Assembly: GCA_964373255.1 (NCBI GenBank)
Contig: CAYJTG010000003.1
Span: 25,759 to 89,758 of the forward strand
Length of the DNA stretch: 64,000 bases
Direction of reading: 5' to 3'
Origin: an uncultured archaeon
GTDB taxonomy: Archaea > Aenigmatarchaeota > Aenigmatarchaeia > GW2011-AR5
Shown here: piece after piece, positions 1 to 64,000 of the stretch
Layout: every line of letters begins with the position of its first letter
How positions within the stretch are numbered: the stretch's first letter is position 1
Position numbers and translations under genes: made by a program
Notes under the pieces: generated by a model
What the model was told of the DNA's origin: nothing
The model's database searches: none
The model's input: the letters and a program-made list of their open reading frames with translations, nothing else

Positions 1-178
1 ATAGAATCAGAAAATAGCTTACAACAAAATAATACTTTGTTTTCTCAGATATTTATAGGAAGCAGACGTCCGATTTCTTTATAAGAAGCAACAATTAATT
101 AAGAGAGGGTTTAAAAGTAAACCAACGCTGCAAAACAGCGTTATATTCGTTTTCTCCCCTCCTAAATAAACTGAAGCA

Positions 179-1216
179 ATGTTTCAGTCGATTTGGAGGG
201 ATTTCATGGAACTGAAATATGAAAGAAATAACATATCAGACGTAAGCGACATCCAGCGACGATTCACCAATCCGGCACTCGCAGCCGTAGTATCGATAGA
301 AGCAGAACTTATGAAAGGCGCACGAAAGTACTTTGAAGAACAGAAATTCACAGAAGTTGTGGTGCCTCACATTACACGGGCAACAGGTGCGTGCGAGAAC
401 ATAGATACGATGTTTGGCATAAACTACTTTGGTGAAAGAGCCTATCTTGTGCAGACAGGACAGCTATATCTGGAGACGCTCATTCCAAAACTTGGCGGTG
501 TCTTCTGCATAGGACCAAGTTTCAGGGCAGAACCAGACGTGGATGAAAGGCACCTGACAGAATTTACTCTAATAGAATTTGAGCTGTCCTGCGACTTTTC
601 ACAGCTCTTGATTCATATAGAGAACACAATATACAGCATGGTTCACTCGGTATTGAAAAATAGGAAAGAAGAACTGGAATTATTAGGAACAGATACAGAA
701 CATCTAAAAAGAGCGACAGTCCCATTCAACAGAATAAAATATACAGATGCGATAAACCTGTTGAAGGAAGAGTTTAACGTAGAATGGGGTGATGACCTGA
801 AGAGCAACCATGAAAAATTTATCGTGCACGAGCTTGGTGACAGACCAACATTCATAACACATTATCCGGAGGCGATAAAGTTCTTCAACATGAAAAGAAA
901 CGAGGATAACGAAAAAATAGTCAACAGCGCAGACCTTATCTTGCCGTGCACCGGTGAAGCCGTCGGATCTGCGCAGCGCGAGCACGACTACGAACTTCTG
1001 TCAGGCAAGCTCAAAAAATCTAACATGCTGAAAATGCTGGAGGAACGGGGCGGCTCGATAGAGGATTTTAGATGGTACCTAGATTTTATCAGGAACAACG
1101 GGATTCAGCACTCTGGTTGTGGCATAGGTCTGAATCGCGTAACGCAATTCGTGCTGGCAAGCGGCGACATAAGAACAACAACAGCGTACCCGATGAACAG
1201 GGTGTCGCTGATGTAA
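179..1216 (+). CDS. Archaeal asparagine synthetase A-like protein. Class II aminoacyl-tRNA-synthetase catalytic core (AsnRS/AspRS-like) with no anticodon-binding domain.
   Basis: The 345-aa ORF shows class II aaRS motifs (FRAEP motif 2-like; GxGxGxxR-like 'GCGIGLNRV' motif 3). It has no N-terminal OB anticodon domain. A more likely start is the Met at about 206 (MELKYER). Confidence 0.6.
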   Translation: MFQSIWRDFMELKYERNNISDVSDIQRRFTNPALAAVVSIEAELMKGARKYFEEQKFTEVVVPHITRATGACENIDTMFGINYFGERAYLVQTGQLYLETLIPKLGGVFCIGPSFRAEPDVDERHLTEFTLIEFELSCDFSQLLIHIENTIYSMVHSVLKNRKEELELLGTDTEHLKRATVPFNRIKYTDAINLLKEEFNVEWGDDLKSNHEKFIVHELGDRPTFITHYPEAIKFFNMKRNEDNEKIVNSADLILPCTGEAVGSAQREHDYELLSGKLKKSNMLKMLEERGGSIEDFRWYLDFIRNNGIQHSGCGIGLNRVTQFVLASGDIRTTTAYPMNRVSLM

Positions 1217-1236
1217 TCTGCAAGAGAAAAAGTAAA

Positions 1237-1512
1237 TTACACAAGGCTTACAATTCCCTTGTACATGAAAAACAGGAAAAGAATAGTTGATGCTGTGCCT
1301 CCTAGATTTATGCCAAAAAATATTACGATACCTGCAAAAATATCGGCTGCCCCGTAGATTTTCGCGGTTATATCCCCAACAAGGCTCATAAGGCCTTTGA
1401 TAAACATTATGACCAGTATAATTATCGCAAGTGGCGGCTGGAAATTAAAAAGTATCATAATACCGACAAGAATATCTATGGCTCCTAGAAATTTTATGAA
1501 CATATTTATCAC
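1237..1512 (-). CDS. Small hydrophobic membrane protein with three predicted TM helices, function unknown.
   Basis: The 91-aa ORF is almost entirely hydrophobic. The ORF track starts it on a GTG; an in-frame ATG follows at about 1503. Confidence 0.4.
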   Translation of the reverse strand: MINMFIKFLGAIDILVGIMILFNFQPPLAIIILVIMFIKGLMSLVGDITAKIYGAADIFAGIVIFFGINLGGTASTILFLFFMYKGIVSLV

Positions 1513-1524
1513 TACGCCTCTCTA

Positions 1525-1721
1525 GGCACTGTCAACTTAACGGCTGTTGAAACAAACTGACGCACTAAAGTGCGTCTATCTGCTTTGGCAACAGCCTTTT
1601 CTGGGTGGTTAGCAATGGCTAACCACCCTTATAGCTAAACAAGAAAAGAATCAGGTATTATATTTCTTGTTTGCTATAATATCCAGATTATTTACTTGCT
1701 TCATAATAAGTTGACAGTGCC
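1525..1721. mobile_element. MITE-like non-autonomous element, copy 1 (about 197 bp). Flanked by 12-bp terminal inverted repeats GGCACTGTCAAC / GTTGACAGTGCC. Internal perfect hairpins.
   Basis: TIRs at 1525-1536 and 1710-1721. Positions 1537-1636 are about 95% identical to 56073-56168. Flanking direct repeat CTCTCTA (1518-1524 and 1724-1730). Internal hairpins GACGCAC-taaa-GTGCGTC and GGTGGTTAGC-aatg-GCTAACCACC. Confidence 0.55.
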
Positions 1722-1727
1722 GTCTCT

Positions 1728-2402
1728 CTATAATGAAAATTTTCCCACACCCTTTAGGTTGCTGCCTGTTATCTCAAACTCCACGCTCCGCCCCTCTGGC
1801 AGGCTTCTATGTTTCCTTAGTATAGCAATTCTATGGTTCTCCTTCTCCAGTTTTTTCAGCTCTATAAGCGTCTTGCTCCAGTACTTTGCAATTGTCCTGC
1901 TTGTCAGTTCTATCCTGTCGCCCGCGCTGTATACTTGGTTTGTAACAAGAATAGGGATGCCGTATTTGCGTGTTATTCTCGAAAGAATGGAGTACTGAGT
2001 TGCCAGCTGCTTGTTTACTTTCTGAAAGTTTGTGTCATCCAGTTCTAGCCGGTACAAAGCCACAAGAGAATCAACGATGATCACGCCAATTTTTTTCTCC
2101 TTCTCCACGACACTTTCAAACTCATGCATCTTGTCATTTTGTTCCTTCCAGTCGTGGACGTGTACCATAATTATGTTTTTGAGGTCCTTTTCTGTACCGC
2201 CAAGCTGCGTGAAGCGTTCGAGAGAAAATGATCCCTCGGTGTCCATGTAAATTACCTTCTTGTCCTTCAGGCAGCTCAACGACGTGATAAGTGCTATGTT
2301 TGTCTTACCAGACCCGGCTGGTCCATATACGTTTGTTATTGCGTCCAGCTCAAGCCCGCCGCCAAGAAGCTTATCCAATGGAGAGTTAGTGGGAAGTCTC
2401 AT
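1728..2402 (-). CDS. radB: DNA repair and recombination protein RadB (short archaeal RecA/RadA paralog).
   Basis: 224 aa. Walker A motif GPAGSGKT. The RadB-typical N-terminal 'LDKLLGGGLE' is present. There is no N-terminal HhH domain. Confidence 0.85.
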   Translation of the reverse strand: MRLPTNSPLDKLLGGGLELDAITNVYGPAGSGKTNIALITSLSCLKDKKVIYMDTEGSFSLERFTQLGGTEKDLKNIIMVHVHDWKEQNDKMHEFESVVEKEKKIGVIIVDSLVALYRLELDDTNFQKVNKQLATQYSILSRITRKYGIPILVTNQVYSAGDRIELTSRTIAKYWSKTLIELKKLEKENHRIAILRKHRSLPEGRSVEFEITGSNLKGVGKFSL

Positions 2403-2455
2403 GCTAAAAGTAAACTACAAATGGATTAAAATCCATTTGTAGGCGCAGGCGTGAA

Positions 2456-3082
2456 TTGTATCGTCTGCGGGCGAGCAGAAAGGGCGATATTAGTGCTTTA
2501 AAGATACATGAGTTAATTCTGAATATGCCAAACTTCTATTTTGACATAGAAACTACTGGTTTGGATCCTAAAGACCATAAGATAATAACAATACAGTTCA
2601 TGGAACTGGATTCTATAACATCCAAGCCAAAGGGAGAGTTGATTATACTAAAAGAATGGGAATCCTCGGAAAGAGATATGCTAAAAGAATTCATTGAACG
2701 TTCCAGAATAACAGACGATTACCCGTTTTCTTTTGTCCCCGTTGGCTATAACCTGAAATTCGAGCATAATTTTTTGATAGAAAGGACAAGGGTAAACAAA
2801 TTACAGGTTGTAGATATTTTGAAAAGACCTTTCATAGATTTGATACCTTTTGGAATAGTGATGAACAAAGGTCAGTTCAAGGGGTCAGGGTTAGACAAGA
2901 TAACAGGAAAGAATCGAGAAGGCAGCGTAATACCTAATTGGTATGACAAAAAGAACTATGACGAAATAATAAAATACATACAGAATGAGGCTGAAGAATT
3001 TGTTAAATTTTCTTCTTGGTTATACAAAGAGCTTCCACCAATGCTCAACAAATTCAAGAAAGAGCATGGAATAAATAAATAG
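2456..3082 (+). CDS. DnaQ-like (DEDD superfamily) 3'-5' exonuclease domain protein, YprB / RNase_H_2-like.
   Basis: Exo I motif 'YFDIETTGLDP'. Exo II-like motif 'GYNLKFEHNFL'. 208 aa. Confidence 0.55.
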   Translation: MYRLRASRKGDISALKIHELILNMPNFYFDIETTGLDPKDHKIITIQFMELDSITSKPKGELIILKEWESSERDMLKEFIERSRITDDYPFSFVPVGYNLKFEHNFLIERTRVNKLQVVDILKRPFIDLIPFGIVMNKGQFKGSGLDKITGKNREGSVIPNWYDKKNYDEIIKYIQNEAEEFVKFSSWLYKELPPMLNKFKKEHGINK

Positions 3083-3175
3083 TAAAATTAAACCCGAAAC
3101 TTTAACACAGTGTGTCCGTAACACTTAAATACTTTTAGTATATCATATTACACTAACTAATCTATCCAAGGTGTC

Positions 3176-3520
3176 TTGTGCATGAGAATCGAAATAAGAA
3201 AAAACGGTATGCCCGTTGCAATTGTTACGTTTCATACAAATCCAGAACGCTTCGACTCTGACTACGAAAGAATAAAATTCTTCAAGGAACTGCACGGATG
3301 GAAGCAGACCGTGCCAAAAAACGGTAAGAAGTATCTCTATCACAGGTCTGGTCTGCTGGATGAGGTGCCCCACATCAAGCTGGCCGACTCGGCATTTTTG
3401 ATAGCTATGGAGAACATGGAACGTGTAAGAAAATATTTTGAGGAGTGGTCCGACAAGGTGGAATGTGAGATGCTCCAGGTCATGATGAACGACAGAAAAA
3501 AGCTCGAGCAGTTGATGTGA
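3176..3520 (+). CDS. Hypothetical protein, 114 aa.
   Basis: ORF sits in the gap between the exonuclease gene and cdc48. I recognise no motifs. Confidence 0.35.
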   Translation: MCMRIEIRKNGMPVAIVTFHTNPERFDSDYERIKFFKELHGWKQTVPKNGKKYLYHRSGLLDEVPHIKLADSAFLIAMENMERVRKYFEEWSDKVECEMLQVMMNDRKKLEQLM

Positions 3521-3573
3521 TTTAGTATATTAAGGTGTTAATGACAAAATAAGTCATAAATAGTTCGTAACGG

Positions 3574-5868
3574 TTGGTGTTTTTTATGCCCAACAATGAG
3601 AAAGAAGACGAAGCCATGCTGAAGGTCGGCGAATTGACAGAGCGTGGCGACTTCGGCCGTGGCATTGCTAGAATATCTGCAAAGGACATGAAAAAAATAG
3701 GCGTCAGCGAAGGCGATGTCATTGAGATGGAAGGCAAAAGAAAGACCGGTGCCATAGCTGTCCGTGCTTATCCTGTTGACGTTGGTCTCGATGTCGTGAG
3801 AATGGATGGACTTGCCAGAAGGAACTGTGGTGCAGGCATTGGTGAGATTGTTAAAATAAGAAAGTCCGATGTGAAGGAAGCAAAATCCGTGACTATTGCA
3901 CCGGCTCGCAAAGGCATAATAATTCACATGGGCGGAAACCTGCTGAAACAGAACCTTCTGATGAGACCACTAGCTACGGGCGACATCATAATTCCTAATC
4001 CTATTGTACAGGATCGGAGGTCACAGACAACACTATTTGAGCAGTTCTTTGGCGTCGATTTCGGCGATTTTCTATTTACACCATTCGGCGAAGAGAAGTT
4101 CGCTGTTGTGAGCACCGAGCCAAAAGGTATTGTGCGCGTGACAAGGTCGACAGACGTTGAGCTGCTGCCACAGGCTACAAGGCCCATGGAGGAAGAGAAG
4201 ATCCCCGAGGTCACATACGAAGATTTGGGCGGGCTGCACGAGGAGATAAAAAAGGTTCGCGAAATGATTGAGCTGCCGTTGAAGCACCCTGAGCTCTTTG
4301 AACGTCTTGGTATCGAGCCGCCTAGGGGTATTCTATTACACGGCCCGCCAGGAACCGGCAAGACACTTTTGGCAAAGGCTGTTGCAAATGAGAGCGGCGC
4401 GAAATTTTTTGTTATTAATGGTCCGGAGGTAATGTCAAAATTTTACGGCGAGTCGGAGGAAAATCTTCGTAAGATATTTGAGCAGGGTGAAAAAAATGCG
4501 CCGAGCATAATTTTTATCGATGAAATAGACTCCATCGCGCCTAAGCGCGAGGAAGTCAAGGGCGAGGTTGAGAAAAGAGTTGTTTCACAGCTGCTCACGC
4601 TTCTGGACGGATTGAAATCCCGTGGAAAAATAATTGTCATCGGCGCGACAAACATACCGAATTCGATCGACCCCGCACTAAGAAGGCCGGGACGATTTGA
4701 CCGTGAAATTGAATTAGGCGTGCCCAACAAGGACGGAAGAAAGGAGATTTTGCAGATCCACACAAGGGGCATGCCGCTCGCAAAGAACGTCGAGCTTGAT
4801 AAAATATCTGAAATAACTTATGGCTATGTTGGTGCAGACCTTGCGGCGTTGAGCAAGGAAGCTGCGATGCACGCCCTCAGGCGCGTATTGCCGGACGTAA
4901 GCGCCATAAAAGATGACAAACCAATACCCATAGACATACTAAAAAAGCTCATTGTAACAAAAGAGGATTTTGACCACGCACTAAAGATTGTTGAGCCTTC
5001 TGCGATGAGAGAAGTACTTATCGAGATACCCAACGTAAAGTGGGATGACATAGGCGGACTGGAAGACGTCAAGAAGCTGTTAAAAGAAACCATTGAGTGG
5101 CCGCTTAAATATCCTGATTCGTACGTAAGACTGGGTATAAAACCACCCGCGGGCGTACTTTTATACGGGCCTCCCGGAACTGGAAAGACACTCCTTGCAA
5201 AAGCCGTGGCTAATGAAAGCGGCGCCAACTTTATTTCTGTTAAAGGGCCTGAACTTTTGTCCATGTACGTAGGCGAGAGTGAAAAGCACGTTCGTGAGGT
5301 TTTCAGGCGTGCAAAGCAGGTTGCACCCTGCGTAATATTTCTTGACGAAGTTGATTCTCTTGTACCAAGAAGAGGTACGTCGAACGACAGCCATGTAACT
5401 GAACGTGTTGTTTCGCAGCTCTTGGCAGAGATGTCAGGACTGGAAGATTTGCACGGTGTTATAGTTATCGCTGCGACGAATCGGCCTGACATTATAGACC
5501 CTGCGCTTCTAAGACCAGGTCGGCTAGACAGGCAGATACTTGTCCATACCCCTGACGATGCTGCAAGGCTGGAAATATTCAGGGTGCACACAAAATCTAT
5601 GCCACTTGCTTCTGATGTAGATATAAACGACGTAACAAGCCAAACAAAGGGCTTTTCAGGCGCAGACATAGAAGCCGTATGTCGTGAGGCTGCGTTGTTT
5701 GCGATGAGAAAAAACATAAGCACAGAGCAGGTAACAAGAAAAGATTTCGAACAGGCGCTGAAAGAAGTGAAGCCGTCTCTTACCGAAGAGATGAACCAGT
5801 TCTACGAGAGCATACTGAAGAAGAAAAAATCGCGCGTCATCGAGGAAGAAGTAAACTACATGGGATAA
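3574..5868 (+). CDS. cdc48: AAA+ ATPase Cdc48 / VAT (VCP-like ATPase). N-domain followed by tandem D1 and D2 AAA modules.
   Basis: Two Walker A motifs (GPPGTGKT, twice). Walker B DEID and DEVD. Both SRH regions present. 764 aa. Start possibly at about 3586 (MPNNEK). Confidence 0.92.
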
Positions 5869-5944
5869 TGCTGCATTAAGGAACCTAAGGTTCCTTAGAA
5901 TCCAGACTTAATCCTCCTATTGAAAAATATTTTTTGTGTTTTGT

Positions 5945-6082
5945 ATGAAGTGCATGGTTTGCGAAAGGTCGACACTGTTTACTTATAAGATTCAAGACGT
6001 AGAGGCAGCTTTCTGCCCTGAACATTTGCCTAAACAGATGCAGAAAATCATGATAAAGATTGTAGCGTGCCACAGATTATAA
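5945..6082 (+). CDS. Possible small Zn-ribbon protein, 45 aa, with CxxC...CxxH.
   Basis: ATG at 5945, stop TAA at 6080-6082. Translation: MKCMVCERSTLFTYKIQDVEAAFCPEHLPKQ... It is below the 60-aa cutoff of the ORF track. Confidence 0.25.
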   Translation: MKCMVCERSTLFTYKIQDVEAAFCPEHLPKQMQKIMIKIVACHRL

Positions 6083-6148
6083 GCCAGTGCAACGCCCATC
6101 CGTTTTTATGGTTTTCACGCGTTTCTTGCAGGTTTTCAGAAGAAGTTT

Positions 6149-6682
6149 CTAACCTTTGTGGTACTTCCCCCAGACTTCGACAAACTTCACAAAGTTGTCT
6201 ATTATTTTGAGCCCGTCGCCGCCTGATTCTGGATTGAAGTGGACGCCGAAAAAGGGCTTTTTGGCCTCGCCGATTATTTTGAATTTATACTTTGAAGAAG
6301 AAGCAATGACACTAAAGTTATCTGGGACCTCATCGAATGCATGTGTGCTGTTTTGAATTACGGTAAAAACACGCTTTAAATCGAGAGTCAGTGGGCATGG
6401 GTGTTCTATCTTTACATGATCTGACTTTTCGAATTTGCCTTCTCTGGCTTTGGCACCGTAAGCCACACCAAGAAAAACATATCCGGCACCAATACCAAGC
6501 AGGGGCTTGTTTATTTTCTCAATAATTTTCATATTATCTTTCAAATGTTTCATATTGCCGTCGGAAAGAATAAACCCACCGGCCTTAGCATTCAGGGCGT
6601 CCTTCGGCTTCATGATTTCCTTCTGGCCGCGCACAAATCTTTCGACGTCAGCGCCTTTTCCATTATCAACAATTACAATCAT
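6149..6682 (-). CDS. Class I glutamine-amidotransferase-like protein resembling GMP synthase subunit A. The catalytic Cys and its neighbouring His are substituted, so it is a predicted pseudo-amidotransferase.
   Basis: N-terminal 'MIVIVDNG' and C-terminal 'FGVHFNPE' match the GuaA-A fold. The nucleophile elbow reads 'LLGIGAGYVFLG', where canonical GuaA-A has 'ILGICLGHQLI'. That is Cys to Gly and His to Tyr. Confidence 0.65.
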   Translation of the reverse strand: MIVIVDNGKGADVERFVRGQKEIMKPKDALNAKAGGFILSDGNMKHLKDNMKIIEKINKPLLGIGAGYVFLGVAYGAKAREGKFEKSDHVKIEHPCPLTLDLKRVFTVIQNSTHAFDEVPDNFSVIASSSKYKFKIIGEAKKPFFGVHFNPESGGDGLKIIDNFVKFVEVWGKYHKG

Positions 6683-6745
6683 GAAATCATCTACTTTTTA
6701 TTAGTTAGCATAACCTTTTTATACATACTGTACGTCTTTTGCTGC

Positions 6746-7630
6746 CTATTTTGTCAGTATTATCGGCGGGTCGCTTATTATCAAAGTGTGTTCGGCCTGC
6801 GACACCATGCCGCCCTTTATCTCGCGCAGCACATTGTAGTCGTGAACAATACCGCGCTCTCTCAGTTCGCGAAGTGCTATCCTTACCTTGAATAATGAAT
6901 CTATCGGTATCCAACGCTCGGCGAAAGGCAGGCCGTTAAATGAATCGGCAAAATCTATTATCTTTCTTGCATCTGGATTTCTTACTGGCCTTTTTTCTAT
7001 TAGTGAGAATATGAAAACATTCTCAGAATCTTTTACAGCACCGCCGCCGTCAGTGGCAAATGGCTCTATGGCGATTACCTGGTTTTCTTTCAAACGGTAA
7101 TTGCTGCTGAAAGAAACGTTTGGAATGGTCGGTTCTGTGTGCAGGTCGTAGCGATTTATGCCGTGCCCTGTCAGATTGCTGACAGGTTTGAATCCGAAAC
7201 CTTTTATTGTCTCTTCTATTGTGAGCGCTATATCAGAAATCAGGATGTCTGGCACTGCTATTTTGACTGCTTCTTCCAGAGCCGTCTCTGCTGCTTTCAC
7301 CAAATCATCGTAGTCTTTGTTAAAATTTATCGTAACCGCCGTATCTCCAACGTAACCATCTACGTGGACGCCAACGTCAAGTTTCACTATACTGTTTTCC
7401 TTTATCACGTCGGTATCGTTTTTGGTCGGTGTGTGGTGTGCGGCTATATCGTTTATGGAGATGTTCACAGGAAAAGCCGGCTCCCCGCCTTTCTCTCGTA
7501 TGAGCGCCTCTATTTTTTCAGCGATATCAATTAGTCTTTCATTAACATCTACTATATTCCTGCTCGTCTCTCTGACTTCGGCGGCTATCTTGCCAGCCTT
7601 AATGTACTTTTCCATCACGTCTTTTTCCAT
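6746..7630 (-). CDS. map: Methionine aminopeptidase, type 2 (archaeal/eukaryotic type).
   Basis: 294 aa. The pita-bread fold metal ligand pattern is present (D..D..H..E..E context: 'VHVDGYVGDTA', 'HGINRYDLHTEP', 'IAIEPF'). Confidence 0.88.
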   Translation of the reverse strand: MEKDVMEKYIKAGKIAAEVRETSRNIVDVNERLIDIAEKIEALIREKGGEPAFPVNISINDIAAHHTPTKNDTDVIKENSIVKLDVGVHVDGYVGDTAVTINFNKDYDDLVKAAETALEEAVKIAVPDILISDIALTIEETIKGFGFKPVSNLTGHGINRYDLHTEPTIPNVSFSSNYRLKENQVIAIEPFATDGGGAVKDSENVFIFSLIEKRPVRNPDARKIIDFADSFNGLPFAERWIPIDSLFKVRIALRELRERGIVHDYNVLREIKGGMVSQAEHTLIISDPPIILTK

Positions 7631-7663
7631 GTGATTAATTCTGAGAAGAAGCTTAAATTCTTT

Positions 7664-8917
7664 CTAATGCCGTGAGTTGATTAATTCTTGCAGATTTTTG
7701 TAACCGTCTTTTTTGATGTATTTTGAAACGCCTTTCATCATTTTTTGTGCCAGTCCTAATCCGTAAAACGTGTACGGCGTATAGCCTTCTATTGCGTCTG
7801 CGCCTTGCAGAAAAGTTTCATAAGCGTCCCTGCCGTCAGATATCCCGCCAGTCGCGAATATTATTGTTTCTGGAAACGCCTCTCTTGTATCTCTTACTGC
7901 CCTACGTCTGTACTTTCTTAGAAATCGCCCACTTTTGCCTGCAGTTGCATAACCCCATTTCTCTGCTGGGACATTTTCCTTTTGAACCATGTAAGTATTG
8001 ACTGCTGTAACACCATCACCACCGCCCTTCATCCAACCTTCAACAAGCCTTAGCCATTCTTGCCTGCCTTCTGGCTCGTAGGGTCCCATCTTTACCTGTA
8101 ATAATTTATTTTTTATATATTTTCTTATCATTCTTGCATATTTCTCAAAAATATCTGGCCTGCGAAGCATTGACAGGGACTTCGTATTTGGTGAGAACGG
8201 GTTATACTCAAAGCCAGCTGCGTATGGATTAAAATCGTGAACAAGCACTTCAGCATCATTGTACGCATTCTCGAGCGCATTTTCTATTTCTGTATCTGGT
8301 ATATCTGCGAATTCTTTGTAGCGTATGATATTGGCAGTAGATTCTATTATCACCCTGTTTTTGTTTGGAGCAAAAGAATTTTTACCTTCTTCCTTAATAA
8401 CGTACGGCAAACCACATATGTTTGCAATTATAGGTTTTTTGGGTGCTTCTGAACTCTGATATTTGTTGAGGTTCTTTAGAGCATGGTCTTCACCCATAGA
8501 AGGAAAGCCTTGTGCATTGTATGCATTTTTATTTTTTACATCAACCGCAACCCTTGGTCTGTCATTGCCATCTCTTCTGTCAATTACAAATGTTCCCTTT
8601 GTAAGAAATCCAAATATATAAGAGAGCGGAATAATGGCATCTGCGTTCTTGTCCAAGCCCGCCGCAGTACCGAATGGCTGCATTCTTATGCCTTTGACAT
8701 CAACGGCAAGTTCTGGAAAATCAAAACAACTATTGTGAGCATCTATGACATTTGAATATTTACTGAGCATTTGTAATGCATGTTCATGAACCGCTTCCGG
8801 ATCTTTGTATCTTCTGTAAAGTTCCTTGCGCACAAAATTCTTGAAGAACCAAGGGCTGTGCAGAGAAATATGCATGCCTAGTTTTTCTATTGTCGTGCGC
8901 ATATTTGTAAAATTCAA
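7664..8917 (-). CDS. pyrD: Dihydroorotate dehydrogenase, class 2-like.
   Basis: N-terminal 'FVRKELYRRYKDPEAVHEHA' and 'FGTAAGLDKNADAI...RPRV' match class-2 DHODH. The Ser-containing 'NPFSPNT' is present. C-terminal 'IFATGGISDGRDAYETFLQGADAIEGYTPYTFYG' is the FMN-binding end. The middle region is divergent. Confidence 0.6.
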   Translation of the reverse strand: MNFTNMRTTIEKLGMHISLHSPWFFKNFVRKELYRRYKDPEAVHEHALQMLSKYSNVIDAHNSCFDFPELAVDVKGIRMQPFGTAAGLDKNADAIIPLSYIFGFLTKGTFVIDRRDGNDRPRVAVDVKNKNAYNAQGFPSMGEDHALKNLNKYQSSEAPKKPIIANICGLPYVIKEEGKNSFAPNKNRVIIESTANIIRYKEFADIPDTEIENALENAYNDAEVLVHDFNPYAAGFEYNPFSPNTKSLSMLRRPDIFEKYARMIRKYIKNKLLQVKMGPYEPEGRQEWLRLVEGWMKGGGDGVTAVNTYMVQKENVPAEKWGYATAGKSGRFLRKYRRRAVRDTREAFPETIIFATGGISDGRDAYETFLQGADAIEGYTPYTFYGLGLAQKMMKGVSKYIKKDGYKNLQELINSRH

Positions 8918-9031
8918 TGAAAAGTTTTTATAGGTGTTATAAAAATTTTGTGTGATTCTATGAAATTACAGGCGTGATTGGGCTTTTAACTTGTATAATC
9001 TTTTATACATAAGCTTTAATTTAATTGAAAG

Positions 9032-10054
9032 GTGACAACAATTCCTAGAAATTTTGCCGACAGACTTCTTGATGCAATAGATGAAAGACGGAACCCGAGT
9101 TGTGTAGGTCTTGATCCAACAATAACTGATATACCTGATCACATGAAACGTGCTGTAATTGAAGACTATAAAGTATACGAAATAGATCCTTACGAAAGAT
9201 TAGAAGTTCTATTTCAGGCGACCGGTGAAGTTCTGTTCAGATTCAATAAGGCTATAATTGATGCAACCCACGATATTGTTCCTGTATTCAAACCGAACAT
9301 TGCATTTTACGAATGCTATGGGCCTGAAGGCGAAAAGGCATTCTTAAGAACTTTAGAATACATAAAACAAAAAGGCACACTTGTAATAGCCGACGTGAAA
9401 AGAGAGGACATAGGAAAAACTGCAGGCTTCTACTCAAAAGGCTTTTTAGGAACTGTTGAGCTTATCGACGGAACTTCTATTTCTACTTTCAATGCAGATG
9501 CTGTTACATTAAGTCCTTACGTAGGTTCAGACAGCATTGGCGAATTTACAAAGGTTTGTGCAGAACATGGAAAAGGTGCATTTGTTCTTGACAAAACGTC
9601 CAATCCTTCTTCTGGCGAGTTGCAGGACATGAAATTTGATGATCGACACGGTGGAAGATTGATGTATGAACAGATGGCACTCCTAATAGATCAGTGGGGG
9701 CAACAGCTTAAGGGTGAGAGAGGTTACACATCGTTGGGCGCCGTAGTAGGCGCAATCTATCCAGAACCAGCAGCAAGATGTAGGGAAATGATGGAAAATG
9801 CTTTTATTCTTGTTCCAGCTTATGGAGCGCAAGGTGGCAAAGGCAAGGACACAATACCAAATTTCAATGAAGACGGTTACGGTGCTATTGTAAATAATGC
9901 TAGCAAACTAATATTTGCATACAAGGATGATCTATACAGACCAAAATTCAGTCCAGCCGAATTTGCTAAAGCAGCAAGAGAATCTGCTCTTGTAATGCGA
10001 GAAGACATAGTTGGTGCAATGCGTTCTTCTGGTCGAATACCTTCTGGGTGGTAG
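9032..10054 (+). CDS. pyrF: Orotidine-5'-phosphate decarboxylase, long type-2 form.
   Basis: 'NPSCVGLDPT' followed by 'VIADVKREDIGKTA', the OMPDC type-2 signature. 340 aa. Confidence 0.75.
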   Translation: MTTIPRNFADRLLDAIDERRNPSCVGLDPTITDIPDHMKRAVIEDYKVYEIDPYERLEVLFQATGEVLFRFNKAIIDATHDIVPVFKPNIAFYECYGPEGEKAFLRTLEYIKQKGTLVIADVKREDIGKTAGFYSKGFLGTVELIDGTSISTFNADAVTLSPYVGSDSIGEFTKVCAEHGKGAFVLDKTSNPSSGELQDMKFDDRHGGRLMYEQMALLIDQWGQQLKGERGYTSLGAVVGAIYPEPAARCREMMENAFILVPAYGAQGGKGKDTIPNFNEDGYGAIVNNASKLIFAYKDDLYRPKFSPAEFAKAARESALVMREDIVGAMRSSGRIPSGW

Positions 10055-10055
10055 A

Positions 10056-10742
10056 ATGATAAGTCTTGATCAGTACAACAAATTTTTACTCGACAATGAT
10101 CTTGTTGGCTTTTTTGATCCTTACATAACTTTAAAATCAGGGCGCCCTGGACATTGGTACGTAAATATGCGAGACGCTTTGAAAAATCTTAATCTAAAAC
10201 GCCAGTTAGCTATGTATATGTATGATCTTTGTGGCGAATTAGCACTAAAACCTGATTATTTCTTGGGTGTGCCTGATGGAGCAAAACCACTCGGCGAAGA
10301 GATGAATAATCTCATAAATTACAAAAAACCTTTTGAGATATCAGCAGCGGTTCTACGCGCTGGCAAAAAAGCTCATGGAGATCCGTTGAACAGATATTCA
10401 GTAGGACCACTTACACCGGGAAATCACGTAGTTCTTGTTGAAGACGTGACCACAACCGGCGGCTCTTCGATGGAATATATAATGCGCCTGCAGGAAATTG
10501 GTATATGGATCGATGCACTTGTTTCCTGCGTCAATCGCTTTGAACGTAGGGATCGTAAAAGAACGGTAGAAGATGTGTTGTTAAGAGATTATAATGTAAA
10601 ATATGCGGCAAGAACCGATGCAAGGACTCTCTTGCCTGCTGCCGTTAAGAAGTTTAACCCAAACGAAAAAATCATAACTGATATAGAAGCTTACTACAGA
10701 CAATATGGCGTTGAGCCAATAGAACTTCCTAAAGCTGCTTAA
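10056..10742 (+). CDS. pyrE: Orotate phosphoribosyltransferase.
   Basis: PRPP-binding motif 'VVLVEDVTTTGGS'. Start taken at the Met of MISLDQY, immediately after the pyrF stop. The ORF track begins at 10011, upstream and overlapping pyrF. Confidence 0.85.
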   Translation: MISLDQYNKFLLDNDLVGFFDPYITLKSGRPGHWYVNMRDALKNLNLKRQLAMYMYDLCGELALKPDYFLGVPDGAKPLGEEMNNLINYKKPFEISAAVLRAGKKAHGDPLNRYSVGPLTPGNHVVLVEDVTTTGGSSMEYIMRLQEIGIWIDALVSCVNRFERRDRKRTVEDVLLRDYNVKYAARTDARTLLPAAVKKFNPNEKIITDIEAYYRQYGVEPIELPKAA

Positions 10743-10743
10743 T

Positions 10744-13521
10744 TCACTTCCAGTATATCTTCGTCCTGGCAAAATTTTTTTCGGCTTCTAGTATATCCTT
10801 GTAGAACTGCTCTTTATTGGTATGGAGCATGGCTAAAATTCTGGCTGCTGTTTGCGGGCCTACGCCGTGGCCCGCCAATGCCTCGACAGCCTTTCGCCCG
10901 TAAACAACGACCAAGTCGGACGACCGGCGGATTGTCTGGAATTCGTTGAGTTCTTCTTTTGTCAACTGTTTCTTTTTGAGCTTCTTTTTCACGATATTTT
11001 GCGCGCTTATCTGCCTTGGTCTTAATATTGCTATCAACGCTGACCTGCATTTGGGGCACTGCGGTTGTTCATTGACATCCTTTACCTTTGTGATCAGTGT
11101 GTAGTCCCCGCAGTTCGTGCACAGAAGCCTTATCCTCGTCAATAGAAGCCTCCTCTTGAATGCCCTGAAGATCTCGCCTTCCGGCATTTTTGGCTTCATG
11201 ACTTCCGAGAACTGCTGAACAAGACCCAGTTCGCCCAGATGGCTCAGTCCTTGACTTACGTGCAGTTTTATTTCGCCGTTCTTGATCTTTTCGATCACGT
11301 CTTTTGCGTTTTTAATGTCCATTTTTTCAAGAAATAGTTCTCGCATCGTCTCTGTGTAGGCAGGGCTATCGGCGTATGACGCAACTATCTTGCTGACGTT
11401 TATTTTATCGTATTTCGCGGCTTTCGATATTATGCCAAAGCGCCTCGCCACATGAACGAACCGCCATTTGAACATTGAAGACCTTTCTATCGAATCCTTC
11501 AGCACGTCATCAAAATTCTTCGCCTCCTTGAGAATTCTTTTTACGTCATCGGGTTTCGCAGTTGTCTGGAGCATTATTCTGTACGGGTCATTCTTTATGT
11601 TGACAGACACTCCTGTTTCTGCCGTAATGATGGCGCCCAAGTATTTTGCAAGTGTATTATTGACCAATGATCCAAAGCATGCGTGAACGACGATAAAGTT
11701 CTTGTAGTTTTCGACGAGCACATTTTTTTCATCGGGCACGATGTGCGATGCCTTGTGCTTTGAAAGTATATCCGCCATTTCTTCCAGCGCGTGCTTATCG
11801 ATATCAAACTCTTCCTCAACTTTGTCAAGGTTTTCAGAAGCAATGAGCCGCCTCAGCCGCCCGACACCATGCGCTATACTAAGTGGGACAGGTATTAGCT
11901 CGCCCTCCCACGCGGGTATAGCAGACTCGATGTCTTCCACTGGTTCGACAATAACCTTGTTGCCATCAACTTGAATTATTTTCCATGCACGGCCGGCGCA
12001 AACAAATCTGTTGCCGCTCTGCCCGTGCTCGGCCACGAACTCTTCATCCAAGCTGCCTATAGGCTCGTTCTCAACGATTGAAATAATTCTGTATTGCACT
12101 TTGTTTGGTATCGTTGACAGGTTTTCAAAGTAGTAGTTCCACGCCCGCCTCTTTCTATTAACCAAATACCCTGTTTTTGTTTTATCTAGCCATACGAGGT
12201 GCAGGCTTTCCAGAAACTCAAGAATTTTTATAAATTCCTTTTTTGTGAGATTCCTGTAGGGGTACGCCCCTTTCACAATCTCGTATATTTTTTCATCCGG
12301 TACCGAATAGTATTCAAGCGCTATGCCGATTATTTGTGTTGCCAGTACGTCAAATGCGTCTGTATGTATTTTTACATCTTCCAGTTTTTTGTCGACGGCG
12401 TTCTTTGCGATAACGGCCGACTCAAAAGCGTCTTCTTCGCCTGTAATAATTATGCCCTTGCTCGTTCTTCCAACGCCGTGGCCGCTGCGGCCAATGCGTT
12501 GTATCAACCTTGAGACCTGTCTAGGCGATAAATATTGGACAACTAAATCTATGGAGCCTATGTCAATGCCAAGCTCCAGGCTGCTCGTAGCTATCAGTGA
12601 TTTCAGTGTTTGTGCTTTGAATTTCTGCTCAGCGCTTATTCTTCGCTCTTTTGAGAGCGACCCGTGATGAACGGCCTGCATAAGCTCCCTGTCAAGAGTT
12701 CTTAACCTCGATGACAGCACTTCAGCAGTCTCGCGCGTATTTGTAAATGTCAGAACAGACGTATGGCTCTTAATCAGTTCGTACAAGTGACGCAGCCGCG
12801 TGGTCGTGTTTATCCCAATGAACAGTTCATCGGCAATAGTTCTGTCCTGCATTGTTGGCTTGGGTGATTCTACCTTAATGGTGTATTTTTTTTCTGAATC
12901 GGCGTGTATAATTTTTACATTGCTCCCAAGAAATTCCGCAACTGTCTGTGGCGAACCGACCGTAGCCGACAACCCAATGCGTTGAAAATCGCCGCAAAGC
13001 TCTTTCAGACGCTCCAGTGCTACAGATAATTGAACGCCCCGCTTGTTTTCGACAAGCTCATGGATTTCGTCGACTACAACGAACTTAACATTTTTGAGGT
13101 GCTCGCGCATCGTTTCCCCGGTCAATATAGCCTGAAGCGTTTCTGGTGTTGTAAGAAGGCAGTGTGGGGGTATTTCCCTCTGTGCGGTCCTTTCTACCTG
13201 CGAAGTATCGCCGTGTCGTACTGATATGTCAAGATCAAGCTTGTCGGCCCACCACACCAAACGGTCGAGAAGGTCCCTGTTCAGTGAGCGCAGCGGTGTT
13301 ATATAGAGTATAGATATAGGTTTTAGCGTATCTTTCGCCGCCTTGTCAAAAAGAGGCAGCATTGCCGTTTCTGTTTTGCCGATACCGGTAGGTGCAATTA
13401 TAAGAATATTCGAACCATTCATTATTTCCGGCATACCCATCTTCTGTGCTAGCGTTGGCTCGATAAATCCCTTGTCTCTTATCAGCTTCTGCATTTTTTC
13501 TGAGAACATCTGAAATGTCAT
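10744..13521 (-). CDS. lhr: Lhr-type large ATP-dependent helicase (superfamily 2, DEAD/DEAH), Lhr-core.
   Basis: 925 aa. Motif I 'APTGIGKT'. DEIH box 'VVVDEIHEL'. Helicase C domain. C-terminal CxxC...CxxC ribbon and HhH-like tail. Confidence 0.85.
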   Translation of the reverse strand: MTFQMFSEKMQKLIRDKGFIEPTLAQKMGMPEIMNGSNILIIAPTGIGKTETAMLPLFDKAAKDTLKPISILYITPLRSLNRDLLDRLVWWADKLDLDISVRHGDTSQVERTAQREIPPHCLLTTPETLQAILTGETMREHLKNVKFVVVDEIHELVENKRGVQLSVALERLKELCGDFQRIGLSATVGSPQTVAEFLGSNVKIIHADSEKKYTIKVESPKPTMQDRTIADELFIGINTTTRLRHLYELIKSHTSVLTFTNTRETAEVLSSRLRTLDRELMQAVHHGSLSKERRISAEQKFKAQTLKSLIATSSLELGIDIGSIDLVVQYLSPRQVSRLIQRIGRSGHGVGRTSKGIIITGEEDAFESAVIAKNAVDKKLEDVKIHTDAFDVLATQIIGIALEYYSVPDEKIYEIVKGAYPYRNLTKKEFIKILEFLESLHLVWLDKTKTGYLVNRKRRAWNYYFENLSTIPNKVQYRIISIVENEPIGSLDEEFVAEHGQSGNRFVCAGRAWKIIQVDGNKVIVEPVEDIESAIPAWEGELIPVPLSIAHGVGRLRRLIASENLDKVEEEFDIDKHALEEMADILSKHKASHIVPDEKNVLVENYKNFIVVHACFGSLVNNTLAKYLGAIITAETGVSVNIKNDPYRIMLQTTAKPDDVKRILKEAKNFDDVLKDSIERSSMFKWRFVHVARRFGIISKAAKYDKINVSKIVASYADSPAYTETMRELFLEKMDIKNAKDVIEKIKNGEIKLHVSQGLSHLGELGLVQQFSEVMKPKMPEGEIFRAFKRRLLLTRIRLLCTNCGDYTLITKVKDVNEQPQCPKCRSALIAILRPRQISAQNIVKKKLKKKQLTKEELNEFQTIRRSSDLVVVYGRKAVEALAGHGVGPQTAARILAMLHTNKEQFYKDILEAEKNFARTKIYWK

Positions 13522-13522
13522 T

Positions 13523-14215
13523 TTAATCGATCCTCATGTTATTTATTGCACCTATGTCTGTTCCGTCAAGAAGATAAGCACGGGCGTTCTTTGTGTCGAG
13601 CATCTTTGCTATCGGCCCTAACAGCTCGTCTTTGTTAACAATAGTTGCGCCGCAAAGTTCATTAAATGCCGGCATTATAACAAGTGTTTTGCCATTTAAC
13701 CTCTTCGCCAGCTTTCCTATAACCCAGACCGGTTCAACGTAGACAGCACCAAGCTTATCCCTGAACTTTACGTGAGGCTGGTTGTGCCCTATAACTATCG
13801 TTCTTTTGCCTGTTTTGACATTTCTATGGCCGTGTGTAAGAAAATAGTTTTCGATAGTAATAGAGCTCTTCACTCTTATATTTTTACCCCGCGGTACCAT
13901 TTTTTCTATACCGCCGTCGTGGTTTCCTTTTACAATTATTATATCGTCAAAGTCTAGCAACAAGAAAAACCGGTCGAGCTCGAATTTTTCCTGAAGCGAG
14001 AATCCAAGAACCCTGTGCTTTACATCGCCCAAAAGAATGAGTTTCTTTGTTCGTGTGATTTTTTTCAGCTTATTTATTCTTTTTGCCAGCTTCTCCGGCT
14101 GGCTGGGCATAACTATGCCTTTTTCATAAATGTCTTTTGTTATTCCTATGTGCAGGTCTGCGACGATCAAACATTTGCCTATTTTTAGTGCCGGATAGTT
14201 TTTCAGGAATCTCAT
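13523..14215 (-). CDS. Metallophosphoesterase (MPE), the usual operon partner of Lhr.
   Basis: Calcineurin-like motifs 'VADLHIG', 'LGDVKH', 'VKGNHDG', 'THGH'. Stop is adjacent to the lhr start on the same strand. Confidence 0.8.
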   Translation of the reverse strand: MRFLKNYPALKIGKCLIVADLHIGITKDIYEKGIVMPSQPEKLAKRINKLKKITRTKKLILLGDVKHRVLGFSLQEKFELDRFFLLLDFDDIIIVKGNHDGGIEKMVPRGKNIRVKSSITIENYFLTHGHRNVKTGKRTIVIGHNQPHVKFRDKLGAVYVEPVWVIGKLAKRLNGKTLVIMPAFNELCGATIVNKDELLGPIAKMLDTKNARAYLLDGTDIGAINNMRID

Positions 14216-14226
14216 AACACAATGCC

Positions 14227-16101
14227 TCAGAAACCGAAAATGATTCTTATTATGGTAAGCAGCGACGACGATATGACATTTATTGGATCTGACATTTGTC
14301 CAACAGAAAGCCCAGTAATTACTTCATAACTGCTTTCTGTATCGTTCTGCGATTGGTTTGTGATTTCCATCTCTGTTGTTGGAAGTGACGTATTAAGTTC
14401 TGTGTCATTTATAGCATTAATTACTGGGGGTTCTGCCACATTTATTTCGTTTGTTATATCATTATTTTTGTCGTCAACCCTTACTCGTACACGAAACTTA
14501 TAAACGCCTTTTTCTGTGGTGTTTTCTATCTTGTTCTTAAGATAAAGTATTGTAGACGCTAATGTTGAAAGTTCAACACTCTGTTTATTTGCATCATAAG
14601 TGCCCTTCCACTTATTTTCATTGTTGTCTAACCCTAGTGAAACAGGATTATTGTCTTTGAAAACATACGAGTAAACTGTGAAATTCTTCTGGCTTGTGAA
14701 ATTGTTTGTGATTCTTACGGTTGTTGTAAACTCCTCTTCTATGTGCACGTTTGGCGGGTAGTTTACAACTTCGTACAAGGACACGTTTTGCTTCACAAAT
14801 ACTGTTGTAGTGCCCCCACCACCACCGCTTGTGCCAGAGCTGGATACTATTGTAGTTGTCTTGCAGACCGATGACGAAGACCCCTTAACGTTTATGTTTT
14901 TTGAGTCGATTGCATCAAGGCCTTCTGCAACAATCGCATAGGTGCCGTCAGAAAAAGTGCCGTCACAATTTGATTTTAATTGAACTGGAACTTTCAAGTT
15001 GTACGGTGTGAATTTATTTTCCAGATTCATATTTGTTATATCGCTGATCTTGTTGCCTGTGCTGTTTTTCACGAAAATATCGATAGACGTTTTTGAAGTA
15101 TTGCCCTTGTAAATACTTATAGAAACTTCTGCGGTTTCACCGTATTTTATCTCGTTATCCGATCCCACGTTAACGGATGTTATATTTATGGATGAATCAA
15201 ACTGTGGGCTTGAGCCTTTTACAACGATAACCTTGCTCGCATTATTATTACTCACGTCTGTATCATTGCATCCCGTACTGACAAGGGAAGCTTTGATATA
15301 GTAAGCTTCTGATCCTGTAATGCCATCAGGCGTCCACTGCCTGCCTATTGTTTTTGTGCACAGAAGTTCTGATGTTACTTCCATCGGTGATTTTACGAAA
15401 TTTCCAAAAATATCTTCGACAAAATAGTTTACCGTAGAATTGTGCATGGTATTATTGCACGTTGTATCGTTAACGATTAAATTAAAATTTATTGTCCCTA
15501 TTTCATAAACAACTGAATTTGTGCCTATCGAAAGCTCAAGGTTGCATATAAGTGTGGTGTTTTGCTGAGTCGTATTGGTTTGATTGGTTTGCTGGTTAAT
15601 TTTTGGCTTGTTAACAGCGCCAGGCGTGGGCTCGCATTCTGCAAAGCTGCTGTTGATTATGCAAATGGTTTTACCTTCGGCCGAAACAGGCGAGTATGTT
15701 ATATTGTCAAAAATTTCTGTAGAATTTTTTATCCAGACCGTTTCATTTGCAGAATTCAGAAGGTCTGACCACGAACTGTCTATCACTGGCCCTGTATAAT
15801 TAGAATAATCAGCAAGAAATAAAATCGCGTCCTGTGCAATAACCAAATACCCTCCGGGATTCAAAATCATTGTTCCTTGCCCACCATTTGCAGGCGGCGG
15901 ATTCAATGTATGATCAGTATTACCCGTGTTGAGTTTCCATCCTGTAAGATTGTAGATATCTGAGTCATTATTGTATACTTCTACCCATTCGTGTCCTGTG
16001 TCCGTCCCGTTTGGATTGTGCATTATTTCGTTTATAGAAATTCCATACGATACACTAGAAGAAACAGCTAAAATAAAAATGTACAACAAAATTTTATGCA
16101 T
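14227..16101 (-). CDS. Secreted surface protein. N-terminal signal peptide, lamin-tail (LTD) domain, Asn/Thr-rich region with many N-glycosylation sequons, and a C-terminal TM anchor.
   Basis: Signal-like N-terminus MHKILLYIFILAVSSSVSYG. LTD-like 'ISINEIMHNPNGTDTGHEWVEVYN...GWKL'. More than 25 N-x-S/T sequons. Hydrophobic C-terminus 'LLTIIRIIFGF'. Confidence 0.7.
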   Translation of the reverse strand: MHKILLYIFILAVSSSVSYGISINEIMHNPNGTDTGHEWVEVYNNDSDIYNLTGWKLNTGNTDHTLNPPPANGGQGTMILNPGGYLVIAQDAILFLADYSNYTGPVIDSSWSDLLNSANETVWIKNSTEIFDNITYSPVSAEGKTICIINSSFAECEPTPGAVNKPKINQQTNQTNTTQQNTTLICNLELSIGTNSVVYEIGTINFNLIVNDTTCNNTMHNSTVNYFVEDIFGNFVKSPMEVTSELLCTKTIGRQWTPDGITGSEAYYIKASLVSTGCNDTDVSNNNASKVIVVKGSSPQFDSSINITSVNVGSDNEIKYGETAEVSISIYKGNTSKTSIDIFVKNSTGNKISDITNMNLENKFTPYNLKVPVQLKSNCDGTFSDGTYAIVAEGLDAIDSKNINVKGSSSSVCKTTTIVSSSGTSGGGGGTTTVFVKQNVSLYEVVNYPPNVHIEEEFTTTVRITNNFTSQKNFTVYSYVFKDNNPVSLGLDNNENKWKGTYDANKQSVELSTLASTILYLKNKIENTTEKGVYKFRVRVRVDDKNNDITNEINVAEPPVINAINDTELNTSLPTTEMEITNQSQNDTESSYEVITGLSVGQMSDPINVISSSLLTIIRIIFGF

Positions 16102-16146
16102 AGATTATTTAATATGAAAGCTTAAATCTAAGAATAGCATGTGGGC

Positions 16147-16974
16147 TTATATGGGTTTCCATTCTTTTATTGCCTTTTCATAGCCGTGCGGCGTGCCGAC
16201 GTCAAAAAGGAAGCCGTCATGAACAAATCCTGTAACACTTCCCTTGCTGCTCAGTATAGAAAACAGCTTGTCGGTCATGACCTTCCCGTTTGGCACGTAT
16301 CTTAGTGCTTCAGGCTCAAATATGTAGAAGCTCGCGTCTATTAGATTGGTAGGCGCGTTCAAAGGCTGGTCAATAAATTCTACCACCTGGTTGCCGTGCA
16401 TTCTCACAACACCGTATTCTGTAGGATCGTTCGAATTTGAAAGTAGGATGGTTGCAAGTGCGCCCTGTTTCCTGTGGAAATTAAATAGCTCTGGTATGTT
16501 AGGATTTATGAGCGTATCTACATTCAAGACCGCAAATGTGTCGTGTATTTTTCCCCTAAGAAGCCGCAGAGCCCCCATCTTGCCGAGAGGCTTTTGTTCT
16601 ACAATATAATCTATCTTAACGCCAAATTTGCTGCCATTACCAAAATGTTCAAATATCTTTTCGTGGTTCTCTCCTACAGTAAGAATGATATTTCTTATGT
16701 CAAATTCCTTTAACATGTTTATCTGGTGCTCCAGAACAGGGCGGCCTTTGATCGGTATAAGCGCCTTAGGTATCTCGTATGTTATTGGTCTCAGCATCGC
16801 ACCGTCGCCACCGGCCATTATTACAACTGTATTCAAGTCTGTTTTTGCAAGGCCTCTCATGATAAGTTGTTCAACCGCGTGTGACCTGTTTCTTACATCT
16901 TCATGGTCGATTGTCTTGTCCAGTTTCCTTAGTATGTCAGATTTTATTGTTATAGTAACGCGCTTAAGAGTCAT
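16147..16974 (-). CDS. Fusion protein: N-terminal ribbon-helix-helix (CopG/Arc-like) domain joined to a sugar-1-phosphate nucleotidyltransferase domain.
   Basis: The first ~45 aa 'KRVTITIKSDILRKLDKTI...RNRSHAVEQLIMRGL' fit a beta-alpha-alpha RHH. It is followed by the nucleotidyltransferase motif 'VVIMAGGDGAMLRPITYEIPKALIPIKGRPVLEHQI'. Confidence 0.65.
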   Translation of the reverse strand: MTLKRVTITIKSDILRKLDKTIDHEDVRNRSHAVEQLIMRGLAKTDLNTVVIMAGGDGAMLRPITYEIPKALIPIKGRPVLEHQINMLKEFDIRNIILTVGENHEKIFEHFGNGSKFGVKIDYIVEQKPLGKMGALRLLRGKIHDTFAVLNVDTLINPNIPELFNFHRKQGALATILLSNSNDPTEYGVVRMHGNQVVEFIDQPLNAPTNLIDASFYIFEPEALRYVPNGKVMTDKLFSILSSKGSVTGFVHDGFLFDVGTPHGYEKAIKEWKPI

Positions 16975-17092
16975 TCATACCACGTATCCACAAAAGTATG
17001 AAAAAGTATGAAATTCCAAACTATTTAAACGTGACATCTATGTTTATTGTTGTGGTTTCTGTGGAATTCAATCGACCACAACCACTAAATCT

Positions 17093-17100
17093 TTAAAATT
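17093..17100 (+). promoter_or_regulatory. Candidate archaeal TATA box (TTTAAAAT) for the heptose-kinase gene. The 16975-17120 region is shared by divergent promoters.
   Basis: The A/T box lies about 21 nt upstream of the ATG at 17121. The RHH-nucleotidyltransferase gene is transcribed divergently from the same region. Confidence 0.3.
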
Positions 17101-17120
17101 ATGTTACCAATGGTGTCACT

Positions 17121-18155
17121 ATGATAATAAGAAGCAGGTCTCCTGTCAGAATATCATTCGGCGGAGGCGGAACAGATATACCGCCTTACTGTTTTGAAAG
17201 GGGCGGCTGCGTAGTGTCGGCAACAATAAACAAATACTCCTATGCAACCCTGCAGAGCCGAGATGACCAAAAAATATTCGTAGAATCTGTCGATTTCCTG
17301 AAAAGCACGGTATTTGGAAATATGTCTGAAATCGTCTATAACAATGAGCTTGATGTCCTGAAAGCTGTAATAAAAAATCTCAATCATACAGGCATGGGCG
17401 CTAATATATGGATGAGAAGTGATGTTCCGCCGCGTTCTGGGCTGGGGTCTTCGGCGGCTGCGTTCGCAGCCATGATAGGTCTTTTCAATCACATGCGTGG
17501 TGAGAAGGCAATGACGAACTATGAAATTGCCGAGCTTGCCTACAAGTTAGAGAGGGAAGAGCTGAAAATAGGCGGCGGGTACCAGGACCAGTATGCAACT
17601 GTATTTGGCGGCATAAATTATATTGAGTTTGCAAGCAACGGTATAAAGGTAAATCCGATAAAAATGAAGAAAGATCACGTACTGGAGTTAGAAAAGCACC
17701 TTGTTATTGCCTACGCTGGCGAAAGGCAGGCAAGCGGCGACATAATTGAGGCTGAAAAGAAGGGTTACAAGGAAAATAAAGAAGTCTTTGAAGCGCTTGA
17801 AAAAACAAAACAAATTGCGCAGGAAATAAGATACGCGATAATAAGGGGTGATTTTGAGAGGCTCGGTGCATTGCTGCATGAATCATGGGAAACAAAGAAA
17901 AAACATTCTGCCTTGGTGTCGCACCAACGCATAAATGATATATACGATCTGGCTAGAAAGAATGGCGCCATAGGCGGTAAAGTGTCTGGTGCAGGTGGCG
18001 GAGGGTTTATGTTTTTCCTGTGCGAGCCTAACAAGGAACATAATGTTGTTGCTGCTCTGGAAAAAATCGGTGCTAAACCTGTCAACTTCACATTCGATTT
18101 CGATGGTCTGCAGACATGGGAGCCTGCAAACCGTACCCCCATGATTTTGAATTAA
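17121..18155 (+). CDS. hddA: GHMP-family sugar kinase, likely D-glycero-alpha-D-manno-heptose-7-phosphate kinase (HddA-like).
   Basis: GHMP motif 'PPRSGLGSSAAAFAAMIG'. C-terminal 'GGKVSGAGGGGFMFFL'. Sits in an operon with gmhA and the gmhB-hddC fusion. Confidence 0.65.
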   Translation: MIIRSRSPVRISFGGGGTDIPPYCFERGGCVVSATINKYSYATLQSRDDQKIFVESVDFLKSTVFGNMSEIVYNNELDVLKAVIKNLNHTGMGANIWMRSDVPPRSGLGSSAAAFAAMIGLFNHMRGEKAMTNYEIAELAYKLEREELKIGGGYQDQYATVFGGINYIEFASNGIKVNPIKMKKDHVLELEKHLVIAYAGERQASGDIIEAEKKGYKENKEVFEALEKTKQIAQEIRYAIIRGDFERLGALLHESWETKKKHSALVSHQRINDIYDLARKNGAIGGKVSGAGGGGFMFFLCEPNKEHNVVAALEKIGAKPVNFTFDFDGLQTWEPANRTPMILN

Positions 18156-18172
18156 AATGAAGAAGTGATGTT

Positions 18173-18748
18173 ATGAACTACCTAGAGGAAAAAATGAATC
18201 TTCATAAAAAAATGGTTGATTTATTGGATTTGAAATCAATAGAAAGGGTTGCGGATGCGATATCAAAATGCTATAGAAGCGATGGCAAACTATTGATATT
18301 CGGCAATGGCGGTTCTGCGGCCGATGCGCTTCACTTTGCTGCGGAGTTCGAGGGACAGCTATCATCTGTAGACAAAAATCGGAAAGCGCTGCCAGCCATA
18401 ACACCGTCTAATTTGTCTGCATTGACAGCCATAAGTAATGATTATAATTATGATACTAGCTTTCTCCGTTTTGTTCAAGCTAATGCAAGGTCTAGTGATG
18501 TTGTCGTAGGCATAAGTACAAGTGGCAATTCAAAAAATGTGATTAACGCAATAAAAGAAGCCAAGAACATTGGTGCAACAACAGTTGGCTTTACCGGTTA
18601 TGACGGCGGTCAGTTAAAAGACTTTGTTGACATCCTTATGAATGTTCCTGCTTCTAATGTTTCAATAATACAGGAAGGCCACATTATAGCTTATCATCGC
18701 GTATGTGCTCTTGTTATAAAGGAATTGTTTGGTTATGATGCATTATGA
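18173..18748 (+). CDS. gmhA: Phosphoheptose isomerase (sedoheptulose-7-phosphate isomerase), SIS domain.
   Basis: 'LIFGNGGSAADALHFAAEF' and 'VVGISTSGNSKNVINAIKEAKNIGATTVGFTGYDGG' closely match GmhA signature regions. Confidence 0.85.
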   Translation: MNYLEEKMNLHKKMVDLLDLKSIERVADAISKCYRSDGKLLIFGNGGSAADALHFAAEFEGQLSSVDKNRKALPAITPSNLSALTAISNDYNYDTSFLRFVQANARSSDVVVGISTSGNSKNVINAIKEAKNIGATTVGFTGYDGGQLKDFVDILMNVPASNVSIIQEGHIIAYHRVCALVIKELFGYDAL

Positions 18749-20013
18749 AGCCTGCAGTTTTTTTGGACAGGGATGGTGTAGTAATTACAGCAACGCACCT
18801 AGTTACGAAAATGCAGGAAGTCGAAATAGAAAAAAATGCGCCTGACGCAATAAGAATTTTTAATGATCTTGGATTCAAGGTAATAATAGTTACAAACCAG
18901 CCGCAAGTGGCCCGCGGCCTGTGCACAGAAGAAGACGTCATCAAGATAAATAAAAATATAAAGAAAACCATGGAAAAAGATGGAGCTATAATTGATGATA
19001 TATATTTCTGCCCGCATCATCCGGAGATGCATGAAGATGTGCCGGAGTATGCAAAAAAATATCGAATAGATTGTCGTTGCAGAAAACCGAAGACAGGGAT
19101 GATATTAGAGGCGGCAAAAAAACATGATATAGATCTTTCAAAATCATTTATGATCGGTGATCGCACGGTTGATGCGATGACAGGCAAGAATGCCGGCATA
19201 AAGACAATTCTAGTAAAAACTGGCAGAGCAGGAATGGATGGCAAATACGATACTATTCCTGATCATATATGCGCCGATCTGATGGAAGCTGCAAAACTTA
19301 TCAAAAGATCAGTTACAACCAAGGCTGTCATCCTAGCTGGTGGCAAGGGCGAACGCCTGATGCCATTAACAAAGGACATACCAAAGCCGATGATAGAAAT
19401 AAGCGGCAAGCCCGTCTTGCAGCATCATATAGGACTATTGAAGAAATACGGGATAAATGAAATAATAGTCTGTGCGAGCTATCTTATCGACAAGATAAAA
19501 GACTTTTTTGGAAATGGTAAAAATTTTGGTGTGCAAATATATTATCCCGATGAGCCTGAGCAGCTCGGCACAGGTGGCGCAATAAAGAACGCAGAACAAT
19601 TTATCAAAGGCTGCAAAAATTTTATTGTATTGAATGGCGATGTCGTGACAAACATAAATTTGTCTGCATTACTTGATTTTCACGAAACTAAGGACTGTTT
19701 AGCTACAATTGTTGTTCGTAAGAGTGATCATCCGATAGACAGCGATATCGTTCAGTTGGATGAGAACAGGGTTATAAGGTATATAGGCCGTGGGCAGAAA
19801 AAGCACAAAGTCGCAAATACAGGCATAATGATATTAAAAGCTAGCATACTCGGGCACATAAAGAAGGGTGTATCGAACATCGAGACAGACGTGGTGTTTC
19901 GCATGCTTGATGACTATAAAATTTGTGCATATTTTTCCAACGATTACATAAAGGACATGGGCACTTTTGACAGGCTTGAAAAGGTCCGTAGGGAATTTTC
20001 GCTGATTTCCTGA
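18745..20013 (+). CDS. gmhB-hddC: Bifunctional D,D-heptose-1,7-bisphosphate phosphatase (GmhB, HAD) fused to D-glycero-alpha-D-manno-heptose-1-phosphate guanylyltransferase (HddC-like nucleotidyltransferase).
   Basis: N-terminal 'AVFLDRDGVV', 'CPHHPE' and 'CRCRKPKTGM', which are GmhB motifs. C-terminal 'KAVILAGGKGERLMPLTKDIPKPMIEISGKPVL', a nucleotidyltransferase motif. Confidence 0.8.
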   Translation: MKPAVFLDRDGVVITATHLVTKMQEVEIEKNAPDAIRIFNDLGFKVIIVTNQPQVARGLCTEEDVIKINKNIKKTMEKDGAIIDDIYFCPHHPEMHEDVPEYAKKYRIDCRCRKPKTGMILEAAKKHDIDLSKSFMIGDRTVDAMTGKNAGIKTILVKTGRAGMDGKYDTIPDHICADLMEAAKLIKRSVTTKAVILAGGKGERLMPLTKDIPKPMIEISGKPVLQHHIGLLKKYGINEIIVCASYLIDKIKDFFGNGKNFGVQIYYPDEPEQLGTGGAIKNAEQFIKGCKNFIVLNGDVVTNINLSALLDFHETKDCLATIVVRKSDHPIDSDIVQLDENRVIRYIGRGQKKHKVANTGIMILKASILGHIKKGVSNIETDVVFRMLDDYKICAYFSNDYIKDMGTFDRLEKVRREFSLIS

Positions 20014-20032
20014 GCTTATAAATCTTTAGTTT

Positions 20033-20971
20033 ATGTTGATAGTTATGAAAATGCTTGTAACGGGCGGCGCGGGATTTATAGGCTCAAATCTAGCCGAAGC
20101 ACTTGTGAATGAGGGGCATGAGGTTATAGTGCTTGATAATTTCTCAATTGGCAGGGAGGCTAATCTAAAGAATGTACTAGATCATATAAAATTAGTAAGG
20201 GGCGATATAAGGGATTTTGAACTCCTGTTAAAAATCACGAAAGATATAGATGTTATATTCAATCAAGCGGCTGCATCGTCGTCACACATGTTTTTGGAGA
20301 ATCTGAAAGATGCCTTATCAGTCAACATAGACGGTTTTGTACATATCCTTAATGCCGCGAAGATTAACAACGTAAAGCGTGTTGTTTATGCATCAACATC
20401 ATCCTTGTACGGAAACAACAAGCCACCGTTAAGAGAGGATATGAAAATTGCGCCGGTAAATTTTTATGCATCATCTAAGCTTATGAATGAGCACATAGCA
20501 GCCTTGTACAGCCTTGAATACGGACTGGAGACAATAGGCCTTCGTTACATGAGCATATACGGTCCACGCGAAGAATGCAAGGGACGATTCGCAAACATGG
20601 TAAGCCAGTTCTTGTGGTCGATGCAGAAAAACGAGCAGCCGATAATTTACGGCGACGGCATGCAAACAAGAGATTTTACATTTGTAAAAGACGCTTGCAT
20701 GGCAAATATACTTGCAGCAACTGCCAAGAAGGGCATGAATGATATATTTAATGTTGGCACAGGCAAGTCGACAGATCTTAACAGGCTTGTAGAAATCCTT
20801 AATATGAAATTAAACAAAAGCGTAACACCAAAATACATATCAATGCCTATAAAGAACTACGTATTTTCACAGATGGCGGACATTGAAAAAATCAAGAACG
20901 CATTCGGCTATGAACCTAGATCTACGCTGGAAAAAGGTATCGATGAAATGCTTTCCACAACTCTCAAATGA
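20033..20971 (+). CDS. NAD-dependent NDP-sugar epimerase/dehydratase (extended SDR).
   Basis: 'LVTGGAGFIGSNL' Rossmann motif and a YxxxK context. 312 aa. Start likely at about 20045 (MKMLVTGG). Confidence 0.7.
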   Translation: MLIVMKMLVTGGAGFIGSNLAEALVNEGHEVIVLDNFSIGREANLKNVLDHIKLVRGDIRDFELLLKITKDIDVIFNQAAASSSHMFLENLKDALSVNIDGFVHILNAAKINNVKRVVYASTSSLYGNNKPPLREDMKIAPVNFYASSKLMNEHIAALYSLEYGLETIGLRYMSIYGPREECKGRFANMVSQFLWSMQKNEQPIIYGDGMQTRDFTFVKDACMANILAATAKKGMNDIFNVGTGKSTDLNRLVEILNMKLNKSVTPKYISMPIKNYVFSQMADIEKIKNAFGYEPRSTLEKGIDEMLSTTLK

Positions 20972-21656
20972 GTCCTATCCTTAGCTTAATTATGTTTATC
21001 AGCATTCTCGGCCCGTACTTAAGCTGAAACTTTGAATATTCACCATGCTTCCATATGACAGGTGCCTCAAATATTCTGCAGCCCTTCTTTTTCAGTCGCC
21101 AGAGCAATTCGACATCAAACTCGAATCCATACAGTTTCATATTATTCAGCACGCCTTTAGCTGCTTCTTTGCGAAAGACTTTTGCCCCGCATTGTGTGTC
21201 TTTTACATCAAGATTAAATAGTGTATTAACTATCACGTTGAACGTCTTGCTCGCTATGCGTCTACGCAGTGGCTGCTTTATCGAAATAATAGAATCTTTT
21301 GTGCGCCTAGACGCAATAACACAGTCATAAGATTTCAGGAATTCAAATAATTTGACATACTCTTCTGGCGTTATCGGTTCATCAGCGTCCATGAAGCCTA
21401 CAAGATTGCCGCTGCATCTGCGCAGGCCTTCAACAACGGCTTTCCCTTTTCCCATCCTTTTTTGCTTTATGAGCTTTATTCGCTTGTTATTTTTGGATAT
21501 TTCGCTTACAATCTTCGGCGTGTTGTCTATTGATCCATCAGAAACGACGATTATTTCGTAATCTTTTTTAGTTTTCGCAAGAAAACTGGAATAATCCTCT
21601 AGTGCTTTTTGTATTCTTTTTTCCTCATTAAAAGCAGGTATAACGATCGAATACAT
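20964..21656 (-). CDS. GT2-family glycosyltransferase, dolichyl-phosphate hexose synthase (DPM1-like) type.
   Basis: 'YSIVIPAFNEE', then 'VVSDGSIDNT' and 'MDADE' (DxD). 230 aa and soluble. Confidence 0.78.
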   Translation of the reverse strand: MYSIVIPAFNEEKRIQKALEDYSSFLAKTKKDYEIIVVSDGSIDNTPKIVSEISKNNKRIKLIKQKRMGKGKAVVEGLRRCSGNLVGFMDADEPITPEEYVKLFEFLKSYDCVIASRRTKDSIISIKQPLRRRIASKTFNVIVNTLFNLDVKDTQCGAKVFRKEAAKGVLNNMKLYGFEFDVELLWRLKKKGCRIFEAPVIWKHGEYSKFQLKYGPRMLINIIKLRIGLI

Positions 21657-21659
21657 AAT

Positions 21660-22763
21660 CTAAACCACGCTTTCGTATATTCTGATAAGTTTCTGTGCAA
21701 CAATTTGTTTATTGAATTTTTTTTGTATATGTAAACTTCCATATTTTCCGATTTTTTTATTTAGAGAATCGTCATTTAATAGTATATTTATATGTTCCTT
21801 CATTTGATCCCATTTCCCATAATCAACTAGAAAACCTGTCTTTTTATCCATAACAACTTCTGGAATACCACCTACCTTAGTAGAAACAACTGGTGTACCA
21901 CACGACTGTGACTCTGCTAGAACTCGGGAGAATGCCTCATACCTCGATGGAAGAATAACTACAGAAGCTTTATTATATAATTCAACAAGCTTAGAAAGAT
22001 TAATGTTTCTCAGGAATTCTATGCGTTTGTTTTTTCTAAGTTTTTTTATTGAATCTAACAAATGTCTGTCATACGAATTGCCAACAAAAAGTGCTTTTGT
22101 ATCTTTGTCGTCATTCAAAATTTTTTCTACAATATTGAATGCAATATCGGCACCTTTGTCTTTTGTAAAATTGCTCACAAATAGTATAAGTTTCTCTTTT
22201 TTTATATTTTTGTTTCTTTTGAAAATATTTATATCAACGATATTCGGAAGGATTTCCATATTTTTCAATGTTGCACCAATTTTGAGAAGTTGCATTCTTT
22301 CGTATTGTGTATGCGGCAATATTTTATCAGAAAATCTCAACAAAGGCAAACCCTGCGTCAAATGATAAGATACAAACTGAAGCCATCTAGAAAACCCATA
22401 AATAGGTGGGTGAAAATAGGGTCCAAATATATGCGGTACATTTAATTTTTTTGCTGCTAATAATCCAGCCGTTGCAGGAAAATATCCGTAGTGATGAGAA
22501 TGTACGATATCAAAATTTTCAGAAGCGATGGCGTTTATCATTTTTGATGAATAGTAGAAACGCCTGCCAAATAGGTGTTTTACAGGGATTCTTTTTATTT
22601 CTACATTACCTATGTTGTCTTCTAGCTTCCATCCCGTATTCCATTTTGTGAAAACTGTTATTTCATGCCCCCTTTCCGTTAGATAAGATACCAAGCCTTG
22701 ACAATAAAATGATGCACCTATAATTGATGGGTAGTACGCTGGTGTGACAAAGGCGATTCTCAT
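21660..22763 (-). CDS. GT4-family glycosyltransferase.
   Basis: GT-B fold. C-terminal 'E(x7)E'-like motif 'PSRYEAFSRVLAESQSCGTPVV'. Confidence 0.8.
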   Translation of the reverse strand: MRIAFVTPAYYPSIIGASFYCQGLVSYLTERGHEITVFTKWNTGWKLEDNIGNVEIKRIPVKHLFGRRFYYSSKMINAIASENFDIVHSHHYGYFPATAGLLAAKKLNVPHIFGPYFHPPIYGFSRWLQFVSYHLTQGLPLLRFSDKILPHTQYERMQLLKIGATLKNMEILPNIVDINIFKRNKNIKKEKLILFVSNFTKDKGADIAFNIVEKILNDDKDTKALFVGNSYDRHLLDSIKKLRKNKRIEFLRNINLSKLVELYNKASVVILPSRYEAFSRVLAESQSCGTPVVSTKVGGIPEVVMDKKTGFLVDYGKWDQMKEHINILLNDDSLNKKIGKYGSLHIQKKFNKQIVAQKLIRIYESVV

Positions 22764-22813
22764 ATCCTATTGTAATGTACAATAACTTTTAAACTGTGAT
22801 ATTTTTAATCAAG

Positions 22814-24346
22814 TCATTTCGCCCTACACATGTAAACAGACCTTAAATTAATCCCTCCTCTTGAAATTTCTTTTGTAAGCGTGCACTGCGCATCAAGGAT
22901 TTTTTCAATTTCTTTAGGTAGATTGCTATCATATGTAACATAAACACAGAACGCCAGATCTTGTTTTGTAACATTAGAAATAACAAATCCTGTTGGGTCT
23001 TTGTCAGGATCTACCGTTGATCGTGCAAATTCGCCTGTGACCTTTGAACAGTTTGATTTTACAAAATCTATGCCTTCCCTATAACCATCGAGCATCATTA
23101 TTTCGCTGTCTATGGGCTTGAAATTTGATATATTATCAAGCACATTGTAATGCAGCGTATAATTTGGATACGCATAAACAGACTCCGCGAAAACAGCTGT
23201 GCCAACCAAAAAAATAAACAGAATTTTCACATTGTTTTTCTTTATAAGGTCCAAGCTTCTTGCGCTTATTATGGCTATTAAAGGGATTATAGCAGTCATG
23301 TACCTGTATGTCCATCCATATCTCTGGAACCACAAAAGAATTAAAAATACGAAAAATATGAAAAGTACGCTTCTGTCTATGGATTTCCTCTTTCTAAATA
23401 TAGCTGCAAGTCCTAAAATCATAATGATTCCAAAAAATATGCTTTCTTTTGCCATAAAGATGAACAAATAGCCTATTACAGGTATGCTTATTATGTTGGA
23501 TTGTACGGATTTGCTGAAAACTTCCTGACGCCCGAATGCTGATGTAAGATACTCTTCTGGCGAGAGTATTATACCTGGCAAATTAAGTGTGAATGAATCG
23601 TCCCGTTGCGGAAAATCAACTACATTTCCATAGAAGTGGACCTTTATTGGATATAATGAAAATGGCCATATAATAAAAAAAGTCAATAGAGCTATCAAAA
23701 ATCCCTTCAAAAGAAAATTGTCTATCTCTATCCCTGTTCTTTGTTTTTTTTTGAACCTTATATTTTTTGAGATTATAGCGTGCAGAATGATAGCTATCAA
23801 AAGATAAAGAGACAGGTATTTTGTAAGAAGTGCCAGTCCTAAAAATATGCCGAATAAAACAATGTATTTTTTTGTTGGTTTTTTTATCATTGTAAAATAC
23901 GCAAAAAGTACCGTCAAATAGAAAAATCCAACTATGACTTCTGTCAGATAAAGTCTGCTGAATGTCAGATGTATAATAGAAAATGCTACTAGGATCGATG
24001 AGAAAATAGCAATATAAATATCGTAGTATCTTTTTGCAAAATAATAGGTGAGTCCTATAGTTGCTATACCAAATAAAGCTGGTATTATTCTTAATAAAAT
24101 CTCTGAAAATCCAAAGATACTATAAACAATAGCCCCCAAGTATTTCATGAAAGGCGGCGTAGCGTAATCATTAAAATTGTAGATGAAATTTCCACGTGCG
24201 TATTCTAGGGCTCCGCCAAAATGTGTTCCTTCATTCCAGCTAAATGCCTCCCAGTCAAGATTTGTCAGCCTCATGACAGCTGCGAGTAAAATTATAGCGA
24301 CTAAAACTGCGATTTCTATTTTATTGGTTTTTTTCATGTAAATCAT
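22814..24346 (-). CDS. GT-C-fold membrane glycosyltransferase of the PMT/ArnT type, which depends on polyprenol-phosphate-sugar donors.
   Basis: 510 aa. About 11 TM helices. N-terminal 'RLTNLDWEAFSWNEGTHFGGALEY' loop as in the GT39/GT83 family. Soluble C-terminal domain. Confidence 0.6.
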   Translation of the reverse strand: MIYMKKTNKIEIAVLVAIILLAAVMRLTNLDWEAFSWNEGTHFGGALEYARGNFIYNFNDYATPPFMKYLGAIVYSIFGFSEILLRIIPALFGIATIGLTYYFAKRYYDIYIAIFSSILVAFSIIHLTFSRLYLTEVIVGFFYLTVLFAYFTMIKKPTKKYIVLFGIFLGLALLTKYLSLYLLIAIILHAIISKNIRFKKKQRTGIEIDNFLLKGFLIALLTFFIIWPFSLYPIKVHFYGNVVDFPQRDDSFTLNLPGIILSPEEYLTSAFGRQEVFSKSVQSNIISIPVIGYLFIFMAKESIFFGIIMILGLAAIFRKRKSIDRSVLFIFFVFLILLWFQRYGWTYRYMTAIIPLIAIISARSLDLIKKNNVKILFIFLVGTAVFAESVYAYPNYTLHYNVLDNISNFKPIDSEIMMLDGYREGIDFVKSNCSKVTGEFARSTVDPDKDPTGFVISNVTKQDLAFCVYVTYDSNLPKEIEKILDAQCTLTKEISRGGINLRSVYMCRAK

Positions 24347-25278
24347 CTTTTTGATTTAAGCAAGCCAACGATTAATCCTGTAGCATACGCTATTTCCCGG
24401 ACAAATACTATCGTAAATAAGACGGGATAATAGCCAAGATTCTTTACTCTTAAAAGTATGTAAAAAGGTTTTAAAATGAAATAAAGAACGATGAGAATTA
24501 CCCAAATGAAAAGTGGAAATGTATTTGTTATTGACACCAGCAAAAGAATTATTGTAACAATAACAGAACCAAAAATAATTATATCATACGGCGTTATCAT
24601 GTCTTTGTGCATTTTTATCAAATCTATTTTTGAAATCCCGTTTCGATAGATCTGATTAAATACGCCCCCCAGATTTTTTCTCCTAGAATGATAAACCTTT
24701 ATGTCTGGATTAAATTTTATATTAAAGCCGTTCTTAAAAAGCCGGTGAATGAATTCTGGCTCTTGAAGTCCTACCAGTTTTCTGTTAAAATTAGATTCTT
24801 TGAATATGTTGCTCCTGAATGCTATGTTGCATGCACGCAATCTGTTGCAAGCATCATTCCCATATAGAGTGTTTTTAGGAGTCCTGACAAAATCTATCAT
24901 AAATAAAGCATTTTGAAACTTCGTAGATTTATCAGCATCTATTATATCATCGCCTCCAACCACATCTATATCATCATTCTTGAATTCGTTTACCAGATTG
25001 CTTAGCCAGTCTTTTGATGCTGTACAATCATCGTCTATAAATGCTACTATATCGCCTTTAGCACGTATAGATCCTATATGATAGGCATTACCAATCGTAT
25101 TCAAATCATCTTCAAACCACTTACACCCTAATTTTTTTGCCAATGATATGACACTGTCATTATTTGGAGAAACAATAATTGTTTCGTAAATTTTTGTAGA
25201 CTGCTTTTTCAAACTTTTTATACAGTTTATTAGATCTTTTGAGTTATTTCTTGTAGGGACTACAACAGAAACTTTCAT
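24343..25278 (-). CDS. GT2-family glycosyltransferase with C-terminal TM helices.
   Basis: 'VSVVVPTRNN', 'DDDC' (DxD). Hydrophobic C-terminal 80 aa. Confidence 0.75.
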   Translation of the reverse strand: MKVSVVVPTRNNSKDLINCIKSLKKQSTKIYETIIVSPNNDSVISLAKKLGCKWFEDDLNTIGNAYHIGSIRAKGDIVAFIDDDCTASKDWLSNLVNEFKNDDIDVVGGDDIIDADKSTKFQNALFMIDFVRTPKNTLYGNDACNRLRACNIAFRSNIFKESNFNRKLVGLQEPEFIHRLFKNGFNIKFNPDIKVYHSRRKNLGGVFNQIYRNGISKIDLIKMHKDMITPYDIIIFGSVIVTIILLLVSITNTFPLFIWVILIVLYFILKPFYILLRVKNLGYYPVLFTIVFVREIAYATGLIVGLLKSKR

Positions 25279-26897
25279 GCAATTACACCTGTAACATTAT
25301 ATATTAAAACGGAGTACGCCACCATATCATAATGTGTATAATTTTCAAGCCATCCATAGCAATTTTTATCGAGTGTGAGAAAAAATACACCAACGATATG
25401 TATACCATTTTGAGGTATGCATTTTTCTCTTACATACGATTTAACATAATTATTTGTATAAGATTCAGGAAGTGGTAGTGATAAATAAGCTACTGTTATA
25501 TTTTTCTCTTTTGTGTAAGACGAAACATATTTTAGCCACTGCCCCCAATCCACGTCTGTATCACTTAAATAAAGATAGCCATTTTTTGGTCCACCAACAA
25601 ATTCATTAAAGTAAGATATATTATATGGTAGTATAAGCAGTGCTTCTACTACACTCCACAAAATAAGTAAAATAACAACAATATAAAATAATCTTTTTTT
25701 ACTACCCGAAAATTTTACATGCAAAATTTTACCTAGCATAACAAACATGAAAGGATACATAGGTAAGAGATGCCTAAGACCTATATTTAGTTTTAATAAT
25801 GACAATGCAACAAACAATACAAATAGGGGCAATAAGAGGAAAATTTCATTATAGAAATCAAACTTAATTTTTCTCAAGGCAAATGTAAAAAATAATAGAA
25901 CAAACAGTATTAGAGGTATAGTAGATTTGATTAAAAAAGCTAAGATATAATAGTGAATCCAGCCAGTACTAGAGTATTCGCCAAATAAATATGCGCCGTG
26001 CCCTACGATTTTATGATAGAAATTGTACCCAAATGCAGTAAAATAACTCGTCGCAGGAAGAGGAACATCCATTAAAGTTATAATAGTATTTTTATTACTG
26101 CTAAATGTTTGATTGATGAAATCTTGCGATTTCTCGATAGAATGAACAGTATTATTAATCGTAGACATCTGAAATCCATAAAATGCCCATATTACGATAA
26201 ATGATATTAGATAATAGATTATAATTAATCTTATATTTTTTCGCACCGATCTGAAAATATATAAAAATAGAAACAAGGTTATTGGTATTAATAAAAGTGC
26301 AGTAAATTTACTCAAAAGGGCAAGTCCTAAAAATAAACCTGCTATTATTGAATATTTAATTGTTTTATTGCTGCTAAATTTCCAAAAAACATACATTGCT
26401 ATGAATATAAATGTAGCAGCCACGATGTCTGTGGTTGCCAGAGAGCTATGTGCCAATATAGTTGGTTCAAAGCTGAATAGTGCAAGAACAAACAAAGCTG
26501 CTTTGTCACCATATAGTTTTCGAGCCCATATAAAAATAAAAACACCTAAAATTAAGGACGTAAAAGCAATAGGTAATCGTGTAATAAATAAATAGTAATC
26601 TATTTCATAAGAGTTTGCAATGTTTGACATGTTGAATGGTTTATTTTGCCATACAGGATTATTGTCAAAATAGAGGAAAAAACTGTTAATATAATAAGCC
26701 AGTGGTGGATGAAACCTGTATGCAAAAGGTGAAAAATCTCCGTGCTGTACAGTATAGCGTCCTGTACCTGGATAGAATTGTTCGTCAAGGACGGGCGATT
26801 GTGATGAAATTATGTAAATAATTTGCAAAAGCATGAAAATCAGAATTAATGCTGCGATAATTTCTGTCCTTTTTTTTGTGATATGAACTAAATGCAT
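25275..26897 (-). CDS. GT-C-fold membrane glycosyltransferase of the PMT_2/ArnT type, a second paralog.
   Basis: 540 aa and polytopic. N-terminal 'LDEQFYPGTGRYTVQHGDF...YRFHPPLAYYI' loop typical of PMT_2. Confidence 0.6.
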   Translation of the reverse strand: MHLVHITKKRTEIIAALILIFMLLQIIYIISSQSPVLDEQFYPGTGRYTVQHGDFSPFAYRFHPPLAYYINSFFLYFDNNPVWQNKPFNMSNIANSYEIDYYLFITRLPIAFTSLILGVFIFIWARKLYGDKAALFVLALFSFEPTILAHSSLATTDIVAATFIFIAMYVFWKFSSNKTIKYSIIAGLFLGLALLSKFTALLLIPITLFLFLYIFRSVRKNIRLIIIYYLISFIVIWAFYGFQMSTINNTVHSIEKSQDFINQTFSSNKNTIITLMDVPLPATSYFTAFGYNFYHKIVGHGAYLFGEYSSTGWIHYYILAFLIKSTIPLILFVLLFFTFALRKIKFDFYNEIFLLLPLFVLFVALSLLKLNIGLRHLLPMYPFMFVMLGKILHVKFSGSKKRLFYIVVILLILWSVVEALLILPYNISYFNEFVGGPKNGYLYLSDTDVDWGQWLKYVSSYTKEKNITVAYLSLPLPESYTNNYVKSYVREKCIPQNGIHIVGVFFLTLDKNCYGWLENYTHYDMVAYSVLIYNVTGVIA

Positions 26898-26940
26898 AAA
26901 ATCATCTCTATAGTTATAGAAAAAATTAAATTACGCAAAA

Positions 26941-27915
26941 TTAATCATAGACATTTTTTCCTTCTCTCTTCCACCATTCCACAGTAGATTTAATTCCATC
27001 TTCTATACCAACTTTTGGTGACCACCCTAGCAATTTCCTAGCCTTTTCTATGGATGCCCGAGTTTCTGAGGGATCAGAAGGGTCACGCTTACCGTATTTT
27101 ATTTCTGCCTTCTTTCCAGTATGCATTTCTATGAGTTGCACAATGCTTGAAATCTCTATCATCCTGCCGCTGCCTATGTTGAAGAAATTGCAGCCTCTTT
27201 TCTTTGACTCAAGGCATTTTCTGAGTGCCTGAACAACATCGCTGATAAAAACAAAGTCACGCTTCAGTCTGCCGTGGTCGTACAGTGTTATCGGAATTCC
27301 CGCGTCGATATTCATGATGAATTTCTGTATTGCCATGTCAGGCCTGCTTCTTGGGCCGAACACAGTAAATAGTCTCGGTCCAAATACAGTGATTCCATAC
27401 AGACTGTTGTAAACTGAGCACATAACTTCACATTCTTTTTTTGTGGAAGCGTAGACAGACGTTGGATTGTCGGTTGGCGTATCTTCCGAGAAAGGTGGCT
27501 TCTCATTTCCGTAAACTGCTGACGTTGATGCAAACACAATTTTATTTACGTCAAATTTTCTTGAGCATTCAAGAATAACAGATGTCCCGTAGACATTTGA
27601 TCTTACGTATTCGAGGGGCTTTTCTGCGGATTCGCGGACGCCCGCTTTTCCAGCCAAATGAAATATAACGTCAAAGCTGTTTTCTTTGAATATATTTTCC
27701 ATTGACTTGTAATTACTAACGTCGTCATCAATAATTTTGACGCCTAGGTTCTTTAGAAGTGCTACGTTATGATTTTTTATCGGTCTTTTATAGAAATTAT
27801 CAAAATTGTCTACAACAATTACATGAAAATTTTGCATTGCAAGCTTCTCAGCAACATGCGAGCCTATAAAGCCGGCGCCGCCTGTAATCAGGATAGTGCT
27901 TTCTTTGTTTTTCAT
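26941..27915 (-). CDS. NAD-dependent NDP-sugar epimerase/dehydratase, UDP-sugar 4-epimerase-like.
   Basis: 'ILITGGAGFIGSHV' and a YASTK-type 'VYASTKKECE' motif. 324 aa. Confidence 0.75.
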   Translation of the reverse strand: MKNKESTILITGGAGFIGSHVAEKLAMQNFHVIVVDNFDNFYKRPIKNHNVALLKNLGVKIIDDDVSNYKSMENIFKENSFDVIFHLAGKAGVRESAEKPLEYVRSNVYGTSVILECSRKFDVNKIVFASTSAVYGNEKPPFSEDTPTDNPTSVYASTKKECEVMCSVYNSLYGITVFGPRLFTVFGPRSRPDMAIQKFIMNIDAGIPITLYDHGRLKRDFVFISDVVQALRKCLESKKRGCNFFNIGSGRMIEISSIVQLIEMHTGKKAEIKYGKRDPSDPSETRASIEKARKLLGWSPKVGIEDGIKSTVEWWKREGKNVYD

Positions 27916-27920
27916 AAGTC

Positions 27921-28643
27921 TTAATTTCTAGAAAGTTTTTTAAACACACTTTGTTTCCTTATAAGTTTCAGCCTGAGAATAAGCACGTCAAGGAACATCT
28001 TTAGCGGGTCCAGTTTTCCTATCTTTGTATCCTCCTTGTGAACCCAGTATATAGGCATTTGATAAAGACTGTAATTATTTTTCCTTATTTTGTAGAACAG
28101 TTCGACATCGAACACCCATCTGTTGCTTTTCATATCTCTAAAAATATTTCTGGCGATTTCTTTTTTAAACCCCTTGAAGCCACAAAGGGTATCCTTTATT
28201 CTTATACCAAAAATTATATTCACGTATGAATTGAAAATCGTACCAAGAGCCTTACGTATTAGTGGCTGCTTCTTCACAACGGATTTTTCCGATGCCCGCG
28301 TGCCGACGACCACATCATATTTTTCGATAAATTCTTCCATGTTTTTTATTTCATCCGGGTCTATGGAACCGTCGGCATCTATAAAAATTACGTACTTGCC
28401 CATTGAAGCCATGACGCCAGTCTTTACGGCGTGACCCTTTCCCATATTCCTTTTGTAAGAAACAAGCCGCACATTCTTTCTGCCTTTTACCATAGAGTCC
28501 ACAACTTTTTCTGTGCTGTCAGTGGACCCGTCATTCACAATTATTATATCATATTTGCCTGGGGTGCAAACTTTGAGCAATTTGTTTAGGAACGGCGTGA
28601 CCCTTGTTTCCTCATTGTAGCACGGTACGACTATTGTTATCAT
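27921..28643 (-). CDS. GT2-family glycosyltransferase, dolichyl-phosphate hexose synthase type.
   Basis: 'MITIVVPCYNEE', 'VNDGSTDST', 'IDADGS'. 240 aa. Confidence 0.8.
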   Translation of the reverse strand: MITIVVPCYNEETRVTPFLNKLLKVCTPGKYDIIIVNDGSTDSTEKVVDSMVKGRKNVRLVSYKRNMGKGHAVKTGVMASMGKYVIFIDADGSIDPDEIKNMEEFIEKYDVVVGTRASEKSVVKKQPLIRKALGTIFNSYVNIIFGIRIKDTLCGFKGFKKEIARNIFRDMKSNRWVFDVELFYKIRKNNYSLYQMPIYWVHKEDTKIGKLDPLKMFLDVLILRLKLIRKQSVFKKLSRN

Positions 28644-29797
28644 TTAATCAGCTTTGTTGCATTGTATAAATCAAGATATTTATTAAGTACTTTTTGCTTG
28701 TCGAATTTTTTTGATAATTTTATCGATTCCTGTGACATTATTTTTGAAGTTTTTTTATTTGAAAGTATGTATATTATAGCCTTTGATATATCATCGCTAT
28801 TTTTCCGCCTGACAAATACAGCGCACCGGCGGTTAAGTACTTCTTTTGTCCCGGAAACCTTTGTAGCTATTACCGGAAGACCTGCTGTAATAGCTTCCAT
28901 AACCACAAGTGGCATACCCTCCCTGAGTGAAGGCAACACAAAGACGTCTGCAGACGAATATATTTCTGGTAGTTTATAGAATGGTACCGTACCTGCAAAA
29001 TAAACATTATTTTCTATCTTATATTCTTTGGTTACTTTTATCCAAGGATTTTCTTTCAAATCCTGTTCGTGTTCAAGACCACCAACTAACACAAATTTTA
29101 CATTTTTGAATTTTTCCGCAACCTTTTTTACAGACTTCAGCAAATATGGAATACCTTTTGTTTCTGTCAATTTTCCTACAAAAAGCACAACAGGCCCATT
29201 TATTTTGTTTTTTATTTTCCATGACTTGTTTGAAGATTTAGAAAATGTTCCTGATTGCGTAAAATTCTCTATAGTGATCACTTTATCACCTTTTATGCCC
29301 CTTGATATCATTCCACTTCTCATGGAGTCTGCAACGGCTGTCGCCATGTTAGACTTTTTTATCACAAAGCCCTCAAGCCTGTTGAAAACCCTGTTCGCAA
29401 CGCCTATCTCTTTGTCGGGAACTGTCCACGCAGGGCTGTGAGACGTATATACAATTTTTGTTTTCTTTGGCAGAAATTCTCTGAAAAGCATTATAGGAAA
29501 TGCCGTAAATGTAGTATGCATATGAAGTATGTCAGGTTTTATTGCTCTTATTTTCTTAATACATTTTATGCCGTACAACAAATCTTCTATGATTGCAAGC
29601 AATTTGTTGGATCTTATAGCTGAGTCTACAATCACGTAATCGGCGATTTTTTTGCTTGTCGATTTTCTTGAAACGATGCTTACATTTTCACCATTTCTTT
29701 GCAAATATTTTGCAAGCTCGTAGACTATTATTTCGATGGCCCCGCTTTTTTCAGGTGGTACAGATACCTGGCTTGAACATAAAAGCATTATACTCAT
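28640..29797 (-). CDS. GT4-family glycosyltransferase.
   Basis: GT-B fold. 'LPSLREGMPLVVMEAITAGLPVIATKVSG'. Confidence 0.8.
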   Translation of the reverse strand: MSIMLLCSSQVSVPPEKSGAIEIIVYELAKYLQRNGENVSIVSRKSTSKKIADYVIVDSAIRSNKLLAIIEDLLYGIKCIKKIRAIKPDILHMHTTFTAFPIMLFREFLPKKTKIVYTSHSPAWTVPDKEIGVANRVFNRLEGFVIKKSNMATAVADSMRSGMISRGIKGDKVITIENFTQSGTFSKSSNKSWKIKNKINGPVVLFVGKLTETKGIPYLLKSVKKVAEKFKNVKFVLVGGLEHEQDLKENPWIKVTKEYKIENNVYFAGTVPFYKLPEIYSSADVFVLPSLREGMPLVVMEAITAGLPVIATKVSGTKEVLNRRCAVFVRRKNSDDISKAIIYILSNKKTSKIMSQESIKLSKKFDKQKVLNKYLDLYNATKLIK

Positions 29798-29859
29798 TAT
29801 TTCACCCTAGAAATGTAAGTGTAATAAAGTCTTAAACTCTTAAGCATTAAAAATAGTTC

Positions 29860-30555
29860 ATGGAAGTTACAGAAATCGAAAAAATGTCTGATATCGAAGA
29901 CAATCATTGGTGGTTTTGTGGCAAAAGAGATTTGGTAAAAAAACATATAGGAAACAAATCTGGCTTACTGCTTGATATAGGTTGTGGGACTGGCGCCAAT
30001 TTAAAGGCATTCTCACAATCGGCTAATTCAGTTGGTGTCGAATTTTCAAAAGACGCACTTAAATTATGCAGAAACCGTGTCGATAACCATCTAGTAAGGT
30101 GCTCTGCGGAAAAACTTCCTTTCAAAAACAGCATATTTAACAGCATAACAATACTGGATGTTCTTGAACACTTGGATAAAGATGTAGATTCTATGAAAGA
30201 AATCAGGCGTGTATTAAAAATTTCCGGGAAGGCTATAATTTCTGTACCTGCTCACATGTTTCTATGGGACGAGCATGATGTTCTTCTTCACCACAAAAGA
30301 AGATATTCGATGAAAGAGCTAGAATGCAAGTTGAAGAAAACGGGATTTTATATCAAAAAAATTTCTTATTGGAACTTCTTGTTATTTCCGTTGGTTGCCG
30401 TTTATAAATTCTTAAATAATGGCACTGATACAAAAAAAACTAATATGTATCTAAATGCGCTTTTGTACTCTGTGCTTTCAATCGATAATTTTCTAATAAA
30501 AAGAATGTATTTGCCTATTGGTGTATCTATTTTTTGTGTTGCCGAGAAGCAATAG
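29860..30555 (+). CDS. Class I SAM-dependent methyltransferase.
   Basis: Motif I 'LLDIGCGTGAN'. Motif post-I 'ITILDVLEHL'. Confidence 0.78.
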   Translation: MEVTEIEKMSDIEDNHWWFCGKRDLVKKHIGNKSGLLLDIGCGTGANLKAFSQSANSVGVEFSKDALKLCRNRVDNHLVRCSAEKLPFKNSIFNSITILDVLEHLDKDVDSMKEIRRVLKISGKAIISVPAHMFLWDEHDVLLHHKRRYSMKELECKLKKTGFYIKKISYWNFLLFPLVAVYKFLNNGTDTKKTNMYLNALLYSVLSIDNFLIKRMYLPIGVSIFCVAEKQ

Positions 30556-31711
30556 CGTCTTCAAACGCATCTTCGTATAATTTTACCAATTTGTTCCAAT
30601 CGAAATCTTTAACCTTCTTATAATTGTTCGAGATAAATTTATTTCTCATAGTTTTGTTAGAAAGTATCTTAATTATCGCATTAGCCAATTTATCAGGATT
30701 TTTAGGTTCCACAAGCAGGCCGTTCTTGTTATTTTCTACTATTTCCGGAATTCCAGCAACGTTCGTAGTTATGATAGGGCAACCACTGGCCATGGCTTCT
30801 ATGAATACGATTCCAAACCCTTCATAAAGCGTAGGAAGCACGAAAACGTCTGCCGACTTGTAAGCATCTATTTTCTCCTGTTCGTCGAGAAATCCGATAA
30901 ATTCTATATTTTTGTCTAGCCCTAGTTTATGGCATAAGTTTTCTATTTCGTTATTTTTTTTATAACCTACAAAAACGCATTTTACATTAGGAAATTTTTT
31001 AATTACCTGTTTCATAGCTTGCACAAGATACTCTGGACCTTTGCGTGGTATTGGCTGTCCAACAAAAAGTATCATTTCTTCTTCAATCTCATATTTTTCC
31101 CTGAAGTTGCCTTTCTTTTTATTAAATATGTCAAGGTCAACTCCTATAGGCATATGTCTTATACGACCTTCTGTAACGCCAAACTTCTTGATTTCCTGCA
31201 TTTCCCATTGAGTGAGTGCACCTACGATATCGGATTTAAAAAGAGGCAAGTGGGAAAACCAGTTTTTTAATCTAAGTGGATTTAACGGAAACGAATTTTG
31301 CATACCATTATACTTTATTTGGTACGATAGTGGATCGTCTATTGTCTTTACTACATAAGGATCATGGTAAAGTCCCATAACGTTGTGAACCACTGGTATG
31401 TTTTTCATTTTCTTCCTTATCGTCGCATAACTGGATATGGAAGCCATAAATCCCATGAAATGCGCATTTATAACGTCAAAATCATTTTTTAGCATGTAGA
31501 CGAGAGAAGAAGGAAAATATGGATTGAATCTTCGCACATTTATACCGTCTATATTTTCTACTTTTCTTGCATCATGAATTTTCATGACAGAACTGGATGT
31601 TAGCACAGTTACTTCATGCCCTTTTTCTATTAGTTTTTTTGCCAACGCATACTCTGTCCAGCCTTTTATGCCGCGAACAACGCCACCACATGTTGTTATC
31701 AATATTCTCAT
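30527..31711 (-). CDS. GT4-family glycosyltransferase.
   Basis: 'VLPTLYEGFGIVFIEAMASGCPIITTNVAGIPE'. Confidence 0.85.
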   Translation of the reverse strand: MRILITTCGGVVRGIKGWTEYALAKKLIEKGHEVTVLTSSSVMKIHDARKVENIDGINVRRFNPYFPSSLVYMLKNDFDVINAHFMGFMASISSYATIRKKMKNIPVVHNVMGLYHDPYVVKTIDDPLSYQIKYNGMQNSFPLNPLRLKNWFSHLPLFKSDIVGALTQWEMQEIKKFGVTEGRIRHMPIGVDLDIFNKKKGNFREKYEIEEEMILFVGQPIPRKGPEYLVQAMKQVIKKFPNVKCVFVGYKKNNEIENLCHKLGLDKNIEFIGFLDEQEKIDAYKSADVFVLPTLYEGFGIVFIEAMASGCPIITTNVAGIPEIVENNKNGLLVEPKNPDKLANAIIKILSNKTMRNKFISNNYKKVKDFDWNKLVKLYEDAFEDAIASRQHKK

Positions 31712-31914
31712 AGATTTAGTAAATCTGTTAAATTTAAATATTAATGTTGTACACTATAGATGACCCTCCTTGCGTTTAAAACCGCAGGTTTTTGCTAGTG
31801 CTAAAAGAAGGTCACGTTATGTGTTCCTGCCATACGAGCACATCTCAGGGCTTGCCTATTTATGATTTTGTGCTAATTGAGATTTGTACAGCCCTCTAGA
31901 TACACGGTGAAAAA

Positions 31915-32604
31915 ATGAACCAAAAAGAATACTATAACAAAATAGCGTCTGAGGAAATTAAGGTTGTTCATGAGACTATACAGTTTGTTTCGAAGAGATT
32001 AGAAGATACTGTAGTATACAATTCTGGTTTAAATAAAAATGATGTTATACTTGATTTAGGTTGTGGTGAAGGTAAATTGGAAAAGAGGCTAAAAAACAAT
32101 TTTATAATAGGTGTTGATATTTCAATTGGAGAGATAAGAAAAGCAAAACTGGGTAAATTTGTTCTATGTGATGCAAACAAATTACCATTTAAGACTAATG
32201 CATTTGACAAAATACTTTCTATGGAAGTTATTGAACACTTACCAAGTCTGAATCAAGTGTATGAAACAGTTGCAGAAATGCATAGAGTTCTTAAAAATAA
32301 TGGTACTGCAGTTGTGTCGACACCAAATCGTGATTCTTTGATTTTCTTTTTCACTCACATTTTCAGGGGCAAAAGAAATCCTAATTCGGCACTTCATCCT
32401 ACAATGTTAAGCATGAATTATTTAAAAAAGATTTTCTGTAAAAATGGATTTATAATAAAAAAAATCCAAAGTTATCTACTTCCGCTTCCTTTCCCTAGAT
32501 ATGAACATATTACACCAGAACCTATACTAAAAGCCCTGTTCTACATTGGAAATATATCAAAACCTATAAGTACTGGATTTATAATAAAGGTTCAGAAAAA
32601 GTAG
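31915..32604 (+). CDS. Class I SAM-dependent methyltransferase.
   Basis: 'ILDLGCGEGK' and 'ILSMEVIEHL'. Confidence 0.75.
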   Translation: MNQKEYYNKIASEEIKVVHETIQFVSKRLEDTVVYNSGLNKNDVILDLGCGEGKLEKRLKNNFIIGVDISIGEIRKAKLGKFVLCDANKLPFKTNAFDKILSMEVIEHLPSLNQVYETVAEMHRVLKNNGTAVVSTPNRDSLIFFFTHIFRGKRNPNSALHPTMLSMNYLKKIFCKNGFIIKKIQSYLLPLPFPRYEHITPEPILKALFYIGNISKPISTGFIIKVQKK

Positions 32605-32630
32605 CTACGACGAGGAGATAATTGTTTGCA

Positions 32631-33296
32631 CTATTTTTTCCACGCCTTTACGATTATATTCTCACCAAGACTCATAAATGACTTTTTAAAATGCACCCCA
32701 AATCTAGAAAATATAGGCAATGACAAATTTGTATCTTTTATAAAAGCAATTTCAAATCCATGCATTTTTAGCAACATCGATAGTGTAGATTTTGTAAAAA
32801 ACCTTATATGTTGACCATCCATGCTAAAAGCTGGATCAGCTATCGAAATTCCGAATAAAAGGCGAATTCTATTCCAAATGCCTGCAAGATTTGGTGTAGT
32901 TATTATAAGTATCCCATTTTTTACAAGTACTCTTTTTATTTCTTCCAAAAAAGAATCTGTATCAAAAATGTGTTCTATTATCTCACCAGCGAAAACACAA
33001 TCAAAGCATTCATCACCAAATGGTATGTTATATTCTATATCATTTATAACTACGTTTATTTTCCTTGATTTGGCTATTTTAGCTGCACTTTTTGACAACT
33101 CGCATCCAAAAACACAGTTTTCATTATTTACAAAAAATGTGCTGATAGATCCATCGTAGCAACCAATATCAAGAACTCTTTCATTTTTTCCTAATAAGCT
33201 TTTGACTATTTCTAATCTTATTATATCTTGTTTGTGAGAATGCCATTTCGTTGAATAAAAGTCTGAATAATATTTTTTCTTTAGCATAAATATCAT
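32631..33296 (-). CDS. Class I SAM-dependent methyltransferase.
   Basis: 'VLDIGCYDGS' and 'VFAGEIIEHI'. Confidence 0.72.
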   Translation of the reverse strand: MIFMLKKKYYSDFYSTKWHSHKQDIIRLEIVKSLLGKNERVLDIGCYDGSISTFFVNNENCVFGCELSKSAAKIAKSRKINVVINDIEYNIPFGDECFDCVFAGEIIEHIFDTDSFLEEIKRVLVKNGILIITTPNLAGIWNRIRLLFGISIADPAFSMDGQHIRFFTKSTLSMLLKMHGFEIAFIKDTNLSLPIFSRFGVHFKKSFMSLGENIIVKAWKK

Positions 33297-34027
33297 TGAC
33301 TATGATCAATATAAGGCATACGTATAAATTTTTTGCCTAATGATTTAAAAAATCTAGGGATTTTGAGATTTTTATAACAGAATATATACAGATTATTAGC
33401 TGTTATTATATACCGATGTTTTATTCTATCATATACAGAATTTCTTCTGACCTTTTTGGCATATGCAATGGACTCGAAAAAACCGAAATCATTGAATTTT
33501 CGTGACTTTAGTATATTTTCATCAATAACTTTTTTTGGACCATTATGAAATCTGTCATGAAATGCTATAATTCCACCATCCGTAAGAAATGGTTCCCAGT
33601 TCTTAAAATCATTTAATGCGGCCGAGTAAGAGTGCTTACCATCGATCCATAAAAATTCGATTTTTTTATTCCATTTCTTGGCAGCTTTTTCTGAAGTTGT
33701 AATCAACGGTTTTACAAATTTTGAAACCCTATATTTTTTTATATTATTCTTAAATTCTTGCAGTGTGGAGATATTTTTCTTTTGAAAAATATCATGGCAC
33801 TCCCGACTTCCTATATGAGGATCTATAGCGTAAACGTCTACACAGTTACCTGCCATACTGCCTTTCGCCAAACAAATTGTAGATCGGCCTTTCCAACTTC
33901 CTATTTCAACTATGGACTTTCCTTTTGTACATTTTTTTGCATTATTATACAGAAACATACCTTCCCTTACAGTTAAAAATCCTTCAGTGTTACGTACTAC
34001 ATCTTTAATTATACTTAAAGATCTCAT
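33293..34027 (-). CDS. SAM-dependent O-methyltransferase, Methyltransf_24 / TylF-MycF-like.
   Basis: 'IVEIGSWKGRST' and 'LWIDGKHSYSAALNDF', typical of this macrolide/sugar O-methyltransferase fold. Confidence 0.55.
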   Translation of the reverse strand: MRSLSIIKDVVRNTEGFLTVREGMFLYNNAKKCTKGKSIVEIGSWKGRSTICLAKGSMAGNCVDVYAIDPHIGSRECHDIFQKKNISTLQEFKNNIKKYRVSKFVKPLITTSEKAAKKWNKKIEFLWIDGKHSYSAALNDFKNWEPFLTDGGIIAFHDRFHNGPKKVIDENILKSRKFNDFGFFESIAYAKKVRRNSVYDRIKHRYIITANNLYIFCYKNLKIPRFFKSLGKKFIRMPYIDHSQ

Positions 34028-34031
34028 GGAA

Positions 34032-34970
34032 TCACCCTAATTTTGATAGCCCTCTCCTGTGTTTTATATAGCCGACCCAGAAATGAATTGCACGAAAAGG
34101 ATTTAACACGTATAATAGAAATGCACTTCCAAAAAAGTCCCTGGATACGCGCCATAAATATGCAACTGGAATAAAAAATATTATGTTAATAATTGTAAAC
34201 AATAAATATTCTTTTATTATTAAGGAAAATAAAAAAATGGCATAAAAAATCATGAACAATGACAAATATGATAACGTCTTAAATTGTTGAATAAGCGACT
34301 CTTGATGTATAACCCTTCCGTACCAAATTGCCTGACGTTTAATTTGACTAAAAGTATATGGATCTTTGTGGTAAATAACTATATTCGGGGCAAAAACAGT
34401 CTTAAAATTATTCTGCATAGACCGGCGTGCTAGGTCTATTTCATCGTTGCCTATAAGGTTTTCATTATACCCGCCTATTTTCCAGAATGATTTTTTCAGG
34501 TAGCAGCTAAATGCCACATCGGGTAACCCAGCATTGAAAACAACAGACTTCTGCTTGTATTCCCATGTTTTTTTCCTGTATGCGAGTTGCGCTCTTCCTA
34601 TTATGTTCGTGGGTGGGACTGCGTCTGTCCTGTTAACAACTATATCTACATCATACTTTTGAAACGCTTCTACGACTTTCTTGAAATAATTTTTATCGAG
34701 CAAAACGGCATCGGCATCCATGAACTGAAATATTTCCCCGCGGGCTTTCCTCGCCCCATAGTTCCTACTTACAGTAACGCCTGCTTTTGGTATCATGAAA
34801 ACTTTTTTTGTATACTTTCTTGCTATTTTCACTGTATCGTCTGTAGATCCTCCATCAACAACGATTACTTCTATTTTTTTGTACGTCTGTTTTTTCAAAG
34901 ACACAAATAAATCTTCTATGTCGTGTTCCTCGTTCAAAGTAGGTATAATAACGCTCACAAGTTTTGTCAT
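34032..34970 (-). CDS. GT2-family glycosyltransferase with C-terminal TM helices.
   Basis: 'VSVIIPTLNEE', 'VVDGGSTDDT', 'MDAD'. Confidence 0.75.
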   Translation of the reverse strand: MTKLVSVIIPTLNEEHDIEDLFVSLKKQTYKKIEVIVVDGGSTDDTVKIARKYTKKVFMIPKAGVTVSRNYGARKARGEIFQFMDADAVLLDKNYFKKVVEAFQKYDVDIVVNRTDAVPPTNIIGRAQLAYRKKTWEYKQKSVVFNAGLPDVAFSCYLKKSFWKIGGYNENLIGNDEIDLARRSMQNNFKTVFAPNIVIYHKDPYTFSQIKRQAIWYGRVIHQESLIQQFKTLSYLSLFMIFYAIFLFSLIIKEYLLFTIINIIFFIPVAYLWRVSRDFFGSAFLLYVLNPFRAIHFWVGYIKHRRGLSKLG

Positions 34971-35962
34971 AACTTATCAATCTCACTAAATATTTTTTTG
35001 AATTGACCAACATTTTGTTTTTCCATGAACCCATTTCTGACAAACTTTTTGCATCTCTTTGATATTCCAAGTTTCTTATTTCTATCGTATTCATGCACTT
35101 CCATTATTTTGTTTGCGATGACTTCTGGTTCAATACTATTAATTATTAAATTTGGAAATTGTTTTGATATATACTCAGACACCCCGGCATTTTTGCTGAC
35201 AACAGGTATAACACCCGCCGACATGGCTTCAAGTACGCTTACTCCAAATACATCGAACTGGGCTGGATGAACATATATGGAACATTTTTCCATATAGGTT
35301 TCAAGATTCTTTACGTAACCTTCTACATGCACGCCTGGTATTTTTTCTCGTATAAGACGTCCTGATCTGCCTACCACAAATAGTTCCCATTCCTTATCTT
35401 CGTTCAAAATTTTGAACGCGTCACCAAGTTGTTTTAATCCTTTTTTTTTGTCCTTTTCCGCTATGAAAAGGAGTTTCTTGGAGTATATATCAGGCTTAAC
35501 GTGAAGAAAGGGTTGGGCACAGAATGGTGGGTGAACAAAAACTGGTACGTCAAAATACTTTTTTGTTAATTTCATGTAGTATTTAGTATCTGTTATAAAA
35601 GCATCAGACATAGATAGAAGTTTTATGATGAACTGACGTTTTTTGTTGTTGATGTTAGGAAAGTTGAACAGCGTAGATTCTTTCATAAAGGTTATGATTT
35701 TCGACCCGGTTGGTTTGCCACGCAGAAAAGGGTAGAGTTCCGATGGCCCTTCGCATAAATATACATCGTCTTTTGGGATTCTTAGGGAGTTTATAAATCC
35801 TGAACCTACGTTAGAAATTATTGGTATTGACTTTGGTATGCCAAACCTCTTCATGTAGAATATCCTGTCGCATACTGCTTCTGCGTATTTGAGGTTGCAG
35901 TAGTGTGGAGTAAATGTGAGAAAAGTTGTCATGTATATCATTATCCATTTTGATATCGTCAA
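34967..35962 (-). CDS. GT4-family glycosyltransferase.
   Basis: C-terminal 'VHPAQFDVFGVSVLEAMSAGVIPVVSKNAG'. Confidence 0.72.
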   Translation of the reverse strand: MTISKWIMIYMTTFLTFTPHYCNLKYAEAVCDRIFYMKRFGIPKSIPIISNVGSGFINSLRIPKDDVYLCEGPSELYPFLRGKPTGSKIITFMKESTLFNFPNINNKKRQFIIKLLSMSDAFITDTKYYMKLTKKYFDVPVFVHPPFCAQPFLHVKPDIYSKKLLFIAEKDKKKGLKQLGDAFKILNEDKEWELFVVGRSGRLIREKIPGVHVEGYVKNLETYMEKCSIYVHPAQFDVFGVSVLEAMSAGVIPVVSKNAGVSEYISKQFPNLIINSIEPEVIANKIMEVHEYDRNKKLGISKRCKKFVRNGFMEKQNVGQFKKIFSEIDKL

Positions 35963-36000
35963 CTCAATGTGTGAGATTCAATTATTAAAATCTAGCTCAT

Positions 36001-36912
36001 TTAATTCTGACTAAACCACTTTATAGTCTTTATAAGTCCTGTTTTCAGATCTGTTTCTGACTGCCATTTAAGGATTTTTTTTGCCTTTGATATATCTGGC
36101 TTTCTTTTGATAGGGTCATCGGTTCCAATTGGGGTGAATATTATATTAGATCTGGATTTTATGATCTCCTTTATTTTTTTTGCAAGATCAATTATTCTTA
36201 TTTCTGAAGGATTTCCTATATTGAACACATCATTATATTTTGAGAACGCTGCTGCGCATATACCATCTACAGTGTCTGTAACGTAACAAAAGCTTCTTGT
36301 CTGCTTTCCGTCACCGTAAATTGTAATGTCTTTGTTACCCAGTGCTTGTGTTATAAAATTTGGCATAACCCTGCCATCGTCTTTTCTCATTCTTGGACCG
36401 TAAGTATTGAATATTCGTAGTATGCAATAACTTATATTGGATTTTTTGCAAAATGTGTATGTAAGTGCCTCGCCAAATCTCTTTCCTTCATCGTAGCAGC
36501 TTCGCTCGCCAACAGGATTTACATTACCATAGTATGTTTCTTTCTGTGGGTGTTCCTTTGGGTCGCCATAAACCTCAGAAGAAGACGCATAAACAAACCT
36601 TGCGCTATTTTTCTTTGCAAGATTTAGCATATTATAAGTACCAAAAGAATTTGACATCATTGTTTCGATTGGCATATTCTTATAAAATTTCGGCGACGCG
36701 AGGGATGCAAGATGAAATATTATATCCACTTTTATATTTGCCTTAATCGGCTTTGATACATCAGCCTTAATTATATTTATTCTACCGTCTAGATTTGCCT
36801 TCGATCCAGAAAGAAAGTTATCGATTACAGTAACATCGTGCCCTTCATTATATAACTTTTCGCAAAGCCAAGATCCTATAAATCCTGCCCCGCCGGTTAC
36901 CAAGCATTTCAT
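36001..36912 (-). CDS. uxs: UDP-glucuronate decarboxylase (UDP-xylose synthase)-like SDR.
   Basis: 'CLVTGGAGFIGSWLCEKL', 'SSSEVYGDP...YDEGKR' (YxxxK). 303 aa. Confidence 0.7.
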   Translation of the reverse strand: MKCLVTGGAGFIGSWLCEKLYNEGHDVTVIDNFLSGSKANLDGRINIIKADVSKPIKANIKVDIIFHLASLASPKFYKNMPIETMMSNSFGTYNMLNLAKKNSARFVYASSSEVYGDPKEHPQKETYYGNVNPVGERSCYDEGKRFGEALTYTFCKKSNISYCILRIFNTYGPRMRKDDGRVMPNFITQALGNKDITIYGDGKQTRSFCYVTDTVDGICAAAFSKYNDVFNIGNPSEIRIIDLAKKIKEIIKSRSNIIFTPIGTDDPIKRKPDISKAKKILKWQSETDLKTGLIKTIKWFSQN

Positions 36913-37730
36913 TTATCATTCTCCTCCTCCATAGGCGGCGGGATTATAAGCCCTTCGTAGGCCATCTTGTTGGCATTTTCGTAAGCCTCGATAGTGCTGA
37001 TATCTATCCAGAATGGGAGCTTTCTCAAAAATCCACATAATTTATTTTCTGCTGCGAGTTGTGGAAAAAGCGAGTTCTCTACTTTGGTTTTTTCTCTAGG
37101 TAAAAGATCAAAAACATCTGATACCTCGATTATATAGTAGCCGCCATTCGCGAATTTCGATGGCGCTTCTGGTAATTTTGGCTTTTCGACAAATTTTTCT
37201 ATAAGATCGAACCCATTTACATTCTTTATTTTTGCTATTCCGAATCTGTTTAATTCATTTTCAGGAGCTTCGAACAATAGAACTGTCGAAGAAACGCCAA
37301 GTTCTTTTCTGGCACGATTGTGGTATTCTACCATTTCGTAGAGATTAAAATTGGTAAGGTTATCGCCATAAACAACAATTATTTGGCCTTTTCTGATGCC
37401 GAGTTCCTCTAGTATGTATCTTATGTCGCCTGCTGTTTCTTTTTGTGGAACAGGTATTGTTTTTATAGGAATTTTATAGCCTGCATTCTTAAGATAAAGA
37501 TCAATGCACATGCCATGTATGTGCGACAGTGTACGCTCCTGTATATCATCGCCGATTGTACCTGGTATAGCAACAATTATTTCGTCTACACTTGCATTGA
37601 CGCTCTTAATAACCCAGTCAATCATAGGGCTTCCTTTTATCGGAAGCAGTGGTTTTGGTATGCCATACGTGAGTGGCCTTAATCTCGTGCCTTTTCCAGC
37701 AGCCAAAATTATCGCTTTCATTTCTACCAA
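36909..37730 (-). CDS. Sugar-1-phosphate nucleotidyltransferase, UDP-glucose pyrophosphorylase-like.
   Basis: 'KAIILAAGKGTRLRPLTYGIPKPLLPI'. Confidence 0.75.
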   Translation of the reverse strand: MVEMKAIILAAGKGTRLRPLTYGIPKPLLPIKGSPMIDWVIKSVNASVDEIIVAIPGTIGDDIQERTLSHIHGMCIDLYLKNAGYKIPIKTIPVPQKETAGDIRYILEELGIRKGQIIVVYGDNLTNFNLYEMVEYHNRARKELGVSSTVLLFEAPENELNRFGIAKIKNVNGFDLIEKFVEKPKLPEAPSKFANGGYYIIEVSDVFDLLPREKTKVENSLFPQLAAENKLCGFLRKLPFWIDISTIEAYENANKMAYEGLIIPPPMEEENDK

Positions 37731-39019
37731 CAGACCCCTTCAAAGTTTTTTACCTTATCTTTGTTTAGAACCTTTCGCCCTTCAATAATTATGCTATTTC
37801 GCATAACAGAAAAATCTTTATCGGTCAAATTTTTAAACTCGTCCCATTCTGTAAGAATAAGGCACGCATCTGCGCCATCCAGCGCATCCGAACAGCTTTT
37901 TGCATACTTTATATAAGAATAGATTTTTTTGAAATTTTTAGACGCCTTTGGATCGTAAGCCACTATTTTGCACTTGTTTTTCTTTAATTCTGATACTACG
38001 TCTATAGCAGGTGAATCTCTTATGTCGTCTGTATTCGCCTTAAATGCCAAACCAAGCACAGCTATAGTTTTTCCATCGAGATTTGGGATTTTATTTCTTA
38101 AAATATCGACAATAGTTACCCTCTGGTATTTATTCAATTTCAGGATACTATCTAGAATACCAGCTTCATAGCCTAGTTGTTTTGCCTTGCTATAGAGTGC
38201 ATTTATATCTTTTGATAAGCAGCTGCCGCCGAACCCTACGCCTGCACTCAGGAACATATCGCCAATGCGCTTATCATATCCTACACCACGCGCGACATCG
38301 TATGTATCTATGCCTAGTTTTTTGCAGATATTTCCGATTTCATTTATCAGTGATATCTTTGCTGCAAGAAATGCATTGGAAGCGTACTTGACCATCTCTG
38401 CTGTTTTTACGCTCGTAATCATTACATACGCATTAAAGTCTCTATACAACGCTTTAACTACAGATTTTGTTTTTTCGTCGCTAACCCCAATAACTATTCT
38501 GTCGGGGTAAAGAAAGTCATTTATTGCTGAGCCCTCACGAAGAAATTCTGGATTAGAACATACGCCAAAATCTTTTCCGCTTTTCTTGTGCGAAAATTTT
38601 TCCATGATAGGCACTATAATTTCTTCCGTTGTGCCTGGTATAACACTACTTTTGATAACTATGACATGAAAGCCTTTTTTATCTTTTATAATTGAACCTA
38701 TTTGCTTGGAAACATTTTCAACATATGATGTGTCAACGTGATTATCATTCCTGGACGGCGTCCCAACGCAAATAAATGTTATAGAACTGTTGTTAACCCC
38801 ATACTTGAGGTCTGTTGTTGCTTTTATCAGGCGTGCCGTCTTTTTGAGCGCATCTTCTAAGCCTGATTCCGTAATCGGAGGCTTTTTTGCATTTATCTTA
38901 TCTATCTTCTTTTTATCTACATCAACGCATATTATGTTATGCCCTTTTAATGCAAAACCTACACCAGTACAAAGGCCTACATAACCTGCACCAATAATTG
39001 ATATACGCATGGCAACCAT
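37724..39019 (-). CDS. ugd: UDP-glucose 6-dehydrogenase.
   Basis: 'ISIIGAGYVGL' and the catalytic 'GFGGSCLSKD' Cys motif. 431 aa. Confidence 0.9.
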   Translation of the reverse strand: MVAMRISIIGAGYVGLCTGVGFALKGHNIICVDVDKKKIDKINAKKPPITESGLEDALKKTARLIKATTDLKYGVNNSSITFICVGTPSRNDNHVDTSYVENVSKQIGSIIKDKKGFHVIVIKSSVIPGTTEEIIVPIMEKFSHKKSGKDFGVCSNPEFLREGSAINDFLYPDRIVIGVSDEKTKSVVKALYRDFNAYVMITSVKTAEMVKYASNAFLAAKISLINEIGNICKKLGIDTYDVARGVGYDKRIGDMFLSAGVGFGGSCLSKDINALYSKAKQLGYEAGILDSILKLNKYQRVTIVDILRNKIPNLDGKTIAVLGLAFKANTDDIRDSPAIDVVSELKKNKCKIVAYDPKASKNFKKIYSYIKYAKSCSDALDGADACLILTEWDEFKNLTDKDFSVMRNSIIIEGRKVLNKDKVKNFEGVCW

Positions 39020-39066
39020 CCTATAAAATTCTTCGTGATAACTTTAAACAATAAATAAGCCTAAAA

Positions 39067-40008
39067 CTATACATTATTGCGCCAATATCCAAGCATATCT
39101 TTAAGTGTTTTGTCTATAGGTATAACAGGCGCCCATCCTATGGACTTGATTTTTGTGTTGTCACCGACAAATATCGGATCCTCCAGAATGCGCAATTTTT
39201 TCGGGTCCTTCTTCACCTTCACCCTCGCATCAGAAAATGAAACCAATTTATTTAGCAAATCTCCGACCTTGTATCTATTCCCTGTGCAAACATTGTAAAC
39301 GTCTCCAAATACGCCTTTCTTGGCAAGCAGCCATACGGCCTTTACAGCATCTCTTACATCGGTATAATCTCTTATACCTTCTAAATACCCGACGTCTGCT
39401 GCATTTCTTTTATTATTCTCTACCTCTGCAATCATCTTTGAAAAATCGGAGCATGCGTCATTGGTCTTTTTTGGCCCTGTTACATTGAAAAATCTGGCGC
39501 GAATTATTTTCATCTTGTACGCATGCCAGTAAAGATAAGCAAGCATATCAGTTCCTATTTTACTGACTGCGTAGGGGGAGGATGGCCTAAATTCTTTTGT
39601 TTCTTTGACTGGTATTTCATTTTCGTAATTGAGTCCATACTCTGCAGAAGAGCACGCAACGATTATTATTGGATTAATATTAGCCGCCCTGACAGCTTCA
39701 AGCAAATAAAGCGTGCCTATTATATTTGTTCTGAACGTATTTTCAGGATCCTTCCAAGATGGCATAACGAAGCTCTGCGCAGCTAGATGAAATATATAAT
39801 CGGGGGCAACCTTTTTGATTATTCTTTTCAACTTTTGTTTATCTGTTATATCGCAAACTTCAAGTTTCAGGTTTTTTTCAATATGTGATATGTTTTTTAT
39901 ATTTTCGTTTTTGTGAAGTATTCCATAAACTCCAATATTTTCTGATATAAGCAAATCAGCCAGGTGCGACCCTATAAACCCACCTATGCCAGTTATCAAT
40001 GCTTTCAT
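39067..40008 (-). CDS. NDP-sugar 4,6-dehydratase-family SDR. GDP-mannose / GDP-heptose 4,6-dehydratase-like.
   Basis: 'ALITGIGGFIGSHL', 'SSAEYG', 'SPYAVSKIGTDMLAYLY'. 313 aa. Confidence 0.6.
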   Translation of the reverse strand: MKALITGIGGFIGSHLADLLISENIGVYGILHKNENIKNISHIEKNLKLEVCDITDKQKLKRIIKKVAPDYIFHLAAQSFVMPSWKDPENTFRTNIIGTLYLLEAVRAANINPIIIVACSSAEYGLNYENEIPVKETKEFRPSSPYAVSKIGTDMLAYLYWHAYKMKIIRARFFNVTGPKKTNDACSDFSKMIAEVENNKRNAADVGYLEGIRDYTDVRDAVKAVWLLAKKGVFGDVYNVCTGNRYKVGDLLNKLVSFSDARVKVKKDPKKLRILEDPIFVGDNTKIKSIGWAPVIPIDKTLKDMLGYWRNNV

Positions 40009-41522
40009 TATTTCACTACCTTGAAAAGAAATTTTAATATCCTACCTGAAACCTTGATATTAATCTCGGACAACATTTTTATATCTGACTTTTTGACGAC
40101 TTTCGAAAGCAAGATAAAAACCAAATACACTGTAAAACCAATTATCAAGCTTATAATTGCCTCTAGAATTGATTCGGTAACCAGAGTATTTTTGACAAAA
40201 AATATTATTATAGTTGCTATAATGCCGCCTACGAAAACCTTTACCATTTCGGAAATGCTGAAACCTATTTTTATGTATTTCCCGAGAGATTTGTAGGACA
40301 TAGTTATCGCCAACAAATAAGAAATCATAGAGGATATCGCAGCGCCTATTATTCCTATCAAATTAATGAGCAACAAATTAAGTGTAAAATTTATAGCCGC
40401 AATGAAGATAATTATCCTCGTAGTTATTTCTGGTTTACCTATACCTAAAAGGCTTATGTACATTATAGAAAATATACTCTGAAATATAGCGCTTACAGTC
40501 AGTATTTGAAGCAAAGGTGCTGCATTTATATAAGATGGCCCAAACACGAGATTTAATGTAATCTCAGGAAATGTTATTAGTATTATTGCAAATGGTATAA
40601 TAAAAATAAATAAAAATTTAAGCAGCAATGAAATGCCAGAATCTAAAGCGTACCTTTTATCAGAGTTCCATATGGCAGAAACTGATGGAAGCAGAACTAT
40701 TCCTATAGCACTAGAAAACACAAGCAGAAATTGCGCAGTAGGCATAGCAACCTGGTAAAGCGCTACATCATTCAGAGAAAGGAAAAATGCTATCATAAGA
40801 CTGTCGATAGACGCTATTACTGTAGCCGCAAAAACTCCGGCAAATACGGTAAGGCTGAATTTCAATAGCTTTTTGGCTACGCGTGGTCGCACAGATTCTG
40901 TGTCATACGTCCTGTATCGTTTAAAAACGTAAAATACTAGAGCGGCATTTATTACAGCTCCAGAAATTAGATAGCTTAAAGCGACACCACTTGCTCCAAG
41001 AGAGAGAGAAAACGATAAAATAAGAAACCAAATAATTAAAAGTCTGACAGGTTCAATGAGTGCATATGATTTGATCTTATTCAAACCTTGAAGAACTGAT
41101 TTAAGGACGACAAATCCGATAAGAAATTCTATACTCATTATTTGTACAATTATTTTTGCTGATGCGTCATGAAAAAAATTTACAGCTATTATATCTGATA
41201 AAAAGAACAGCGTGACAGATATTATTAAACCTACAAAAAATTGCGAAATAAATGAATAATATATAATAGACTTTAGATTGGCGAATTCCTTTTTACTCTG
41301 AAATTCCGATATAAATTTGGTGACAGCTTGGCCAAGACCAAAATCCTTAAAGACCCCAAAAAAATATAAAAATGCTAGCACAGAATAGAACATACCAAAA
41401 TCTAAAACACTGAGGTTACGGGCAAGATATATTCTTAATCCATAACCTAGCAATGTCCCTGCTAGACCTATGATCAATACAGTAAATGTGCTTTTAGCAA
41501 TATGCTCTTTATAGTTTTCCAT
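40008..41522 (-). CDS. MOP-superfamily oligosaccharide flippase, Wzx-like.
   Basis: 504 aa. About 12-14 TM helices. The Wzx-typical N-terminus 'NYKEHIAKSTFTVLIIGLAGTLLGYGLRIYLAR'. Confidence 0.8.
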   Translation of the reverse strand: MENYKEHIAKSTFTVLIIGLAGTLLGYGLRIYLARNLSVLDFGMFYSVLAFLYFFGVFKDFGLGQAVTKFISEFQSKKEFANLKSIIYYSFISQFFVGLIISVTLFFLSDIIAVNFFHDASAKIIVQIMSIEFLIGFVVLKSVLQGLNKIKSYALIEPVRLLIIWFLILSFSLSLGASGVALSYLISGAVINAALVFYVFKRYRTYDTESVRPRVAKKLLKFSLTVFAGVFAATVIASIDSLMIAFFLSLNDVALYQVAMPTAQFLLVFSSAIGIVLLPSVSAIWNSDKRYALDSGISLLLKFLFIFIIPFAIILITFPEITLNLVFGPSYINAAPLLQILTVSAIFQSIFSIMYISLLGIGKPEITTRIIIFIAAINFTLNLLLINLIGIIGAAISSMISYLLAITMSYKSLGKYIKIGFSISEMVKVFVGGIIATIIIFFVKNTLVTESILEAIISLIIGFTVYLVFILLSKVVKKSDIKMLSEINIKVSGRILKFLFKVVK

Positions 41523-41736
41523 TAAATAACCTCAACGTAATGTGCATGTTATTATTGTTTCTGTTTAAATCACGTATCGATAATTTTTTAACGTCATCCT
41601 CAAGCAAGTAAAGAATTATATATATTACAGTTTGCGTCATATATGCTTAGAAAGTGAGACTTTCTAGATGCTAAAAACTTGTGCTTTTTGGCATAACTAA
41701 CAATAAAACTAACAAAATTTTTGGTGGTGAAGTAAC

Positions 41737-42831
41737 ATGCAAATATGCATGCTTTCAGAACTCTTCTATCCGTATATGCTTGGGGGTGCTGAAAGGCGAT
41801 ACTATGAGATAGCCAAAAGGCTTGCAAAACGCCATGAAATAACTGTATACGCGTTAAGATTGAGGGGGGTTCCTGATAAAGAAGTTATAGATGGTATAGA
41901 AATAAGAAGGCTTGGAATTTCTCATCCTCTCAATAGAAGGAGTTTCATGCCTCTGGCCAGCTATTTTCCTGCATTTCTCAAAGCTGTAAAAAATGAATAT
42001 GACGTTATAGACGTCAACCAAGGAATGGCTTCTTTTATGGGCATCGTGAAACCTATCATTAAAAAGCCGATGGTTGCGACATTTCATGATATTTATTGGA
42101 ATAAATGGAATCGTCATTTTGCTTTTCCGTATTCTAACATAGGTAAATTTATGGAATTCGTATGGTCTAAAACAAAATATACAAAAATAATAGCTAATTC
42201 ACCTGAAACAAAGGAAAAGCTAGAAAACTTAAAATTCAGATCGACAGTAGAGATGATACCAAGCGGCGTGGACATGCGGCTGATTAATAGTATAAATGGC
42301 AAAAAAGGGGGAAATACAGTCGTGTATGTCGGCAGGCTAGAGGGCTATAAAAATGTTGAGACTGTCCTACACGCTGTGGCAAAGGTAAGAGCAAAAATTC
42401 CAGATATAAAGCTAAATGTTGTTGGTTCGGGGCCGAAAGAAGCGGAACTCAAAAAATTAGCCAGTGATCTTTCAATAGATGCCGAATTCTTTGGATTTGT
42501 CGATGAAAAAAAGAAATTTGAAATTATCAAGTCTTCTGACGTACTGATAAATCCATCGTTTGTTGAAGGTCTCGGCCTGATTGTGTTGGAAGCCATGGCG
42601 TGCAAAGTGCCTGTTATAGCAAGGGATCTTAAATGTTACTTCTTTTGTAACGGCAAAAATTCTGTACGGTACACGAATAAAGAAAAACTCCCAGAACTTA
42701 TCGTAGACATCATCCAGAATAAAAACCGAAGAAATGCAATGGCTCGAAATGGTTACCAAACGGCAAAGCAATTTTCGTGGGATGAAACGACAAAAAAAAT
42801 AGAAAATCTCTACAAAAACTGCTTACACTAG
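41737..42831 (+). CDS. GT4-family glycosyltransferase.
   Basis: 'INPSFVEGLGLIVLEAMACKVPVIA'. Confidence 0.8.
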   Translation: MQICMLSELFYPYMLGGAERRYYEIAKRLAKRHEITVYALRLRGVPDKEVIDGIEIRRLGISHPLNRRSFMPLASYFPAFLKAVKNEYDVIDVNQGMASFMGIVKPIIKKPMVATFHDIYWNKWNRHFAFPYSNIGKFMEFVWSKTKYTKIIANSPETKEKLENLKFRSTVEMIPSGVDMRLINSINGKKGGNTVVYVGRLEGYKNVETVLHAVAKVRAKIPDIKLNVVGSGPKEAELKKLASDLSIDAEFFGFVDEKKKFEIIKSSDVLINPSFVEGLGLIVLEAMACKVPVIARDLKCYFFCNGKNSVRYTNKEKLPELIVDIIQNKNRRNAMARNGYQTAKQFSWDETTKKIENLYKNCLH

Positions 42832-42888
42832 CTTGGCGGTGTTGTCAATTAAAAAGGCTTTAATACTTTTTCCTTTACACTTAGGTAC

Positions 42889-43848
42889 ATGAAGAATGAA
42901 AAAATACTTATCACAGGCGGCGCCGGTTATTTAGGGTCGGTTTTAACAGAACACCTTGTCAATCTTGGCTATGACGTAGCAGTTTTAGATAATCTTATGT
43001 ACAACCAAAACTCACTCCTGCACCTGTTTCACAATAAAAACTTCCGGTTCATAAATGGTGATGTAAGGGACACGGAATTATTGAAAAAAATAGTCCCGAA
43101 TTTCGATTTTATTCTCCCTTTAGCAGCAATAGTTGGCGCAAACGCATCAGAACGCGATAAAGAACTTACCAAATCTGTTAATTATGAAGCAATTGCGTCC
43201 ATCAATAAAATAAGAGACCAGAAAAGACAGAAGATAATTTTTCCTACAACAAACAGCGGTTACGGAACTAAAAGCAGCGACATTTATTGTACAGAAGAAA
43301 CACCACTAGAACCTATATCGATTTATGGCACAACAAAGGTCGAGGCAGAGAGAGAGCTGTTGAAATCTAACAATACAATAACGCTTAGATTAGCCACATG
43401 CTTCGGGTTCTCGCTAAGAATGAGGATAGATCTCTTGGTAAATAACTTTGTATACAAAGCGATAAAAGACGGCTACATTGTACTATTCGAAAAGAACTTC
43501 AAAAGAGATTTTCTGCACGTTCGTGATGCTGCCAGATGTTTTGTTCATTGTATAGAGAATTTTGAATCGATGAAAAATGAACCCTATAACGTAGGCTTGG
43601 AAGATGCAAACCTGTCAAAAGAGGAACTATCACTAAAAATTAAAGACATACTAAAAAGTACTGCTCAAAAAGACCTTTACATACACGCGTCAGAAATAGG
43701 TAAAGACCCCGACAAAAGAAACTACATTATTTCAAACAAAAAAATAATGTCTGCTGGATTTAAGTGTAGATATTCTTTGGAAGACGGAATAGAAGAACTA
43801 ATAAAAGGGTATGAACAGCTTTTTGATAAACACTACACAAATTTTTGA
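42889..43848 (+). CDS. NAD-dependent NDP-sugar epimerase/reductase (SDR).
   Basis: 'ILITGGAGYLGSVL', 'YGTTKVEAE' (YxxxK). Confidence 0.68.
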   Translation: MKNEKILITGGAGYLGSVLTEHLVNLGYDVAVLDNLMYNQNSLLHLFHNKNFRFINGDVRDTELLKKIVPNFDFILPLAAIVGANASERDKELTKSVNYEAIASINKIRDQKRQKIIFPTTNSGYGTKSSDIYCTEETPLEPISIYGTTKVEAERELLKSNNTITLRLATCFGFSLRMRIDLLVNNFVYKAIKDGYIVLFEKNFKRDFLHVRDAARCFVHCIENFESMKNEPYNVGLEDANLSKEELSLKIKDILKSTAQKDLYIHASEIGKDPDKRNYIISNKKIMSAGFKCRYSLEDGIEELIKGYEQLFDKHYTNF

Positions 43849-43857
43849 GGCGATTTA

Positions 43858-44811
43858 ATGGCATTGAAGGCTAAAAAAATAGTTGTTGCTGGTGCTTCTG
43901 GATTTCTTGGGAGGAATTTTACACATTCTCTAACTAAAGCTGGGTATAAAAATGTCATTGTACTAAGCTCTAAGGATTACGACCTTACAGAGCAGATAAA
44001 AGTAAGGCAAATGTTTGCGGATTTGAAGCCTGAAATCATCATCAATCTTGCAGGGTACGTAGGTGGTATATTAGCAAACAAAACCTATCCTGCTGACTTC
44101 TGCTACAGGAACCTTATAATGAACGCAATGCTTCTTCATGAAGCTTATATAAATAATGTAGAAAAAATAATTTCGTGCATAGGTGGCTGCAGCTATCCGG
44201 CAAACGCACAAAGCCCTATAAAGGAGGAAAACCTGTGGGAAGGCTATCCGCAAAAAGAAAGCGGCCCGTACTCTGTGACAAAGCGCATGGTTGCTGAGCA
44301 GGGTAATTCATACAGGCAGCAGTACGGGCTGAACGCCGTTACTGTTGTTCCTGGCAACATGTACGGCCCGTACGATAATTTCTCACTGAACAATTCACAT
44401 GTTATTCCGGCGTTAATAAGAAAATTTTACGAGGCAAAGAAAGAACACAAAAACGAGGTAGTCGTATGGGGCAGTGGCAAACCTACAAGAGACTTTGTTT
44501 TTGTGGAAGACGTAGCAGAATGCCTTATAAAAGTCCTAGAGGATTATAACGGTCCGCAGATAATAAACATATCGTCCGGCACAGAAGTACCTATACGAGA
44601 ACTTGTAGAAACAATATCAGAACTTATCGGCTTTGATGGAAGTATAGTATGGGACTCGTCCAAACCTGACGGCCAGATGAGAAAAATATTTGACGTCACA
44701 AAAATGAAAAACATTCTTGACTTTGAATGCAGAACAGATCTAAGAACCGGCCTGAAAAAAACGATACAGTGGTTTGAAGAGAACTACGAAAAAGGTACTG
44801 TAAGATTGTGA
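43858..44811 (+). CDS. GDP-L-fucose synthase-like 3,5-epimerase/4-reductase (GMER/Fcl family). Alternatively a GDP-6-deoxy-heptose reductase.
   Basis: 'KIVVAGASGFLGRN', 'GNMYGPYDNFSLNNSHVIPALIRKFYEA', close to the Fcl signature 'NLYGPHDNF...SHVIPALLRRFHEA'. Confidence 0.75.
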   Translation: MALKAKKIVVAGASGFLGRNFTHSLTKAGYKNVIVLSSKDYDLTEQIKVRQMFADLKPEIIINLAGYVGGILANKTYPADFCYRNLIMNAMLLHEAYINNVEKIISCIGGCSYPANAQSPIKEENLWEGYPQKESGPYSVTKRMVAEQGNSYRQQYGLNAVTVVPGNMYGPYDNFSLNNSHVIPALIRKFYEAKKEHKNEVVVWGSGKPTRDFVFVEDVAECLIKVLEDYNGPQIINISSGTEVPIRELVETISELIGFDGSIVWDSSKPDGQMRKIFDVTKMKNILDFECRTDLRTGLKKTIQWFEENYEKGTVRL

Positions 44812-44907
44812 AATACGAACACAACTGGCGATATGTAATGATCGTACATATTGCATTGTTCAAGTGGAAGAACATGGAATCGGAGTTGACTTTGAAGCAT
44901 AAAACAG

Positions 44908-44931
44908 TCTTTACTTAGTTCTTTACTTAGT
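44908..44931. repeat. Perfect tandem duplication of a 12-nt unit (TCTTTACTTAGT, twice) across the stop codon of the 44923-45447 gene.
   Basis: Read directly from the sequence. Confidence 0.5.
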
Positions 44932-45447
44932 TAATTCTACGTGAAGCTCTTTTGCCGGAAATATCCACGCGAGTCCTGAATTTTCATAAAGCCACGGAAA
45001 CCTATTTGCTATAGGCGACATCCAAGAAAAAAATCTGCTGAACACAAGGTTTGTCGTAACTTCAGAAAAATGGAATTTGTAGTAGTAGCTCAGATTGTTG
45101 CCTGCCATAAATGGCGCAAAGCTCTCCTTTGTAAAATACCACTTGTGGTGCGGATGGTAGGCGCTCGGTATTGTGGCGTAAGGCACAACTATGTACGCCC
45201 TGCCGCTTTTTTTTAGCACCTTGTGTATTTCTGACATCGCCTTTTCAAAGTCTTTAACGTGCTCTATCGTGTGCTCTGTAAATATTTCATCTATACTGTT
45301 TTGTTTGAATTTTTCTGACAAATTACATACGTCCACAACAACGTCGGGCTTCACGGCCTTAGATATATCGCAGTTTACGTAGCCTTGTTTCCGTTTAGCG
45401 CCACAACCAATATAAAGTTTTGCCATAAAATCATTTTCCTCTTGCAA
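44923..45447 (-). CDS. Small SAM-dependent methyltransferase-like protein.
   Basis: 'LYIGCGAKRKQGYVNCD' and 'IFTEHTIEHV', resembling the Methyltransf_11 family. 174 aa. Confidence 0.5.
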   Translation of the reverse strand: MQEENDFMAKLYIGCGAKRKQGYVNCDISKAVKPDVVVDVCNLSEKFKQNSIDEIFTEHTIEHVKDFEKAMSEIHKVLKKSGRAYIVVPYATIPSAYHPHHKWYFTKESFAPFMAGNNLSYYYKFHFSEVTTNLVFSRFFSWMSPIANRFPWLYENSGLAWIFPAKELHVELTK

Positions 45448-46189
45448 AATCGAAAACGGTCTTTTGTGTCTTCTCGATACTACAGATCTTTTTTATTTTC
45501 GATACGTTGACATTGTACGCCTCTTTCTTCAGTTTGTAAAGATTTTTATCAAGGCGTACTCCAACAAATTTAGCCGCCTCCTCTAACTTGATTGTTCCGT
45601 CACCGCAGATATTGAATATTTCATTTTTTTGGTTTCTTATCTGATAAATTATTCTAGCAACACCAGACGTGTTTATGTACTGGTATTCGGATCTTGGGCT
45701 GACAAACAACGTGCCTTTTGTCATAAGGTCGAATATGGCGTTCTTCTTCAGGCCTTCCCCAACCATACCACCGAGTCTTGTTATCAGCCAGTCGTTTGTG
45801 TATTTTTTGACGATCTGTTCGCACAGCCACTTGCCGAACCCGTAATTGCTGAGCTTCTCAGGCGTAATCTTTGCGTCTTCTCTGTTCCTTTTTGTGTCTG
45901 AAACGTCATTATAGACGTCTATAGACGATATCAGTATGTATTTCTTGAATCTGAAATCCACAACTGTATTCAATACCGACAATACATTGAGTTCAAAATC
46001 TTTTTTTGGGTCCTCCGCGGCCAGCCTCTTCTTTGAAGAACCGCCTGCGTTTATAAATATATCACAGTTGCTGCCAACAAAGTCTGTATAATTATCCCTG
46101 TCTATACCAGCAAAATCTATTCGTTTTGACTGAAGATATTTTCCTATTGCTGATCCAACAAATCCCTTATACCCAAGCAAGTATATCAT
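45431..46189 (-). CDS. Short NAD(P)-binding Rossmann protein. dTDP-4-dehydrorhamnose reductase / epimerase-like.
   Basis: 'IYLLGYKGFVGSAI' glycine-rich N-terminus. 252 aa. Confidence 0.45.
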   Translation of the reverse strand: MIYLLGYKGFVGSAIGKYLQSKRIDFAGIDRDNYTDFVGSNCDIFINAGGSSKKRLAAEDPKKDFELNVLSVLNTVVDFRFKKYILISSIDVYNDVSDTKRNREDAKITPEKLSNYGFGKWLCEQIVKKYTNDWLITRLGGMVGEGLKKNAIFDLMTKGTLFVSPRSEYQYINTSGVARIIYQIRNQKNEIFNICGDGTIKLEEAAKFVGVRLDKNLYKLKKEAYNVNVSKIKKICSIEKTQKTVFDFARGK

Positions 46190-47151
46190 TTGATATCAGC
46201 CTTCCTGAACTTTATGTATCCTTTTGTGAAATAATAAAACCTTGACAGTGGTATAATCCATATGAAAATCAATAGTTTTAACTTTTCACCAATTGATCCG
46301 TCTTTATCTTCGACTAGTTTTCTACCAGCAATTATCAAATATATTAAAACTATGAATATTGCTGCTGTGGCATAAAATGCCGCCGAATAAAGAAACGCTA
46401 AAAGCAGGAAAGGCGAAAAGACACTTGGCCATATAGTTGCTGGCATGCCATTTTTATAAAAATATTTTTTGTACAATTTGGCGTGCTTTCTTATGAGCAG
46501 ACCATCATAGAGGAATGTCCGCTGGTTTTTAATCCTGTAAAACACAGAAACTTTTTTTGAAATATGTGTCATCCTTGCTTTTTCACAATACACCATTTTG
46601 TAGCCGCTTTCTATAACACTCCACGCGAGGTCTGTATCTTCTCTGGCTATTTTAAACCTTTTGTCAAATCCGCCGATTTTTTTTATTATGCTCATCCTGT
46701 AGGCGCTGTTATGCCCTATGAACTGCAAATAATCGTTTTCCATGTGGTACCAGAAAAGCCCTTTTTTATCAGCGGCAGTCCGTCCTATAACTCCGCCAAC
46801 GGATTTGTCTGAAAACGGCTTTACAATCTCTTCCATCCAGTTTTTTTCGACGATGCAGTCGGAATCTACAAAAATAACTATTTCGCCCTTTGCCATATCG
46901 ATGCCTGTATTTCTTGCGGCGTTTCTTCCTGGTGTTTTATCGACAAGAATTTTCAGCCTCTTGCTCTTCTTTGCGTATGCGTTCAGCATTTCAAGCGTCC
47001 CGTCTGTTGAGCCGCCATCAACGGCAACAATCTCGTAATTCTTGTAGTCAGACCTGAGCATTGCATCAATGGTTTTTTTCATGAGGTCTTTTCTATTATA
47101 AACAGAAATGACAACAGAAACTGATAATTCTTTCATTTTAATCGCCTTCAA
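46186..47151 (-). CDS. GT2-family glycosyltransferase with C-terminal TM helices.
   Basis: 'VSVVISVYNR', 'VDGGSTDGT', 'VDSDC'. Confidence 0.8.
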   Translation of the reverse strand: MKAIKMKELSVSVVISVYNRKDLMKKTIDAMLRSDYKNYEIVAVDGGSTDGTLEMLNAYAKKSKRLKILVDKTPGRNAARNTGIDMAKGEIVIFVDSDCIVEKNWMEEIVKPFSDKSVGGVIGRTAADKKGLFWYHMENDYLQFIGHNSAYRMSIIKKIGGFDKRFKIAREDTDLAWSVIESGYKMVYCEKARMTHISKKVSVFYRIKNQRTFLYDGLLIRKHAKLYKKYFYKNGMPATIWPSVFSPFLLLAFLYSAAFYATAAIFIVLIYLIIAGRKLVEDKDGSIGEKLKLLIFIWIIPLSRFYYFTKGYIKFRKADIK

Positions 47152-47182
47152 ATAAGAAAATGTATTGTTATATTTTGAGTTT

Positions 47183-48361
47183 TTAGACTGTCTCGTTGAA
47201 CCGTACCCTGAAAAGCTTGACCTCTCCGCCCCAGCTATTTACGAATTCGAAACTGTTTAGACCTACGCCGTTGAACAGAAACATCCTTGTAAACAGCGCA
47301 TTTTCCAGTTCTGGTGTCATAAAGAGGAGTGTTTGCCTTGAACCGTCTAACCATAAGGTCCCCTTGACCTCTGCCGCTGCGTCGTTATACAAATTGAATG
47401 CACCCTGACGGTCGAAGTACCATAATTTCTCTACGCGAAGAAGGTTGTTTTGCTGCTGCAGAAAAGGCCTGAGCGTGCCATTTGTCTCGTACAAAACAAA
47501 CGCGCTGTCTTGTGCAACCCTGTAATAGAATGCTATAGCGTTCTGGTCTAAAACAGGTCGCGCGGATTCTAGCGGTATTATGACGTAGTTGTGCCGCTGC
47601 CCATAGTTCGGCGCATTTGTCGGGTTCCACGTGGCGAAATAAGTCCACCACTGGCTTTTACCTATAAGATCCGAGGACGCGATATAGTAGAGTTCATCGC
47701 AGTCGGGCTTTTTATAATCTTTCAGAATTTTCACAGCTAACGTCTCGTTGCCTGTGAACAGTGTTGTTCCGATGTCCTGTATTCGTGCCCTTGTAACAGT
47801 TCCGTCTTTATAAAACAATACGCGGTTTATGCCGTGGTCTTGCTGCTCAATAACGATCCCGGTTTTTGTTTCGTCGGTTGGCAATGTTATAGTAGAACCC
47901 TGAGATGCTCCATCAAATACAATAGCACGCCGAGCTATGCCAGTTATAAAATGCCCTGGGTCCCAGTACGTTGCGATGACGGCGCATTCCTTTGTATTGT
48001 TCTTTATCCAGTTAAGTGCCTCCCACCAGTTGTCCGAAAGCACGGTACCAGAACACTCTGAGATTCTTAGACTATCGAGGTAATAGACATTCACAAAAAA
48101 TATGAATATTATAACCAAGAGAACGAATGAAAACAGTTCTCTGTTATTTATCCTTTTGCCAAAACGTGCACCTATGGCTATAAGAAATATAACAGCGGCA
48201 CCTATATAGAGCTGTAATGAATATCCGTCAATCCAGTCCTGGGACGTCATGGAACCACAGGTTGTTTGTACGCCACTAAAGAGAATCAACAGCACATATA
48301 TGATTACTATACTGATGATGCCTGCAGTAAATTTATTCGCGTTTATGTCCATGCTAATCAC
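47183..48361 (-). CDS. aglB: C-terminal part of AglB/STT3 oligosaccharyltransferase. Three TM helices followed by a periplasmic catalytic domain with a WWDYG-type motif.
   Basis: 'TYWDPGHFITGIARRAIVFDGAS' lies immediately after the third TM helix, as the WWDYG block does in STT3/PglB/AglB. The reading frame is offset from the upstream TM ORF. Confidence 0.55.
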   Translation of the reverse strand: MISMDINANKFTAGIISIVIIYVLLILFSGVQTTCGSMTSQDWIDGYSLQLYIGAAVIFLIAIGARFGKRINNRELFSFVLLVIIFIFFVNVYYLDSLRISECSGTVLSDNWWEALNWIKNNTKECAVIATYWDPGHFITGIARRAIVFDGASQGSTITLPTDETKTGIVIEQQDHGINRVLFYKDGTVTRARIQDIGTTLFTGNETLAVKILKDYKKPDCDELYYIASSDLIGKSQWWTYFATWNPTNAPNYGQRHNYVIIPLESARPVLDQNAIAFYYRVAQDSAFVLYETNGTLRPFLQQQNNLLRVEKLWYFDRQGAFNLYNDAAAEVKGTLWLDGSRQTLLFMTPELENALFTRMFLFNGVGLNSFEFVNSWGGEVKLFRVRFNETV

Positions 48362-49541
48362 TCATGTTCTTATCCTCACCGCTAGCCAAACGGAACAATT
48401 TAGAAAATAAAATTCCTGCAGCTATAGCTACCGGGGCTGAAAACAGTATTGTAAATCTTATAGCAACAAGTGTTGCCAAGAATGGGCCAACAAACCATAT
48501 GGCGAGCAAAATAATTGTGTCAAGGTGCTGCCTCTTTTTTATAAACGAAAATAATAGGTAGATAATACAGAATATCATGAGGAAAAATGGCGAGCCTATG
48601 CGGTTTATTATTTCCTTGGCGTCAGAAGGGTTCTGAAGCTCAGCGACAGACACATAAACATTCGGGAAGGTTCTTGCTTCGCTTTTGATTTCCGGAAACT
48701 GGATTGGTCCTGTTATCGTGGAAACGATAGGGTTGACGCCGAAAACCGGAACGGTAAAGGCGAAGAACAGCAAAATAATTATGACATAAGAAAATATCGG
48801 AGACCTATAATTGTGTAATGTTTGCCTTGCATTTTTTGTTTTTATGAAACTTGTAACGATCTTTAGAAACACAAATCCTGTTATCAGCCAAACAACAAAC
48901 CAGAATCCGCTCCATGTATAGTACCACGCTGTAAGTGCTAAGCCGGCTGCAATTGAAAGTACGATTGTTTTCTTTCGAAATCCTTGTTCCAACGATATTT
49001 TATGCGCTACAACAAAAAGTGCCATGACAACTAGAGGCATCAGAAGGACTATTCCGTCGCTGTCCGGGTCGCCGCCAAGCGTTCGCGCTATAATCGATGC
49101 GTCAAACATGATAAATGCCGCTGCCAGCACACCCGCCTTCCTGTCGTACAGTGTTTTGGCCAAAAAATACATTGGTATAGCCATCAGGGCAGCAAGAAAT
49201 GCTGGAAACCATATAAGAAACTGAAATAGTGACGTGCCTTGCGAAAATATATGGTAAAACATATATGCGTATGCGCTGAAATAGACGTAGAAATCTTGGC
49301 TTATAACTCTGTCAACACCAAAAGGCGCCTGCGCAAGTTCATTTCTTGCTGGAAGTGCTCCACCGTTGTTAACTATATCTTCTATATCTCTGGCAAAATT
49401 GTACGAGTCAATATTTCTGAGGTAAGGCCACCTGTAATCTATAAGTCTTATATACATCCCAAGAATCATGATTACAACAAGAGCTATGATCACCCAGCGT
49501 TTACTCAGAAATGCCAACAACGTGTTCTTGTTTATTAACAT
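48354..49541 (-). CDS. aglB: N-terminal membrane domain of AglB/STT3 oligosaccharyltransferase (about 10 TM helices).
   Basis: 395-aa polytopic ORF with first-loop acidic motifs ('RNIDSYNFARDIEDIV', 'GGDPDSDG'). It ends in a TAG that overlaps the start of the downstream catalytic-domain ORF by 8 nt in another frame. Confidence 0.5.
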   Translation of the reverse strand: MLINKNTLLAFLSKRWVIIALVVIMILGMYIRLIDYRWPYLRNIDSYNFARDIEDIVNNGGALPARNELAQAPFGVDRVISQDFYVYFSAYAYMFYHIFSQGTSLFQFLIWFPAFLAALMAIPMYFLAKTLYDRKAGVLAAAFIMFDASIIARTLGGDPDSDGIVLLMPLVVMALFVVAHKISLEQGFRKKTIVLSIAAGLALTAWYYTWSGFWFVVWLITGFVFLKIVTSFIKTKNARQTLHNYRSPIFSYVIIILLFFAFTVPVFGVNPIVSTITGPIQFPEIKSEARTFPNVYVSVAELQNPSDAKEIINRIGSPFFLMIFCIIYLLFSFIKKRQHLDTIILLAIWFVGPFLATLVAIRFTILFSAPVAIAAGILFSKLFRLASGEDKNMSD

Positions 49542-49600
49542 ATTTGCATATGTTTGAGAAAAATGTTTAAATACCGATTATTTAGATAGGATTCCATATT

Positions 49601-49700
49601 CGTATGATGATGGTCGACGTGAGAGGCATTATCTGTCGATAATGCCTCTAGCTGACATATACGTCAACTGACGTATATGTCTACGTCGACCATCATACTT
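49601..49700. repeat. Structured palindromic element: an outer inverted repeat enclosing two perfect 12-bp hairpins with 4-nt loops.
   Basis: Outer arms CGTATGATGATGGTCGACGTG (49601-49621) and TACGTCGACCATCATACT (49683-49700). Hairpin 1 AGAGGCATTATC-tgtc-GATAATGCCTCT (49622-49649). Hairpin 2 GACATATACGTC-aact-GACGTATATGTC (49654-49681). Confidence 0.6.
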
Positions 49701-49716
49701 TAATGGAATTCCATCA

Positions 49717-50829
49717 TTATTTGCCAATAATTCTTGTTATCTTTGGCAAAAGAAACCGTGCAAGTTTGAATTTCGGGAGTTTTTTCCATTCGTCGCTGAG
49801 CTTGTCGTAATCAAAGCCGTCGAGCATGGACAGGACGTAACCAAAATCTTTGAACATCCCATCGATTTCTTTGTTTGTCAGTTTTCTGTATATCATTCTC
49901 AGCATATACTGCTTCTCTATTTCCCATGCTATATCCTTTTTCCACATTTTTTCATAGCTGCTGAGAAAATGTTTGCTGAACGTACCTTCTTTCAGCGCGC
50001 TGTTTATTACATCAGCGGCGTGCTGCGCCGCCATCATCGAGTACATTATTCCGCCTCCAGTCAGCGGCTTATTCTGGCCGCACGCGTCGCCTATCAGGAG
50101 CGCGTTGTTCTCGTAGCTTTTTGTGTAAGTGTACGGTATCATGTAGGCGTACATCTTACCCGGTGGCAGGTACGTTTTCTTGACAAAATAGTCAAAGTAA
50201 TCTTTTGGCCGTACGCACGTCATTATTCCGTACTCGTTGTTTTGCGGTATAATCCAAGAAAAGAAATCCGGCGAGAAATATTTGTTGAAAAATACGCTTA
50301 TGTCGCCTTCCATTTTTTGCCGTGTCTTCACCATTATACCCAGCGCGACTTTTGGATTTTCTATATTCATTGCACGCCTTACAACAGAATTAGTGCCGTC
50401 ACACCCGACGACAATTTTTGCCCTGTATTCTTCGTCTTTTGTCTTAACGACCGCACAGTTTTCAGCAAACTTGACCGATTCGACGGTTTCATAAGAAATG
50501 TCTGCATTTTTCCTTGCGTTTTTTCTAAGAGACCTGCCGAACATTTTCCTTCTGAGTATGTATGCGTAAGGCTCGTCTGACTGAAGGGAAAACGTGTGCC
50601 CGGAAGGCGATACGCATTCCATTTTGTTTATTCTGAATTTTACAAGCTTTTTGGCAGAACCACCAAAAATGTTGTCGAACCTTGTAGAAACTATGCCGCT
50701 GTCCTTTGGAATTACTTTTCTGTTTTGCTCCAAAATAAGCACGCTATACTTTGGGTTTATCCTTGACGCCAGGTAGCTTCCAGCGATACCGGCACCGGCA
50801 ATAACAACGTCGTACATGACAACACTCAT
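49717..50829 (-). CDS. FAD-dependent geranylgeranyl reductase family protein. Candidate polyprenol / dolichol reductase.
   Basis: 'YDVVIAGAGIAGSYLA' FAD-binding site. 370 aa. GGR/FixC-like. Confidence 0.72.
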   Translation of the reverse strand: MSVVMYDVVIAGAGIAGSYLASRINPKYSVLILEQNRKVIPKDSGIVSTRFDNIFGGSAKKLVKFRINKMECVSPSGHTFSLQSDEPYAYILRRKMFGRSLRKNARKNADISYETVESVKFAENCAVVKTKDEEYRAKIVVGCDGTNSVVRRAMNIENPKVALGIMVKTRQKMEGDISVFFNKYFSPDFFSWIIPQNNEYGIMTCVRPKDYFDYFVKKTYLPPGKMYAYMIPYTYTKSYENNALLIGDACGQNKPLTGGGIMYSMMAAQHAADVINSALKEGTFSKHFLSSYEKMWKKDIAWEIEKQYMLRMIYRKLTNKEIDGMFKDFGYVLSMLDGFDYDKLSDEWKKLPKFKLARFLLPKITRIIGK

Positions 50830-50877
50830 TCACTAAAAATTATTAAAGATTATAAGTGCAAGTTGCTTGTAATGCTC

Positions 50878-50889
50878 CCGTAATTACGG
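50878..50889. promoter_or_regulatory. Perfect 12-bp palindrome CCGTAATTACGG, about 30 nt upstream of secF. Candidate transcription-factor site.
   Basis: Read directly from the sequence. Located in the GGR / secF divergent intergenic region. Confidence 0.25.
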
Positions 50890-50919
50890 CAAGGGATTAA
50901 AAGATGTGCATAGAAGTGC

Positions 50920-51768
50920 ATGTATATGTTCACCGACAAGCACTGGAAAGCATTCATGTGGATAACAATAGTGTTCCTTATCTTTTCTGTTGCGCTGCTG
51001 GCAAACAACATAATAACAACGGGTTCTTTTCTGGAAAGGGATATAGACCTGAGCGGTGGAAAGTTAATAACGGTCGAGGTGAAAGATGCTGACATAGGTA
51101 AAATAAAATCTGCAGTTCCGTATGCAAATGTTCGCCTAACGTCAGGCGCGACAAGGTTCCTGCTTGTGGAAATGCCTTTTGGTGCCGATGAAAATGACGT
51201 GCTCGAACAGATAAGAAATATTGCTGTCCTGCAGGGTGAGCCTAGCATACGCATCGTAGGTCCTTCAATCGGCAACATTTTTTTTCAGCAAGCACAGACG
51301 GCTATGATCGCTGCATTTGTGCTGATGGCGATTACGGTTTTCATGCTCTTCAGGGCAGTAGTTCCGTCGTTGATCGTGCTTTTTGCCGCACTGACAGATA
51401 TTCTGGGCACGATGGCTGTACTTTCTATAATAGATATGCCGTTGTCATTGCCCGTGATAGGTGCGCTACTTGCCTTGATAGGTTATTCTGTCAGCACCGA
51501 CATACTGCTGACAACAGAACTGCTAAAAAGCGGCAGAACCGACTATTCTAAAAGCATAAGAAAAGCTGCGAAAACCGGGATAACCTTAACCGGGACTGCG
51601 CTGATAGCTTTGGTGTGTATGTTCTTCCTAGCTGGTTCGACTGTGATACAGCAGATTGCCCTTGTAATGCTCATAGGCCTGGTAATAGACATGCCTGCTA
51701 CGTGGTTCACGAATGCCGGTGTGCTTCGGTTGTGGATAGAGAGAAAGCAAAGGGGTGCTCAGCGATGA
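50920..51768 (+). CDS. secF: Protein-export membrane protein SecF.
   Basis: 282 aa. Six TM helices and a periplasmic loop. Overlaps the secD start (ATGA). Confidence 0.82.
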   Translation: MYMFTDKHWKAFMWITIVFLIFSVALLANNIITTGSFLERDIDLSGGKLITVEVKDADIGKIKSAVPYANVRLTSGATRFLLVEMPFGADENDVLEQIRNIAVLQGEPSIRIVGPSIGNIFFQQAQTAMIAAFVLMAITVFMLFRAVVPSLIVLFAALTDILGTMAVLSIIDMPLSLPVIGALLALIGYSVSTDILLTTELLKSGRTDYSKSIRKAAKTGITLTGTALIALVCMFFLAGSTVIQQIALVMLIGLVIDMPATWFTNAGVLRLWIERKQRGAQR

Positions 51769-53381
51769 ATACGTTTTTGAAAAATCCTAGAGTGCTCATA
51801 TGGATTTTTTTCATAGTTGTTTCTATAATTGTTATAGCGCCAAATCCAAATCCACATGGTTTTGTTGTTGTCTCCGTCAACAGAACAATAGTCAACAATA
51901 TTGATCTTGGAGAAGTGATTTACACAGTAGACGACAAACCTGCAACAGCCGACATGTTTAACGATAATTATTTTGGTATAGTCAAAATTGGCACGGGCAA
52001 AGGAATAAAGTATGTGAATCTAAACGGTACGCTCGGCATCGGTGCAAACAGCGTGCCTTCTACAAATATAAGGTTCGGGCTTGACATAAAAGGTGGTGTC
52101 CGTGCCATCCTCGAGCCCAACGTTTCTACAAACGCAACTTTAGATCAGGTAATATCCACGCTTGAGGAGAGAATCAACTTCTATGGTCTGCGCGAGTCTG
52201 TCTTCAAACCGATTTATTACGAGGGTAAAGGCTTCATAGAAGTAAACATAGCAGGCGGCACAAAAGAGGAACTCAAAAATCTTATAGAGAGTCAGGGAAA
52301 CTTCGAGGCCAGGATACCGTTTACCGTATCTGTAACGGGCAACCAATTCGCGCTGAAACTGGACAAAAATTATGCAGTGCCTGTAGAAAATTCTTCCATA
52401 GTTATCGACGGCAAAAATGTACATACCGGCGAGCCGTTTTATTTGTCGGGCATTGATTTCATGCTCAACGACATAAATTCCGGCCGCGTTAACATCACCG
52501 CAAAAGTCTTTGGTGGTGATGACGTAGTCACAGTATTTCTAGATCCGCAGAGAACAAGAATAGAAAAGCTGGCAGACGGCTACAGCTGGACGTTCTCAGT
52601 TCAGCTGAGCAAAACAGGCGCGCAGAAATTTGCATACGTCACAAACAATATCAACCAGCTCGCCACAGGATACCTGGAATCGCCGATAGTCTTTTACCTG
52701 GACGGTAATTTAGTAGATTCTCTCAACATAGCATCATCTCTTAAAGGCAGAACAGAAACAGAGATCGCAATTAGCGGCGGCGCCGACACACAAAAAGAAT
52801 CCTCCCGTGAGATGGTACAGCTGCAGTCGATACTGCGATCGGGCGCGCTCCCGACTACCGTTGAGATTGTCCAGCTTGACACTGTTTCTCCAACCCTTGG
52901 CGCAGGGTTCCTGAAGAGTGCTATCTTTGCTGCGCTTGCTGCGCTGCTTGGCGTCATTATTTTTGTATCGCTGCGGTACAGAAAGCCAAAGCTGGTCGTA
53001 CCGATGATTTTTATATCAATAACAGAAATACTTATTGTCATTGGCGTGTCGACCATTATTGGATGGACGGTTGACCTAGCCGCTATAGCAGGCATAATCG
53101 CGTCAGTCGGCACAGGCATAAGCGACCAGATAATAATTCTTGACCGCGCATTAAGAAAAGAGGGGGAATACGAAGAAACGCTTCATGAAAAAATAAAGAA
53201 GGCGTTCTTTGTCGTTTTCGGCACAGCCGGCACTGTTATTGCGGCGATGCTGCCGCTTATGTTTATCGGCTTCGGGCTGCTGCGCGGCTTCGCACTCATA
53301 ACGATAATAGGCGTGCTTGTAGGAATCCTGGTAACGCGCCCTACCTACGGCGTTATTATTGAACGCCTCATGAAGGAATAG
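51765..53381 (+). CDS. secD: Protein-export membrane protein SecD.
   Basis: Start taken at the Met of MNTFLKNPRV, overlapping the secF stop. Large periplasmic domain followed by a C-terminal six-TM bundle. Confidence 0.82.
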   Translation: MNTFLKNPRVLIWIFFIVVSIIVIAPNPNPHGFVVVSVNRTIVNNIDLGEVIYTVDDKPATADMFNDNYFGIVKIGTGKGIKYVNLNGTLGIGANSVPSTNIRFGLDIKGGVRAILEPNVSTNATLDQVISTLEERINFYGLRESVFKPIYYEGKGFIEVNIAGGTKEELKNLIESQGNFEARIPFTVSVTGNQFALKLDKNYAVPVENSSIVIDGKNVHTGEPFYLSGIDFMLNDINSGRVNITAKVFGGDDVVTVFLDPQRTRIEKLADGYSWTFSVQLSKTGAQKFAYVTNNINQLATGYLESPIVFYLDGNLVDSLNIASSLKGRTETEIAISGGADTQKESSREMVQLQSILRSGALPTTVEIVQLDTVSPTLGAGFLKSAIFAALAALLGVIIFVSLRYRKPKLVVPMIFISITEILIVIGVSTIIGWTVDLAAIAGIIASVGTGISDQIIILDRALRKEGEYEETLHEKIKKAFFVVFGTAGTVIAAMLPLMFIGFGLLRGFALITIIGVLVGILVTRPTYGVIIERLMKE

Positions 53382-53384
53382 AAT

Positions 53385-53475
53385 AGTATCTCCGAAAGTG
53401 AGGTATACGCCTCTTGGCGTATACCTCGGTAGAGGATTACTGCCAACAGGCAGTAATCCAACTTTCGGAGATACT
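53385..53475. repeat. Structured palindromic element with the same architecture as 49601-49700: a perfect 15-bp outer stem enclosing two perfect 11-12-bp hairpins with 4-nt loops.
   Basis: Outer arms AGTATCTCCGAAAGT (53385-53399) and ACTTTCGGAGATACT (53461-53475). Hairpin A GAGGTATACGCC-tctt-GGCGTATACCTC (53400-53427). Hairpin B GGATTACTGCC-aaca-GGCAGTAATCC (53434-53459). Lies between the convergent secD and nac genes. Confidence 0.6.
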
Positions 53476-53484
53476 GTAGAAAGT

Positions 53485-53826
53485 TCATTTTTCTTCTTTC
53501 TCGGCTTCTCTCAGCTCTACGATGGCTTTTGCCAGGTCATTGTCAAGCTCCTCGAGCTTTTTGACGACCGTCTCCCTGTCTTTGCCGGTCTTGTCCATAA
53601 CCATTTTTATGTCGTCCTCGTTGACTGGCACGGACTCCGAGACCTCGCCCGTAACCTGGTAGATGTCGCGGCCCATCATATTAGCCAGCATGACCTCCGG
53701 GTTGGAGATTATTATGCTCTTCGATTTTGTTTTTATGACAACTACGTCCGCAGGAATCTGCTGCACATTCATGTTTAGTTTCTTCATCACCTTTTCAAGC
53801 TTTTTCGGGTCGGGCGCTCCAAACAT
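53485..53826 (-). CDS. nac: Nascent polypeptide-associated complex protein (NAC alpha), with a NAC domain and a C-terminal UBA-like tail.
   Basis: 'KKLEKVMKKLNMNVQQIPADVVVIKTKSKSIIISNPEV...' Start taken at MFGAPD. The ORF track extends the ORF 5' to 53922. Confidence 0.8.
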   Translation of the reverse strand: MFGAPDPKKLEKVMKKLNMNVQQIPADVVVIKTKSKSIIISNPEVMLANMMGRDIYQVTGEVSESVPVNEDDIKMVMDKTGKDRETVVKKLEELDNDLAKAIVELREAEKEEK

Positions 53827-53996
53827 TGTACCACCAATTTGCCTTGGCATTGTCAACTTAAGGAGCACATAGTGGAATCGAAGATTCCACTTGTGCAGGT
53901 GAAGCTTTGCTTCACCATGCATTAGCCGTTGCTAATGCTCCAGAAAGGGGTGTTATCATTTGCCTTTAATTATTTTCATTCCCTAAATTTAAAGGT

Positions 53997-55184
53997 ATGC
54001 TGGAAATATTTTTGTTTCTGGTACTGGGAATTATTCTTGGCATAGTCATGGGGCTGATACCTGGCGTGCATCCCAACATGATTGTCTTGCTGGTTCCGCT
54101 TTTCGCCGCGCTGTCGCTTAACCCGTTCAATATCTTGGCGCTCATTATTTCTATGGGCATAACAAATTCATTTGTAGATTTTGTTCCATCCATCATGCTC
54201 GGCGCCGCAGACCCAGGAAAGGAACTTTCTGTTTTGCCTGGGCACCGTCTGCTATCAGCTGGCCACGGTTACGAGGCCGTGAAACTTGCAGTCGTAGGCG
54301 GCCTAGGCGCTGTCATTTTGGTTTCACTGCTTCTTCCTGTCCTGCTTTTCGCCATCCCGGTAATTTATGATACAATAACGCCTCATATCTATCTTCTCCT
54401 GATATTTGTCGTGCTCCTAATGGTCTTGTCTGAAAACGGGAAGAAGAAAATGCTCGCACTGCTGGTTTTCTTTTTATCAGGTCTGACGGGCATTATGACC
54501 AGCCATCTGCCCGTTGACAGCACGATAATTTTATTTCCTATATTTTCGGGTTACTTTGGTGCGAGCATGCTTTTACTCCAGATACGCAGAAAAACGGCGC
54601 TCCAGCGCCAGACACTGTCGTACGACTTTGTTTCAAAAAAGACGGTGAACAGGTCTGTTATCTCAGGAACGCTAGGCGGCGTAGCATCAGGCTTCCTGCC
54701 TGGCATTGGTTCCAGCGAAATAGCAACATTAGCGACGGTGGATAAAAATGACAGATCTTTTCTTCTCACTATAGGCGCACTCACATCGGCAAATATGATT
54801 CTGTCTGTGCTGAGCCTGTACCTGATAAGCCACTCGCGAAGCGGGCTGGCTGTAGCTATAAGCCAGTTAATTACCCTGACCTTTGCAGATGTAATTTTTA
54901 TCGTTGCCCTGGTGCTGGTTGCCTCTAGCGTATCGGTTGTCGTGACGCTCGTACTGGCGCGTGTGGCTGTAAATTACATTTCAAAAATTAACTACGCTAT
55001 TTTAGGAAAGTTTGTGATTGCAATGATAGTGATCGTGGCGTTTATATTTACAGGTCCTCTTGGTATTTTTCTTCTGGCTGTGTGCACGGCCCTAGGCGTT
55101 TTGACGAATTTTCTCGGGATAAAGCGCGGGAATCTCATGGGTGTGCTCATACTTCCGACGATCTTATTTTACGCTGGCCTGTAG
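53997..55184 (+). CDS. TctA-family (DUF112) polytopic membrane protein. Putative permease.
   Basis: 395 aa. About 10-12 TM helices. Repeated 'GLIPGVHPN' and 'GFLPGIGSSE' motifs, as in TctA. Confidence 0.6.
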   Translation: MLEIFLFLVLGIILGIVMGLIPGVHPNMIVLLVPLFAALSLNPFNILALIISMGITNSFVDFVPSIMLGAADPGKELSVLPGHRLLSAGHGYEAVKLAVVGGLGAVILVSLLLPVLLFAIPVIYDTITPHIYLLLIFVVLLMVLSENGKKKMLALLVFFLSGLTGIMTSHLPVDSTIILFPIFSGYFGASMLLLQIRRKTALQRQTLSYDFVSKKTVNRSVISGTLGGVASGFLPGIGSSEIATLATVDKNDRSFLLTIGALTSANMILSVLSLYLISHSRSGLAVAISQLITLTFADVIFIVALVLVASSVSVVVTLVLARVAVNYISKINYAILGKFVIAMIVIVAFIFTGPLGIFLLAVCTALGVLTNFLGIKRGNLMGVLILPTILFYAGL

Positions 55185-55509
55185 AATGAAATCCTGAAAA
55201 ATGTAATTATAGCATGGTTTTATAGATGTGATAAAACTCTTATAGTGAATCAATTCTATGTTCTGCCAGGATTGCATCAGCATGCAAAGGGAATGCAAAC
55301 AGCTTGTATGAGTTGAAACGACTATTTCTGGCTTTTCATGTAGATATAATGAGCTTTCATGCTGTTTCTTCATAGAAACCGTCAGAAAAATTTCAGCTTA
55401 CTAGTTACAACGAGGAAATAATATTCTGTTTGCCTTCTTGTATTGCTATAAAAACGTTATTTTGCAATGATTCCTATGAAGTAAGTCAGGCTTACTTTAT
55501 TTTTGGAGT

Positions 55510-55695
55510 GTGATAACGATGGGAGACGCATTGGTTGTAAAAAGCAAGGTTCGTGCATGGGCAAAGAAGAAGAAAATGAATCTTGGTGGCGACGCCGTTG
55601 ACGCGCTAAACAAGGAAATTGTAAGGCTTGTTGACCGCGCATCGGAGCGTGCAAAGGCTAATAGAAGGTCGACGATAAAGGGCAGAGACGTTTAA
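55510..55695 (+). CDS. Small histone-fold-like DNA-binding protein, apparently truncated (alpha1-L1-alpha2-L2, no alpha3).
   Basis: 'GDAVDALNKEIVRLVDRASERAKANRRSTIKGRDV' parallels archaeal histone alpha2-L2 '...ASEAIKLARHAGRKTIKAEDI'. 61 aa. Likely start at the Met of MGDAL (about 55519). Confidence 0.45.
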   Translation: MITMGDALVVKSKVRAWAKKKKMNLGGDAVDALNKEIVRLVDRASERAKANRRSTIKGRDV

Positions 55696-55757
55696 AAAGA
55701 TGCTGAAAAGAATACAATATTTTAGTTTTCTTTTTATTTTAATCATGCTAGAAAAAA

Positions 55758-55955
55758 TTACCCGATATAATTTTCATCTTCTTCCGGTGTTGTGTCCTCG
55801 GGCATTTGGTTTTCTGGTGTGTTCTCGAGTTCCGGCTTCCTGCTCCTTCTTATACGCTCGACGGGGCCGAGGTATTTGCTTGTAACCTTCTTCCCGTTCC
55901 TAATAGAAGAATAATAATATTTTCTGCCGTTGATTACCTTTATGTGCCTGTTCAT
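55758..55955 (-). CDS. Small basic protein with an acidic C-terminal tail, 65 aa.
   Basis: 'KVINGRKYYYSSIRNGKKVTSKYLG' beta-hairpin-like basic motif followed by an acidic tail 'EDTTPEEDENYIG'. A MITE copy lies in its upstream region. Confidence 0.35.
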   Translation of the reverse strand: MNRHIKVINGRKYYYSSIRNGKKVTSKYLGPVERIRRSRKPELENTPENQMPEDTTPEEDENYIG

Positions 55956-56060
55956 GCGCTACCACTTTCCGTTCGACTGTAGACATGTCGTGGTCTGCAG
56001 TATTTAAAATTTTAGTTAGCGCAATTGCTAAATCGTAAAACATAAAATGCGTGTAAGATT

Positions 56061-56180
56061 GGCACTGTCACCTTAACGGCTGTTGAAACAAACTGACGCA
56101 CTAAAGTGCGTCTATCTGCTTTGACAACAGCCCTTTCTGGGTGGTTAGCAATGGCTAACCACCCTTAAGTTGACAGTGCC
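56061..56180. mobile_element. MITE-like element, copy 2 (about 120 bp). Same TIRs and core as 1525-1721 but without the ~77-bp internal segment.
   Basis: TIRs GGCACTGTCACC (56061-56072) and GTTGACAGTGCC (56169-56180). Flanking direct repeat TAAGATT / AAAGATT. Confidence 0.55.
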
Positions 56181-56199
56181 TGAAAGATTGAAGAAAATG

Positions 56200-58929
56200 T
56201 TATTCAAGTACGACCTTCTTTCCCAATGAGCCGTGGAAGCTGATGAGGACCTCTCCGCCGCAGTCGCACAGGCCTCTTATAGGCGCGCGCCTGTAGCTAC
56301 GGTTGCACGATTTGCACACAAATTCGTCCCATCCGCCCAGTTCGCCGGCTGTATTTTCGTTCGTATCTTCGGTATGGTTGTATGCGATGTCGATGTCCTT
56401 TTTTGTGGTGCGCCTTTTTCCCAGCAGCAGGTCTCCTAAGCTTACCTGCCGTCCGTTTCCAAGCAGCTCTGACTTTTCGACGCCTACCGCAGAGAGAATT
56501 CTTTCTATCGGCGGAAACAGCTGGCTCTCGATATAGTAGTTCGAGTCGATTGGTATGTTGTGCTTCTCGGCGTACGCCGGGTCTTCTGCGCGCTTTGAAA
56601 GCATCAGGTTGCCCTTGATAATAACAAATCCTATCCGATCGCCGATCTTTGGCGCGTCGTATGGGTTTCTTGCCGCAAGCTTCCTTGCAAGCTCTATGTG
56701 CGGAAGAATGCCTTTGTAGCTGTCCAGCCCCTGTGTGATGCCCTTTATGATTGTCAGTTTTTCCATCGGTATCTCGTTCTTGCGCAGCTTGTTCAATATG
56801 CCCTTTATGTAATCTATTGCCTTCTGTACGTCCCCTTCCTTGAGTATTATGTTCAGCGTTGTCATCATCGTCTCGCTCACGAGGGCACACCAATCTCTTC
56901 GCACGGTCTCGATGCCGCGCATGTCTATCTCATCGGTCCACCCGTTATCTGTCTGTTCGAACTTCCAGCCGGCGTATCTCTTTTTTGACAGGATAAGAAA
57001 CGTCCTGTATATTTTCTCAAACTGCAGTTCCAGCTGGCCTGGCAGGTTTTCTGTGACGAATTCTGATATCTTTTTGCCAGTCTCTTTGGCCTCATCCAGA
57101 TTGGTCGTTTTTGTCTTGATGAACATGGAATCCGTGTCAGCGTACAGAACCTCAAGCCCAAATTCTTTTTCCACCAGATTTTTTGTCTTTTCCAGATTTT
57201 CGCGCCCGAAGGCTGTTATAGAGTTCGCAACGTCGATCATGTAAAGCCTTGCCCTCACGTATCCCGTATACCCGTAGAACGAGTTTGACATGTCCTTCAA
57301 TGCGAGCTGCTTGGCGTTGAGGATTCTTCTTTCTTCGCCGGTTTTTGTTTTCATGAGTCCTTTAATTTTGCTTCGCGTCTCGATAAGCCTTTCCAAAACA
57401 GAGGGAAATATTCCCTTGTATAAGTCTTGGTCCACGAAAAGTGTGCCGATCGGCGATTCGTGGTGCTTTAGATCTGCTGTCTCTGATGTAAGGACGCTGT
57501 CTGGCGAAATGTTGTACGTCCTCATGATGGAAGGGTAGAGGCTCTTGAAATCCAGGACTATGACGCACGTATCTGCGTGCAGGCCTTTATTTGGCTCCAG
57601 CACGGTGGCGCCCTTGAGCTCTTTTTCTTCTCGTTCTTTTGTGCGCCTGTAGAGCTCCTGCCTGGAGTGCGCCGATGACATGACAACATCCCTTTTCTTA
57701 AACTCGTGAAGAAGCATTGTCTCTATCCTTTTTGTCTGCCCACCGAAGGTATCCTGAAGAAGGACGCCTGATATCTTTGAAAGCTCAAAGAATTTGTTGA
57801 GCATTCCCTTTTCTATGAGCAGTTTCATCGACAGGTCCGCGTCCTTTCTCGAGTACTCAATGAATTTTACCATATTCTGCCTTGTGCTGTTCCAGAGCTC
57901 TGCCATCTCCGAGTACGCAACCCCGTGTTTTTCCTCGTCGAGGAGCTTCTTTGCTACTGTTCTTAGGTCGTAGCGGTGCAGCTTTACCCACGGGTCTCTT
58001 TTCAGTATCTGGTAGGGGTCAACAACAACGCGCCCGGCTACAATAAACTCCTGGGTTATGCCATAAGTTTTGGAAAATGCGTCCTTGTCACACCTTCCTA
58101 TTGACAAAGGCAGCTTGTTTTGCTTTAGCCTTTCGATTATGTAAGGCAGGTCAAATGAATTTATGTTGTAGCCTGTTATTATGTCGGGATCATAAGAATC
58201 GATAATGCACAGCAACTCTTCGAGCATCTCCTTTTCGTTTCTAAAGCCCCTTACGCCGTCGCCAAAAAATGGTTTCGCCACAAGAACTGTGGATTTTGAG
58301 CCCCTGAAGTCCGGCCTGAAAGAGAGCGATACCATAACGATTGGGTCGTGCCTCGCGTCAACGGGCTTTTTGTCGTCCGAAGGTATGCATTCAATATCAA
58401 GGGCCATATAGCTGAGTGGCGCGTTCTCCAGGCTCTCAACGGGGTTTATTTTGTCTGCCTTGTAAGCCGCGACCTTTGACCTCACTGTTTTTTGTTCGTG
58501 TGTGCCTTCGACCTCTACCCACTGCATGCCGTTAAGTCCGTGGTCTACCATGAACCTGTACTTGAACATGATATCCGCTTCGTACACGTCCTGTGCGATA
58601 CCTGTGGATATGAGCTTCTCCCTGACGTGCGGCACGTCCTGCGGGTTGAACAGCATGACCTTGAGCATCTTTGTTTTGCTCTTCTGATAGCCGAGCGGGA
58701 TGAATTTTTCTGTTGGCTCGATGTCTTTTATTTCTTTCATGCCCTCGACGGCCGTAATGGCTTTTCCTGCCGTCATTTTTTCGCTCAGCCTCATGTAGAA
58801 GTAGGGAGTTACCTTGTCGTAAAGTACACAGCACGGTGCCCCGTTTTCTGTGCGCCCAAATATTCTTATAATGGGCTTGTTAGTATTGACAAAATAGTCT
58901 ATGTCTAATATCTGCATTTTGAAAAGCAT
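56200..58929 (-). CDS. polB: Family-B DNA polymerase (PolB) with an intact 3'-5' exonuclease domain and a C-terminal Cys4 zinc-ribbon extension.
   Basis: Exo I 'LDIECIP', Exo II 'YNINSFDLPYI', Exo III 'YSRKDADL'. Pol motif A 'DFKSLYPSI', motif B 'KDMSNSFYGY', motif C 'YADTDS'. C-terminal 'CKSCNRSYRRAPIRGLCDCGG'. Start at the Met of MLFKMQILDIDY, preceded by a GGGGGT Shine-Dalgarno-like sequence. The ORF track extends 5' to 59037. Confidence 0.9.
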   Translation of the reverse strand: MLFKMQILDIDYFVNTNKPIIRIFGRTENGAPCCVLYDKVTPYFYMRLSEKMTAGKAITAVEGMKEIKDIEPTEKFIPLGYQKSKTKMLKVMLFNPQDVPHVREKLISTGIAQDVYEADIMFKYRFMVDHGLNGMQWVEVEGTHEQKTVRSKVAAYKADKINPVESLENAPLSYMALDIECIPSDDKKPVDARHDPIVMVSLSFRPDFRGSKSTVLVAKPFFGDGVRGFRNEKEMLEELLCIIDSYDPDIITGYNINSFDLPYIIERLKQNKLPLSIGRCDKDAFSKTYGITQEFIVAGRVVVDPYQILKRDPWVKLHRYDLRTVAKKLLDEEKHGVAYSEMAELWNSTRQNMVKFIEYSRKDADLSMKLLIEKGMLNKFFELSKISGVLLQDTFGGQTKRIETMLLHEFKKRDVVMSSAHSRQELYRRTKEREEKELKGATVLEPNKGLHADTCVIVLDFKSLYPSIMRTYNISPDSVLTSETADLKHHESPIGTLFVDQDLYKGIFPSVLERLIETRSKIKGLMKTKTGEERRILNAKQLALKDMSNSFYGYTGYVRARLYMIDVANSITAFGRENLEKTKNLVEKEFGLEVLYADTDSMFIKTKTTNLDEAKETGKKISEFVTENLPGQLELQFEKIYRTFLILSKKRYAGWKFEQTDNGWTDEIDMRGIETVRRDWCALVSETMMTTLNIILKEGDVQKAIDYIKGILNKLRKNEIPMEKLTIIKGITQGLDSYKGILPHIELARKLAARNPYDAPKIGDRIGFVIIKGNLMLSKRAEDPAYAEKHNIPIDSNYYIESQLFPPIERILSAVGVEKSELLGNGRQVSLGDLLLGKRRTTKKDIDIAYNHTEDTNENTAGELGGWDEFVCKSCNRSYRRAPIRGLCDCGGEVLISFHGSLGKKVVLE

Positions 58930-58981
58930 AATAATACCCCCGAATGAAACATTTCGTTTTATTTCATAATGTTCTTTACTA

Positions 58982-60115
58982 TTACTTTCCGAATATCTGG
59001 ACCTGCTTTGCATCCCTTGTTTCAAGGTCGATGACAACCGGCCGGAAGTCTGCGAGCATCGACCCTGATGTGGCTATTGTAACTGATTTGTAATTCGTGA
59101 CCTGTGACCCGCTGGCGTGGCCGAAGCACACGATGTCCGGGGTGTCTTCGAGCACAAAGTAATTTTCCTCTGATACCGCCTTTCCGTGGCCGAGGTAACG
59201 CTTTTTTAGCATGCTTAATTCAAATTCGTGTATGACGAGTATCTTTACCCCGTTTATCTCCAGAAACGCCGGATCGCTCAGTGATAATATTTTCCCCGTG
59301 CTGAACTGAACCGGCAGTCTTGGATAAGCGCCGCGTGTGTCCCGCTCGCCCGGGATAAATACAACCTCTTTTTCTCTGCAGTACCTGTCTACCATTCGTT
59401 CGAACGTGCCTATATCACCGACGTCGCCTGCCACAACAAGGTATTTTATATCTTCATTCTCAAACCATAAAAAGAATTTTTCTATTTCACCGATAGGCGC
59501 CTCATCGATCATCAGGTTAGAAACAAGGCACACTTTCCCCCAGCCGACAGTTGGCTGTCGCAGCGGTATGTCCGGCTGTATGACCTGCTTTCCGAACAGG
59601 ATGTTTTTTGATGAAATGGCCCTTATCGCAACGACGTCGTCTGTACCTATATCAGGCTTACCCTCAAAAATGATTGAGGCCGCCCCTGTGTTGTCTTCGA
59701 TATCGACGGTGGTCTTGTCGCCGTTGTCCCTTATGTCACGCACAATTCCTATAACGTAGGACTCATCGAGGTACGCGCCGACCTTGTTTATCGAGACGAA
59801 CGGTTTTCTTATTCTGCTTGTCAGTATTTCTCTGATTTTTTCGTACTTTGCCCTGTAAAAATTTGCAAAATCATCTGGTGTCAGCGTGGTTTTCGGCGCT
59901 GTCAGATTTTTGATTATTTTTATTTCGTCTTTTTTTGCTGCGCTTTCTCTGTGCGCAAAATCCGGCCTATCGAGTACGAGGTCTCCGCCAACCATGCCGC
60001 TGATTTGTTCGTCTGTTATCGTTGCTAACAAATCCGGTGTCAGAAGCTTGCCCTTGCTCAGCAGCTTTTTTACGATTTCCTCTTTCATGCTAAAGATACC
60101 GCCTTTATAGATCAA
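58982..60115 (-). CDS. DP1-like protein, homologous to the PolD small subunit / eukaryotic polymerase B-subunit. Its calcineurin-like phosphoesterase motifs look degenerate.
   Basis: 'FLWFENEDIKYLVVAGDVGDIG' matches the DP1 'YLxIAGDxVDG' block. The DxH position reads 'VSNLMID', the GNHD position reads 'IPGERD', and the GHxH position reads 'CFGHAS'. 377 aa. Confidence 0.55.
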   Translation of the reverse strand: MIYKGGIFSMKEEIVKKLLSKGKLLTPDLLATITDEQISGMVGGDLVLDRPDFAHRESAAKKDEIKIIKNLTAPKTTLTPDDFANFYRAKYEKIREILTSRIRKPFVSINKVGAYLDESYVIGIVRDIRDNGDKTTVDIEDNTGAASIIFEGKPDIGTDDVVAIRAISSKNILFGKQVIQPDIPLRQPTVGWGKVCLVSNLMIDEAPIGEIEKFFLWFENEDIKYLVVAGDVGDIGTFERMVDRYCREKEVVFIPGERDTRGAYPRLPVQFSTGKILSLSDPAFLEINGVKILVIHEFELSMLKKRYLGHGKAVSEENYFVLEDTPDIVCFGHASGSQVTNYKSVTIATSGSMLADFRPVVIDLETRDAKQVQIFGK

Positions 60116-60130
60116 AACGTCTCTTGATGA

Positions 60131-61390
60131 TTAGCTGAACTTGCCGTCAAGAAACTGCACTACCCTGTCAAAGGCACTTCCGGTAACCGATAAAACAATT
60201 TCCCTCGTTCTTCCATGACGACCGTTTGATACGACCTTCGTCGTTATTATGCTCAGCATGTCTAATTCGCCTATAAGATCGCTGACCCTGCGCTGTGTTA
60301 ACGGTTTCAGCCCGTTGCCATCACAGGTTGCCTTATACGCCTCGTATACGTCCCCTGTAAATATCCTTTTGTCGTTCCATCCTTTCTGGGTTTTCATTTT
60401 TTCTGTGACCTTGATGATTGCGTATAAAACTGCCTGAGAGTGTGTTGGCTGGGCTTTTATGCCTTCTGTTATGCGGTCCAGGTCCATTTTCTGCTCAGCC
60501 ATGTCAACGTGCTGCTCTTCAACGGCGCTGTGCCCCATTCGTTCGGCAACCTCGCCTGCCACGCGCAAGAGGTCTAGCGCCCTTCTTGCGTCACCGTGCT
60601 CCTGTGCAGCTATGGCAGCGCACTTGTTTATAACCGCCTCGTCAACAGCGCTTGGTATAAAGCCGTGTAACACCCTTTCTGTGAGTATGTCTTTAATCTG
60701 GGCTGCGTTGTACGGCCTGAACAAGATTTCTTCCTCAGACAGCGATGATCTGATGCGGAGGTCTAGGTTGTTCTGCAGTGAGAGGTCGTTGGTTATGCCG
60801 ACAACGGTTATGTAGCTGTTCTTGAGCTCGTGATTTATGCGTGTGAGGTTGTACAAAAACTCGTCCCCGATCTTCTTCACCAAGGTGTCGACCTCATCCA
60901 GAACAAGAATAATTGTGCTATTCATACGTTCAACCCTGTCAAAAAATTTTCTGTAAAGCACGTTTGTCGGCAGGCCTGTATCAGGGACGTGTTCACCAAG
61001 CTCTTTCAGCAGCTGTGCGACAAGCCTGTATTCTGTGTCTGCCACCTTCTTCATCTTACAGTTTATGTAGACAACGCGGAGCTTTGGGCTGTTTGCCATA
61101 GAAATGAGCTGGCTTGCGACAAATTTCATGGTTATTGTCTTTCCGGTACCGCACGTGCCGTAAATAAATATGTTGTTTGGCCGGTAGCCCTTCAGCACCG
61201 GCGCGAGGACCGAGCTTATCTGTCCTATTTCGTTGTCACGGTGTGTGATCTTCTCAGGAATAAACAGCGATGTCAAATAGTTCTTGTCCCTAAAGATGTT
61301 GCCCTTATGTATGTATTGAGAAAATATGTTGCTACTAATGCTTGTCTTTTGGACCAGTCTTGACACTACCAACACCCCACCAGAAATCAT
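60131..61390 (-). CDS. orc1: Orc1/Cdc6 replication initiator, an AAA+ ATPase with a C-terminal winged helix.
   Basis: Walker A 'GTCGTGKT', Walker B 'ILVLDEVD', sensor motifs. 419 aa. Confidence 0.9.
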   Translation of the reverse strand: MISGGVLVVSRLVQKTSISSNIFSQYIHKGNIFRDKNYLTSLFIPEKITHRDNEIGQISSVLAPVLKGYRPNNIFIYGTCGTGKTITMKFVASQLISMANSPKLRVVYINCKMKKVADTEYRLVAQLLKELGEHVPDTGLPTNVLYRKFFDRVERMNSTIILVLDEVDTLVKKIGDEFLYNLTRINHELKNSYITVVGITNDLSLQNNLDLRIRSSLSEEEILFRPYNAAQIKDILTERVLHGFIPSAVDEAVINKCAAIAAQEHGDARRALDLLRVAGEVAERMGHSAVEEQHVDMAEQKMDLDRITEGIKAQPTHSQAVLYAIIKVTEKMKTQKGWNDKRIFTGDVYEAYKATCDGNGLKPLTQRRVSDLIGELDMLSIITTKVVSNGRHGRTREIVLSVTGSAFDRVVQFLDGKFS

Positions 61391-61800
61391 TACATTATGA
61401 CAACCACGCCAAACAGTAATGATTCAACCACAATATAAGTAAAAACAACCCAAAGTAATTACACCATTATTTCTCTTGGAGGATATATAAACATATCTCT
61501 ACTGGAAATCAACGTTACTGAAAATATAGTTTCAAAACAAGACAGCTCCCCTATATTTCTTGTGGAACTTTTAAACAAACAATTACATAAATAACACTGT
61601 TATAAGAAAGAAAGGGTACGTTTTGTGTTTCTTTTCTTCAAAACTTGTTCTCACCACTAGTCGTTCATTAGAAATAATGGGGTCTGCTATACAGAAATGC
61701 GTATAAATTGCGTGATACCGTACTAATTCCCGATAAAACCAATAATAATCCAACAACACAATAACAGACCAAACCAATTTGTTCTTGCTTATTCCACAAT
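61391..61800. promoter_or_regulatory. Candidate replication origin (oriC): an AT-rich intergenic region next to orc1 carrying ORB-like TCTnnTGGA repeats.
   Basis: Direct repeats TCTCTTGGAGG (~61472), TCTACTGGAAA (~61498) and TCTTGTGGAAC (~61558). An inverted copy ATTCCACAAT (~61791) lies across an AT-rich stretch (61570-61790). The arrangement sits directly upstream of orc1. Confidence 0.4.
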
Positions 61801-62202
61801 TTCGAACTTGAAACCATAGTTGATTACCCCAGCGGCCCCGTCTTCGTATAACTTCCTGAAGACCATCCTTACAGGCTTTCCAATAACTATATTTTTATGA
61901 TCACCCACAATATGGCTGCTTACAACAGGCCCCTCGTCCAGTTGCACAAGGGCCATGGCATACGGGACATGTTTTTCAAAGCCCTCTGGCGCAGTATGGA
62001 TGACTGTGTAGGATAAAATCTTACCGCTGCCAGAAAACTGAAACTTCTCAATTTCCTCATGGCCGCAGCCCATGCAAACCGACCTTGGCGGAAAATGCGT
62101 CTGGTTGCACGATTTGCACCGTGTGCCTACCAATGCATATCTATGCTTCGCCAGTCTCCACGACATTGCAACAGATCCACTGTGTGACATGATTATCAAC
62201 AA
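61789..62202 (-). CDS. DUF35 Zn-ribbon / OB-fold protein, the scaffold partner of archaeal thiolase and HMG-CoA synthase.
   Basis: 'CKSCNQTHFPPRSVCMGCG' rubredoxin-like ribbon followed by an OB-fold region. 137 aa. Confidence 0.8.
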   Translation of the reverse strand: MLIIMSHSGSVAMSWRLAKHRYALVGTRCKSCNQTHFPPRSVCMGCGHEEIEKFQFSGSGKILSYTVIHTAPEGFEKHVPYAMALVQLDEGPVVSSHIVGDHKNIVIGKPVRMVFRKLYEDGAAGVINYGFKFEIVE

Positions 62203-62477
62203 AACTTTGGAGAACGCCCAGCATAGATTTCCGTTTCATTTATCGGGTACATTAAAAGGTTTTTTCTAATATTAGGATTTTTGCTAGGCACACACGCATA
62301 AATTACACCTTCTACAAATTTGTGGTAAAAATAGCGTATTTTTGAGGTATGTCCGCCCCACTTTACAGTTACAATACTATCAGACTCTAAGTGCCTACCA
62401 TTACTATCTGGCGAACCCCAATGTCCAAAGGGTGGCCATCCATTAAATCTGTATTTCCATGTATAATTACCAATCAT
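62196..62477 (-). CDS. Hypothetical Trp-rich small protein, 93 aa, lying between the thiolase and DUF35 genes.
   Basis: The ORF fills the whole gap. It has no recognised motifs. Coding status is uncertain. Confidence 0.25.
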   Translation of the reverse strand: MIGNYTWKYRFNGWPPFGHWGSPDSNGRHLESDSIVTVKWGGHTSKIRYFYHKFVEGVIYACVPSKNPNIRKNLLMYPINETEIYAGRSPKFC

Positions 62478-62480
62478 ATC

Positions 62481-63650
62481 CTACACCTTCCTCGGTTCCT
62501 TTCCGAAAATATTTACTACAGCCGTCGCGCCAGAGCCGCCAATGTTCAGGTTCAGCCCGATTTCTGCCCCATTGATTGGGTTGAAGCACTCGCCACGCAG
62601 CAACTTTGCTATTTCAACGACCTGCCTGACGCCTGTTGCGCCGACAGGATGCCCGCAGACCTTCAGGCCACCGCACGTATTTGTTGGAATATCACCATTA
62701 ATATCTATAGCACCATTTTCAACAAACCTGCCACCTTTACCCTTTTCGACAAAGCCCAAGTCTTCCATCGCGATTATTTCATTTATGGTAAAGCAGTCGT
62801 GAACCTCTGTTGCGTCGATCTTGTTGTGATCAAAATTAGCCATTTCAAACGCCTGCTTTGCGGCAGCTTTTGTCGCCAGCAGTTCTGTGTAAGACTTCCT
62901 GTCATGCAGCGCAATAGAATCGCTGCCCTGGCCAGTACCAAGAACATAAATCGGCTGAACATCCAAATTCTTCGCTACATTTTCACTTGTAAGCACAACA
63001 GCAGCTGCGCCGTCCGTTATAGGCGAACAATCATACAACCTTAACGGATCAGCAATCATCATTGACGTAAGCGCGTCCTCAAGCGTAATAGCCATCTGGA
63101 ACTGTGCAAGCTTGTTTTTCAGCCCGTTTCTGTGGTTTGTCACGGCTACAGATGCAAGCTGTTCAGATGTTGTGCCGAACTCGTGCATATGCCTTCTTGC
63201 CATCAGTGCATACAGTCCGGCAAACGTTAATCCAATCGCTGCCTCCCATTCCTGGTCGCCTGCAGCTGCAAGCGTTGTTAATGCCCCAGATCCATGTACG
63301 TCAGTCATCTTCTCGACGCCGACAACAAGCGCAGCGTCTATATGACCAGAAGCAACAGCAAAATAAGCGTCACGAAACGCCACCGAGCCAGAAGCGCAGG
63401 CAGCCTCACAGCGCGTTGCAGGAATGTTACCAAGGCCGAGATTATCAGCAATAAGCGCGCCAAGATGTTCCTGGCCGACAAACCGGCCGGCTGACATGTT
63501 GCCGACGTACAGGCTCTGTATTTTTCCTTTTTCAATTTTCGCATCCCTTATCGCGCCAAGCCCTGCTTCTACGCCCAAATCACGCAGCGATTTATCCCAC
63601 AGCTCGCCGAATTTAGTCTGGCTTGCGCCGACAACAGCAACGTTTCTCAT
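62481..63650 (-). CDS. Archaeal-type thiolase (acetyl-CoA C-acetyltransferase).
   Basis: 'VAVVGASQTKFG'. Active-site Cys in 'CEAACASGSVA'. C-terminal 'NTCGGLKVCGHPVGATG'. Confidence 0.85.
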   Translation of the reverse strand: MRNVAVVGASQTKFGELWDKSLRDLGVEAGLGAIRDAKIEKGKIQSLYVGNMSAGRFVGQEHLGALIADNLGLGNIPATRCEAACASGSVAFRDAYFAVASGHIDAALVVGVEKMTDVHGSGALTTLAAAGDQEWEAAIGLTFAGLYALMARRHMHEFGTTSEQLASVAVTNHRNGLKNKLAQFQMAITLEDALTSMMIADPLRLYDCSPITDGAAAVVLTSENVAKNLDVQPIYVLGTGQGSDSIALHDRKSYTELLATKAAAKQAFEMANFDHNKIDATEVHDCFTINEIIAMEDLGFVEKGKGGRFVENGAIDINGDIPTNTCGGLKVCGHPVGATGVRQVVEIAKLLRGECFNPINGAEIGLNLNIGGSGATAVVNIFGKEPRKV

Positions 63651-63970
63651 TGAGTAACACCCTGTTTATTTTTAACCCCTTTTTTCACTCTTTTGAACCT
63701 CCTGACAAGCCCGTAAGGATCGTTTAATCCAAACACATCAATCAATACTATATCCGGGTTGATTTCAGAACACTGGCGTAGAGCGGCTTCCTCGTCGGTA
63801 TACAATGAAAACGAACGGCAGTGTTCTACAAAATATTCTGCTAAAGGCTGTGCGCAGCCAGTTCTTTTTGTTATAGCAAGTACAGTACTTTTTTCGTAGT
63901 CCTCTTCAACAGTTATAAACCCCCTCCCACGCTGTCCAGTTTTTACGTCTTTTTGTGTTGTAACATACAT
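63647..63970 (-). CDS. ORF upstream of the thiolase, probably partial at the window edge. It might be the 3' end of HMG-CoA synthase, but this is unconfirmed.
   Basis: Overlaps the thiolase start by 4 nt. The window ends at 64000. I recognise no diagnostic motif. Confidence 0.25.
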   Translation of the reverse strand: MYVTTQKDVKTGQRGRGFITVEEDYEKSTVLAITKRTGCAQPLAEYFVEHCRSFSLYTDEEAALRQCSEINPDIVLIDVFGLNDPYGLVRRFKRVKKGVKNKQGVTQ

Positions 63971-64000
63971 TGGGTTACAAAACTTATCTACGTAAATAAC

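Follow-up and report, generated by a model that had tools for sequence, protein, structure and literature searches.

A ribbon-helix-helix domain joined to a sugar nucleotidyltransferase fold: a candidate autoregulator in DPANN archaea

One open reading frame in the 64-kb stretch of archaeal DNA analysed here (the window) encodes a 275-aa protein (positions 16147..16974, minus strand, ATG start, taken from the list of open reading frames) in which a ribbon-helix-helix (RHH) domain is joined to a sugar-1-phosphate nucleotidyltransferase (NTase) fold. In our best reading, to which we assign a probability of roughly 0.6, this protein is a one-component regulator that acts on its own gene and senses through a domain derived from an NTase. 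The more far-reaching proposition, that a transcription factor responsive to nucleotide-sugars, with the sugar-NTase fold as its base, governs the synthesis of surface-glycan precursors in DPANN archaea by means of a NikR-type RHH and a TCATAC operator, is offered tentatively and at less than even odds. The presence of both domains in a single reading frame, as proposed in the initial annotation, was borne out by Pfam matches to RHH_1 (residues 5-43) and NTP_transferase (residues 50-270), and a public protein (P0001) is 100% identical to the fusion protein over its 275 aa.

The N-terminal region (residues 1-45; 16840..16974, minus strand), which had been taken for an RHH of about 45 residues, is a genuine RHH. 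Its match to RHH_1 spans profile positions 1-38 of 39 and scores 18.7 bits in the whole protein, the cut-off being 20.5 bits; residues 1-50 searched alone reach 23.3 bits, above that cut-off, and the same profile is matched by all 30 family N-termini scanned. When a profile of the family N-termini was compared with solved structures, the RHH of Escherichia coli NikR was retrieved (1q5v/2hzv; E=1.8e-7), along with P. horikoshii NikR (7e-4) and also CopG, the NikR match ending at residue 46. In the AF2 model, residues 1-11 are extended and followed by helices at residues 12-21 and 30-43, and the first NTase strand is formed by residues 49-53. Because these helices precede the first NTase strand and the N-terminal pLDDT is 75-88, disorder and inclusion in the catalytic fold, the two outcomes named beforehand as speaking against an RHH, are both excluded for the N-terminus. 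The putative DNA-reading strand lies at about residues 4-10 (KRVTITI) and the motif RNRSHAVE (residues 28-35) is invariant. Across the family, R5, T9, D19, R30, H32, A33 and E35 are invariant and T7 nearly so; strict or near-strict conservation of R5, T7 and T9, which align with R3, T5 and T7 of NikR, and of the N29-E35 motif extends over all three classes of gene context and across phyla.

The remainder of the protein (residues 50-270; 16165..16827, minus strand) matches the Pfam family NTP_transferase (PF00483) with E=9.6e-36. By sequence, its closest solved chains are 7whr, 8x7s, 7x8j and 7d72. Foldseek searches with the full AF2 model matched NTase structures only, aligned from about residue 50 (for VTC1, 7x8j: E=1.4e-23, rmsd 2.1 Å, 225 columns), and found no solved structure with both domains. 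The domain thus resembles GDP-mannose pyrophosphorylases stripped of their C-terminal left-handed beta-helix. Two more specific identities were rejected: HddC (NCBIfam NF049965), at 82 bits against an equivalog cut-off of 300, and ManC (NF052502, man1P_GTase), at 147 bits against a cut-off of 440.

The search for orthologous fusions uncovered a large unnamed family. All 80 species genomes fetched carry the fusion, candidates number at least 584, and carriers are mostly DPANN archaea and Altiarchaeota; at least 120 clusters of full-length homologues share 42-75% identity. The RHH-NTase family, annotated under generic 'NTP transferase' names, spans hundreds of genomes, and the combination has apparently never been described before. 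The initial annotation knew of no such fusion, and indeed a full-text literature search aimed at it, with a coverage that leaves out most subscription journals, returned no description; the matches pairing RHH with 'nucleotidyltransferase' all dealt with toxin-antitoxin systems. A toxin-antitoxin identity of the MNT/AbiE type, in which an RHH antitoxin and a Pol-beta-type minimal NTase are encoded by two genes, was considered and rejected, the fusion being a single polypeptide with a GT-A-like sugar-nucleotide fold.

In the window, the fusion gene is divergent from a heptose operon (17121..20971, plus strand; assigned with Pfam and NCBIfam) which encodes an HddA-like GHMP kinase, GmhA, a GmhB-HddC fusion and an epimerase/dehydratase, and which therefore has its own full GmhA/HddA/GmhB/HddC set (HddA 272, GmhA 165, GmhB 148 and HddC 114 bits, all below the equivalog cut-offs). 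This pairing recurs in 15/15 loci of the clade to which the window belongs (L001, L002, L004 and L008 among them), with gene order shuffled inside the operon and some genes fused. The heptose operon thus holds as a partner for the window clade but not for the family at large, whose commonest partner is a downstream PGM/PMM (phosphoglucomutase/phosphomannomutase) gene, found at 28 loci. No PGM/PMM gene was found in the 64-kb window.

Gene context and catalytic residues vary together. The NTase domain had been called complete; this stands for the fold and fails for the catalytic signature, which reads GDGAM...PK in place of GxGTR...PK. In the signature region of the window protein (GGDGAMLRPITYEIPK), K70 is kept, while Met60 (codon 16795..16797, minus strand) occupies the position of the catalytic Arg, as judged by alignment to GGfGTRLRP of 7whr, and the G-x-G-T-R pattern is accordingly lacking. 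Similarly, Gln203 (codon 16366..16368, minus strand) aligns with the Lys of the EKP motif of 7whr, which we take, from RmlA K162/163, to be a phosphate contact. All 28 PGM-linked members carry the signature Arg, as against 4 of the 15 heptose-linked ones, in which the column otherwise holds N, K, H, S, G or M or the loop has been lost; among the closest homologues with a readable motif it is kept in about 41 of 105, and the loop is shortened in several others. The EKP Lys is retained in all 28 PGM-linked members, in all 32 classed as 'other' and in 12 of the 15 heptose-linked ones, Gln being confined to the window protein. K70, D153, D258, E126 and G131 have all been retained, as R62 has nearly everywhere; the conserved D153 and D258 are taken as the two metal-binding Asp. 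A subfamily of relatives of about 210 aa has lost the GxGTR..PK loop altogether and has an intact RHH. The NTase domain is nevertheless clearly subject to continued selection, being as conserved as the RHH (mean pairwise identity 53% vs 52%; by this measure, higher conservation of the RHH was looked for and not found).

These residue patterns bear on the possibility that the window protein is a 'trigger enzyme', bifunctional and with full activity, which would make an NDP-sugar (e.g. GDP-mannose or GDP-heptose) and repress its own promoter, occupancy of the active site by substrate or product setting its affinity for DNA as in PutA, BirA or RbkR. The complete fold with its retained residues, the equal conservation of the two domains, and the existence of PGM-linked relatives that possess every canonical residue and share an operon with a substrate-making enzyme would all be expected of such a protein, and catalysis with a non-canonical arrangement of residues may be possible. 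We nonetheless regard this explanation as unlikely for the window protein, which carries Met60 and Gln203 at the two key positions and belongs to a clade where the Arg column is free to vary or its loop is deleted; moreover, HddC is already encoded in the heptose operon, and the window is devoid of PGM/PMM. Since both the signature Arg and the EKP Lys are missing, the NTase domain of the window protein may act in sensing and not in catalysis, and an activity assay would perhaps give a null result.

The fusion gene and hddA (start 17121) share a 146-bp intergenic region (16975-17120), as first annotated. One TATA-like box had been reported there and two were seen: TTTAAATA (17022..17029, minus strand; 47 nt from the ATG) for the fusion gene, and TTTAAAAT (17092..17099, plus strand), presumably serving the hddA operon and located 21 nt from its ATG, which would imply a near-leaderless transcript. 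Ten bp downstream of the former, a tandem direct repeat constitutes the predicted operator (16996..17011, minus strand): two TCATAC half-sites separated by TTTT, with a 10-bp period (full unit TTCATACTTT), which overlap the expected transcription start. A third half-site, inverted (GTATGA, 16975..16980, minus strand), abuts the ATG and lies 15 bp beyond the tandem repeat; the layout TCATAC-N4-TCATAC-N14/15-RTATGA is found at L001, L010, L013 and L020. A tetramer is not easily fitted to three half-sites. A perfect inverted repeat at 17049-17082 was rejected as part of a conserved system, being absent from the orthologous regions inspected.

The position of the repeat is highly specific. TCATAC-N4-TCATAC occurs as a single exact site in the 64-kb window and at 36 sites in 690 kb covering 73 orthologous loci; 30 of the 36 lie within 150 bp upstream of the start codon of a fusion gene, where 0.10 would be expected. 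Three of the six remaining sites are located at the true start of the operon, and another, at L058, seems to stand in front of a second paralogue that carries an RHH, so that the tandem repeat is found almost nowhere but upstream of genes of the fusion family (33 to 34 of 36 sites). An unbiased 6-mer search ranked GTATGA/TCATAC first by the number of loci with at least two upstream copies (28/73). The orientation of the site follows that of the gene in 29 of 31 sites, its offset from the TATA box is stereotyped across loci (+17/+18 or -26/-27), and the motif accompanies the fusion gene regardless of the neighbouring genes. With up to two mismatches allowed, 8 matches were obtained in the 64-kb window against 4.9 expected, which lends no support to further sites or a wider regulon. 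Rfam and tRNA scans of the whole window gave no match, hence no RNA element in the intergenic region. That the repeat itself is an RNA element is excluded by its position upstream of the TATA box in many loci. Nor is the repeat a general promoter element, given its near-exclusive association with the upstream regions of this family.

This conserved upstream repeat argues for DNA binding by the RHH. One could suppose instead that the RHH is an oligomerisation or structural add-on which does not bind DNA, the repeats being the sites of another regulator or a promoter element. RHH domains are obligate dimers and could merely stabilise an oligomer, and a Foldseek search with the isolated 50-aa RHH monomer model returned nothing significant (best E=1.0), although RHH proteins (CdbA, MazE-mt1 and SvtR) ranked at the top. 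Such an explanation appears highly improbable to us: the residues aligned with R3, T5 and T7 of NikR and the NRSHAxE motif are invariant across phyla, the repeat is all but restricted to the front of fusion genes and corresponds to the half-site of NikR, the closest solved RHH relative, its location upstream of many TATA boxes disposes of an RNA element, and derivatives in which the enzyme has decayed retain an intact RHH.

Which promoter the protein would act upon is a separate matter. Together with its upstream conservation, the predicted operator suggests that the fusion protein controls its own expression. It might on the other hand be chiefly a repressor or activator of the divergent GDP-heptose operon, with self-regulation incidental. 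The hddA/gmhA pairing, already recognised in the initial annotation and confirmed as real by its recurrence throughout the clade despite shuffled and fused operon genes, would be accounted for in this manner, as would L002, L004, L018 and L020, whose intergenic regions of only ~35-90 bp place the repeat within or beside the promoter region of the partner operon. We consider this rather doubtful, however. Most family members are not located next to heptose genes, and the sole site of the window is at the promoter of the fusion gene itself, with none at the hddA TATA box; the only near-match at the hddA promoter, a half-site with one mismatch (CTATGA, 17119-17124, at the hddA start), was judged to be due to chance. 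Autoregulation is favoured over heptose control because the predicted operator (16975-17011) lies on the gene's own promoter, at a distance of ~80 bp from the TATA box of hddA. The data thus support autoregulation, and synteny is what hints at control of the heptose operon. The proposed coupling of nucleotide-sugar levels to expression of the pathway accordingly receives a predicted operator at the fusion gene's own promoter, but no convincing site at that of hddA.

An autoregulating protein with an NTase-derived sensor could operate as follows. Two N-terminal RHH domains would pair into a two-stranded sheet that reads a TCATAC/GTATGA half-site through R5, T7 and T9. Adjacent dimers would occupy TCATAC-N4-TCATAC, over the expected transcription start and 10 bp past the TATA box of the gene itself, and a further dimer may bind the inverted GTATGA at the start codon. 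Binding at the repeat would block recruitment of RNA polymerase and repress the gene's own transcription. The NTase-fold domain would keep the oligomer together and bind a nucleotide-sugar, a sugar-1-phosphate or an NTP, its occupancy altering the affinity for the operator and tying expression to the nucleotide-sugar pool. In what we suppose to be the ancestral form, which is also the commonest, with PGM/PMM downstream in the same operon, all catalytic residues are kept, and the protein probably works as a genuine hexose-1-phosphate NTase while repressing the operon to which it belongs. In the Aenigmarchaeota clade linked to heptose genes, where the signature Arg was lost, the domain would most likely serve mainly for sensing, with GDP-heptose or another GDP-sugar akin to it as a possible ligand. 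The window protein lacks the EKP Lys as well, and its operon already supplies an HddC.

To our knowledge, almost nothing is known of gene regulation in DPANN archaea, because few of them have been cultured. The fusion family provides a candidate DPANN transcription factor with a predicted operator, ligand class and target promoter, and the species that carry it number at least 80 and probably run into the hundreds. It also exposes an annotation gap, in that names such as 'NTP transferase' or 'mannose-1-phosphate guanylyltransferase' hide the regulatory half and non-catalytic copies may be counted as enzymes when pathways are reconstructed. If our reading is true, the family would record a transition from enzyme to sensor, passing from a canonical enzyme through a degenerate signature to a pseudoenzyme of ~210 aa, and a nucleotide-sugar-responsive factor on a sugar-NTase fold would be of a type of which we know no description. 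Reuse of a NikR-type half-site with another spacing and another effector domain would in addition be informative on DNA recognition by RHH proteins.

NikR, the closest solved relative of the fusion N-terminus, has the R-x-T-x-T strand residues and an NRS-x-A-I motif in common with it, and in both proteins the N-terminal RHH is followed by a C-terminal domain which in NikR binds ligand and oligomerises, a role proposed for that of the fusion. The E. coli NikR operator, GTATGA-N16-TCATAC, has a half-site identical to the one predicted for the fusion family (PMC7055735). The half-sites of NikR are inverted with a 16-bp spacing, however, whereas fusion loci display 10-bp tandem direct repeats plus one inverted half-site at N15. 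The C-terminal domain of NikR is a small ACT-like nickel-binding tetramerisation domain (P. horikoshii NikR, 2bj1) in contrast to the 225-aa sugar-NTase fold of the fusion, and its ligand is a metal, while that of the fusion is presumably a nucleotide-sugar. Membership of the NikR family was therefore rejected, the ACT-like domain being absent; it is the DNA-reading head that is NikR-like.

Among RHH proteins, PutA, in which an RHH is fused to proline dehydrogenase and P5C dehydrogenase, is the classic 'trigger enzyme'; its own gene belongs to the divergent promoter region which it represses. It differs from the fusion in its unrelated enzyme domains and its switch, which combines flavin redox and membrane binding, and in being bacterial and fully catalytic. 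NadR does carry an NTase, but this is an NMN adenylyltransferase and not a GT-A-like sugar NTase. BirA, NadR, RbkR and NrtR all resemble the fusion in that each couples a DNA-binding domain to an enzyme, or to an effector derived from one, and regulates the cognate pathway; they differ from it in using a (winged) helix-turn-helix and not an RHH. In NrtR, a Nudix enzyme fold has been recruited as the effector domain (PMC2330246), and RbkR provides an archaeal precedent for an enzyme-regulator, obtained from comparative genomics (PMC5397151). Residues 50-270 are best matched, in sequence and fold, by GDP-mannose pyrophosphorylases (7whr, VTC1 7x8j, human GMPPB/GMPPA 7d72) and HddC (5xhw). Unlike the fusion, none of these has a DNA-binding domain, and the window protein in turn lacks the GxGTR Arg and the EKP Lys; the C-terminal beta-helix of the pyrophosphorylases is missing from both HddC and the fusion. 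GMPPA is a non-catalytic paralogue which senses GDP-mannose, a precedent for the NTase fold as a nucleotide-sugar sensor. The fusion belongs among the known enzyme-repressor fusions, of which the combination of an RHH with a sugar NTase is a new variant.

The fusion gene is an ATG-initiated ORF of 275 aa on the minus strand (16147-16974), separated by exactly 146 bp from hddA, which starts at 17121 on the opposite strand. Both the ORF and the promoter region shared with the divergent heptose operon (17121-20971, plus strand) stand as the initial annotation described them. Comparison with Pfam assigns residues 50-270 to NTP_transferase (E=9.6e-36) and residues 5-43 to the ribbon-helix-helix (RHH) family RHH_1, the whole 39-position profile being spanned. 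RHH_1 scores 18.7 bits when the full protein is scanned, under the 20.5-bit cut-off, and 23.3 bits on isolated residues 1-50; all 30 aligned family N-termini match it (best 7e-8). When a profile built from these 30 N-termini was compared with all PDB sequences, the top match was the RHH domain of E. coli NikR (1q5v, 2hza, 2hzv; E=1.8e-7, residues 2-44), and Pyrococcus NikR (7e-4) and CopG were also matched. The AlphaFold2 model of the fusion protein (pLDDT 88.8, 47-sequence alignment) shows residues 1-11 as extended and residues 12-21 and 30-43 as helical, with the opening strand of the nucleotidyltransferase (NTase) fold at 49-53, and the RHH domain modelled alone adopts the same layout. The N-terminus is thus modelled neither as disordered nor as part of the catalytic fold, the two alternatives that the initial annotation had named. 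Foldseek with the 50-aa RHH monomer gave nothing significant (best E=1.0); the top-ranked entries, CdbA, MazE-mt1 and SvtR, are all RHH proteins.

The RHH-NTase fusion is a large family and not a one-off. A protein search with the fusion protein returned 824 matches, the best 120 of which are ~275-aa clusters with 42-75% identity and 92-100% query coverage (save one fragment, 77%), mostly from Aenigmarchaeota; the only names given to them are 'NTP transferase domain-containing protein', 'sugar phosphate nucleotidyltransferase' and 'mannose-1-phosphate guanylyltransferase'. Orthologous fusions, a search for which had been proposed, were recovered at no fewer than 584 loci in a survey of one genome per GTDB species, and all 80 listed loci align from query residues 1-8 onward, so the RHH is included. 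The record titles of these 80 name Aenigmatarchaeota, Altiarchaeota, Woese-, Nano-, Parv- and Iainarchaeota, as well as MAGs labelled Methanosarcinales, an Asgard Atabeyarchaeum chromosome and a few CPR bacteria. Searching 1.84 billion representatives with an RHH-only profile gave 823 matches, and each one checked among those listed proved to be a fusion, a fusion fragment or a ~210-aa derivative. Across the alignments R5, T9, D19, R30, H32, A33 and E35 of the RHH are invariant, and T7, N29 and S31 nearly so. Some genomes carry two RHH-NTase paralogues; in L051, L086 and, apparently, L058 (orthologous loci from other genomes) the two share a locus, and they are in tandem in L017, where the first (5001-5819) has a degenerate-type context and the second (5848 onward) a canonical GKGTR motif.

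A candidate operator accompanies the family. In the window, the minus strand 5' of the ATG reads TTTAAATA-GTTTGGAATT-TCATAC-TTTT-TCATAC-TTTTGTGGATACGTG-GTATGA-ATG, and the same hexamer is present upstream of orthologues. An unbiased count over 73 non-redundant loci ranked GTATGA/TCATAC as the top 6-mer by the number of loci with at least two upstream copies (28/73); 46/73 have at least one. The 690 kb of locus sequence contain 36 copies of the tandem TCATAY-N4-TCATAY; 30 are in the last 150 bp before the fusion gene, where the background rate predicts 0.10. Three of the remaining six are located at the actual start of the operon: in L008 the site precedes a ROK gene that lies ahead of the fusion gene, in L017 it is at the first of the two tandem paralogues, and the third is in L046. 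A fourth (L058) appears to precede a candidate second RHH-carrying copy. A dozen further sites are palindromic (e.g. GTATGA-N5-TCATAC), and the Altiarchaeota arrangement is TCATAT-N13-RTATGA. Such site specificity rules out a general promoter element as the origin of the repeats. The sites, 29/31 of which share the orientation of the gene, fall into two position classes, counted from the first TATA-box base: 17-18 bp downstream, where transcription is expected to start and where the window site lies, or 26-27 bp upstream; the latter rule out a leader-RNA element. The exact tandem site is single-copy in the 64-kb window, in which relaxed matches show no excess over chance. In the comparison of the N-terminus profile with the PDB, fusion residues R5, T7 and T9 align with strand residues R3, T5 and T7 of NikR, the closest solved relative of this RHH; in structure 2HZV these NikR residues contact the bases. 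The E. coli NikR operator, GTATGA-N16-TCATAC, has the same hexamer as its half-site (PMC7055735). The simplest reading of these sequence patterns is that the fusion protein binds TCATAC repeats and regulates its own promoter.

No TCATAC repeats are present in the bacterial (CPR) members. In one of them, L052 (Gottesmanbacteria), the ~100 bp upstream of the gene carry CTATACTC repeated with a 10-bp period just 5' of the ATG, which could represent an operator that has diverged, or no more than a -10 promoter element. Between the divergent TATA-like boxes of the window lies a perfect 8-bp inverted repeat, GTTGTGGT-N18-ACCACAAC (17049-17056 and 17075-17082), surrounded by partial CCACA/TGTGG repeats; it was not seen in the upstream regions of L001 and L010, and a second regulator, specific to this genome, may act there on the hddA promoter.

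The heptose operon encodes, in order, an HddA-like GHMP kinase, GmhA, a GmhB-HddC fusion (18745-20013, plus strand) and an epimerase/dehydratase (Pfam/NCBIfam, under equivalog cut-offs), and is followed by a glycosyltransferase cluster. Scanning the neighbours at 61-63 loci against Pfam identified a four-domain phosphoglucomutase/phosphomannomutase (PGM/PMM) as the immediate downstream gene in 23-24 and a GHMP kinase as the upstream divergent neighbour in 10. Classification by tblastn gave 28 loci with PGM downstream, 15 with the heptose operon upstream, the window included, and 32 others. The divergent heptose pairing survives operon rearrangement, variants having the kinase first, a kinase-isomerase fusion, the isomerase first, an extra NTase or an inserted ROK gene; where relatives have a short intergenic region, the operator lies within or beside the partner promoter. 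This conserved synteny and site placement make control of the heptose operon by the fusion protein plausible. In the window such control is not evident: ~80 bp separate the operator from the TATA box of hddA, and there is no further site.

Heptose-enzyme fusions vary, L002 having HddA-GmhA (4339-5913). The heptose operons of L002 and L004 contain the pentose-phosphate genes for RpiB and ribulose-phosphate epimerase, with TIM in L002 and transketolase in L004, which would supply sedoheptulose-7-phosphate. In the window, the next gene after the fusion gene (14227-16101, minus strand) encodes a lamin-tail domain protein, and one of similar size follows the fusion gene in L001 and L010; the lamin-tail protein of the window (624 aa) has an N-terminal hydrophobic segment and many N-x-S/T sequons, and is possibly a glycoprotein substrate of the adjacent glycan pathway. 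In several Aenigmarchaeota (L002, L004 and L008) the fusion gene is instead succeeded by a conserved pair encoding a ~200-aa uncharacterised protein and a DUF2797 protein, followed in L004 and L008 by a metallo-beta-lactamase-fold gene and, farther downstream in all three, by RNA 3'-phosphate cyclase. The entire 64-kb window contains no PGM/PMM gene, no tRNA gene and no Rfam family at the gathering threshold.

The catalytic signatures differ by context. Thr-Arg of GxGTR is present in 26/28 PGM-linked and 1/15 heptose-linked members, its Arg in 28/28 and 4/15, and Lys of EKP in 28/28 and 12/15. Heptose-linked members without the Arg have N, K, H, S, G or M there, or a deleted loop. The window protein departs from the sugar-NTase signature, having Met60 in place of the catalytic Arg and, uniquely, Gln203 in place of the EKP Lys; K70, D153, D258, E126 and G131 are still conserved. 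Among the 120 closest homologues, ~41 of the 105 readable at the GxGTR site have Arg, and several non-Arg ones have a shortened loop. The ~210-aa subfamily keeps a perfect, NikR-like RHH. Its C-terminal domain can still be traced to the NTase fold (hhalign probability 99.5 and 98.9), although the GxGTR...PK loop is gone, and the 201-217-aa homologues P0172, P0233, P0245, P0137 and P0260, which lack a Pfam NTP_transferase match, are apparent pseudoenzyme regulators. The closest solved enzymes are the GDP-mannose pyrophosphorylases 7whr, VTC1 7x8j and GMPPB 7d72 and the cyanobacterial UTP-glucose-1-phosphate uridylyltransferase 8x7s, with HddC 5xhw at a greater distance; each aligns from residue 50 onward only. 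NCBIfam scores are far under every equivalog cut-off, and the ligand therefore cannot be named. HddC of the window operon is 34% identical to the fusion protein and retains the Arg; a third NTP_transferase-type gene (36966-37727, minus strand) shows 27% identity to the fusion NTase domain.

The interpretation in the initial annotation is upheld in part, with strong support for a transcription-factor fusion; operator binding, ligand, sign of regulation and loss of catalysis are four points that we infer. The protein would act as a one-component regulator, its RHH dimers reading TCATAC via R5, T7 and T9 and two dimers occupying the tandem repeat, phased at 10 bp, that covers the transcription start; an extra contact may fall on the inverted site at the start codon, 21 bp off on the same helical face. 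The NTase-fold domain would provide oligomerisation and a nucleotide-sugar or sugar-phosphate pocket, whose occupancy would tune DNA binding. Archaeal repressors usually bind downstream of the TATA box, and autorepression is hence favoured for the window protein; Woesearchaeota sites upstream of the TATA box could activate instead, or occlude TFB. PGM-linked members are probably also working hexose-1-phosphate NTases, that is, true trigger enzymes; in the window clade the fusion protein is more likely to be mainly a sensor.

The enzyme-derived one-component regulator is an established concept, and the principle behind the RHH-NTase fusion is not revolutionary. The result is widespread, well supported and open to direct testing, and it concerns organisms in which regulation has hardly been explored. 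Full-text literature searches with limited coverage of subscription journals turned up no account of such a fusion with a sugar NTase, and the domain pair, operator, DPANN/Altiarchaeota distribution and enzyme-to-sensor gradient appear undescribed so far. The RHH-antitoxin/MNT module is unrelated. BirA, NadR, NrtR (PMC2330246) and the archaeal RbkR (PMC5397151) offer looser resemblances. NikR shares the DNA-reading head, the half-site and the layout of an RHH followed by a ligand-binding oligomerisation domain; however, its defining C-terminal domain is absent, and the fusion protein is not a NikR. It would work like PutA, in which an RHH is likewise joined to an enzyme domain and which autoregulates at a divergent promoter.

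Follow-up and report, generated by a model that had tools for sequence, protein, structure and literature searches.

A candidate operon for a nucleotide-activated alpha-heptose in a DPANN archaeon

Introduction

A sugar kinase, an isomerase of the GmhA type and a phosphatase fused to a nucleotidyltransferase lie side by side in the DNA studied here, which raises the question whether an archaeon makes an activated heptose and, if so, for which glycan. We analysed the whole 64,000-nucleotide stretch carrying these genes (the window). The reading that we favour, and consider likely, is that positions 17121-20971 form a four-gene operon with five activities, leading from sedoheptulose-7-phosphate to an alpha-heptose, activated by a nucleotide and destined for a protein N-glycan, in a DPANN archaeon, probably one of the Aenigmarchaeota.

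An earlier note on this DNA regarded heptose as essentially unknown in archaeal glycans. That view has to be given up, as the N-glycan of Thermoplasma acidophilum contains D-glycero-D-galacto-heptose (PMC11407970, PMC12448462). Functional NDP-beta-heptose enzymes from archaea have also been reported (PMC11461863). In the literature consulted we found no archaeal heptose glycan other than that of T. acidophilum, and no experimental test of the pathway or of the fused enzyme in archaea.

Operon structure, related loci and host

The three open reading frames described earlier at 17121-20013 were recovered at exactly these positions, co-oriented and tightly packed (Table 1): the kinase and GmhA genes are separated by 17 nt, and the GmhA and fusion genes overlap by 4 nt. 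The intergenic region upstream contains a TATA-like box (TTTAAAAT, 17092-17099) 21 nt 5' of the ATG at 17121, a tandem direct repeat (two copies of AAAAGTATGA, 16992-17011) and, at 17049-17082, the inverted repeat GTTGTGGT/ACCACAAC; these may act as promoter and operator elements. In the divergent gene on the other side of this region, the nucleotidyltransferase domain (NTP_transferase, 9.6e-36) begins at residue 50 and is preceded by a ribbon-helix-helix-like extension of about 49 residues (N-terminus MTLKRVTITIKSDILRKLD...). Among NCBIfam models, mannose-1-P guanylyltransferase fits it best (147 bits, under the cut-off). The gene is kept at the same position in loci L083 (63% identity, with a weak RHH_1 Pfam match) and L085 (45%), and its product may provide a further NDP-sugar, act as a regulator of the shared intergenic region, or both.

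The contig is archaeal, as indicated by its flanking genes for Orc1/Cdc6, the PolD small subunit, PolB, CDC48, type II methionine aminopeptidase and archaeal SecD. Its closest relatives, with shared gene order, are Aenigmarchaeota MAGs, so the placement of the pathway in an archaeon was borne out. The cassette genes also occur on two independent assemblies (L001, L002), and the gene order is the same in four other archaeal contigs. The series kinase-GmhA-fusion-SDR is kept in L083, L084 and L086, and in L085 the cassette adjoins genes for transketolase, RpiB, Rpe and transaldolase, which are suppliers of sedoheptulose-7-phosphate. Domain content, catalytic residues, operon structure, cassette conservation and archaeal host are thus seen directly.

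Table 1. Features of the operon and of the surrounding glycosylation island (window coordinates)
Feature	Position	Strand	Length or part	Basis or remark
Second sugar-1-phosphate nucleotidyltransferase	16147-16974	-		divergent from operon
Divergent intergenic region	16975-17120			read from sequence
GHMP kinase, HddA-like	17121-18155	+	344 aa	ORF, GHMP_kinases_N/C
GmhA isomerase	18173-18748	+	191 aa	ORF, SIS_2
GmhB-nucleotidyltransferase fusion	18745-20013	+	422 aa	ORF, HAD and NTP_transferase domains
GmhB-type HAD-IIIA phosphatase domain	18745-19320	+	fusion residues 1-192	
Sugar-1-phosphate nucleotidyltransferase domain	19321-20013	+	fusion residues 193-422	
SDR5, epimerase-type extended SDR	20033-20971	+		same operon
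Small GT2, polyprenyl-phosphate sugar synthase-like	20964-21656	-		Glycos_transf_2 3.1e-31
GT4 glycosyltransferase	21660-22763	-		convergent on operon; Glycos_transf_1 1.3e-37
GDP-sugar 4-keto-6-deoxy reductase/4,6-dehydratase-like SDR (RMD/GMD clade)	39067-40008	-		PDB matches
Wzx/MATE-type oligosaccharide flippase	40008-41522	-		Polysacc_synt 6.1e-27
GT4, head of second plus-strand sugar-modification unit	41737-42831	+		Glycos_transf_1 2.2e-32
PDB 6VO6 homologue	42889-43848	+	full length	6.6e-103, 51% identity
GDP-L-fucose-synthase-like (GMER) 3,5-epimerase/4-reductase	43858-44811	+		NCBIfam GDPFucSynFcl 305 bits, cut-off 500
AglB/STT3 oligosaccharyltransferase, split	47183-49541	-	48354-49541 and 47183-48361	overlapping ORFs

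Enzymes of the proposed pathway

The kinase contains both GHMP domains (GHMP_kinases_N 8.5e-18, GHMP_kinases_C 7.8e-16), and its best NCBIfam model is HddA, matched along its whole length at 272 bits (cut-off 600). A preference for galactose or mevalonate, which the earlier note had raised against its own proposal, is not what comparison with PDB sequences points to. The heptokinases 3k85 (1.2e-66), 4n3o (5.4e-65) and 4usk (1.2e-57) are far closer than fucokinase (3e-25), mevalonate kinase (about 1e-13) or galactokinase (8e-10), and the assignments as mevalonate kinase or galactokinase were rejected on these values. GmhA matches SIS_2 (9.8e-25), TIGR00441 gmhA (165 bits, cut-off 209) and, as top PDB entry, the phosphoheptose isomerase 2xbl (3.3e-41); its residues E58, Q167 and H175 align with Glu65, Gln172 and His180 of E. 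coli GmhA and are conserved, as is the STSGNS loop.

The third gene encodes a single polypeptide with a HAD domain (Hydrolase_like, 7.5e-16) and an NTP_transferase domain (7.7e-34). Like the domain matches of the kinase and of GmhA, these lie well outside what chance would give. The GmhB half scores 147.6 bits with the GmhB model NF006506 (cut-off 178), exceeds the cut-offs of the HAD-IIIA domain models TIGR01656 and TIGR01662, and matches E. coli GmhB in the PDB (3l8e, 5.6e-25). Alignment with the E. coli enzyme identifies D8/D10, T50, K114, D139/D143 and the zinc loop C89/H91/C110/C112, all of which are invariant in 15 fused homologues. In the AlphaFold model (pLDDT 91.9, pTM 0.85) there is no flexible linker, i.e. 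helix 179-191 leads directly into the first nucleotidyltransferase strand.

This fusion had been described as unusual; the databases indicate the opposite. A search gave 5960 matches at E<=1e-10, with both Pfam domains present in the best 120 of them, and both domains were found in all 150 of the best 50%-identity cluster representatives, in varying order and distributed over archaea and many bacterial phyla. The heptose pathway and its fused enzyme are common in sequence databases. The pair is also part of larger fusions, namely with GmhA (P0373), with a GDP-sugar-type SDR at the C-terminal end (P0371) and with a GT4 at the N-terminal end, nucleotidyltransferase before GmhB (P0407). In P0175 the kinase is joined to GmhA, and in P0094 the precomputed Pfam domains add transketolase domains to the pair. 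Such proteins connect the pair of nucleotidyltransferase and GmhB with further parts of the pathway.

Family assignments and intact catalytic residues agree with the four activities postulated earlier, from sedoheptulose-7-phosphate to an NDP-alpha-heptose. GmhA would convert sedoheptulose-7-phosphate to the 7-phosphate of D-glycero-D-manno-heptose, the GHMP kinase would phosphorylate C1 to give the alpha-1,7-bisphosphate, the N-terminal GmhB domain would take off the 7-phosphate, and the C-terminal domain would join heptose-1-phosphate to an NTP, most likely GTP. SDR5 would then invert one stereocentre of the NDP-heptose, at C6 or C4. We infer every substrate and product of this scheme, as well as the nucleotide, the epimerised carbon and the N-glycan destination.

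Alternative readings

That no heptose is made at all, with mevalonate or a different sugar as the kinase substrate and a histidinol-phosphate-type phosphatase as the HAD domain, appears very improbable to us. It is true that every component stays below the curated NCBIfam equivalog cut-offs (HddA, GmhA, GmhB, HddC), and that histidinol-phosphatase domain models also match the HAD half, but the kinase lies much closer to heptokinases than to mevalonate kinase and the catalytic residues of GmhA are conserved. Moreover, fusions or side-by-side arrangements of the modules GmhA, kinase, GmhB and nucleotidyltransferase recur across archaea and bacteria, and the L085 cassette stands beside pentose-phosphate-pathway genes. 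We give hardly any credence to a recent bacterial import or a binning or assembly chimera. Knowledge of the pathway comes mostly from bacteria, where fused homologues are frequent (Bacteroidota, Clostridia, Patescibacteria and further groups); yet archaeal informational genes stand on both sides of the cassette on one contig, the same arrangement (upstream Lhr-Metallophos-LTD included) recurs in other archaeal MAGs, and the GC content of the operon (0.40-0.42) agrees with that of its flanks. For the kinase, the fusion and SDR5, the nearest homologues, to roughly 50% identity, come from archaea, and a kinase phylogeny of the kind suggested earlier, a rough NJ tree without support values, grouped the kinase with Aenigmarchaeota and Altiarchaeota in an archaeal clade.

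The identity of the nucleotide and the role of SDR5 leave more room for doubt. The product had been named a GDP-heptose and its enzyme a guanylyltransferase; the nucleotidyltransferase domain is there, and the guanylyl label has to be inferred, as the mannose-1-P guanylyltransferase and MurU models outscore HddC, which is the seventh-best NCBIfam match to the fusion (113.9 bits, cut-off 300). Activation by UDP, dTDP, CDP or ADP is in our judgement unlikely. Besides the rank of HddC, it would be in line with the best PDB sequence match, annotated as UTP-glucose-1-P uridylyltransferase, with the presence of the guanine-binding Glu in the UTP-using MurU, with the known CDP- and UDP-beta-heptoses (PMC11461863), and with an RmlD-nucleotidyltransferase-GmhB fusion (P0421) whose bona fide RmlD domain may point to other than GDP chemistry for some members of the fusion family. 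Nevertheless, several features argue that the enzyme probably uses GTP. Its sequence E-P-E-Q-L-G-T-G-G-A matches the guanine-binding motif EXEPLGTGGA of HddC (PMC6981941), including the Glu that replaces the Gln of U/T-specific enzymes and is kept in most of the fused homologues listed; the invariant Cys243 aligns with the uracil-binding Asn52 of MurU; and the nearest solved structures found by Foldseek are GDP-mannose pyrophosphorylases. Foldseek also matches the domain to HddC, with a TMt of 0.85. In PDB sequence comparisons these pyrophosphorylases (about 1e-24) stand close to MurU (4e-23) and Yersinia pseudotuberculosis HddC (2e-21). GTP is further suggested by the GDP-sugar-clade enzymes of the surrounding island, i.e. 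the 6VO6 homologue, the GMER-like protein and the GDP-specific RMD/GMD-clade SDR, a type that P0371 carries joined to its GmhB-nucleotidyltransferase pair. As to SDR5, we propose that it is an NDP-heptose epimerase, although a UDP-hexose or UDP-HexNAc 4-epimerase of the ordinary kind, with nothing but the operon in common with the pathway genes, is a possibility to be taken seriously, if the less likely one. By sequence and structure the closest proteins are UDP-GlcNAc/GalNAc/Glc 4-epimerases (1e-50, TM 0.94), above any heptose enzyme (H. pylori HldD, TM 0.87), and JGI labels its homologues 'UDP-glucose 4-epimerase'. On the other hand, each of the four archaeal loci examined has SDR5 together with the cassette (directly after the fusion in L083, L084 and L086, within the same cluster in L085), and 28 of 66 homologue clusters (contigs >=5 kb) share their longest-contig size with a fusion or kinase homologue, a figure that is only a proxy for location on the same contig. 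TIGR02197 heptose_epim tops its NCBIfam list (184.5 bits, cut-off 274.6), and Lys183, invariant in 121 of 121 homologues, aligns with Lys178 of E. coli HldD, whereas 6dnt, 10ke, WbpP and WbgU have Asn at this position.

A dehydratase role for SDR5 was rejected: the Ser123/Tyr145/Lys149 triad is present, the dehydratase acid pair is absent, and epimerase-type structures are nearest.

The glycosylation island

The gene adjoining the fusion is thus the epimerase-type SDR5, which the earlier note had overlooked; it spoke of downstream 4,6-dehydratase and GMER-like genes. Genes of these two kinds do occur in the window, but as members of other transcription units 19-24 kb away. The dehydratase-like SDR matches PDB 2pk3 (GDP-6-deoxy-D-lyxo-4-hexulose reductase, 1.6e-75) and 7us5 (GDP-D-glycero-D-manno-heptose 4,6-dehydratase, 9.6e-48), shares 45% identity with the C-terminal domain of P0371, and is a candidate for forming a 6-deoxy-heptose. 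The homologue of 6VO6, which we take to be the Campylobacter jejuni GDP-heptose C4-dehydrogenase Cj1427, had also escaped notice; it has orthologues within heptose cassettes of Nanoarchaeota (L075, 58%), Ruminococcaceae (L018, 50%) and Pseudomonadota (L079, 47%). Together with the GMER-like protein, these enzymes could derivatise GDP-heptose.

The small GT2 has weak NCBIfam matches to AglJ, PpgS and ArnC-type enzymes and an orthologue in L086 (47% identity), and it may act together with the heptose. The GT4 that converges on the operon is a candidate heptosyltransferase; in L084 and L086, too, a GT4 follows SDR5. The GT4 fusion P0407 lends this weak support, the two GT4s being only 20% identical. 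In the split AglB, a frame change is visible in the sequence. Its first ORF carries the STT3 N-terminal domain (2.1e-27), and the second has more hydrophobic segments and, in place of the WWDYG motif, the variant YWDPG. This split speaks against the reading favoured here, and so does the distance of 19-24 kb between the operon and the candidate GDP-heptose-modifying enzymes. AglB, the flippase and many glycosyltransferases lie within one island, which the split AglB closes and marks out as an N-glycosylation locus, and an N-glycan is therefore the likely destination of the operon sugar; the glycosyltransferases, flippase and AglB would assemble and transfer the glycan.

Comparison with known systems

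With the known GHMP-kinase pathway (PMC10680097) the operon shares the four activities, the enzyme folds and the order of the chemistry, including the GHMP kinase of the alpha-anomer route and the RmlA/GMPP-fold nucleotidyltransferase. It differs in its archaeal host, in the union of GmhB and nucleotidyltransferase in one polypeptide, in enzymes that all fall below curated equivalog scores, in the presence of an epimerase-type SDR and in the likely destination, an AglB-dependent N-glycan instead of a capsule, an O-antigen or a bacterial S-layer O-glycan. The NDP-beta-heptose route of HldE/HldD (PMC11461863) likewise starts from sedoheptulose-7-phosphate, uses GmhA and GmhB and ends with an SDR epimerase, and HldD and SDR5 have the YGPRE..KG..A motif in common. 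However, SDR5 and E. coli HldD share only 28% identity, the kinase is of the GHMP type and not ribokinase-like, and the nucleotidyltransferase has the RmlA/GMPP fold, not the cytidylyltransferase-like fold of HldE. From this kinase and this fold the alpha anomer is expected.

The island also resembles the C. jejuni tailoring system in its 6VO6 homologue, its 7us5-like SDR and the GMER-like gene that follows the former. The C. jejuni system modifies GDP-heptose by the C4-dehydrogenase Cj1427, C3/C5-epimerases, C4-reductases and a GDP-heptose 4,6-dehydratase. In contrast to that system, the genes here are spread over 25 kb and not gathered in a single capsule locus, and of the window ORFs scanned none was a separate cupin-type epimerase. 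The GMER-like protein is nearer to true GDP-fucose synthases (E. coli GDP-fucose synthetase, 1.5e-67) than to other 'GDP-L-fucose synthase' chains, 7m13 included (3e-56 to 2e-47 over residues 4-195). The T. acidophilum N-glycan shares with our proposal an archaeal, N-linked heptose; it belongs to another phylum, and its heptose configuration differs from that of the primary product predicted here.

The core of a probable heptose operon

The three genes assigned to a heptose pathway in the earlier note (17121-20013) coincide exactly with three plus-strand ORFs, and their domain and structure matches are far beyond chance. The kinase and GmhA genes are separated by 17 nt and the GmhA and fusion genes overlap by 4 nt. 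A TATA-like box is found 21 nt 5' of the kinase start codon, which suggests that the operon transcript is leaderless. The pathway is a known one, and the locus is a genuine archaeal example of it, well conserved and so far uncharacterised.

Features of the window discussed in the text
Feature	Position	Strand	Description
Lamin-tail protein	14227-16101	-	624 aa; lamin-tail domain, no other recognisable domain
Divergent nucleotidyltransferase	16147-16974	-	~49-aa N-terminal extension resembling a ribbon-helix-helix DNA-binding domain
Intergenic region	16975-17120		tandem repeat AAAAGTATGA x2; perfect 8-bp inverted repeat
GHMP kinase	17121-18155	+	344 aa; both Pfam GHMP kinase domains
GmhA	18173-18748	+	191 aa; Pfam SIS domain
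GmhB-nucleotidyltransferase fusion	18745-20013	+	422 aa; HAD-type hydrolase ~1-190, then NTP_transferase 193-415 (Pfam)
SDR5	20033-20971	+	312-aa extended SDR; start 19 nt past the fusion stop codon
GT4 transferase	21660-22763
Nucleotidyltransferase, UDP-glucose 6-dehydrogenase, UXS/4,6-dehydratase-like SDR	36001-39019	-	consecutive genes; SDR at 36001-36912
RMD/GMD-like SDR	39067-40008		SSAEYG motif; RMD, GMD and heptose-dehydratase clades
6VO6 homologue	42889-43848		PDB 6VO6/6VO8, 6.6e-103, 51% identity, full length
GDP-fucose-synthase-like protein	43858-44811		gene next after the 6VO6 homologue
AglB/STT3	47183-49541	-	two ORFs, different frames, 8-nt overlap (48354-48361); second ORF with YWDPG variant of the WWDYG motif
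PolB, PolD small subunit, Orc1/Cdc6	56200-61390	-	adjacent genes
Non-coding stretch	61391-61788		400 nt, upstream of orc1

The top NCBIfam model of the kinase is HddA (272.1 bits, below the equivalog cut-off of NF049969, 600 bits). Over its full length the protein matches the heptokinases of the PDB (3k85, 1.2e-66; 4n3o, 5.4e-65; 4usk, 1.2e-57). A mevalonate kinase, galactokinase or fucokinase can be ruled out, as the matches to fucokinase (3e-25), mevalonate kinase (8e-14) and galactokinase (8e-10) structures are at least 40 orders of magnitude weaker than those to the heptokinases. GmhA is best matched by TIGR00441 gmhA (165.0 bits, under the cut-off of 209.45) and by the phosphoheptose isomerase 2xbl (3.3e-41). 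Alignment with E. coli GmhA shows that the active site is kept, i.e. E58, Q167, H175 and the STSGNS loop are present; we take their E. coli counterparts to be the catalytic Glu65 and His180, Gln172 and the Ser-Thr-Ser phosphate loop.

The HAD half of the fusion scores above the cut-offs of the HAD-IIIA domain models and below those of the GmhB models (NF006506, 147.6 bits, cut-off 178; TIGR00213, 129.2, cut-off 149.6; alpha-specific NF050049, 100.1, cut-off 250), and it matches the E. coli GmhB structure at 6e-25. In alignment with E. coli GmhB the HAD motifs D8/D10, T50, K114 and D139/D143 are shared, as is the zinc loop C89/H91/C110/C112 (Cys-x-His...Cys-x-Cys), and all of these are invariant in 15 fused homologues. 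None of the kinase, GmhA, GmhB and HddC modules reaches its pathway-specific NCBIfam equivalog cut-off.

Judging from domain content, residue conservation and conserved gene order, GmhA would convert sedoheptulose-7-phosphate to heptose-7-phosphate, the GHMP kinase is predicted to form alpha-heptose-1,7-bisphosphate from it with ATP, and the GmhB domain would release alpha-heptose-1-phosphate. The predicted substrates of the HddC-like half are GTP and heptose-1-phosphate, as suggested by its context, i.e. its covalent link to GmhB and the presence of GDP-sugar enzymes in the glycosylation island (~16-49.5 kb). SDR5, the epimerase-type SDR encoded after the fusion by the fifth operon gene, would then yield an epimer of the nucleotide-heptose, and optional tailoring would be followed by glycosyltransferases, the flippase and AglB.

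Nucleotide choice of the fusion protein

The nucleotidyltransferase half is matched best by the NCBIfam model of mannose-1-phosphate guanylyltransferase (143.7 bits), followed by MurU (135.9), archaeal GlmU (129.8) and HddC (113.9). HddC is thus not the closest model, and the score falls short of the cut-off of NF049965 (300 bits). Foldseek places this half in the RmlA/GMPP-type fold (5xhw/6jq8, TMt 0.84-0.85). The loop G-G-x-G-x-R-L is present as LAGGKGERL, and EPEQLGTGGA corresponds to the HddC-type EXEPLGTGGA with its guanine-binding Glu. In Yersinia pseudotuberculosis HddC the first Glu of this motif makes two hydrogen bonds, to guanine N1 and N2, and the nucleotide specificity of HddC mutants was not switched (PMC6981941). 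Where MurU has its uracil-binding Asn52, the fused homologues have an invariant Cys, but the UTP-using MurU also has the guanine-binding Glu. Since the Glu is shared with MurU and the HddC mutants kept their specificity, single residues are only suggestive here, and GTP is favoured, not proven, as the nucleotide.

Fused heptose proteins in archaea and bacteria

The earlier note had called the fusion unusual, which is contradicted by its frequency. Among 8000 candidates 5960 were homologous at E<=1e-10, and in the best 120 clusters almost every protein is ~420 aa long with both domains. In a 50%-identity library 1720 representatives were found at E<=1e-30; the best 150, from archaea and many bacterial phyla, all contain both halves. 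The GmhB-nucleotidyltransferase order seen here occurs in DPANN archaea, Saccharibacteria/Patescibacteria, Chloroflexota and Planctomycetota. The reverse order is found in Bacteroidota, Clostridia, Spirochaetota, Elusimicrobiota, Verrucomicrobiota, Gastranaerophilales and others, and these nucleotidyltransferase-GmhB genes usually adjoin those of a GHMP kinase and GmhA. The NCBI name of the fused family is only 'HAD-IIIA family hydrolase'.

Some homologues carry further domains. These include nucleotidyltransferase-GmhB-GmhA proteins (P0373, ~630 aa, many representatives), GmhB-nucleotidyltransferase with an RMD-like SDR (P0371) or with transketolase domains (P0094, precomputed Pfam), GT4-nucleotidyltransferase-GmhB (P0407), RmlD-nucleotidyltransferase-GmhB (P0421) and kinase-GmhA (P0175). 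Such multi-domain fusions make a strong case for a role of the nucleotidyltransferase in the heptose pathway. A Foldseek search found no solved structure spanning both halves of the fusion. In the AlphaFold model (pLDDT 91.9, pTM 0.85) helix 179-191 leads directly into the first nucleotidyltransferase strand, and the model suggests that two domains with consecutive predicted steps are rigidly joined.

SDR5, a putative NDP-heptose epimerase

Three kinds of activity have to be weighed for SDR5, i.e. 4,6-dehydratase, 4-epimerase and heptose 6-epimerase. The first of these had been proposed in the earlier note for the downstream SDR. 4,6-dehydratases have an Asp/Glu acid/base pair beside the catalytic Ser/Thr, as in TDEVYG or STSELYG. 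SDR5 has STSSLYG, conserved as S-T/S-S-S across its family, and YASSK, i.e. the acidic pair is missing, and its structural neighbours are 4-epimerases, which rules the dehydratase out.

The best matches of SDR5 are UDP-GlcNAc/GalNAc/Glc 4-epimerases (sequence 1e-50, predicted fold TM 0.94), and these rank before HldD by sequence as well as by fold; the H. pylori HldD follows at TM 0.87. The top NCBIfam model, on the other hand, is the heptose 6-epimerase TIGR02197 (184.5 bits, missing the cut-off of 274.6). SDR5 is 28% identical to E. coli HldD and shares with it the motif YGPRE..KG..A. Residues S123, Y145, K149 and K183 are the same in all 121 homologues. Lys183 aligns with Lys178 of E. coli HldD, whereas 6dnt, 10ke, WbpP and WbgU have an Asn at this position. 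We take Lys178 to be a second conserved Lys beside the Ser/Tyr/Lys triad, with a debated role as a base; our literature search returned no account of its role. We infer from these similarities that SDR5 is an NDP-heptose epimerase, acting either at C6 like HldD or at C4 like its fold neighbours.

The SDR5 family is coherent (120 clusters, none below 56% identity), and its named members are archaeal. The gene directly follows the fusion in three related loci (L083, L084 and L086), and in a fourth, L085, it is the last gene of a cluster that has cassette and pentose-phosphate genes interleaved. For 28 of 66 SDR5 homologue clusters (contigs of at least 5 kb) the longest contig was equal in size to that of a fusion or kinase homologue, which is only a proxy for a shared contig. 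Bacterial heptose cassettes contain other SDR types, without the SDR5 motif.

Candidate tailoring enzymes and the glycosylation island

The island contains GT2 and GT4 transferases, two PMT_2 (GT-C) proteins, methyltransferases, a UDP-glucose dehydrogenase/UXS-like set, a Wzx-type flippase and a terminal split STT3/AglB. The split of AglB may be genuine, with an enzyme in two parts, or may result from a frameshift or an error of sequencing. Three island proteins are relevant to GDP-heptose tailoring. The 6VO6 homologue is named after a structure which we presume to be Cj1427, the GDP-heptose C4-dehydrogenase, and which its depositors titled 'putative sugar-nucleotide epimerase/dehydratease'. 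Cj1427 is described as oxidising GDP-heptose in an alpha-ketoglutarate-dependent reaction (PMC10680097). Its assignment as Cj1427-type is based on full-length similarity and on association with heptose genes, as orthologues lie within heptose cassettes at one locus each of a Nanoarchaeota (L075), a Ruminococcaceae (L018) and a Pseudomonadota (L079) member. The GDP-fucose-synthase-like gene follows directly. The RMD/GMD-like SDR matches the GDP-4-keto-6-deoxy-mannose reductase of A. thermoaerophilus (1.6e-75) and the GDP-D-glycero-D-manno-heptose 4,6-dehydratase 7us5 (1e-47), and shares 45% identity with the SDR domain of the P0371 fusion.

Downstream 4,6-dehydratase-like and GMER-like genes, from which a 6-deoxy-heptose had been proposed, are present, but they are 19-24 kb distant from the operon and in other transcription units. 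The 6VO6-like, GDP-fucose-synthase-like and RMD-like genes make further modification of GDP-heptose in the island plausible, possibly to 6-deoxy-heptose, and they indirectly support GDP as the nucleotide. Oxidation at C4 with the 6-hydroxyl retained is at least as likely as the 6-deoxy route.

Two other candidates were rejected as heptose enzymes or left weak. The GT4 transferase is only 20% identical to the fused GT4 domain of P0407 and is not its orthologue, so its assignment as a heptosyltransferase stays weak. The SDR of the 36001-39019 gene set is read as UDP-xylose-synthase-like, outside the heptose route, from the company of a nucleotidyltransferase and UDP-glucose dehydrogenase. We note that this set resembles a UDP-glucuronate/UDP-xylose branch of the glycan island, and that orthologues of the SDR (47% identity) are found near bacterial heptose cassettes (L019, L052).

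Host, synteny and evolution

The contig encodes Orc1/Cdc6, the PolD small subunit, PolB, CDC48, type II methionine aminopeptidase and archaeal SecD; these genes identify it as archaeal. The nearest named homologues of the fusion, kinase and SDR5 come from MAGs of Aenigmarchaeota, Woesearchaeota, Nanoarchaeia and Altiarchaeota. One Aenigmarchaeota MAG (L083, GCA_026397375.1) shares the whole neighbourhood, i.e. Lhr helicase (75% identity), Metallophos, LTD protein, nucleotidyltransferase, heptose operon and PMT-type glycosyltransferase. Going by the named homologues and this shared gene order, the host most probably belongs to the Aenigmarchaeota (DPANN).

In a rough neighbour-joining tree without support values, the kinase belongs to a diversified archaeal clade of Aenigmarchaeota and Altiarchaeota, and the kinases of bacterial nucleotidyltransferase-GmhB cassettes fall outside this clade. 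The GC content of the operon (0.40-0.42) equals that of the flanks (0.39-0.48), and the glycosyltransferase-rich core (22000-44000) is at 0.31-0.38. Neither this tree nor the comparison of operon and flank GC gave any sign of a recent bacterial import of the operon. The variable, AT-rich part of the island is suggested to have a different history.

In L083 (5456-6415) and L084 (5428-6423) the kinase is 34-37% and GmhA 74-77% identical to those of the window; in L086 (5415-6404, 6408-6995) the values are 62% and 37%. The cassette thus appears to be a mosaic in which modules are replaced within a fixed gene order. In an archaeal MAG (L085, 8235-13091) the cassette is interleaved with a split transketolase, RpiB, ribulose-phosphate 3-epimerase (Rpe) and transaldolase genes, which we read as a dedicated supply of sedoheptulose-7-phosphate. 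A toxin-antitoxin-like small gene pair (UPF0175 / DUF3368) is inserted among these genes.

Heptoses in archaeal surface glycans

NDP-heptoses are innate-immune agonists in animals. Bacteria are known to use the GHMP/alpha heptose route (PMC10680097, PMC9798254), and archaeal NDP-beta-heptose enzymes of the HldE type were reported to be functional (PMC11461863). The earlier view of heptose as essentially unknown in archaeal glycans is overstated, since the N-glycan of one archaeon, Thermoplasma acidophilum, contains it (PMC11407970, PMC12448462). A search of the available papers found no report of the GHMP route in archaea or of the fused enzyme. JGI labels the archaeal kinases heptose-7-phosphate kinases, and the NCBI names of the kinase, fusion and SDR5 are generic.

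It is possible, if on the whole rather doubtful, that DPANN archaea (Aenigmarchaeota, Altiarchaeota, Woesearchaeota, Nanoarchaeota) commonly put heptoses of the GHMP/alpha route on their surface proteins, and that the archaeal-specific SDR5 is a new GDP-heptose epimerase, with a 4-epimerase fold and an HldD-like Lys, whose product has no described biosynthetic route, e.g. GDP-L-glycero-alpha-D-manno-heptose or GDP-D-glycero-alpha-D-talo-heptose. The 6VO6-like, GMER-like and RMD-like enzymes would then provide several heptose isomers for one N-glycan. 

If the predicted pathway is correct, a large archaeal group, uncultivated and mostly episymbiotic, would regularly have heptose in its cell-surface glycans, and heptose would no longer be a bacterial speciality with a single archaeal exception. 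The surface glycans of DPANN cells are candidates for host recognition. One characterised GmhB-nucleotidyltransferase fusion would correct thousands of annotations, and the conserved SDR5, which like the 6VO6-like and RMD-like tailoring enzymes had been missed or misdescribed before, could be tested as a source of a new GDP-heptose isomer.

Other features of the window

The L083 orthologue of the divergent nucleotidyltransferase gave a weak match to the Pfam family RHH_1. The protein may be an enzyme-regulator fusion that controls both transcription units. The gene of the lamin-tail protein is conserved beside the cluster in both L083 and L086, and its product is a possible surface protein and glycosylation target. 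At Rfam gathering scores no structured RNAs were found in the window. The non-coding stretch upstream of orc1 could contain a replication origin.

Follow-up and report, generated by a model that had tools for sequence, protein, structure and literature searches.

Two predicted lipid-phosphate-sugar donor and GT-C transferase modules in an operon of an archaeal glycan island

The window, that is, the whole 64-kb stretch of DNA that was analysed, belongs to an archaeal host, as judged from CDC48, Orc1/Cdc6, a family-B polymerase and an archaeal SecD in the genome. Eight genes are tightly packed in one operon on the minus strand (29797 to 20964), with gaps of 3-50 nt or overlaps of 4 nt between neighbours, and the glycan island around the operon is low in GC and includes genes for AglB and a Wzx-type flippase. 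The initial annotation had recognised two small GT2 glycosyltransferases and two large polytopic proteins here, and the ORF list, Pfam and hydropathy agree with it; the exact coordinates of these four ORFs were confirmed, and all of them lie on the minus strand and start with ATG. The eight genes, in the order of the array, and the neighbouring features are as follows.

28640-29797, minus strand: GT4b, a 385-residue GT4 and the first gene of the array (Pfam Glycos_transf_1, 8e-37)
27921-28643, minus strand: GT2b, a 240-residue GT2 free of TM helices (Pfam Glycos_transf_2, E 2e-32)
26941-27915, minus strand: SDR-family NDP-sugar epimerase/dehydratase (Pfam Epimerase 5e-56, GDP_Man_Dehyd 7e-57)
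25275-26897, minus strand: GT-C2, a predicted glycosyltransferase of 540 residues with the GT-C fold and about 11 TM helices (PMT_2, E 1e-12)
24343-25278, minus strand: GT2mid, a 311-residue GT2 (Pfam GT2, 1.5e-18)
22814-24346, minus strand: GT-C1, a 510-residue GT-C-fold protein of a rare family (PMT_2, E 3e-18)
21660-22763, minus strand: GT4a, a 367-residue GT4 (GT-B), cytoplasmic glycosyltransferase (Pfam Glycos_transf_1, 1e-37)
20964-21656, minus strand: GT2a, a 230-residue GT2 free of TM helices (Pfam Glycos_transf_2, E 3e-31)
17121-20971, plus strand: genes of the GDP-glycero-manno-heptose pathway, running towards the operon (Pfam/NCBIfam)
40008-41522, minus strand: Wzx/MATE-like flippase (Pfam Polysacc_synt 6e-27, Polysacc_synt_3 7e-20, MatE 7e-8)
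47183-49541, minus strand: AglB/STT3 oligosaccharyltransferase in two adjacent ORFs (STT3 Pfam)

The Pfam matches of both small GT2s lie above the gathering scores, and a hydropathy scan found no TM helix in either protein. GT2a and GT2b are paralogues with 38% identity over their full length, and a DAD motif is located at residues 89-91 in GT2b and 90-92 in GT2a. When they were compared with solved structures, GT2a aligned to the P. furiosus Dol-P-Man synthase (PfDPMS) over residues 3-201 (E 3e-16), and the best PDB matches of GT2b were GtrB (1e-17), ArnC (1e-11) and PfDPMS (2e-10). GtrB and ArnC, which are among the best PDB matches of the two proteins, cover only part of them, and the whole-protein matches are exclusively to polyprenyl/dolichyl-phosphate sugar synthases: PfDPMS and the NCBIfam models of AglJ (GT2b residues 2-216, 76 bits, cut-off 325), PpgS (GT2a residues 4-210 and GT2b residues 3-202, 51 and 60 bits against a cut-off of 370) and Dol-P-hexose transferase (GT2b residues 8-215, below the cut-off). 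Based on these matches, GT2a and GT2b are probably GT2s of the polyprenyl/dolichyl-phosphate sugar synthase type, the type to which the initial annotation had assigned them. The 'DPM1 signature' that it had also read in them was not recovered, since both proteins score far under all curated NCBIfam family cut-offs and show DAD-E-P and DAD-G-S in place of the 'DADLQ' motif of DPMS/GtrB, whose metal-site Gln is thus missing.

The earlier assignment of the large proteins to the GT-C/PMT_2 type is supported by Pfam, with PMT (about 1e-9 in each protein) and PMT_2 matched above the gathering scores, and 9-12 hydrophobic segments were found in them by the hydropathy scan. Sequence comparison places GT-C1 and GT-C2 in different families, one rare and one widespread, and they are not duplicates; the only stretch that they share is 86 residues long (E 0.03). 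The duplication proposed earlier thus holds for the paralogous GT2s but not for the GT-Cs. The GT-C2 family is large and mostly bacterial, with archaeal members, and its D38-E39 motif in the first outside loop is invariant in 40 relatives; another motif of the family, Y(L)xYFNEFVGGPxNGYxYLxDxxxDWGQ, lies in the C-terminal domain. For GT-C1, only 3 close relatives were found in 5.8 billion proteins, and an exhaustive search gave 24 cluster representatives at E<1e-30. Its first-loop motif is SWN38-E39, where E39 is invariant in 18 family members and the preceding residue varies: Asn38 replaces the first Asp found in most PMT_2 relatives, and several family members have D at this position. R86 and R348 are invariant alongside E39, as are Cys433/467/507 in the C-terminal domain, and Cys488 is nearly so. 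Conservation of E39, R86, R348 and Cys residues would be expected if GT-C1 is an active GT-C that binds its acceptor by an external domain.

The N-termini of both GT-Cs are rich in K/R, and the C-terminal domains hold half of the N-X-S/T sequons of GT-C2 and all four of those of GT-C1. Together with the placement of the GT-C1 Cys residues, these features predict an internal N-terminus and an external location of both the C-terminal domain and the first, acidic loop; an outside position of this loop is what the initial annotation had expected. It had also regarded clustering with ArnT-type lipid transferases, together with a lack of effect on glycoproteins, as evidence against protein glycosylation. 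ArnT is indeed the top structural match of both GT-Cs (TM 0.56 for the AF2 model of GT-C1, pLDDT 77), yet Pmt4 and ALG12 are statistically tied with it, so that lipid, protein and lipid-linked-glycan acceptors are inseparable by fold, and the solved GT-C structures share only 9-19% identity with either protein.

Comparison of loci revealed a conserved pairing of these genes. Five independent loci contain a GT-C1 orthologue (44-62% identity), and in each of them a GT-C2 homologue is encoded just upstream. GT2b-type genes abut GT-C2 directly upstream in L003 and L089, GT2a-type genes lie 0-1 genes from GT-C1 in L003, L087 and L088, and both adjacencies are kept while other genes change. The SDR gene, inserted between GT2b and GT-C2 here, is missing there in L003, which has a fragment of a GT4b orthologue upstream of GT2b; in our operon, the GT4b stop and the GT2b start overlap by 4 nt. 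L003 and L004/L086 have a GT2mid orthologue between GT-C2 and GT-C1 and a GT4a orthologue as the next gene downstream of GT-C1, and L089 has both in the vicinity. In the GT-C2 family as a whole, a short full-length GT2a/b-like gene stands beside the GT-C2 homologue in 10 of 79 genome loci, spread over many phyla, and within 5 kb in 19 of them, so that only 13-24% of the loci have a small GT2 nearby; GT2 is the commonest family among the flanking genes (14 of 124). We propose that GT2b is the donor synthase for GT-C2 and GT2a that for GT-C1. Of the two extracellular GT2/GT-C modules in the initial annotation, the link of each small GT2 to one GT-C is therefore retained, and the hexose and the duplication of the GT-Cs are not.

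The remaining genes suggest how such modules may be embedded. GT2mid has two C-terminal TM helices (segments 233-251 and 286-304 in the hydropathy scan) and weak NCBIfam matches to MftF, HpsN, EpsD and AglG, and is probably a transferase that elongates a lipid-linked glycan at the cytoplasmic side of the membrane. The SDR protein, which falls below the cut-off of the GalE model (185.6 bits against 262.3), is possibly the source of the nucleotide sugar of GT2b. The heptose set comprises a GHMP kinase (HddA-like), a GmhA-type SIS isomerase, a GmhB-HddC fusion (GmhB 2.7e-43, HddC 8e-33) and a heptose-epimerase-like SDR (heptose epimerase model, 2.6e-54), whose gene is overlapped tail to tail by the 3' end of GT2a. 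GDP-heptose genes also flank the cassette in L003 and L089. A hexose as the transferred sugar is not established; a heptose is the other candidate. The surrounding island contains five GT4s, three membrane-anchored GT2s, methyltransferases and nucleotide-sugar enzymes besides Wzx and AglB. One AglB ORF (48354-49541) matches STT3 Pfam (2e-27) and archaeo_STT3 (5e-26), and the downstream ORF (47183-48361) carries YWDPG, the equivalent of the WWDYG motif. This gene places the island in an N-glycosylation context, and 27 N-X-S/T sequons occur in a secreted protein encoded nearby.

Based on these observations, we suggest, with a probability of about one half, that the operon encodes two extracytoplasmic modules, each consisting of a lipid-phosphate-sugar donor and a GT-C transferase, which most likely act on the glycan of the island. 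Since two different GT-Cs each lie near a small GT2 of the lipid-sugar synthase type, two sugars are probably added outside the cell. On the cytoplasmic face, GT2b and GT2a would each load dolichyl phosphate with a single monosaccharide taken from a nucleotide sugar, probably binding the membrane via a basic amphipathic C-terminal helix; the C-terminus of GT2b is basic and amphipathic. The Dol-P-sugars would then cross the membrane, for which the candidates are the GT-Cs themselves and the Wzx/MATE-like protein, which might translocate the lipid-linked glycan, the Dol-P-sugars or both. Outside, GT-C2 (with GT2b) and GT-C1 (with GT2a) would pass the sugars to the acceptor using the conserved acidic residue(s) in the first external loop of each. 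The acceptor would most likely be the glycan built by the surrounding island, either still on dolichol or already on protein, as for AglD/AglR/AglS of Haloferax. Homologues of GT-C2 occur commonly in bacteria that lack AglB, indicating that the family as such is not tied to an N-glycan acceptor.

It is unlikely, in our view, that the GT-C(s) move a Dol-P-linked sugar directly to Ser/Thr of secreted proteins, as in the PMTs, mycobacterial Pmt and streptococcal PgfS/PgfM1. The PMT and PMT_2 matches of both GT-Cs fit such a role, PgfS, which is of the GtrB type and serves protein O-glycosylation, ranks among the best-scoring NCBIfam models for GT2a and GT2b, a neighbouring surface protein has a Ser/Thr/Gly-rich stretch, and an N_methyl pilin motif occurs in 4 of 124 genes flanking bacterial GT-C2 homologues. 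However, the bacterial Pmt model gives only 20 bits against a cut-off of 800, the solved PMTs are at most 24% identical to GT-C1 or GT-C2 over partial alignments, and the genes are set among oligosaccharide-building enzymes near AglB. In addition, O-mannosylation had not been described in archaea as of 2016 (PMC4973528).

A second alternative assigns the small GT2(s) to AglJ/AglK-like initiation, with the GT4s and membrane GT2s extending, Wzx flipping and AglB transferring the glycan, and with GT-C donors supplied from elsewhere. Euryarchaeal N-glycans are built on Dol-P, and the first step is the addition of a sugar to dolichyl phosphate. Among the ORFs of the window that were scanned, none matched a priming enzyme of the AglH/WecA (HPT) or WbaP type, and a small GT2 could therefore take that role instead; AglJ is the best NCBIfam match covering most of GT2b, and a GT4 adjoins each small GT2. 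We consider this reading rather improbable, because the AglJ match of GT2b falls well short of the cut-off of the model, GT-C2-family genes are repeatedly adjoined by short GT2a/b-like genes in distant bacteria and archaea, and the adjacency of each GT2 type to its GT-C survives gene turnover; the priming enzyme gene may lie beyond the 64-kb window.

The closest named relative of GT-C1 raises the question of whether it is a transferase. In Haloarcula hispanica, Agl22 is a Dol-P-hexose synthase and Agl23 a PMT_2-like TIGR03663 protein credited with flippase activity, and purified Agl23 flips M5GN2-PP-Dol in liposomes and rescues a yeast rft1 deletion (PMC11182771). This archaeal pair of a small GT2 and a PMT_2-type polytopic protein resembles the present ones. 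Among the NCBIfam models, TIGR03663 ('flippase activity-associated protein Agl23') scores highest with GT-C1 and with 16 of 18 members of its family. The replacement of the first acidic residue by Asn, a window in which no GtrA-type flippase gene was found, and the constant presence of GT-C2 beside GT-C1 in the loci found would also suit an Agl23-like flipping helper for Dol-P-sugar or lipid-linked glycan, leaving GT-C2 as the sole transferase. On the contrary, GT-C1 scores 63.6 bits, half of the cut-off of 126.25, and hence is not a TIGR03663 member by NCBI's criterion, and GT-C2 does not match TIGR03663. The invariant residues of the GT-C1 family, the D that precedes E39 in several members, a GT2a-type neighbour of its own and the Wzx-type flippase in the island likewise argue against this reading, and GT-C1 is quite improbable as a protein that only, or also, flips as Agl23 is described to do.

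Finally, the sugars might go to a membrane lipid or to a polysaccharide that is secreted or exposed on the cell surface, as for ArnT, YfhO and Emb/Aft. Such an acceptor would agree with the top rank of ArnT, with the mostly bacterial GT-C2 family, whose neighbours include other PMT_2 and YfhO GT-Cs, and with the resemblance of the island to a Wzx-dependent polysaccharide cluster, but it is very improbable given the tie of ArnT with Pmt4 and ALG12, the lack, to our knowledge, of lipid A in archaea, AglB and the sequon-rich surface protein flanking the island, and an ORF scan in which no polymerase of the Wzy type was recognised.

With two donor-plus-transferase modules as the preferred reading, the system would be of a known kind, made of two uncharacterised GT-C families. 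In Haloferax volcanii, AglD is a Dol-P-mannose synthase, AglR a flippase-associated protein and AglS the Dol-P-Man mannosyltransferase that adds the last N-glycan sugar outside the cell (PMC3871713). The predicted roles here are similar, with a GT2-made Dol-P-sugar used by an outer-face polytopic transferase in an archaeal island of the agl type that includes genes for AglB and a Wzx-like protein. In contrast, there are two modules here and one there, the synthases here are TM-less proteins of 230-240 residues, and GDP-heptose genes travel with the cassette.

Bacterial three-component glycosylation systems, of which the pentofuranose ones use a MATE flippase, are a further precedent (PMC11127046). 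The set compared here (GtrB/GtrA/Gtr*, CsbB/GtcA/YfhO, PgfS/PgfM1, ArnC/ArnT and polyprenyl-phosphoribose synthase/MATE/GT136) shares with our prediction a GT2-type lipid-phosphate-sugar synthase, a membrane flip and an outside GT-C. Of the relatives of GT2a and GT2b with solved structures, GtrB and ArnC belong to the best matches, and like the pentofuranose systems the island has a MATE/Wzx-like flippase. Dolichol would be the carrier here, whereas undecaprenol is the carrier there; no GtrA-family gene was found in the 64-kb window, and GT2a and GT2b have neither the two C-terminal TM helices of GtrB and ArnC nor the DADLQ Gln. In size and in the lack of TM helices, the two small GT2s resemble mycobacterial PpgS (Rv3631), a polyprenyl-P-GalNAc synthase that is TM-less and has Rv3779 as its GT-C partner. 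The acceptor of that pair is arabinogalactan, which is absent from archaea, and the PpgS model spans nearly the whole of GT2a and GT2b.

The four open reading frames proposed in the initial annotation as two sugar-donor synthases and two GT-C enzymes were recovered by ORF listing exactly where they had been placed, on the minus strand and with ATG starts. All four fall inside one array of eight same-strand genes running from 29797 down to 20964.

Genes of the eight-gene array, in descending order of coordinates
28640-29797, minus strand: GT4b, a GT4 of 385 aa
27921-28643, minus strand: GT2b, a small GT2 of 240 aa; Glycos_transf_2 (PF00535), E 2e-32
26941-27915, minus strand: SDR epimerase/dehydratase of 324 aa
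25275-26897, minus strand: GT-C2, a large polytopic protein of 540 aa; PMT_2, E 1e-12
24343-25278, minus strand: GT2mid, a membrane GT2 of 311 aa with two C-terminal TM helices (hydropathy scan)
22814-24346, minus strand: GT-C1, a large polytopic protein of 510 aa; PMT_2, E 3e-18
21660-22763, minus strand: GT4a, a GT4 of 367 aa
20964-21656, minus strand: GT2a, a small GT2 of 230 aa; Glycos_transf_2 (PF00535), E 3e-31

Between consecutive genes of the array there is either a gap of 3-50 nt or an overlap of 4 nt, a spacing that points to co-transcription and, where genes overlap, to coupled translation. In the hydropathy scan, GT2a and GT2b showed no TM helix, and GT-C1 and GT-C2 showed 9-12 hydrophobic segments. 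When we scanned the operon for sigma-70 promoters, the promoter-like count was slightly above the shuffled mean, and a terminator scan returned fewer hits than expected, both methods being unsuited to an archaeon.

Comparison with related loci revealed that a GT-C2 homologue is positioned immediately upstream of the GT-C1 orthologue in five of five independent loci. The GT-C1 orthologues of these loci are 44-62% identical, and L004 and L086, which lie on the same contig, were counted once.

Gene order in the related loci
L003: GT4b, GT2b, GT-C2, GT2mid, GT-C1, GT4a, GT2a, heptose genes (the window order minus the SDR)
L004/L086: GT-C2, methyltransferase, GT2mid, GT-C1, GT4a
L087: GT-C2, GT2a-type, GT-C1
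L088: GT-C2, GT-C1, GT2a-type
L089: GT2b-type, GT-C2, 124-aa ORF, second GT-C2, GT-C1; heptose genes, GT4a and GT2mid nearby

These gene orders indicate that the GT2b type keeps to GT-C2 and the GT2a type to GT-C1, with the other genes varying. The 124-aa ORF between the GT-C2 copies of L089 was checked as a possible GtrA and had no Pfam match. We also observed in the metagenomic locus L089 (4330-9524 and 15846-17509) that tandem GT-C2 paralogues are followed by GT-C1, and that a flippase-like LPG_synthase_TM protein is encoded directly upstream of another small GT2. We also considered 79 genome loci whose GT-C2 homologues are more distant. A short GT2 (at most 300 aa) with a full-length match to GT2a or GT2b directly adjoins the homologue in 10 of them; the number rises to 14 when a distance of 2 kb is allowed and to 19 at 5 kb. 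GT2 was the commonest family flanking the GT-C2 homologues (14 of 124 flanking genes), followed by PMT_2 (9) and YfhO (4). The linkage between a small GT2 and GT-C2 is real, and far from universal. Other PMT_2 and YfhO GT-Cs, TPR proteins and radical-SAM enzymes occur in these flanks (L006-L084), with N_methyl (type IV pilin-like) proteins in four cases, and in one GT-C2 homologue (P0017) a fusion to TPR repeats recalls the TMTC enzymes.

GT2a and GT2b are paralogues with 38% identity over their full length, and both carry the DxD motif of a GT-A GT2 catalytic domain as DAD (residues 90-92 in GT2a and 89-91 in GT2b). Residues 26-220 of PfDPMS, the Dol-P-Man synthase of P. furiosus (Dol-P, dolichyl phosphate), align to residues 3-201 of GT2a (E 3e-16), and the NCBIfam models for AglJ, PpgS and the haloarchaeal 'dolichyl-phosphate hexose transferase' align up to about residue 200-216 of both proteins. 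Matches to polysaccharide synthases (chondroitin synthase, PgaC, TagF) are confined to the N-terminal 100-140 residues or so, and all matches that reach through the acceptor-side half are lipid-phosphate-sugar synthases. GtrB (sll0501) and ArnC, with partial alignments, are among the best solved relatives. The scores of the two proteins are 41-76 bits against curated NCBIfam cut-offs of 325-529 (AglJ, PpgS, ArnC, PgfS and Dol-P-hexose transferase). In addition, alignments revealed DAD-E-P in GT2a and DAD-G-S in GT2b, whereas PfDPMS and GtrB have DAD-L-Q, the DADLQ-type motif whose Gln after the DxD completes the metal site of DPMS and GtrB. The DADG and KDTQCG(F/A)K motifs may be closer to ALG5-type Dol-P-glucose synthases than to DPM1. 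Since the family cut-offs are missed and the DADLQ motif is absent, the term 'DPM1-like' in the initial annotation holds as a class label, given the full-length matches to lipid-phosphate-sugar synthases, and not as a signature. The C-terminus of each is a basic amphipathic segment that, judging from its sequence, could lie on the membrane surface.

GT-C1 and GT-C2 both have a GT-C fold (AF2 models with pLDDT 77 and 93.3, respectively) and match Pfam PMT_2 above the gathering score. The two had been regarded as duplicated, which the comparison did not bear out: in BLASTP they share one 86-residue stretch (E 0.03), and this together with very different family sizes and distributions rules out a recent duplication of one GT-C. 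GT-C1 is rare, with three close relatives in 5.8 billion proteins and 24 matches at E<1e-30 in an exhaustive profile search of 1.84 billion representatives. GT-C2 has 218 relatives in a word-indexed search, and an alignment-based scan of a species-representative genome collection returned at least 590 related loci, in bacteria (Omnitrophota, Verrucomicrobiota, Desulfobacterota/Geobacter, Chloroflexota, Planctomycetota, Elusimicrobiota, Patescibacteria) and in archaea (Methanosarcinales, Altiarchaeota).

The first-loop motif of GT-C1 is SWN38-E39, and E39 is invariant in 18 of 18 family sequences, as are R86, R348 and three cysteines of the C-terminal domain. In GT-C2, D38 and E39, which form the first-loop DE motif, are invariant in 40 of 40 sequences together with R107, K197 and R375, and the C-terminal motif Y(L)AYFNEFVGGPxNGYKYLVDSNLDWGQ is highly conserved in the same set. 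Asn38, standing for the Asp of the motif, is not evidence that GT-C1 is a dead enzyme, because this position varies in the family (N/D/S/G) while E39 does not. The N-termini of both proteins are K/R-rich, their AF2 models have an odd number of TM helices, and sequons and cysteines are concentrated in the C-terminal domain (all four sequons and all four cysteines of GT-C1 in its last 118 residues, and half of the sequons of GT-C2). Based on these features, both proteins are predicted to have the N-terminus inside, and the acidic loop and C-terminal domain outside.

We suggest that the operon encodes two modules, each consisting of a lipid-phosphate-sugar synthase and a GT-C. GT2b and GT2a would charge dolichyl phosphate with sugar on the cytoplasmic face, the Dol-P-sugars would be translocated across the membrane, and GT-C2 and GT-C1 would transfer the sugars outside the cell. 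This general mechanism is likely, and its extension, in which the acceptor is the N-glycan of the surrounding gene island, on lipid or protein, is more tentative; for the explanation as a whole we estimate a probability of roughly 0.5, set between the two.

The sequence is a metagenomic contig, and its host is an archaeon: genes for CDC48, Orc1/Cdc6, a family-B DNA polymerase and archaeal-type SecD/SecF lie in the window, and the nearest relatives of the window proteins bear the labels 'archaeon' or 'Candidatus Aenigmarchaeota'. Scans of the window for tRNAs and Rfam families gave no matches. The operon lies inside a glycan-biosynthesis island spanning about 16 to 47 kb. The GC content is 31-38% across the operon-bearing stretch (about 20000-44000) compared with 41-48% in the flanks, as would fit a glycosylation island that is variable or exchanged horizontally. 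The island contains five GT4s and three membrane-anchored GT2s, with a UDP-glucose/GDP-mannose-type dehydrogenase, further SDRs and nucleotidyltransferases. Genes for SAM-dependent methyltransferases, at least five of them, are scattered among the GT genes (29860-34027 and 44923-45447), which suggests that the product sugars are heavily methylated. Three further features are relevant here.

17121-20971, plus strand: GDP-glycero-manno-heptose gene set (GHMP kinase, GmhA-type isomerase, GmhB-HddC fusion, heptose-epimerase-like SDR)
40008-41522, minus strand: Wzx/MATE-like flippase, the sole flippase-like gene among the window ORFs scanned
47183-49541, minus strand: AglB/STT3, just outside the island, as two ORFs with an 8-nt overlap

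The AglB ORF at 48354-49541 is the N-terminal TM part (STT3 Pfam 2e-27), and that at 47183-48361 contains more hydrophobic segments, a YWDPG (WWDYG-type) motif and a soluble domain; either AglB is truly split here, or the arrangement reflects a frameshift or an error in assembly. Directly adjoining AglB is an FAD-dependent geranylgeranyl-reductase-like gene (49717-50829, minus strand; Lycopene_cycl and FAD_binding_3 matches), whose product could be a polyprenol/dolichol reductase.

On the opposite side of the island from AglB, a 624-aa protein with a lamin-tail (LTD) domain (14227-16101, minus strand) has a signal-like N-terminus, a hydrophobic C-terminus and a Ser/Thr/Gly-rich stretch. It contains 27 N-X-S/T sequons, with 15 expected from composition, corresponding to 4.3 per 100 aa compared with 0.2-0.6 for those cytoplasmic window proteins that were checked. 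Its sequence makes it a candidate S-layer or surface glycoprotein, which the island might use as a substrate. Direct protein O-glycosylation by the GT-Cs appears unlikely. Their match to the Pfam PMT model is partial and weak, at E about 1e-9, and the Pmt model NF058602 gives GT-C1 20 bits against a cut-off of 800 and does not match GT-C2. The closest solved structure, tried as a guide to the acceptor, was uninformative, ArnT, Pmt4 and ALG12 being tied with AglB next.

Among the window ORFs scanned (nearly all those of at least 150 aa), no priming transferase of the AglH/WecA or WbaP type was found; the ORFs below 150 aa listed for 14-36 kb overlap larger genes. Because no other priming enzyme was found in the window, an AglJ-like initiator role for one or both small GT2s is plausible; with their scores far below the AglJ cut-off, we consider it quite improbable. 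GT-C1 might instead be a GT-C-fold, Agl23-like flippase helper serving GT-C2. The top-scoring NCBIfam model, both for GT-C1 itself and for 16 of 18 members of its family, is TIGR03663 ('flippase activity-associated protein Agl23'), which these members match weakly (best E 1.7e-17); GT-C1 scores 63.6 bits against the cut-off of 126.25, GT-C2 does not match, and we hold this role to be highly improbable. A lipid or polysaccharide acceptor has the faintest prospect. The acceptor of ArnT is lipid A, and the host here is archaeal. In phmmer, GT-C1 reaches E 8e-4 against ArnT (5ezm) and GT-C2 has no match, identity in structural alignments is 11-13%, and the ArnT NCBIfam model matches neither protein at E<=0.01 and 9 of 18 GT-C1-family members weakly (best E 3e-11).

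Returning to the two-module reading, the identity of one sugar may be considered. The GDP-glycero-manno-heptose pathway genes directly adjoin the GT2a gene, both in the window and in related loci. GT2a might make dolichyl-phosphate-heptose for transfer outside by the rare GT-C1 family, an idea we regard as doubtful; to our knowledge, no Dol-P-heptose donor has been described. A heptose-containing archaeal N-glycan is known from Thermoplasma (PMC11407970). The gene set includes a 422-aa fusion (18745-20013, plus strand) of a GmhB-type heptose-bisphosphate phosphatase with an HddC-type heptose-1-phosphate guanylyltransferase, and L089 has the same fusion.

The logic of the proposed modules is that of AglD/AglR/AglS in Haloferax (PMC3871713), Agl22/Agl23 in Haloarcula (PMC11182771) and bacterial three-component systems (PMC11127046). 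The Gtr-type three-component system has a dedicated small GtrA-family flippase, whereas no GtrA-family protein was matched among the scanned window ORFs, which include the Wzx/MATE-like gene. NCBIfam scans of the window proteins gave, among the matches, no model named for AglS (HVO_1526), the Dol-P-Man mannosyltransferase of Haloferax. Because the curated thresholds are not reached, the locus is not a demonstrable member of the ArnT, PMT, Agl23 or named Dol-P-sugar synthase families. The locus seems to work like a known kind of system, and what is new about it is modest: the conserved tandem pairing of two unrelated GT-C families, a TM-less GT2 partner for each of them, the lack of a GtrA-type flippase among the scanned window ORFs, and the repeated presence of GDP-heptose genes.

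Few glycosylation steps outside the cytoplasm are known for archaea, the examples being AglS and Agl22/Agl23. The cassette, which often carries GDP-heptose genes, gives clear biochemical predictions for two GT-C families without a studied member, and the nearest neighbour of GT-C1, by a sub-threshold match, is the Agl23 family, for which it is debated whether it acts as a transferase or a flippase. The donors and acceptors, once found, would annotate a large block of 'GT39-like' genes, and the same answer would bear on how lipid-linked sugars pass across archaeal membranes.

Outside the island, adjacent genes at 56200-61390 (minus strand) encode Orc1/Cdc6, a metallophosphoesterase and the family-B DNA polymerase. 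The metallophosphoesterase weakly matches DNA polymerase small subunit B, at an E of 5e-4 that falls short of the Pfam gathering score. A replication origin may lie near this region.
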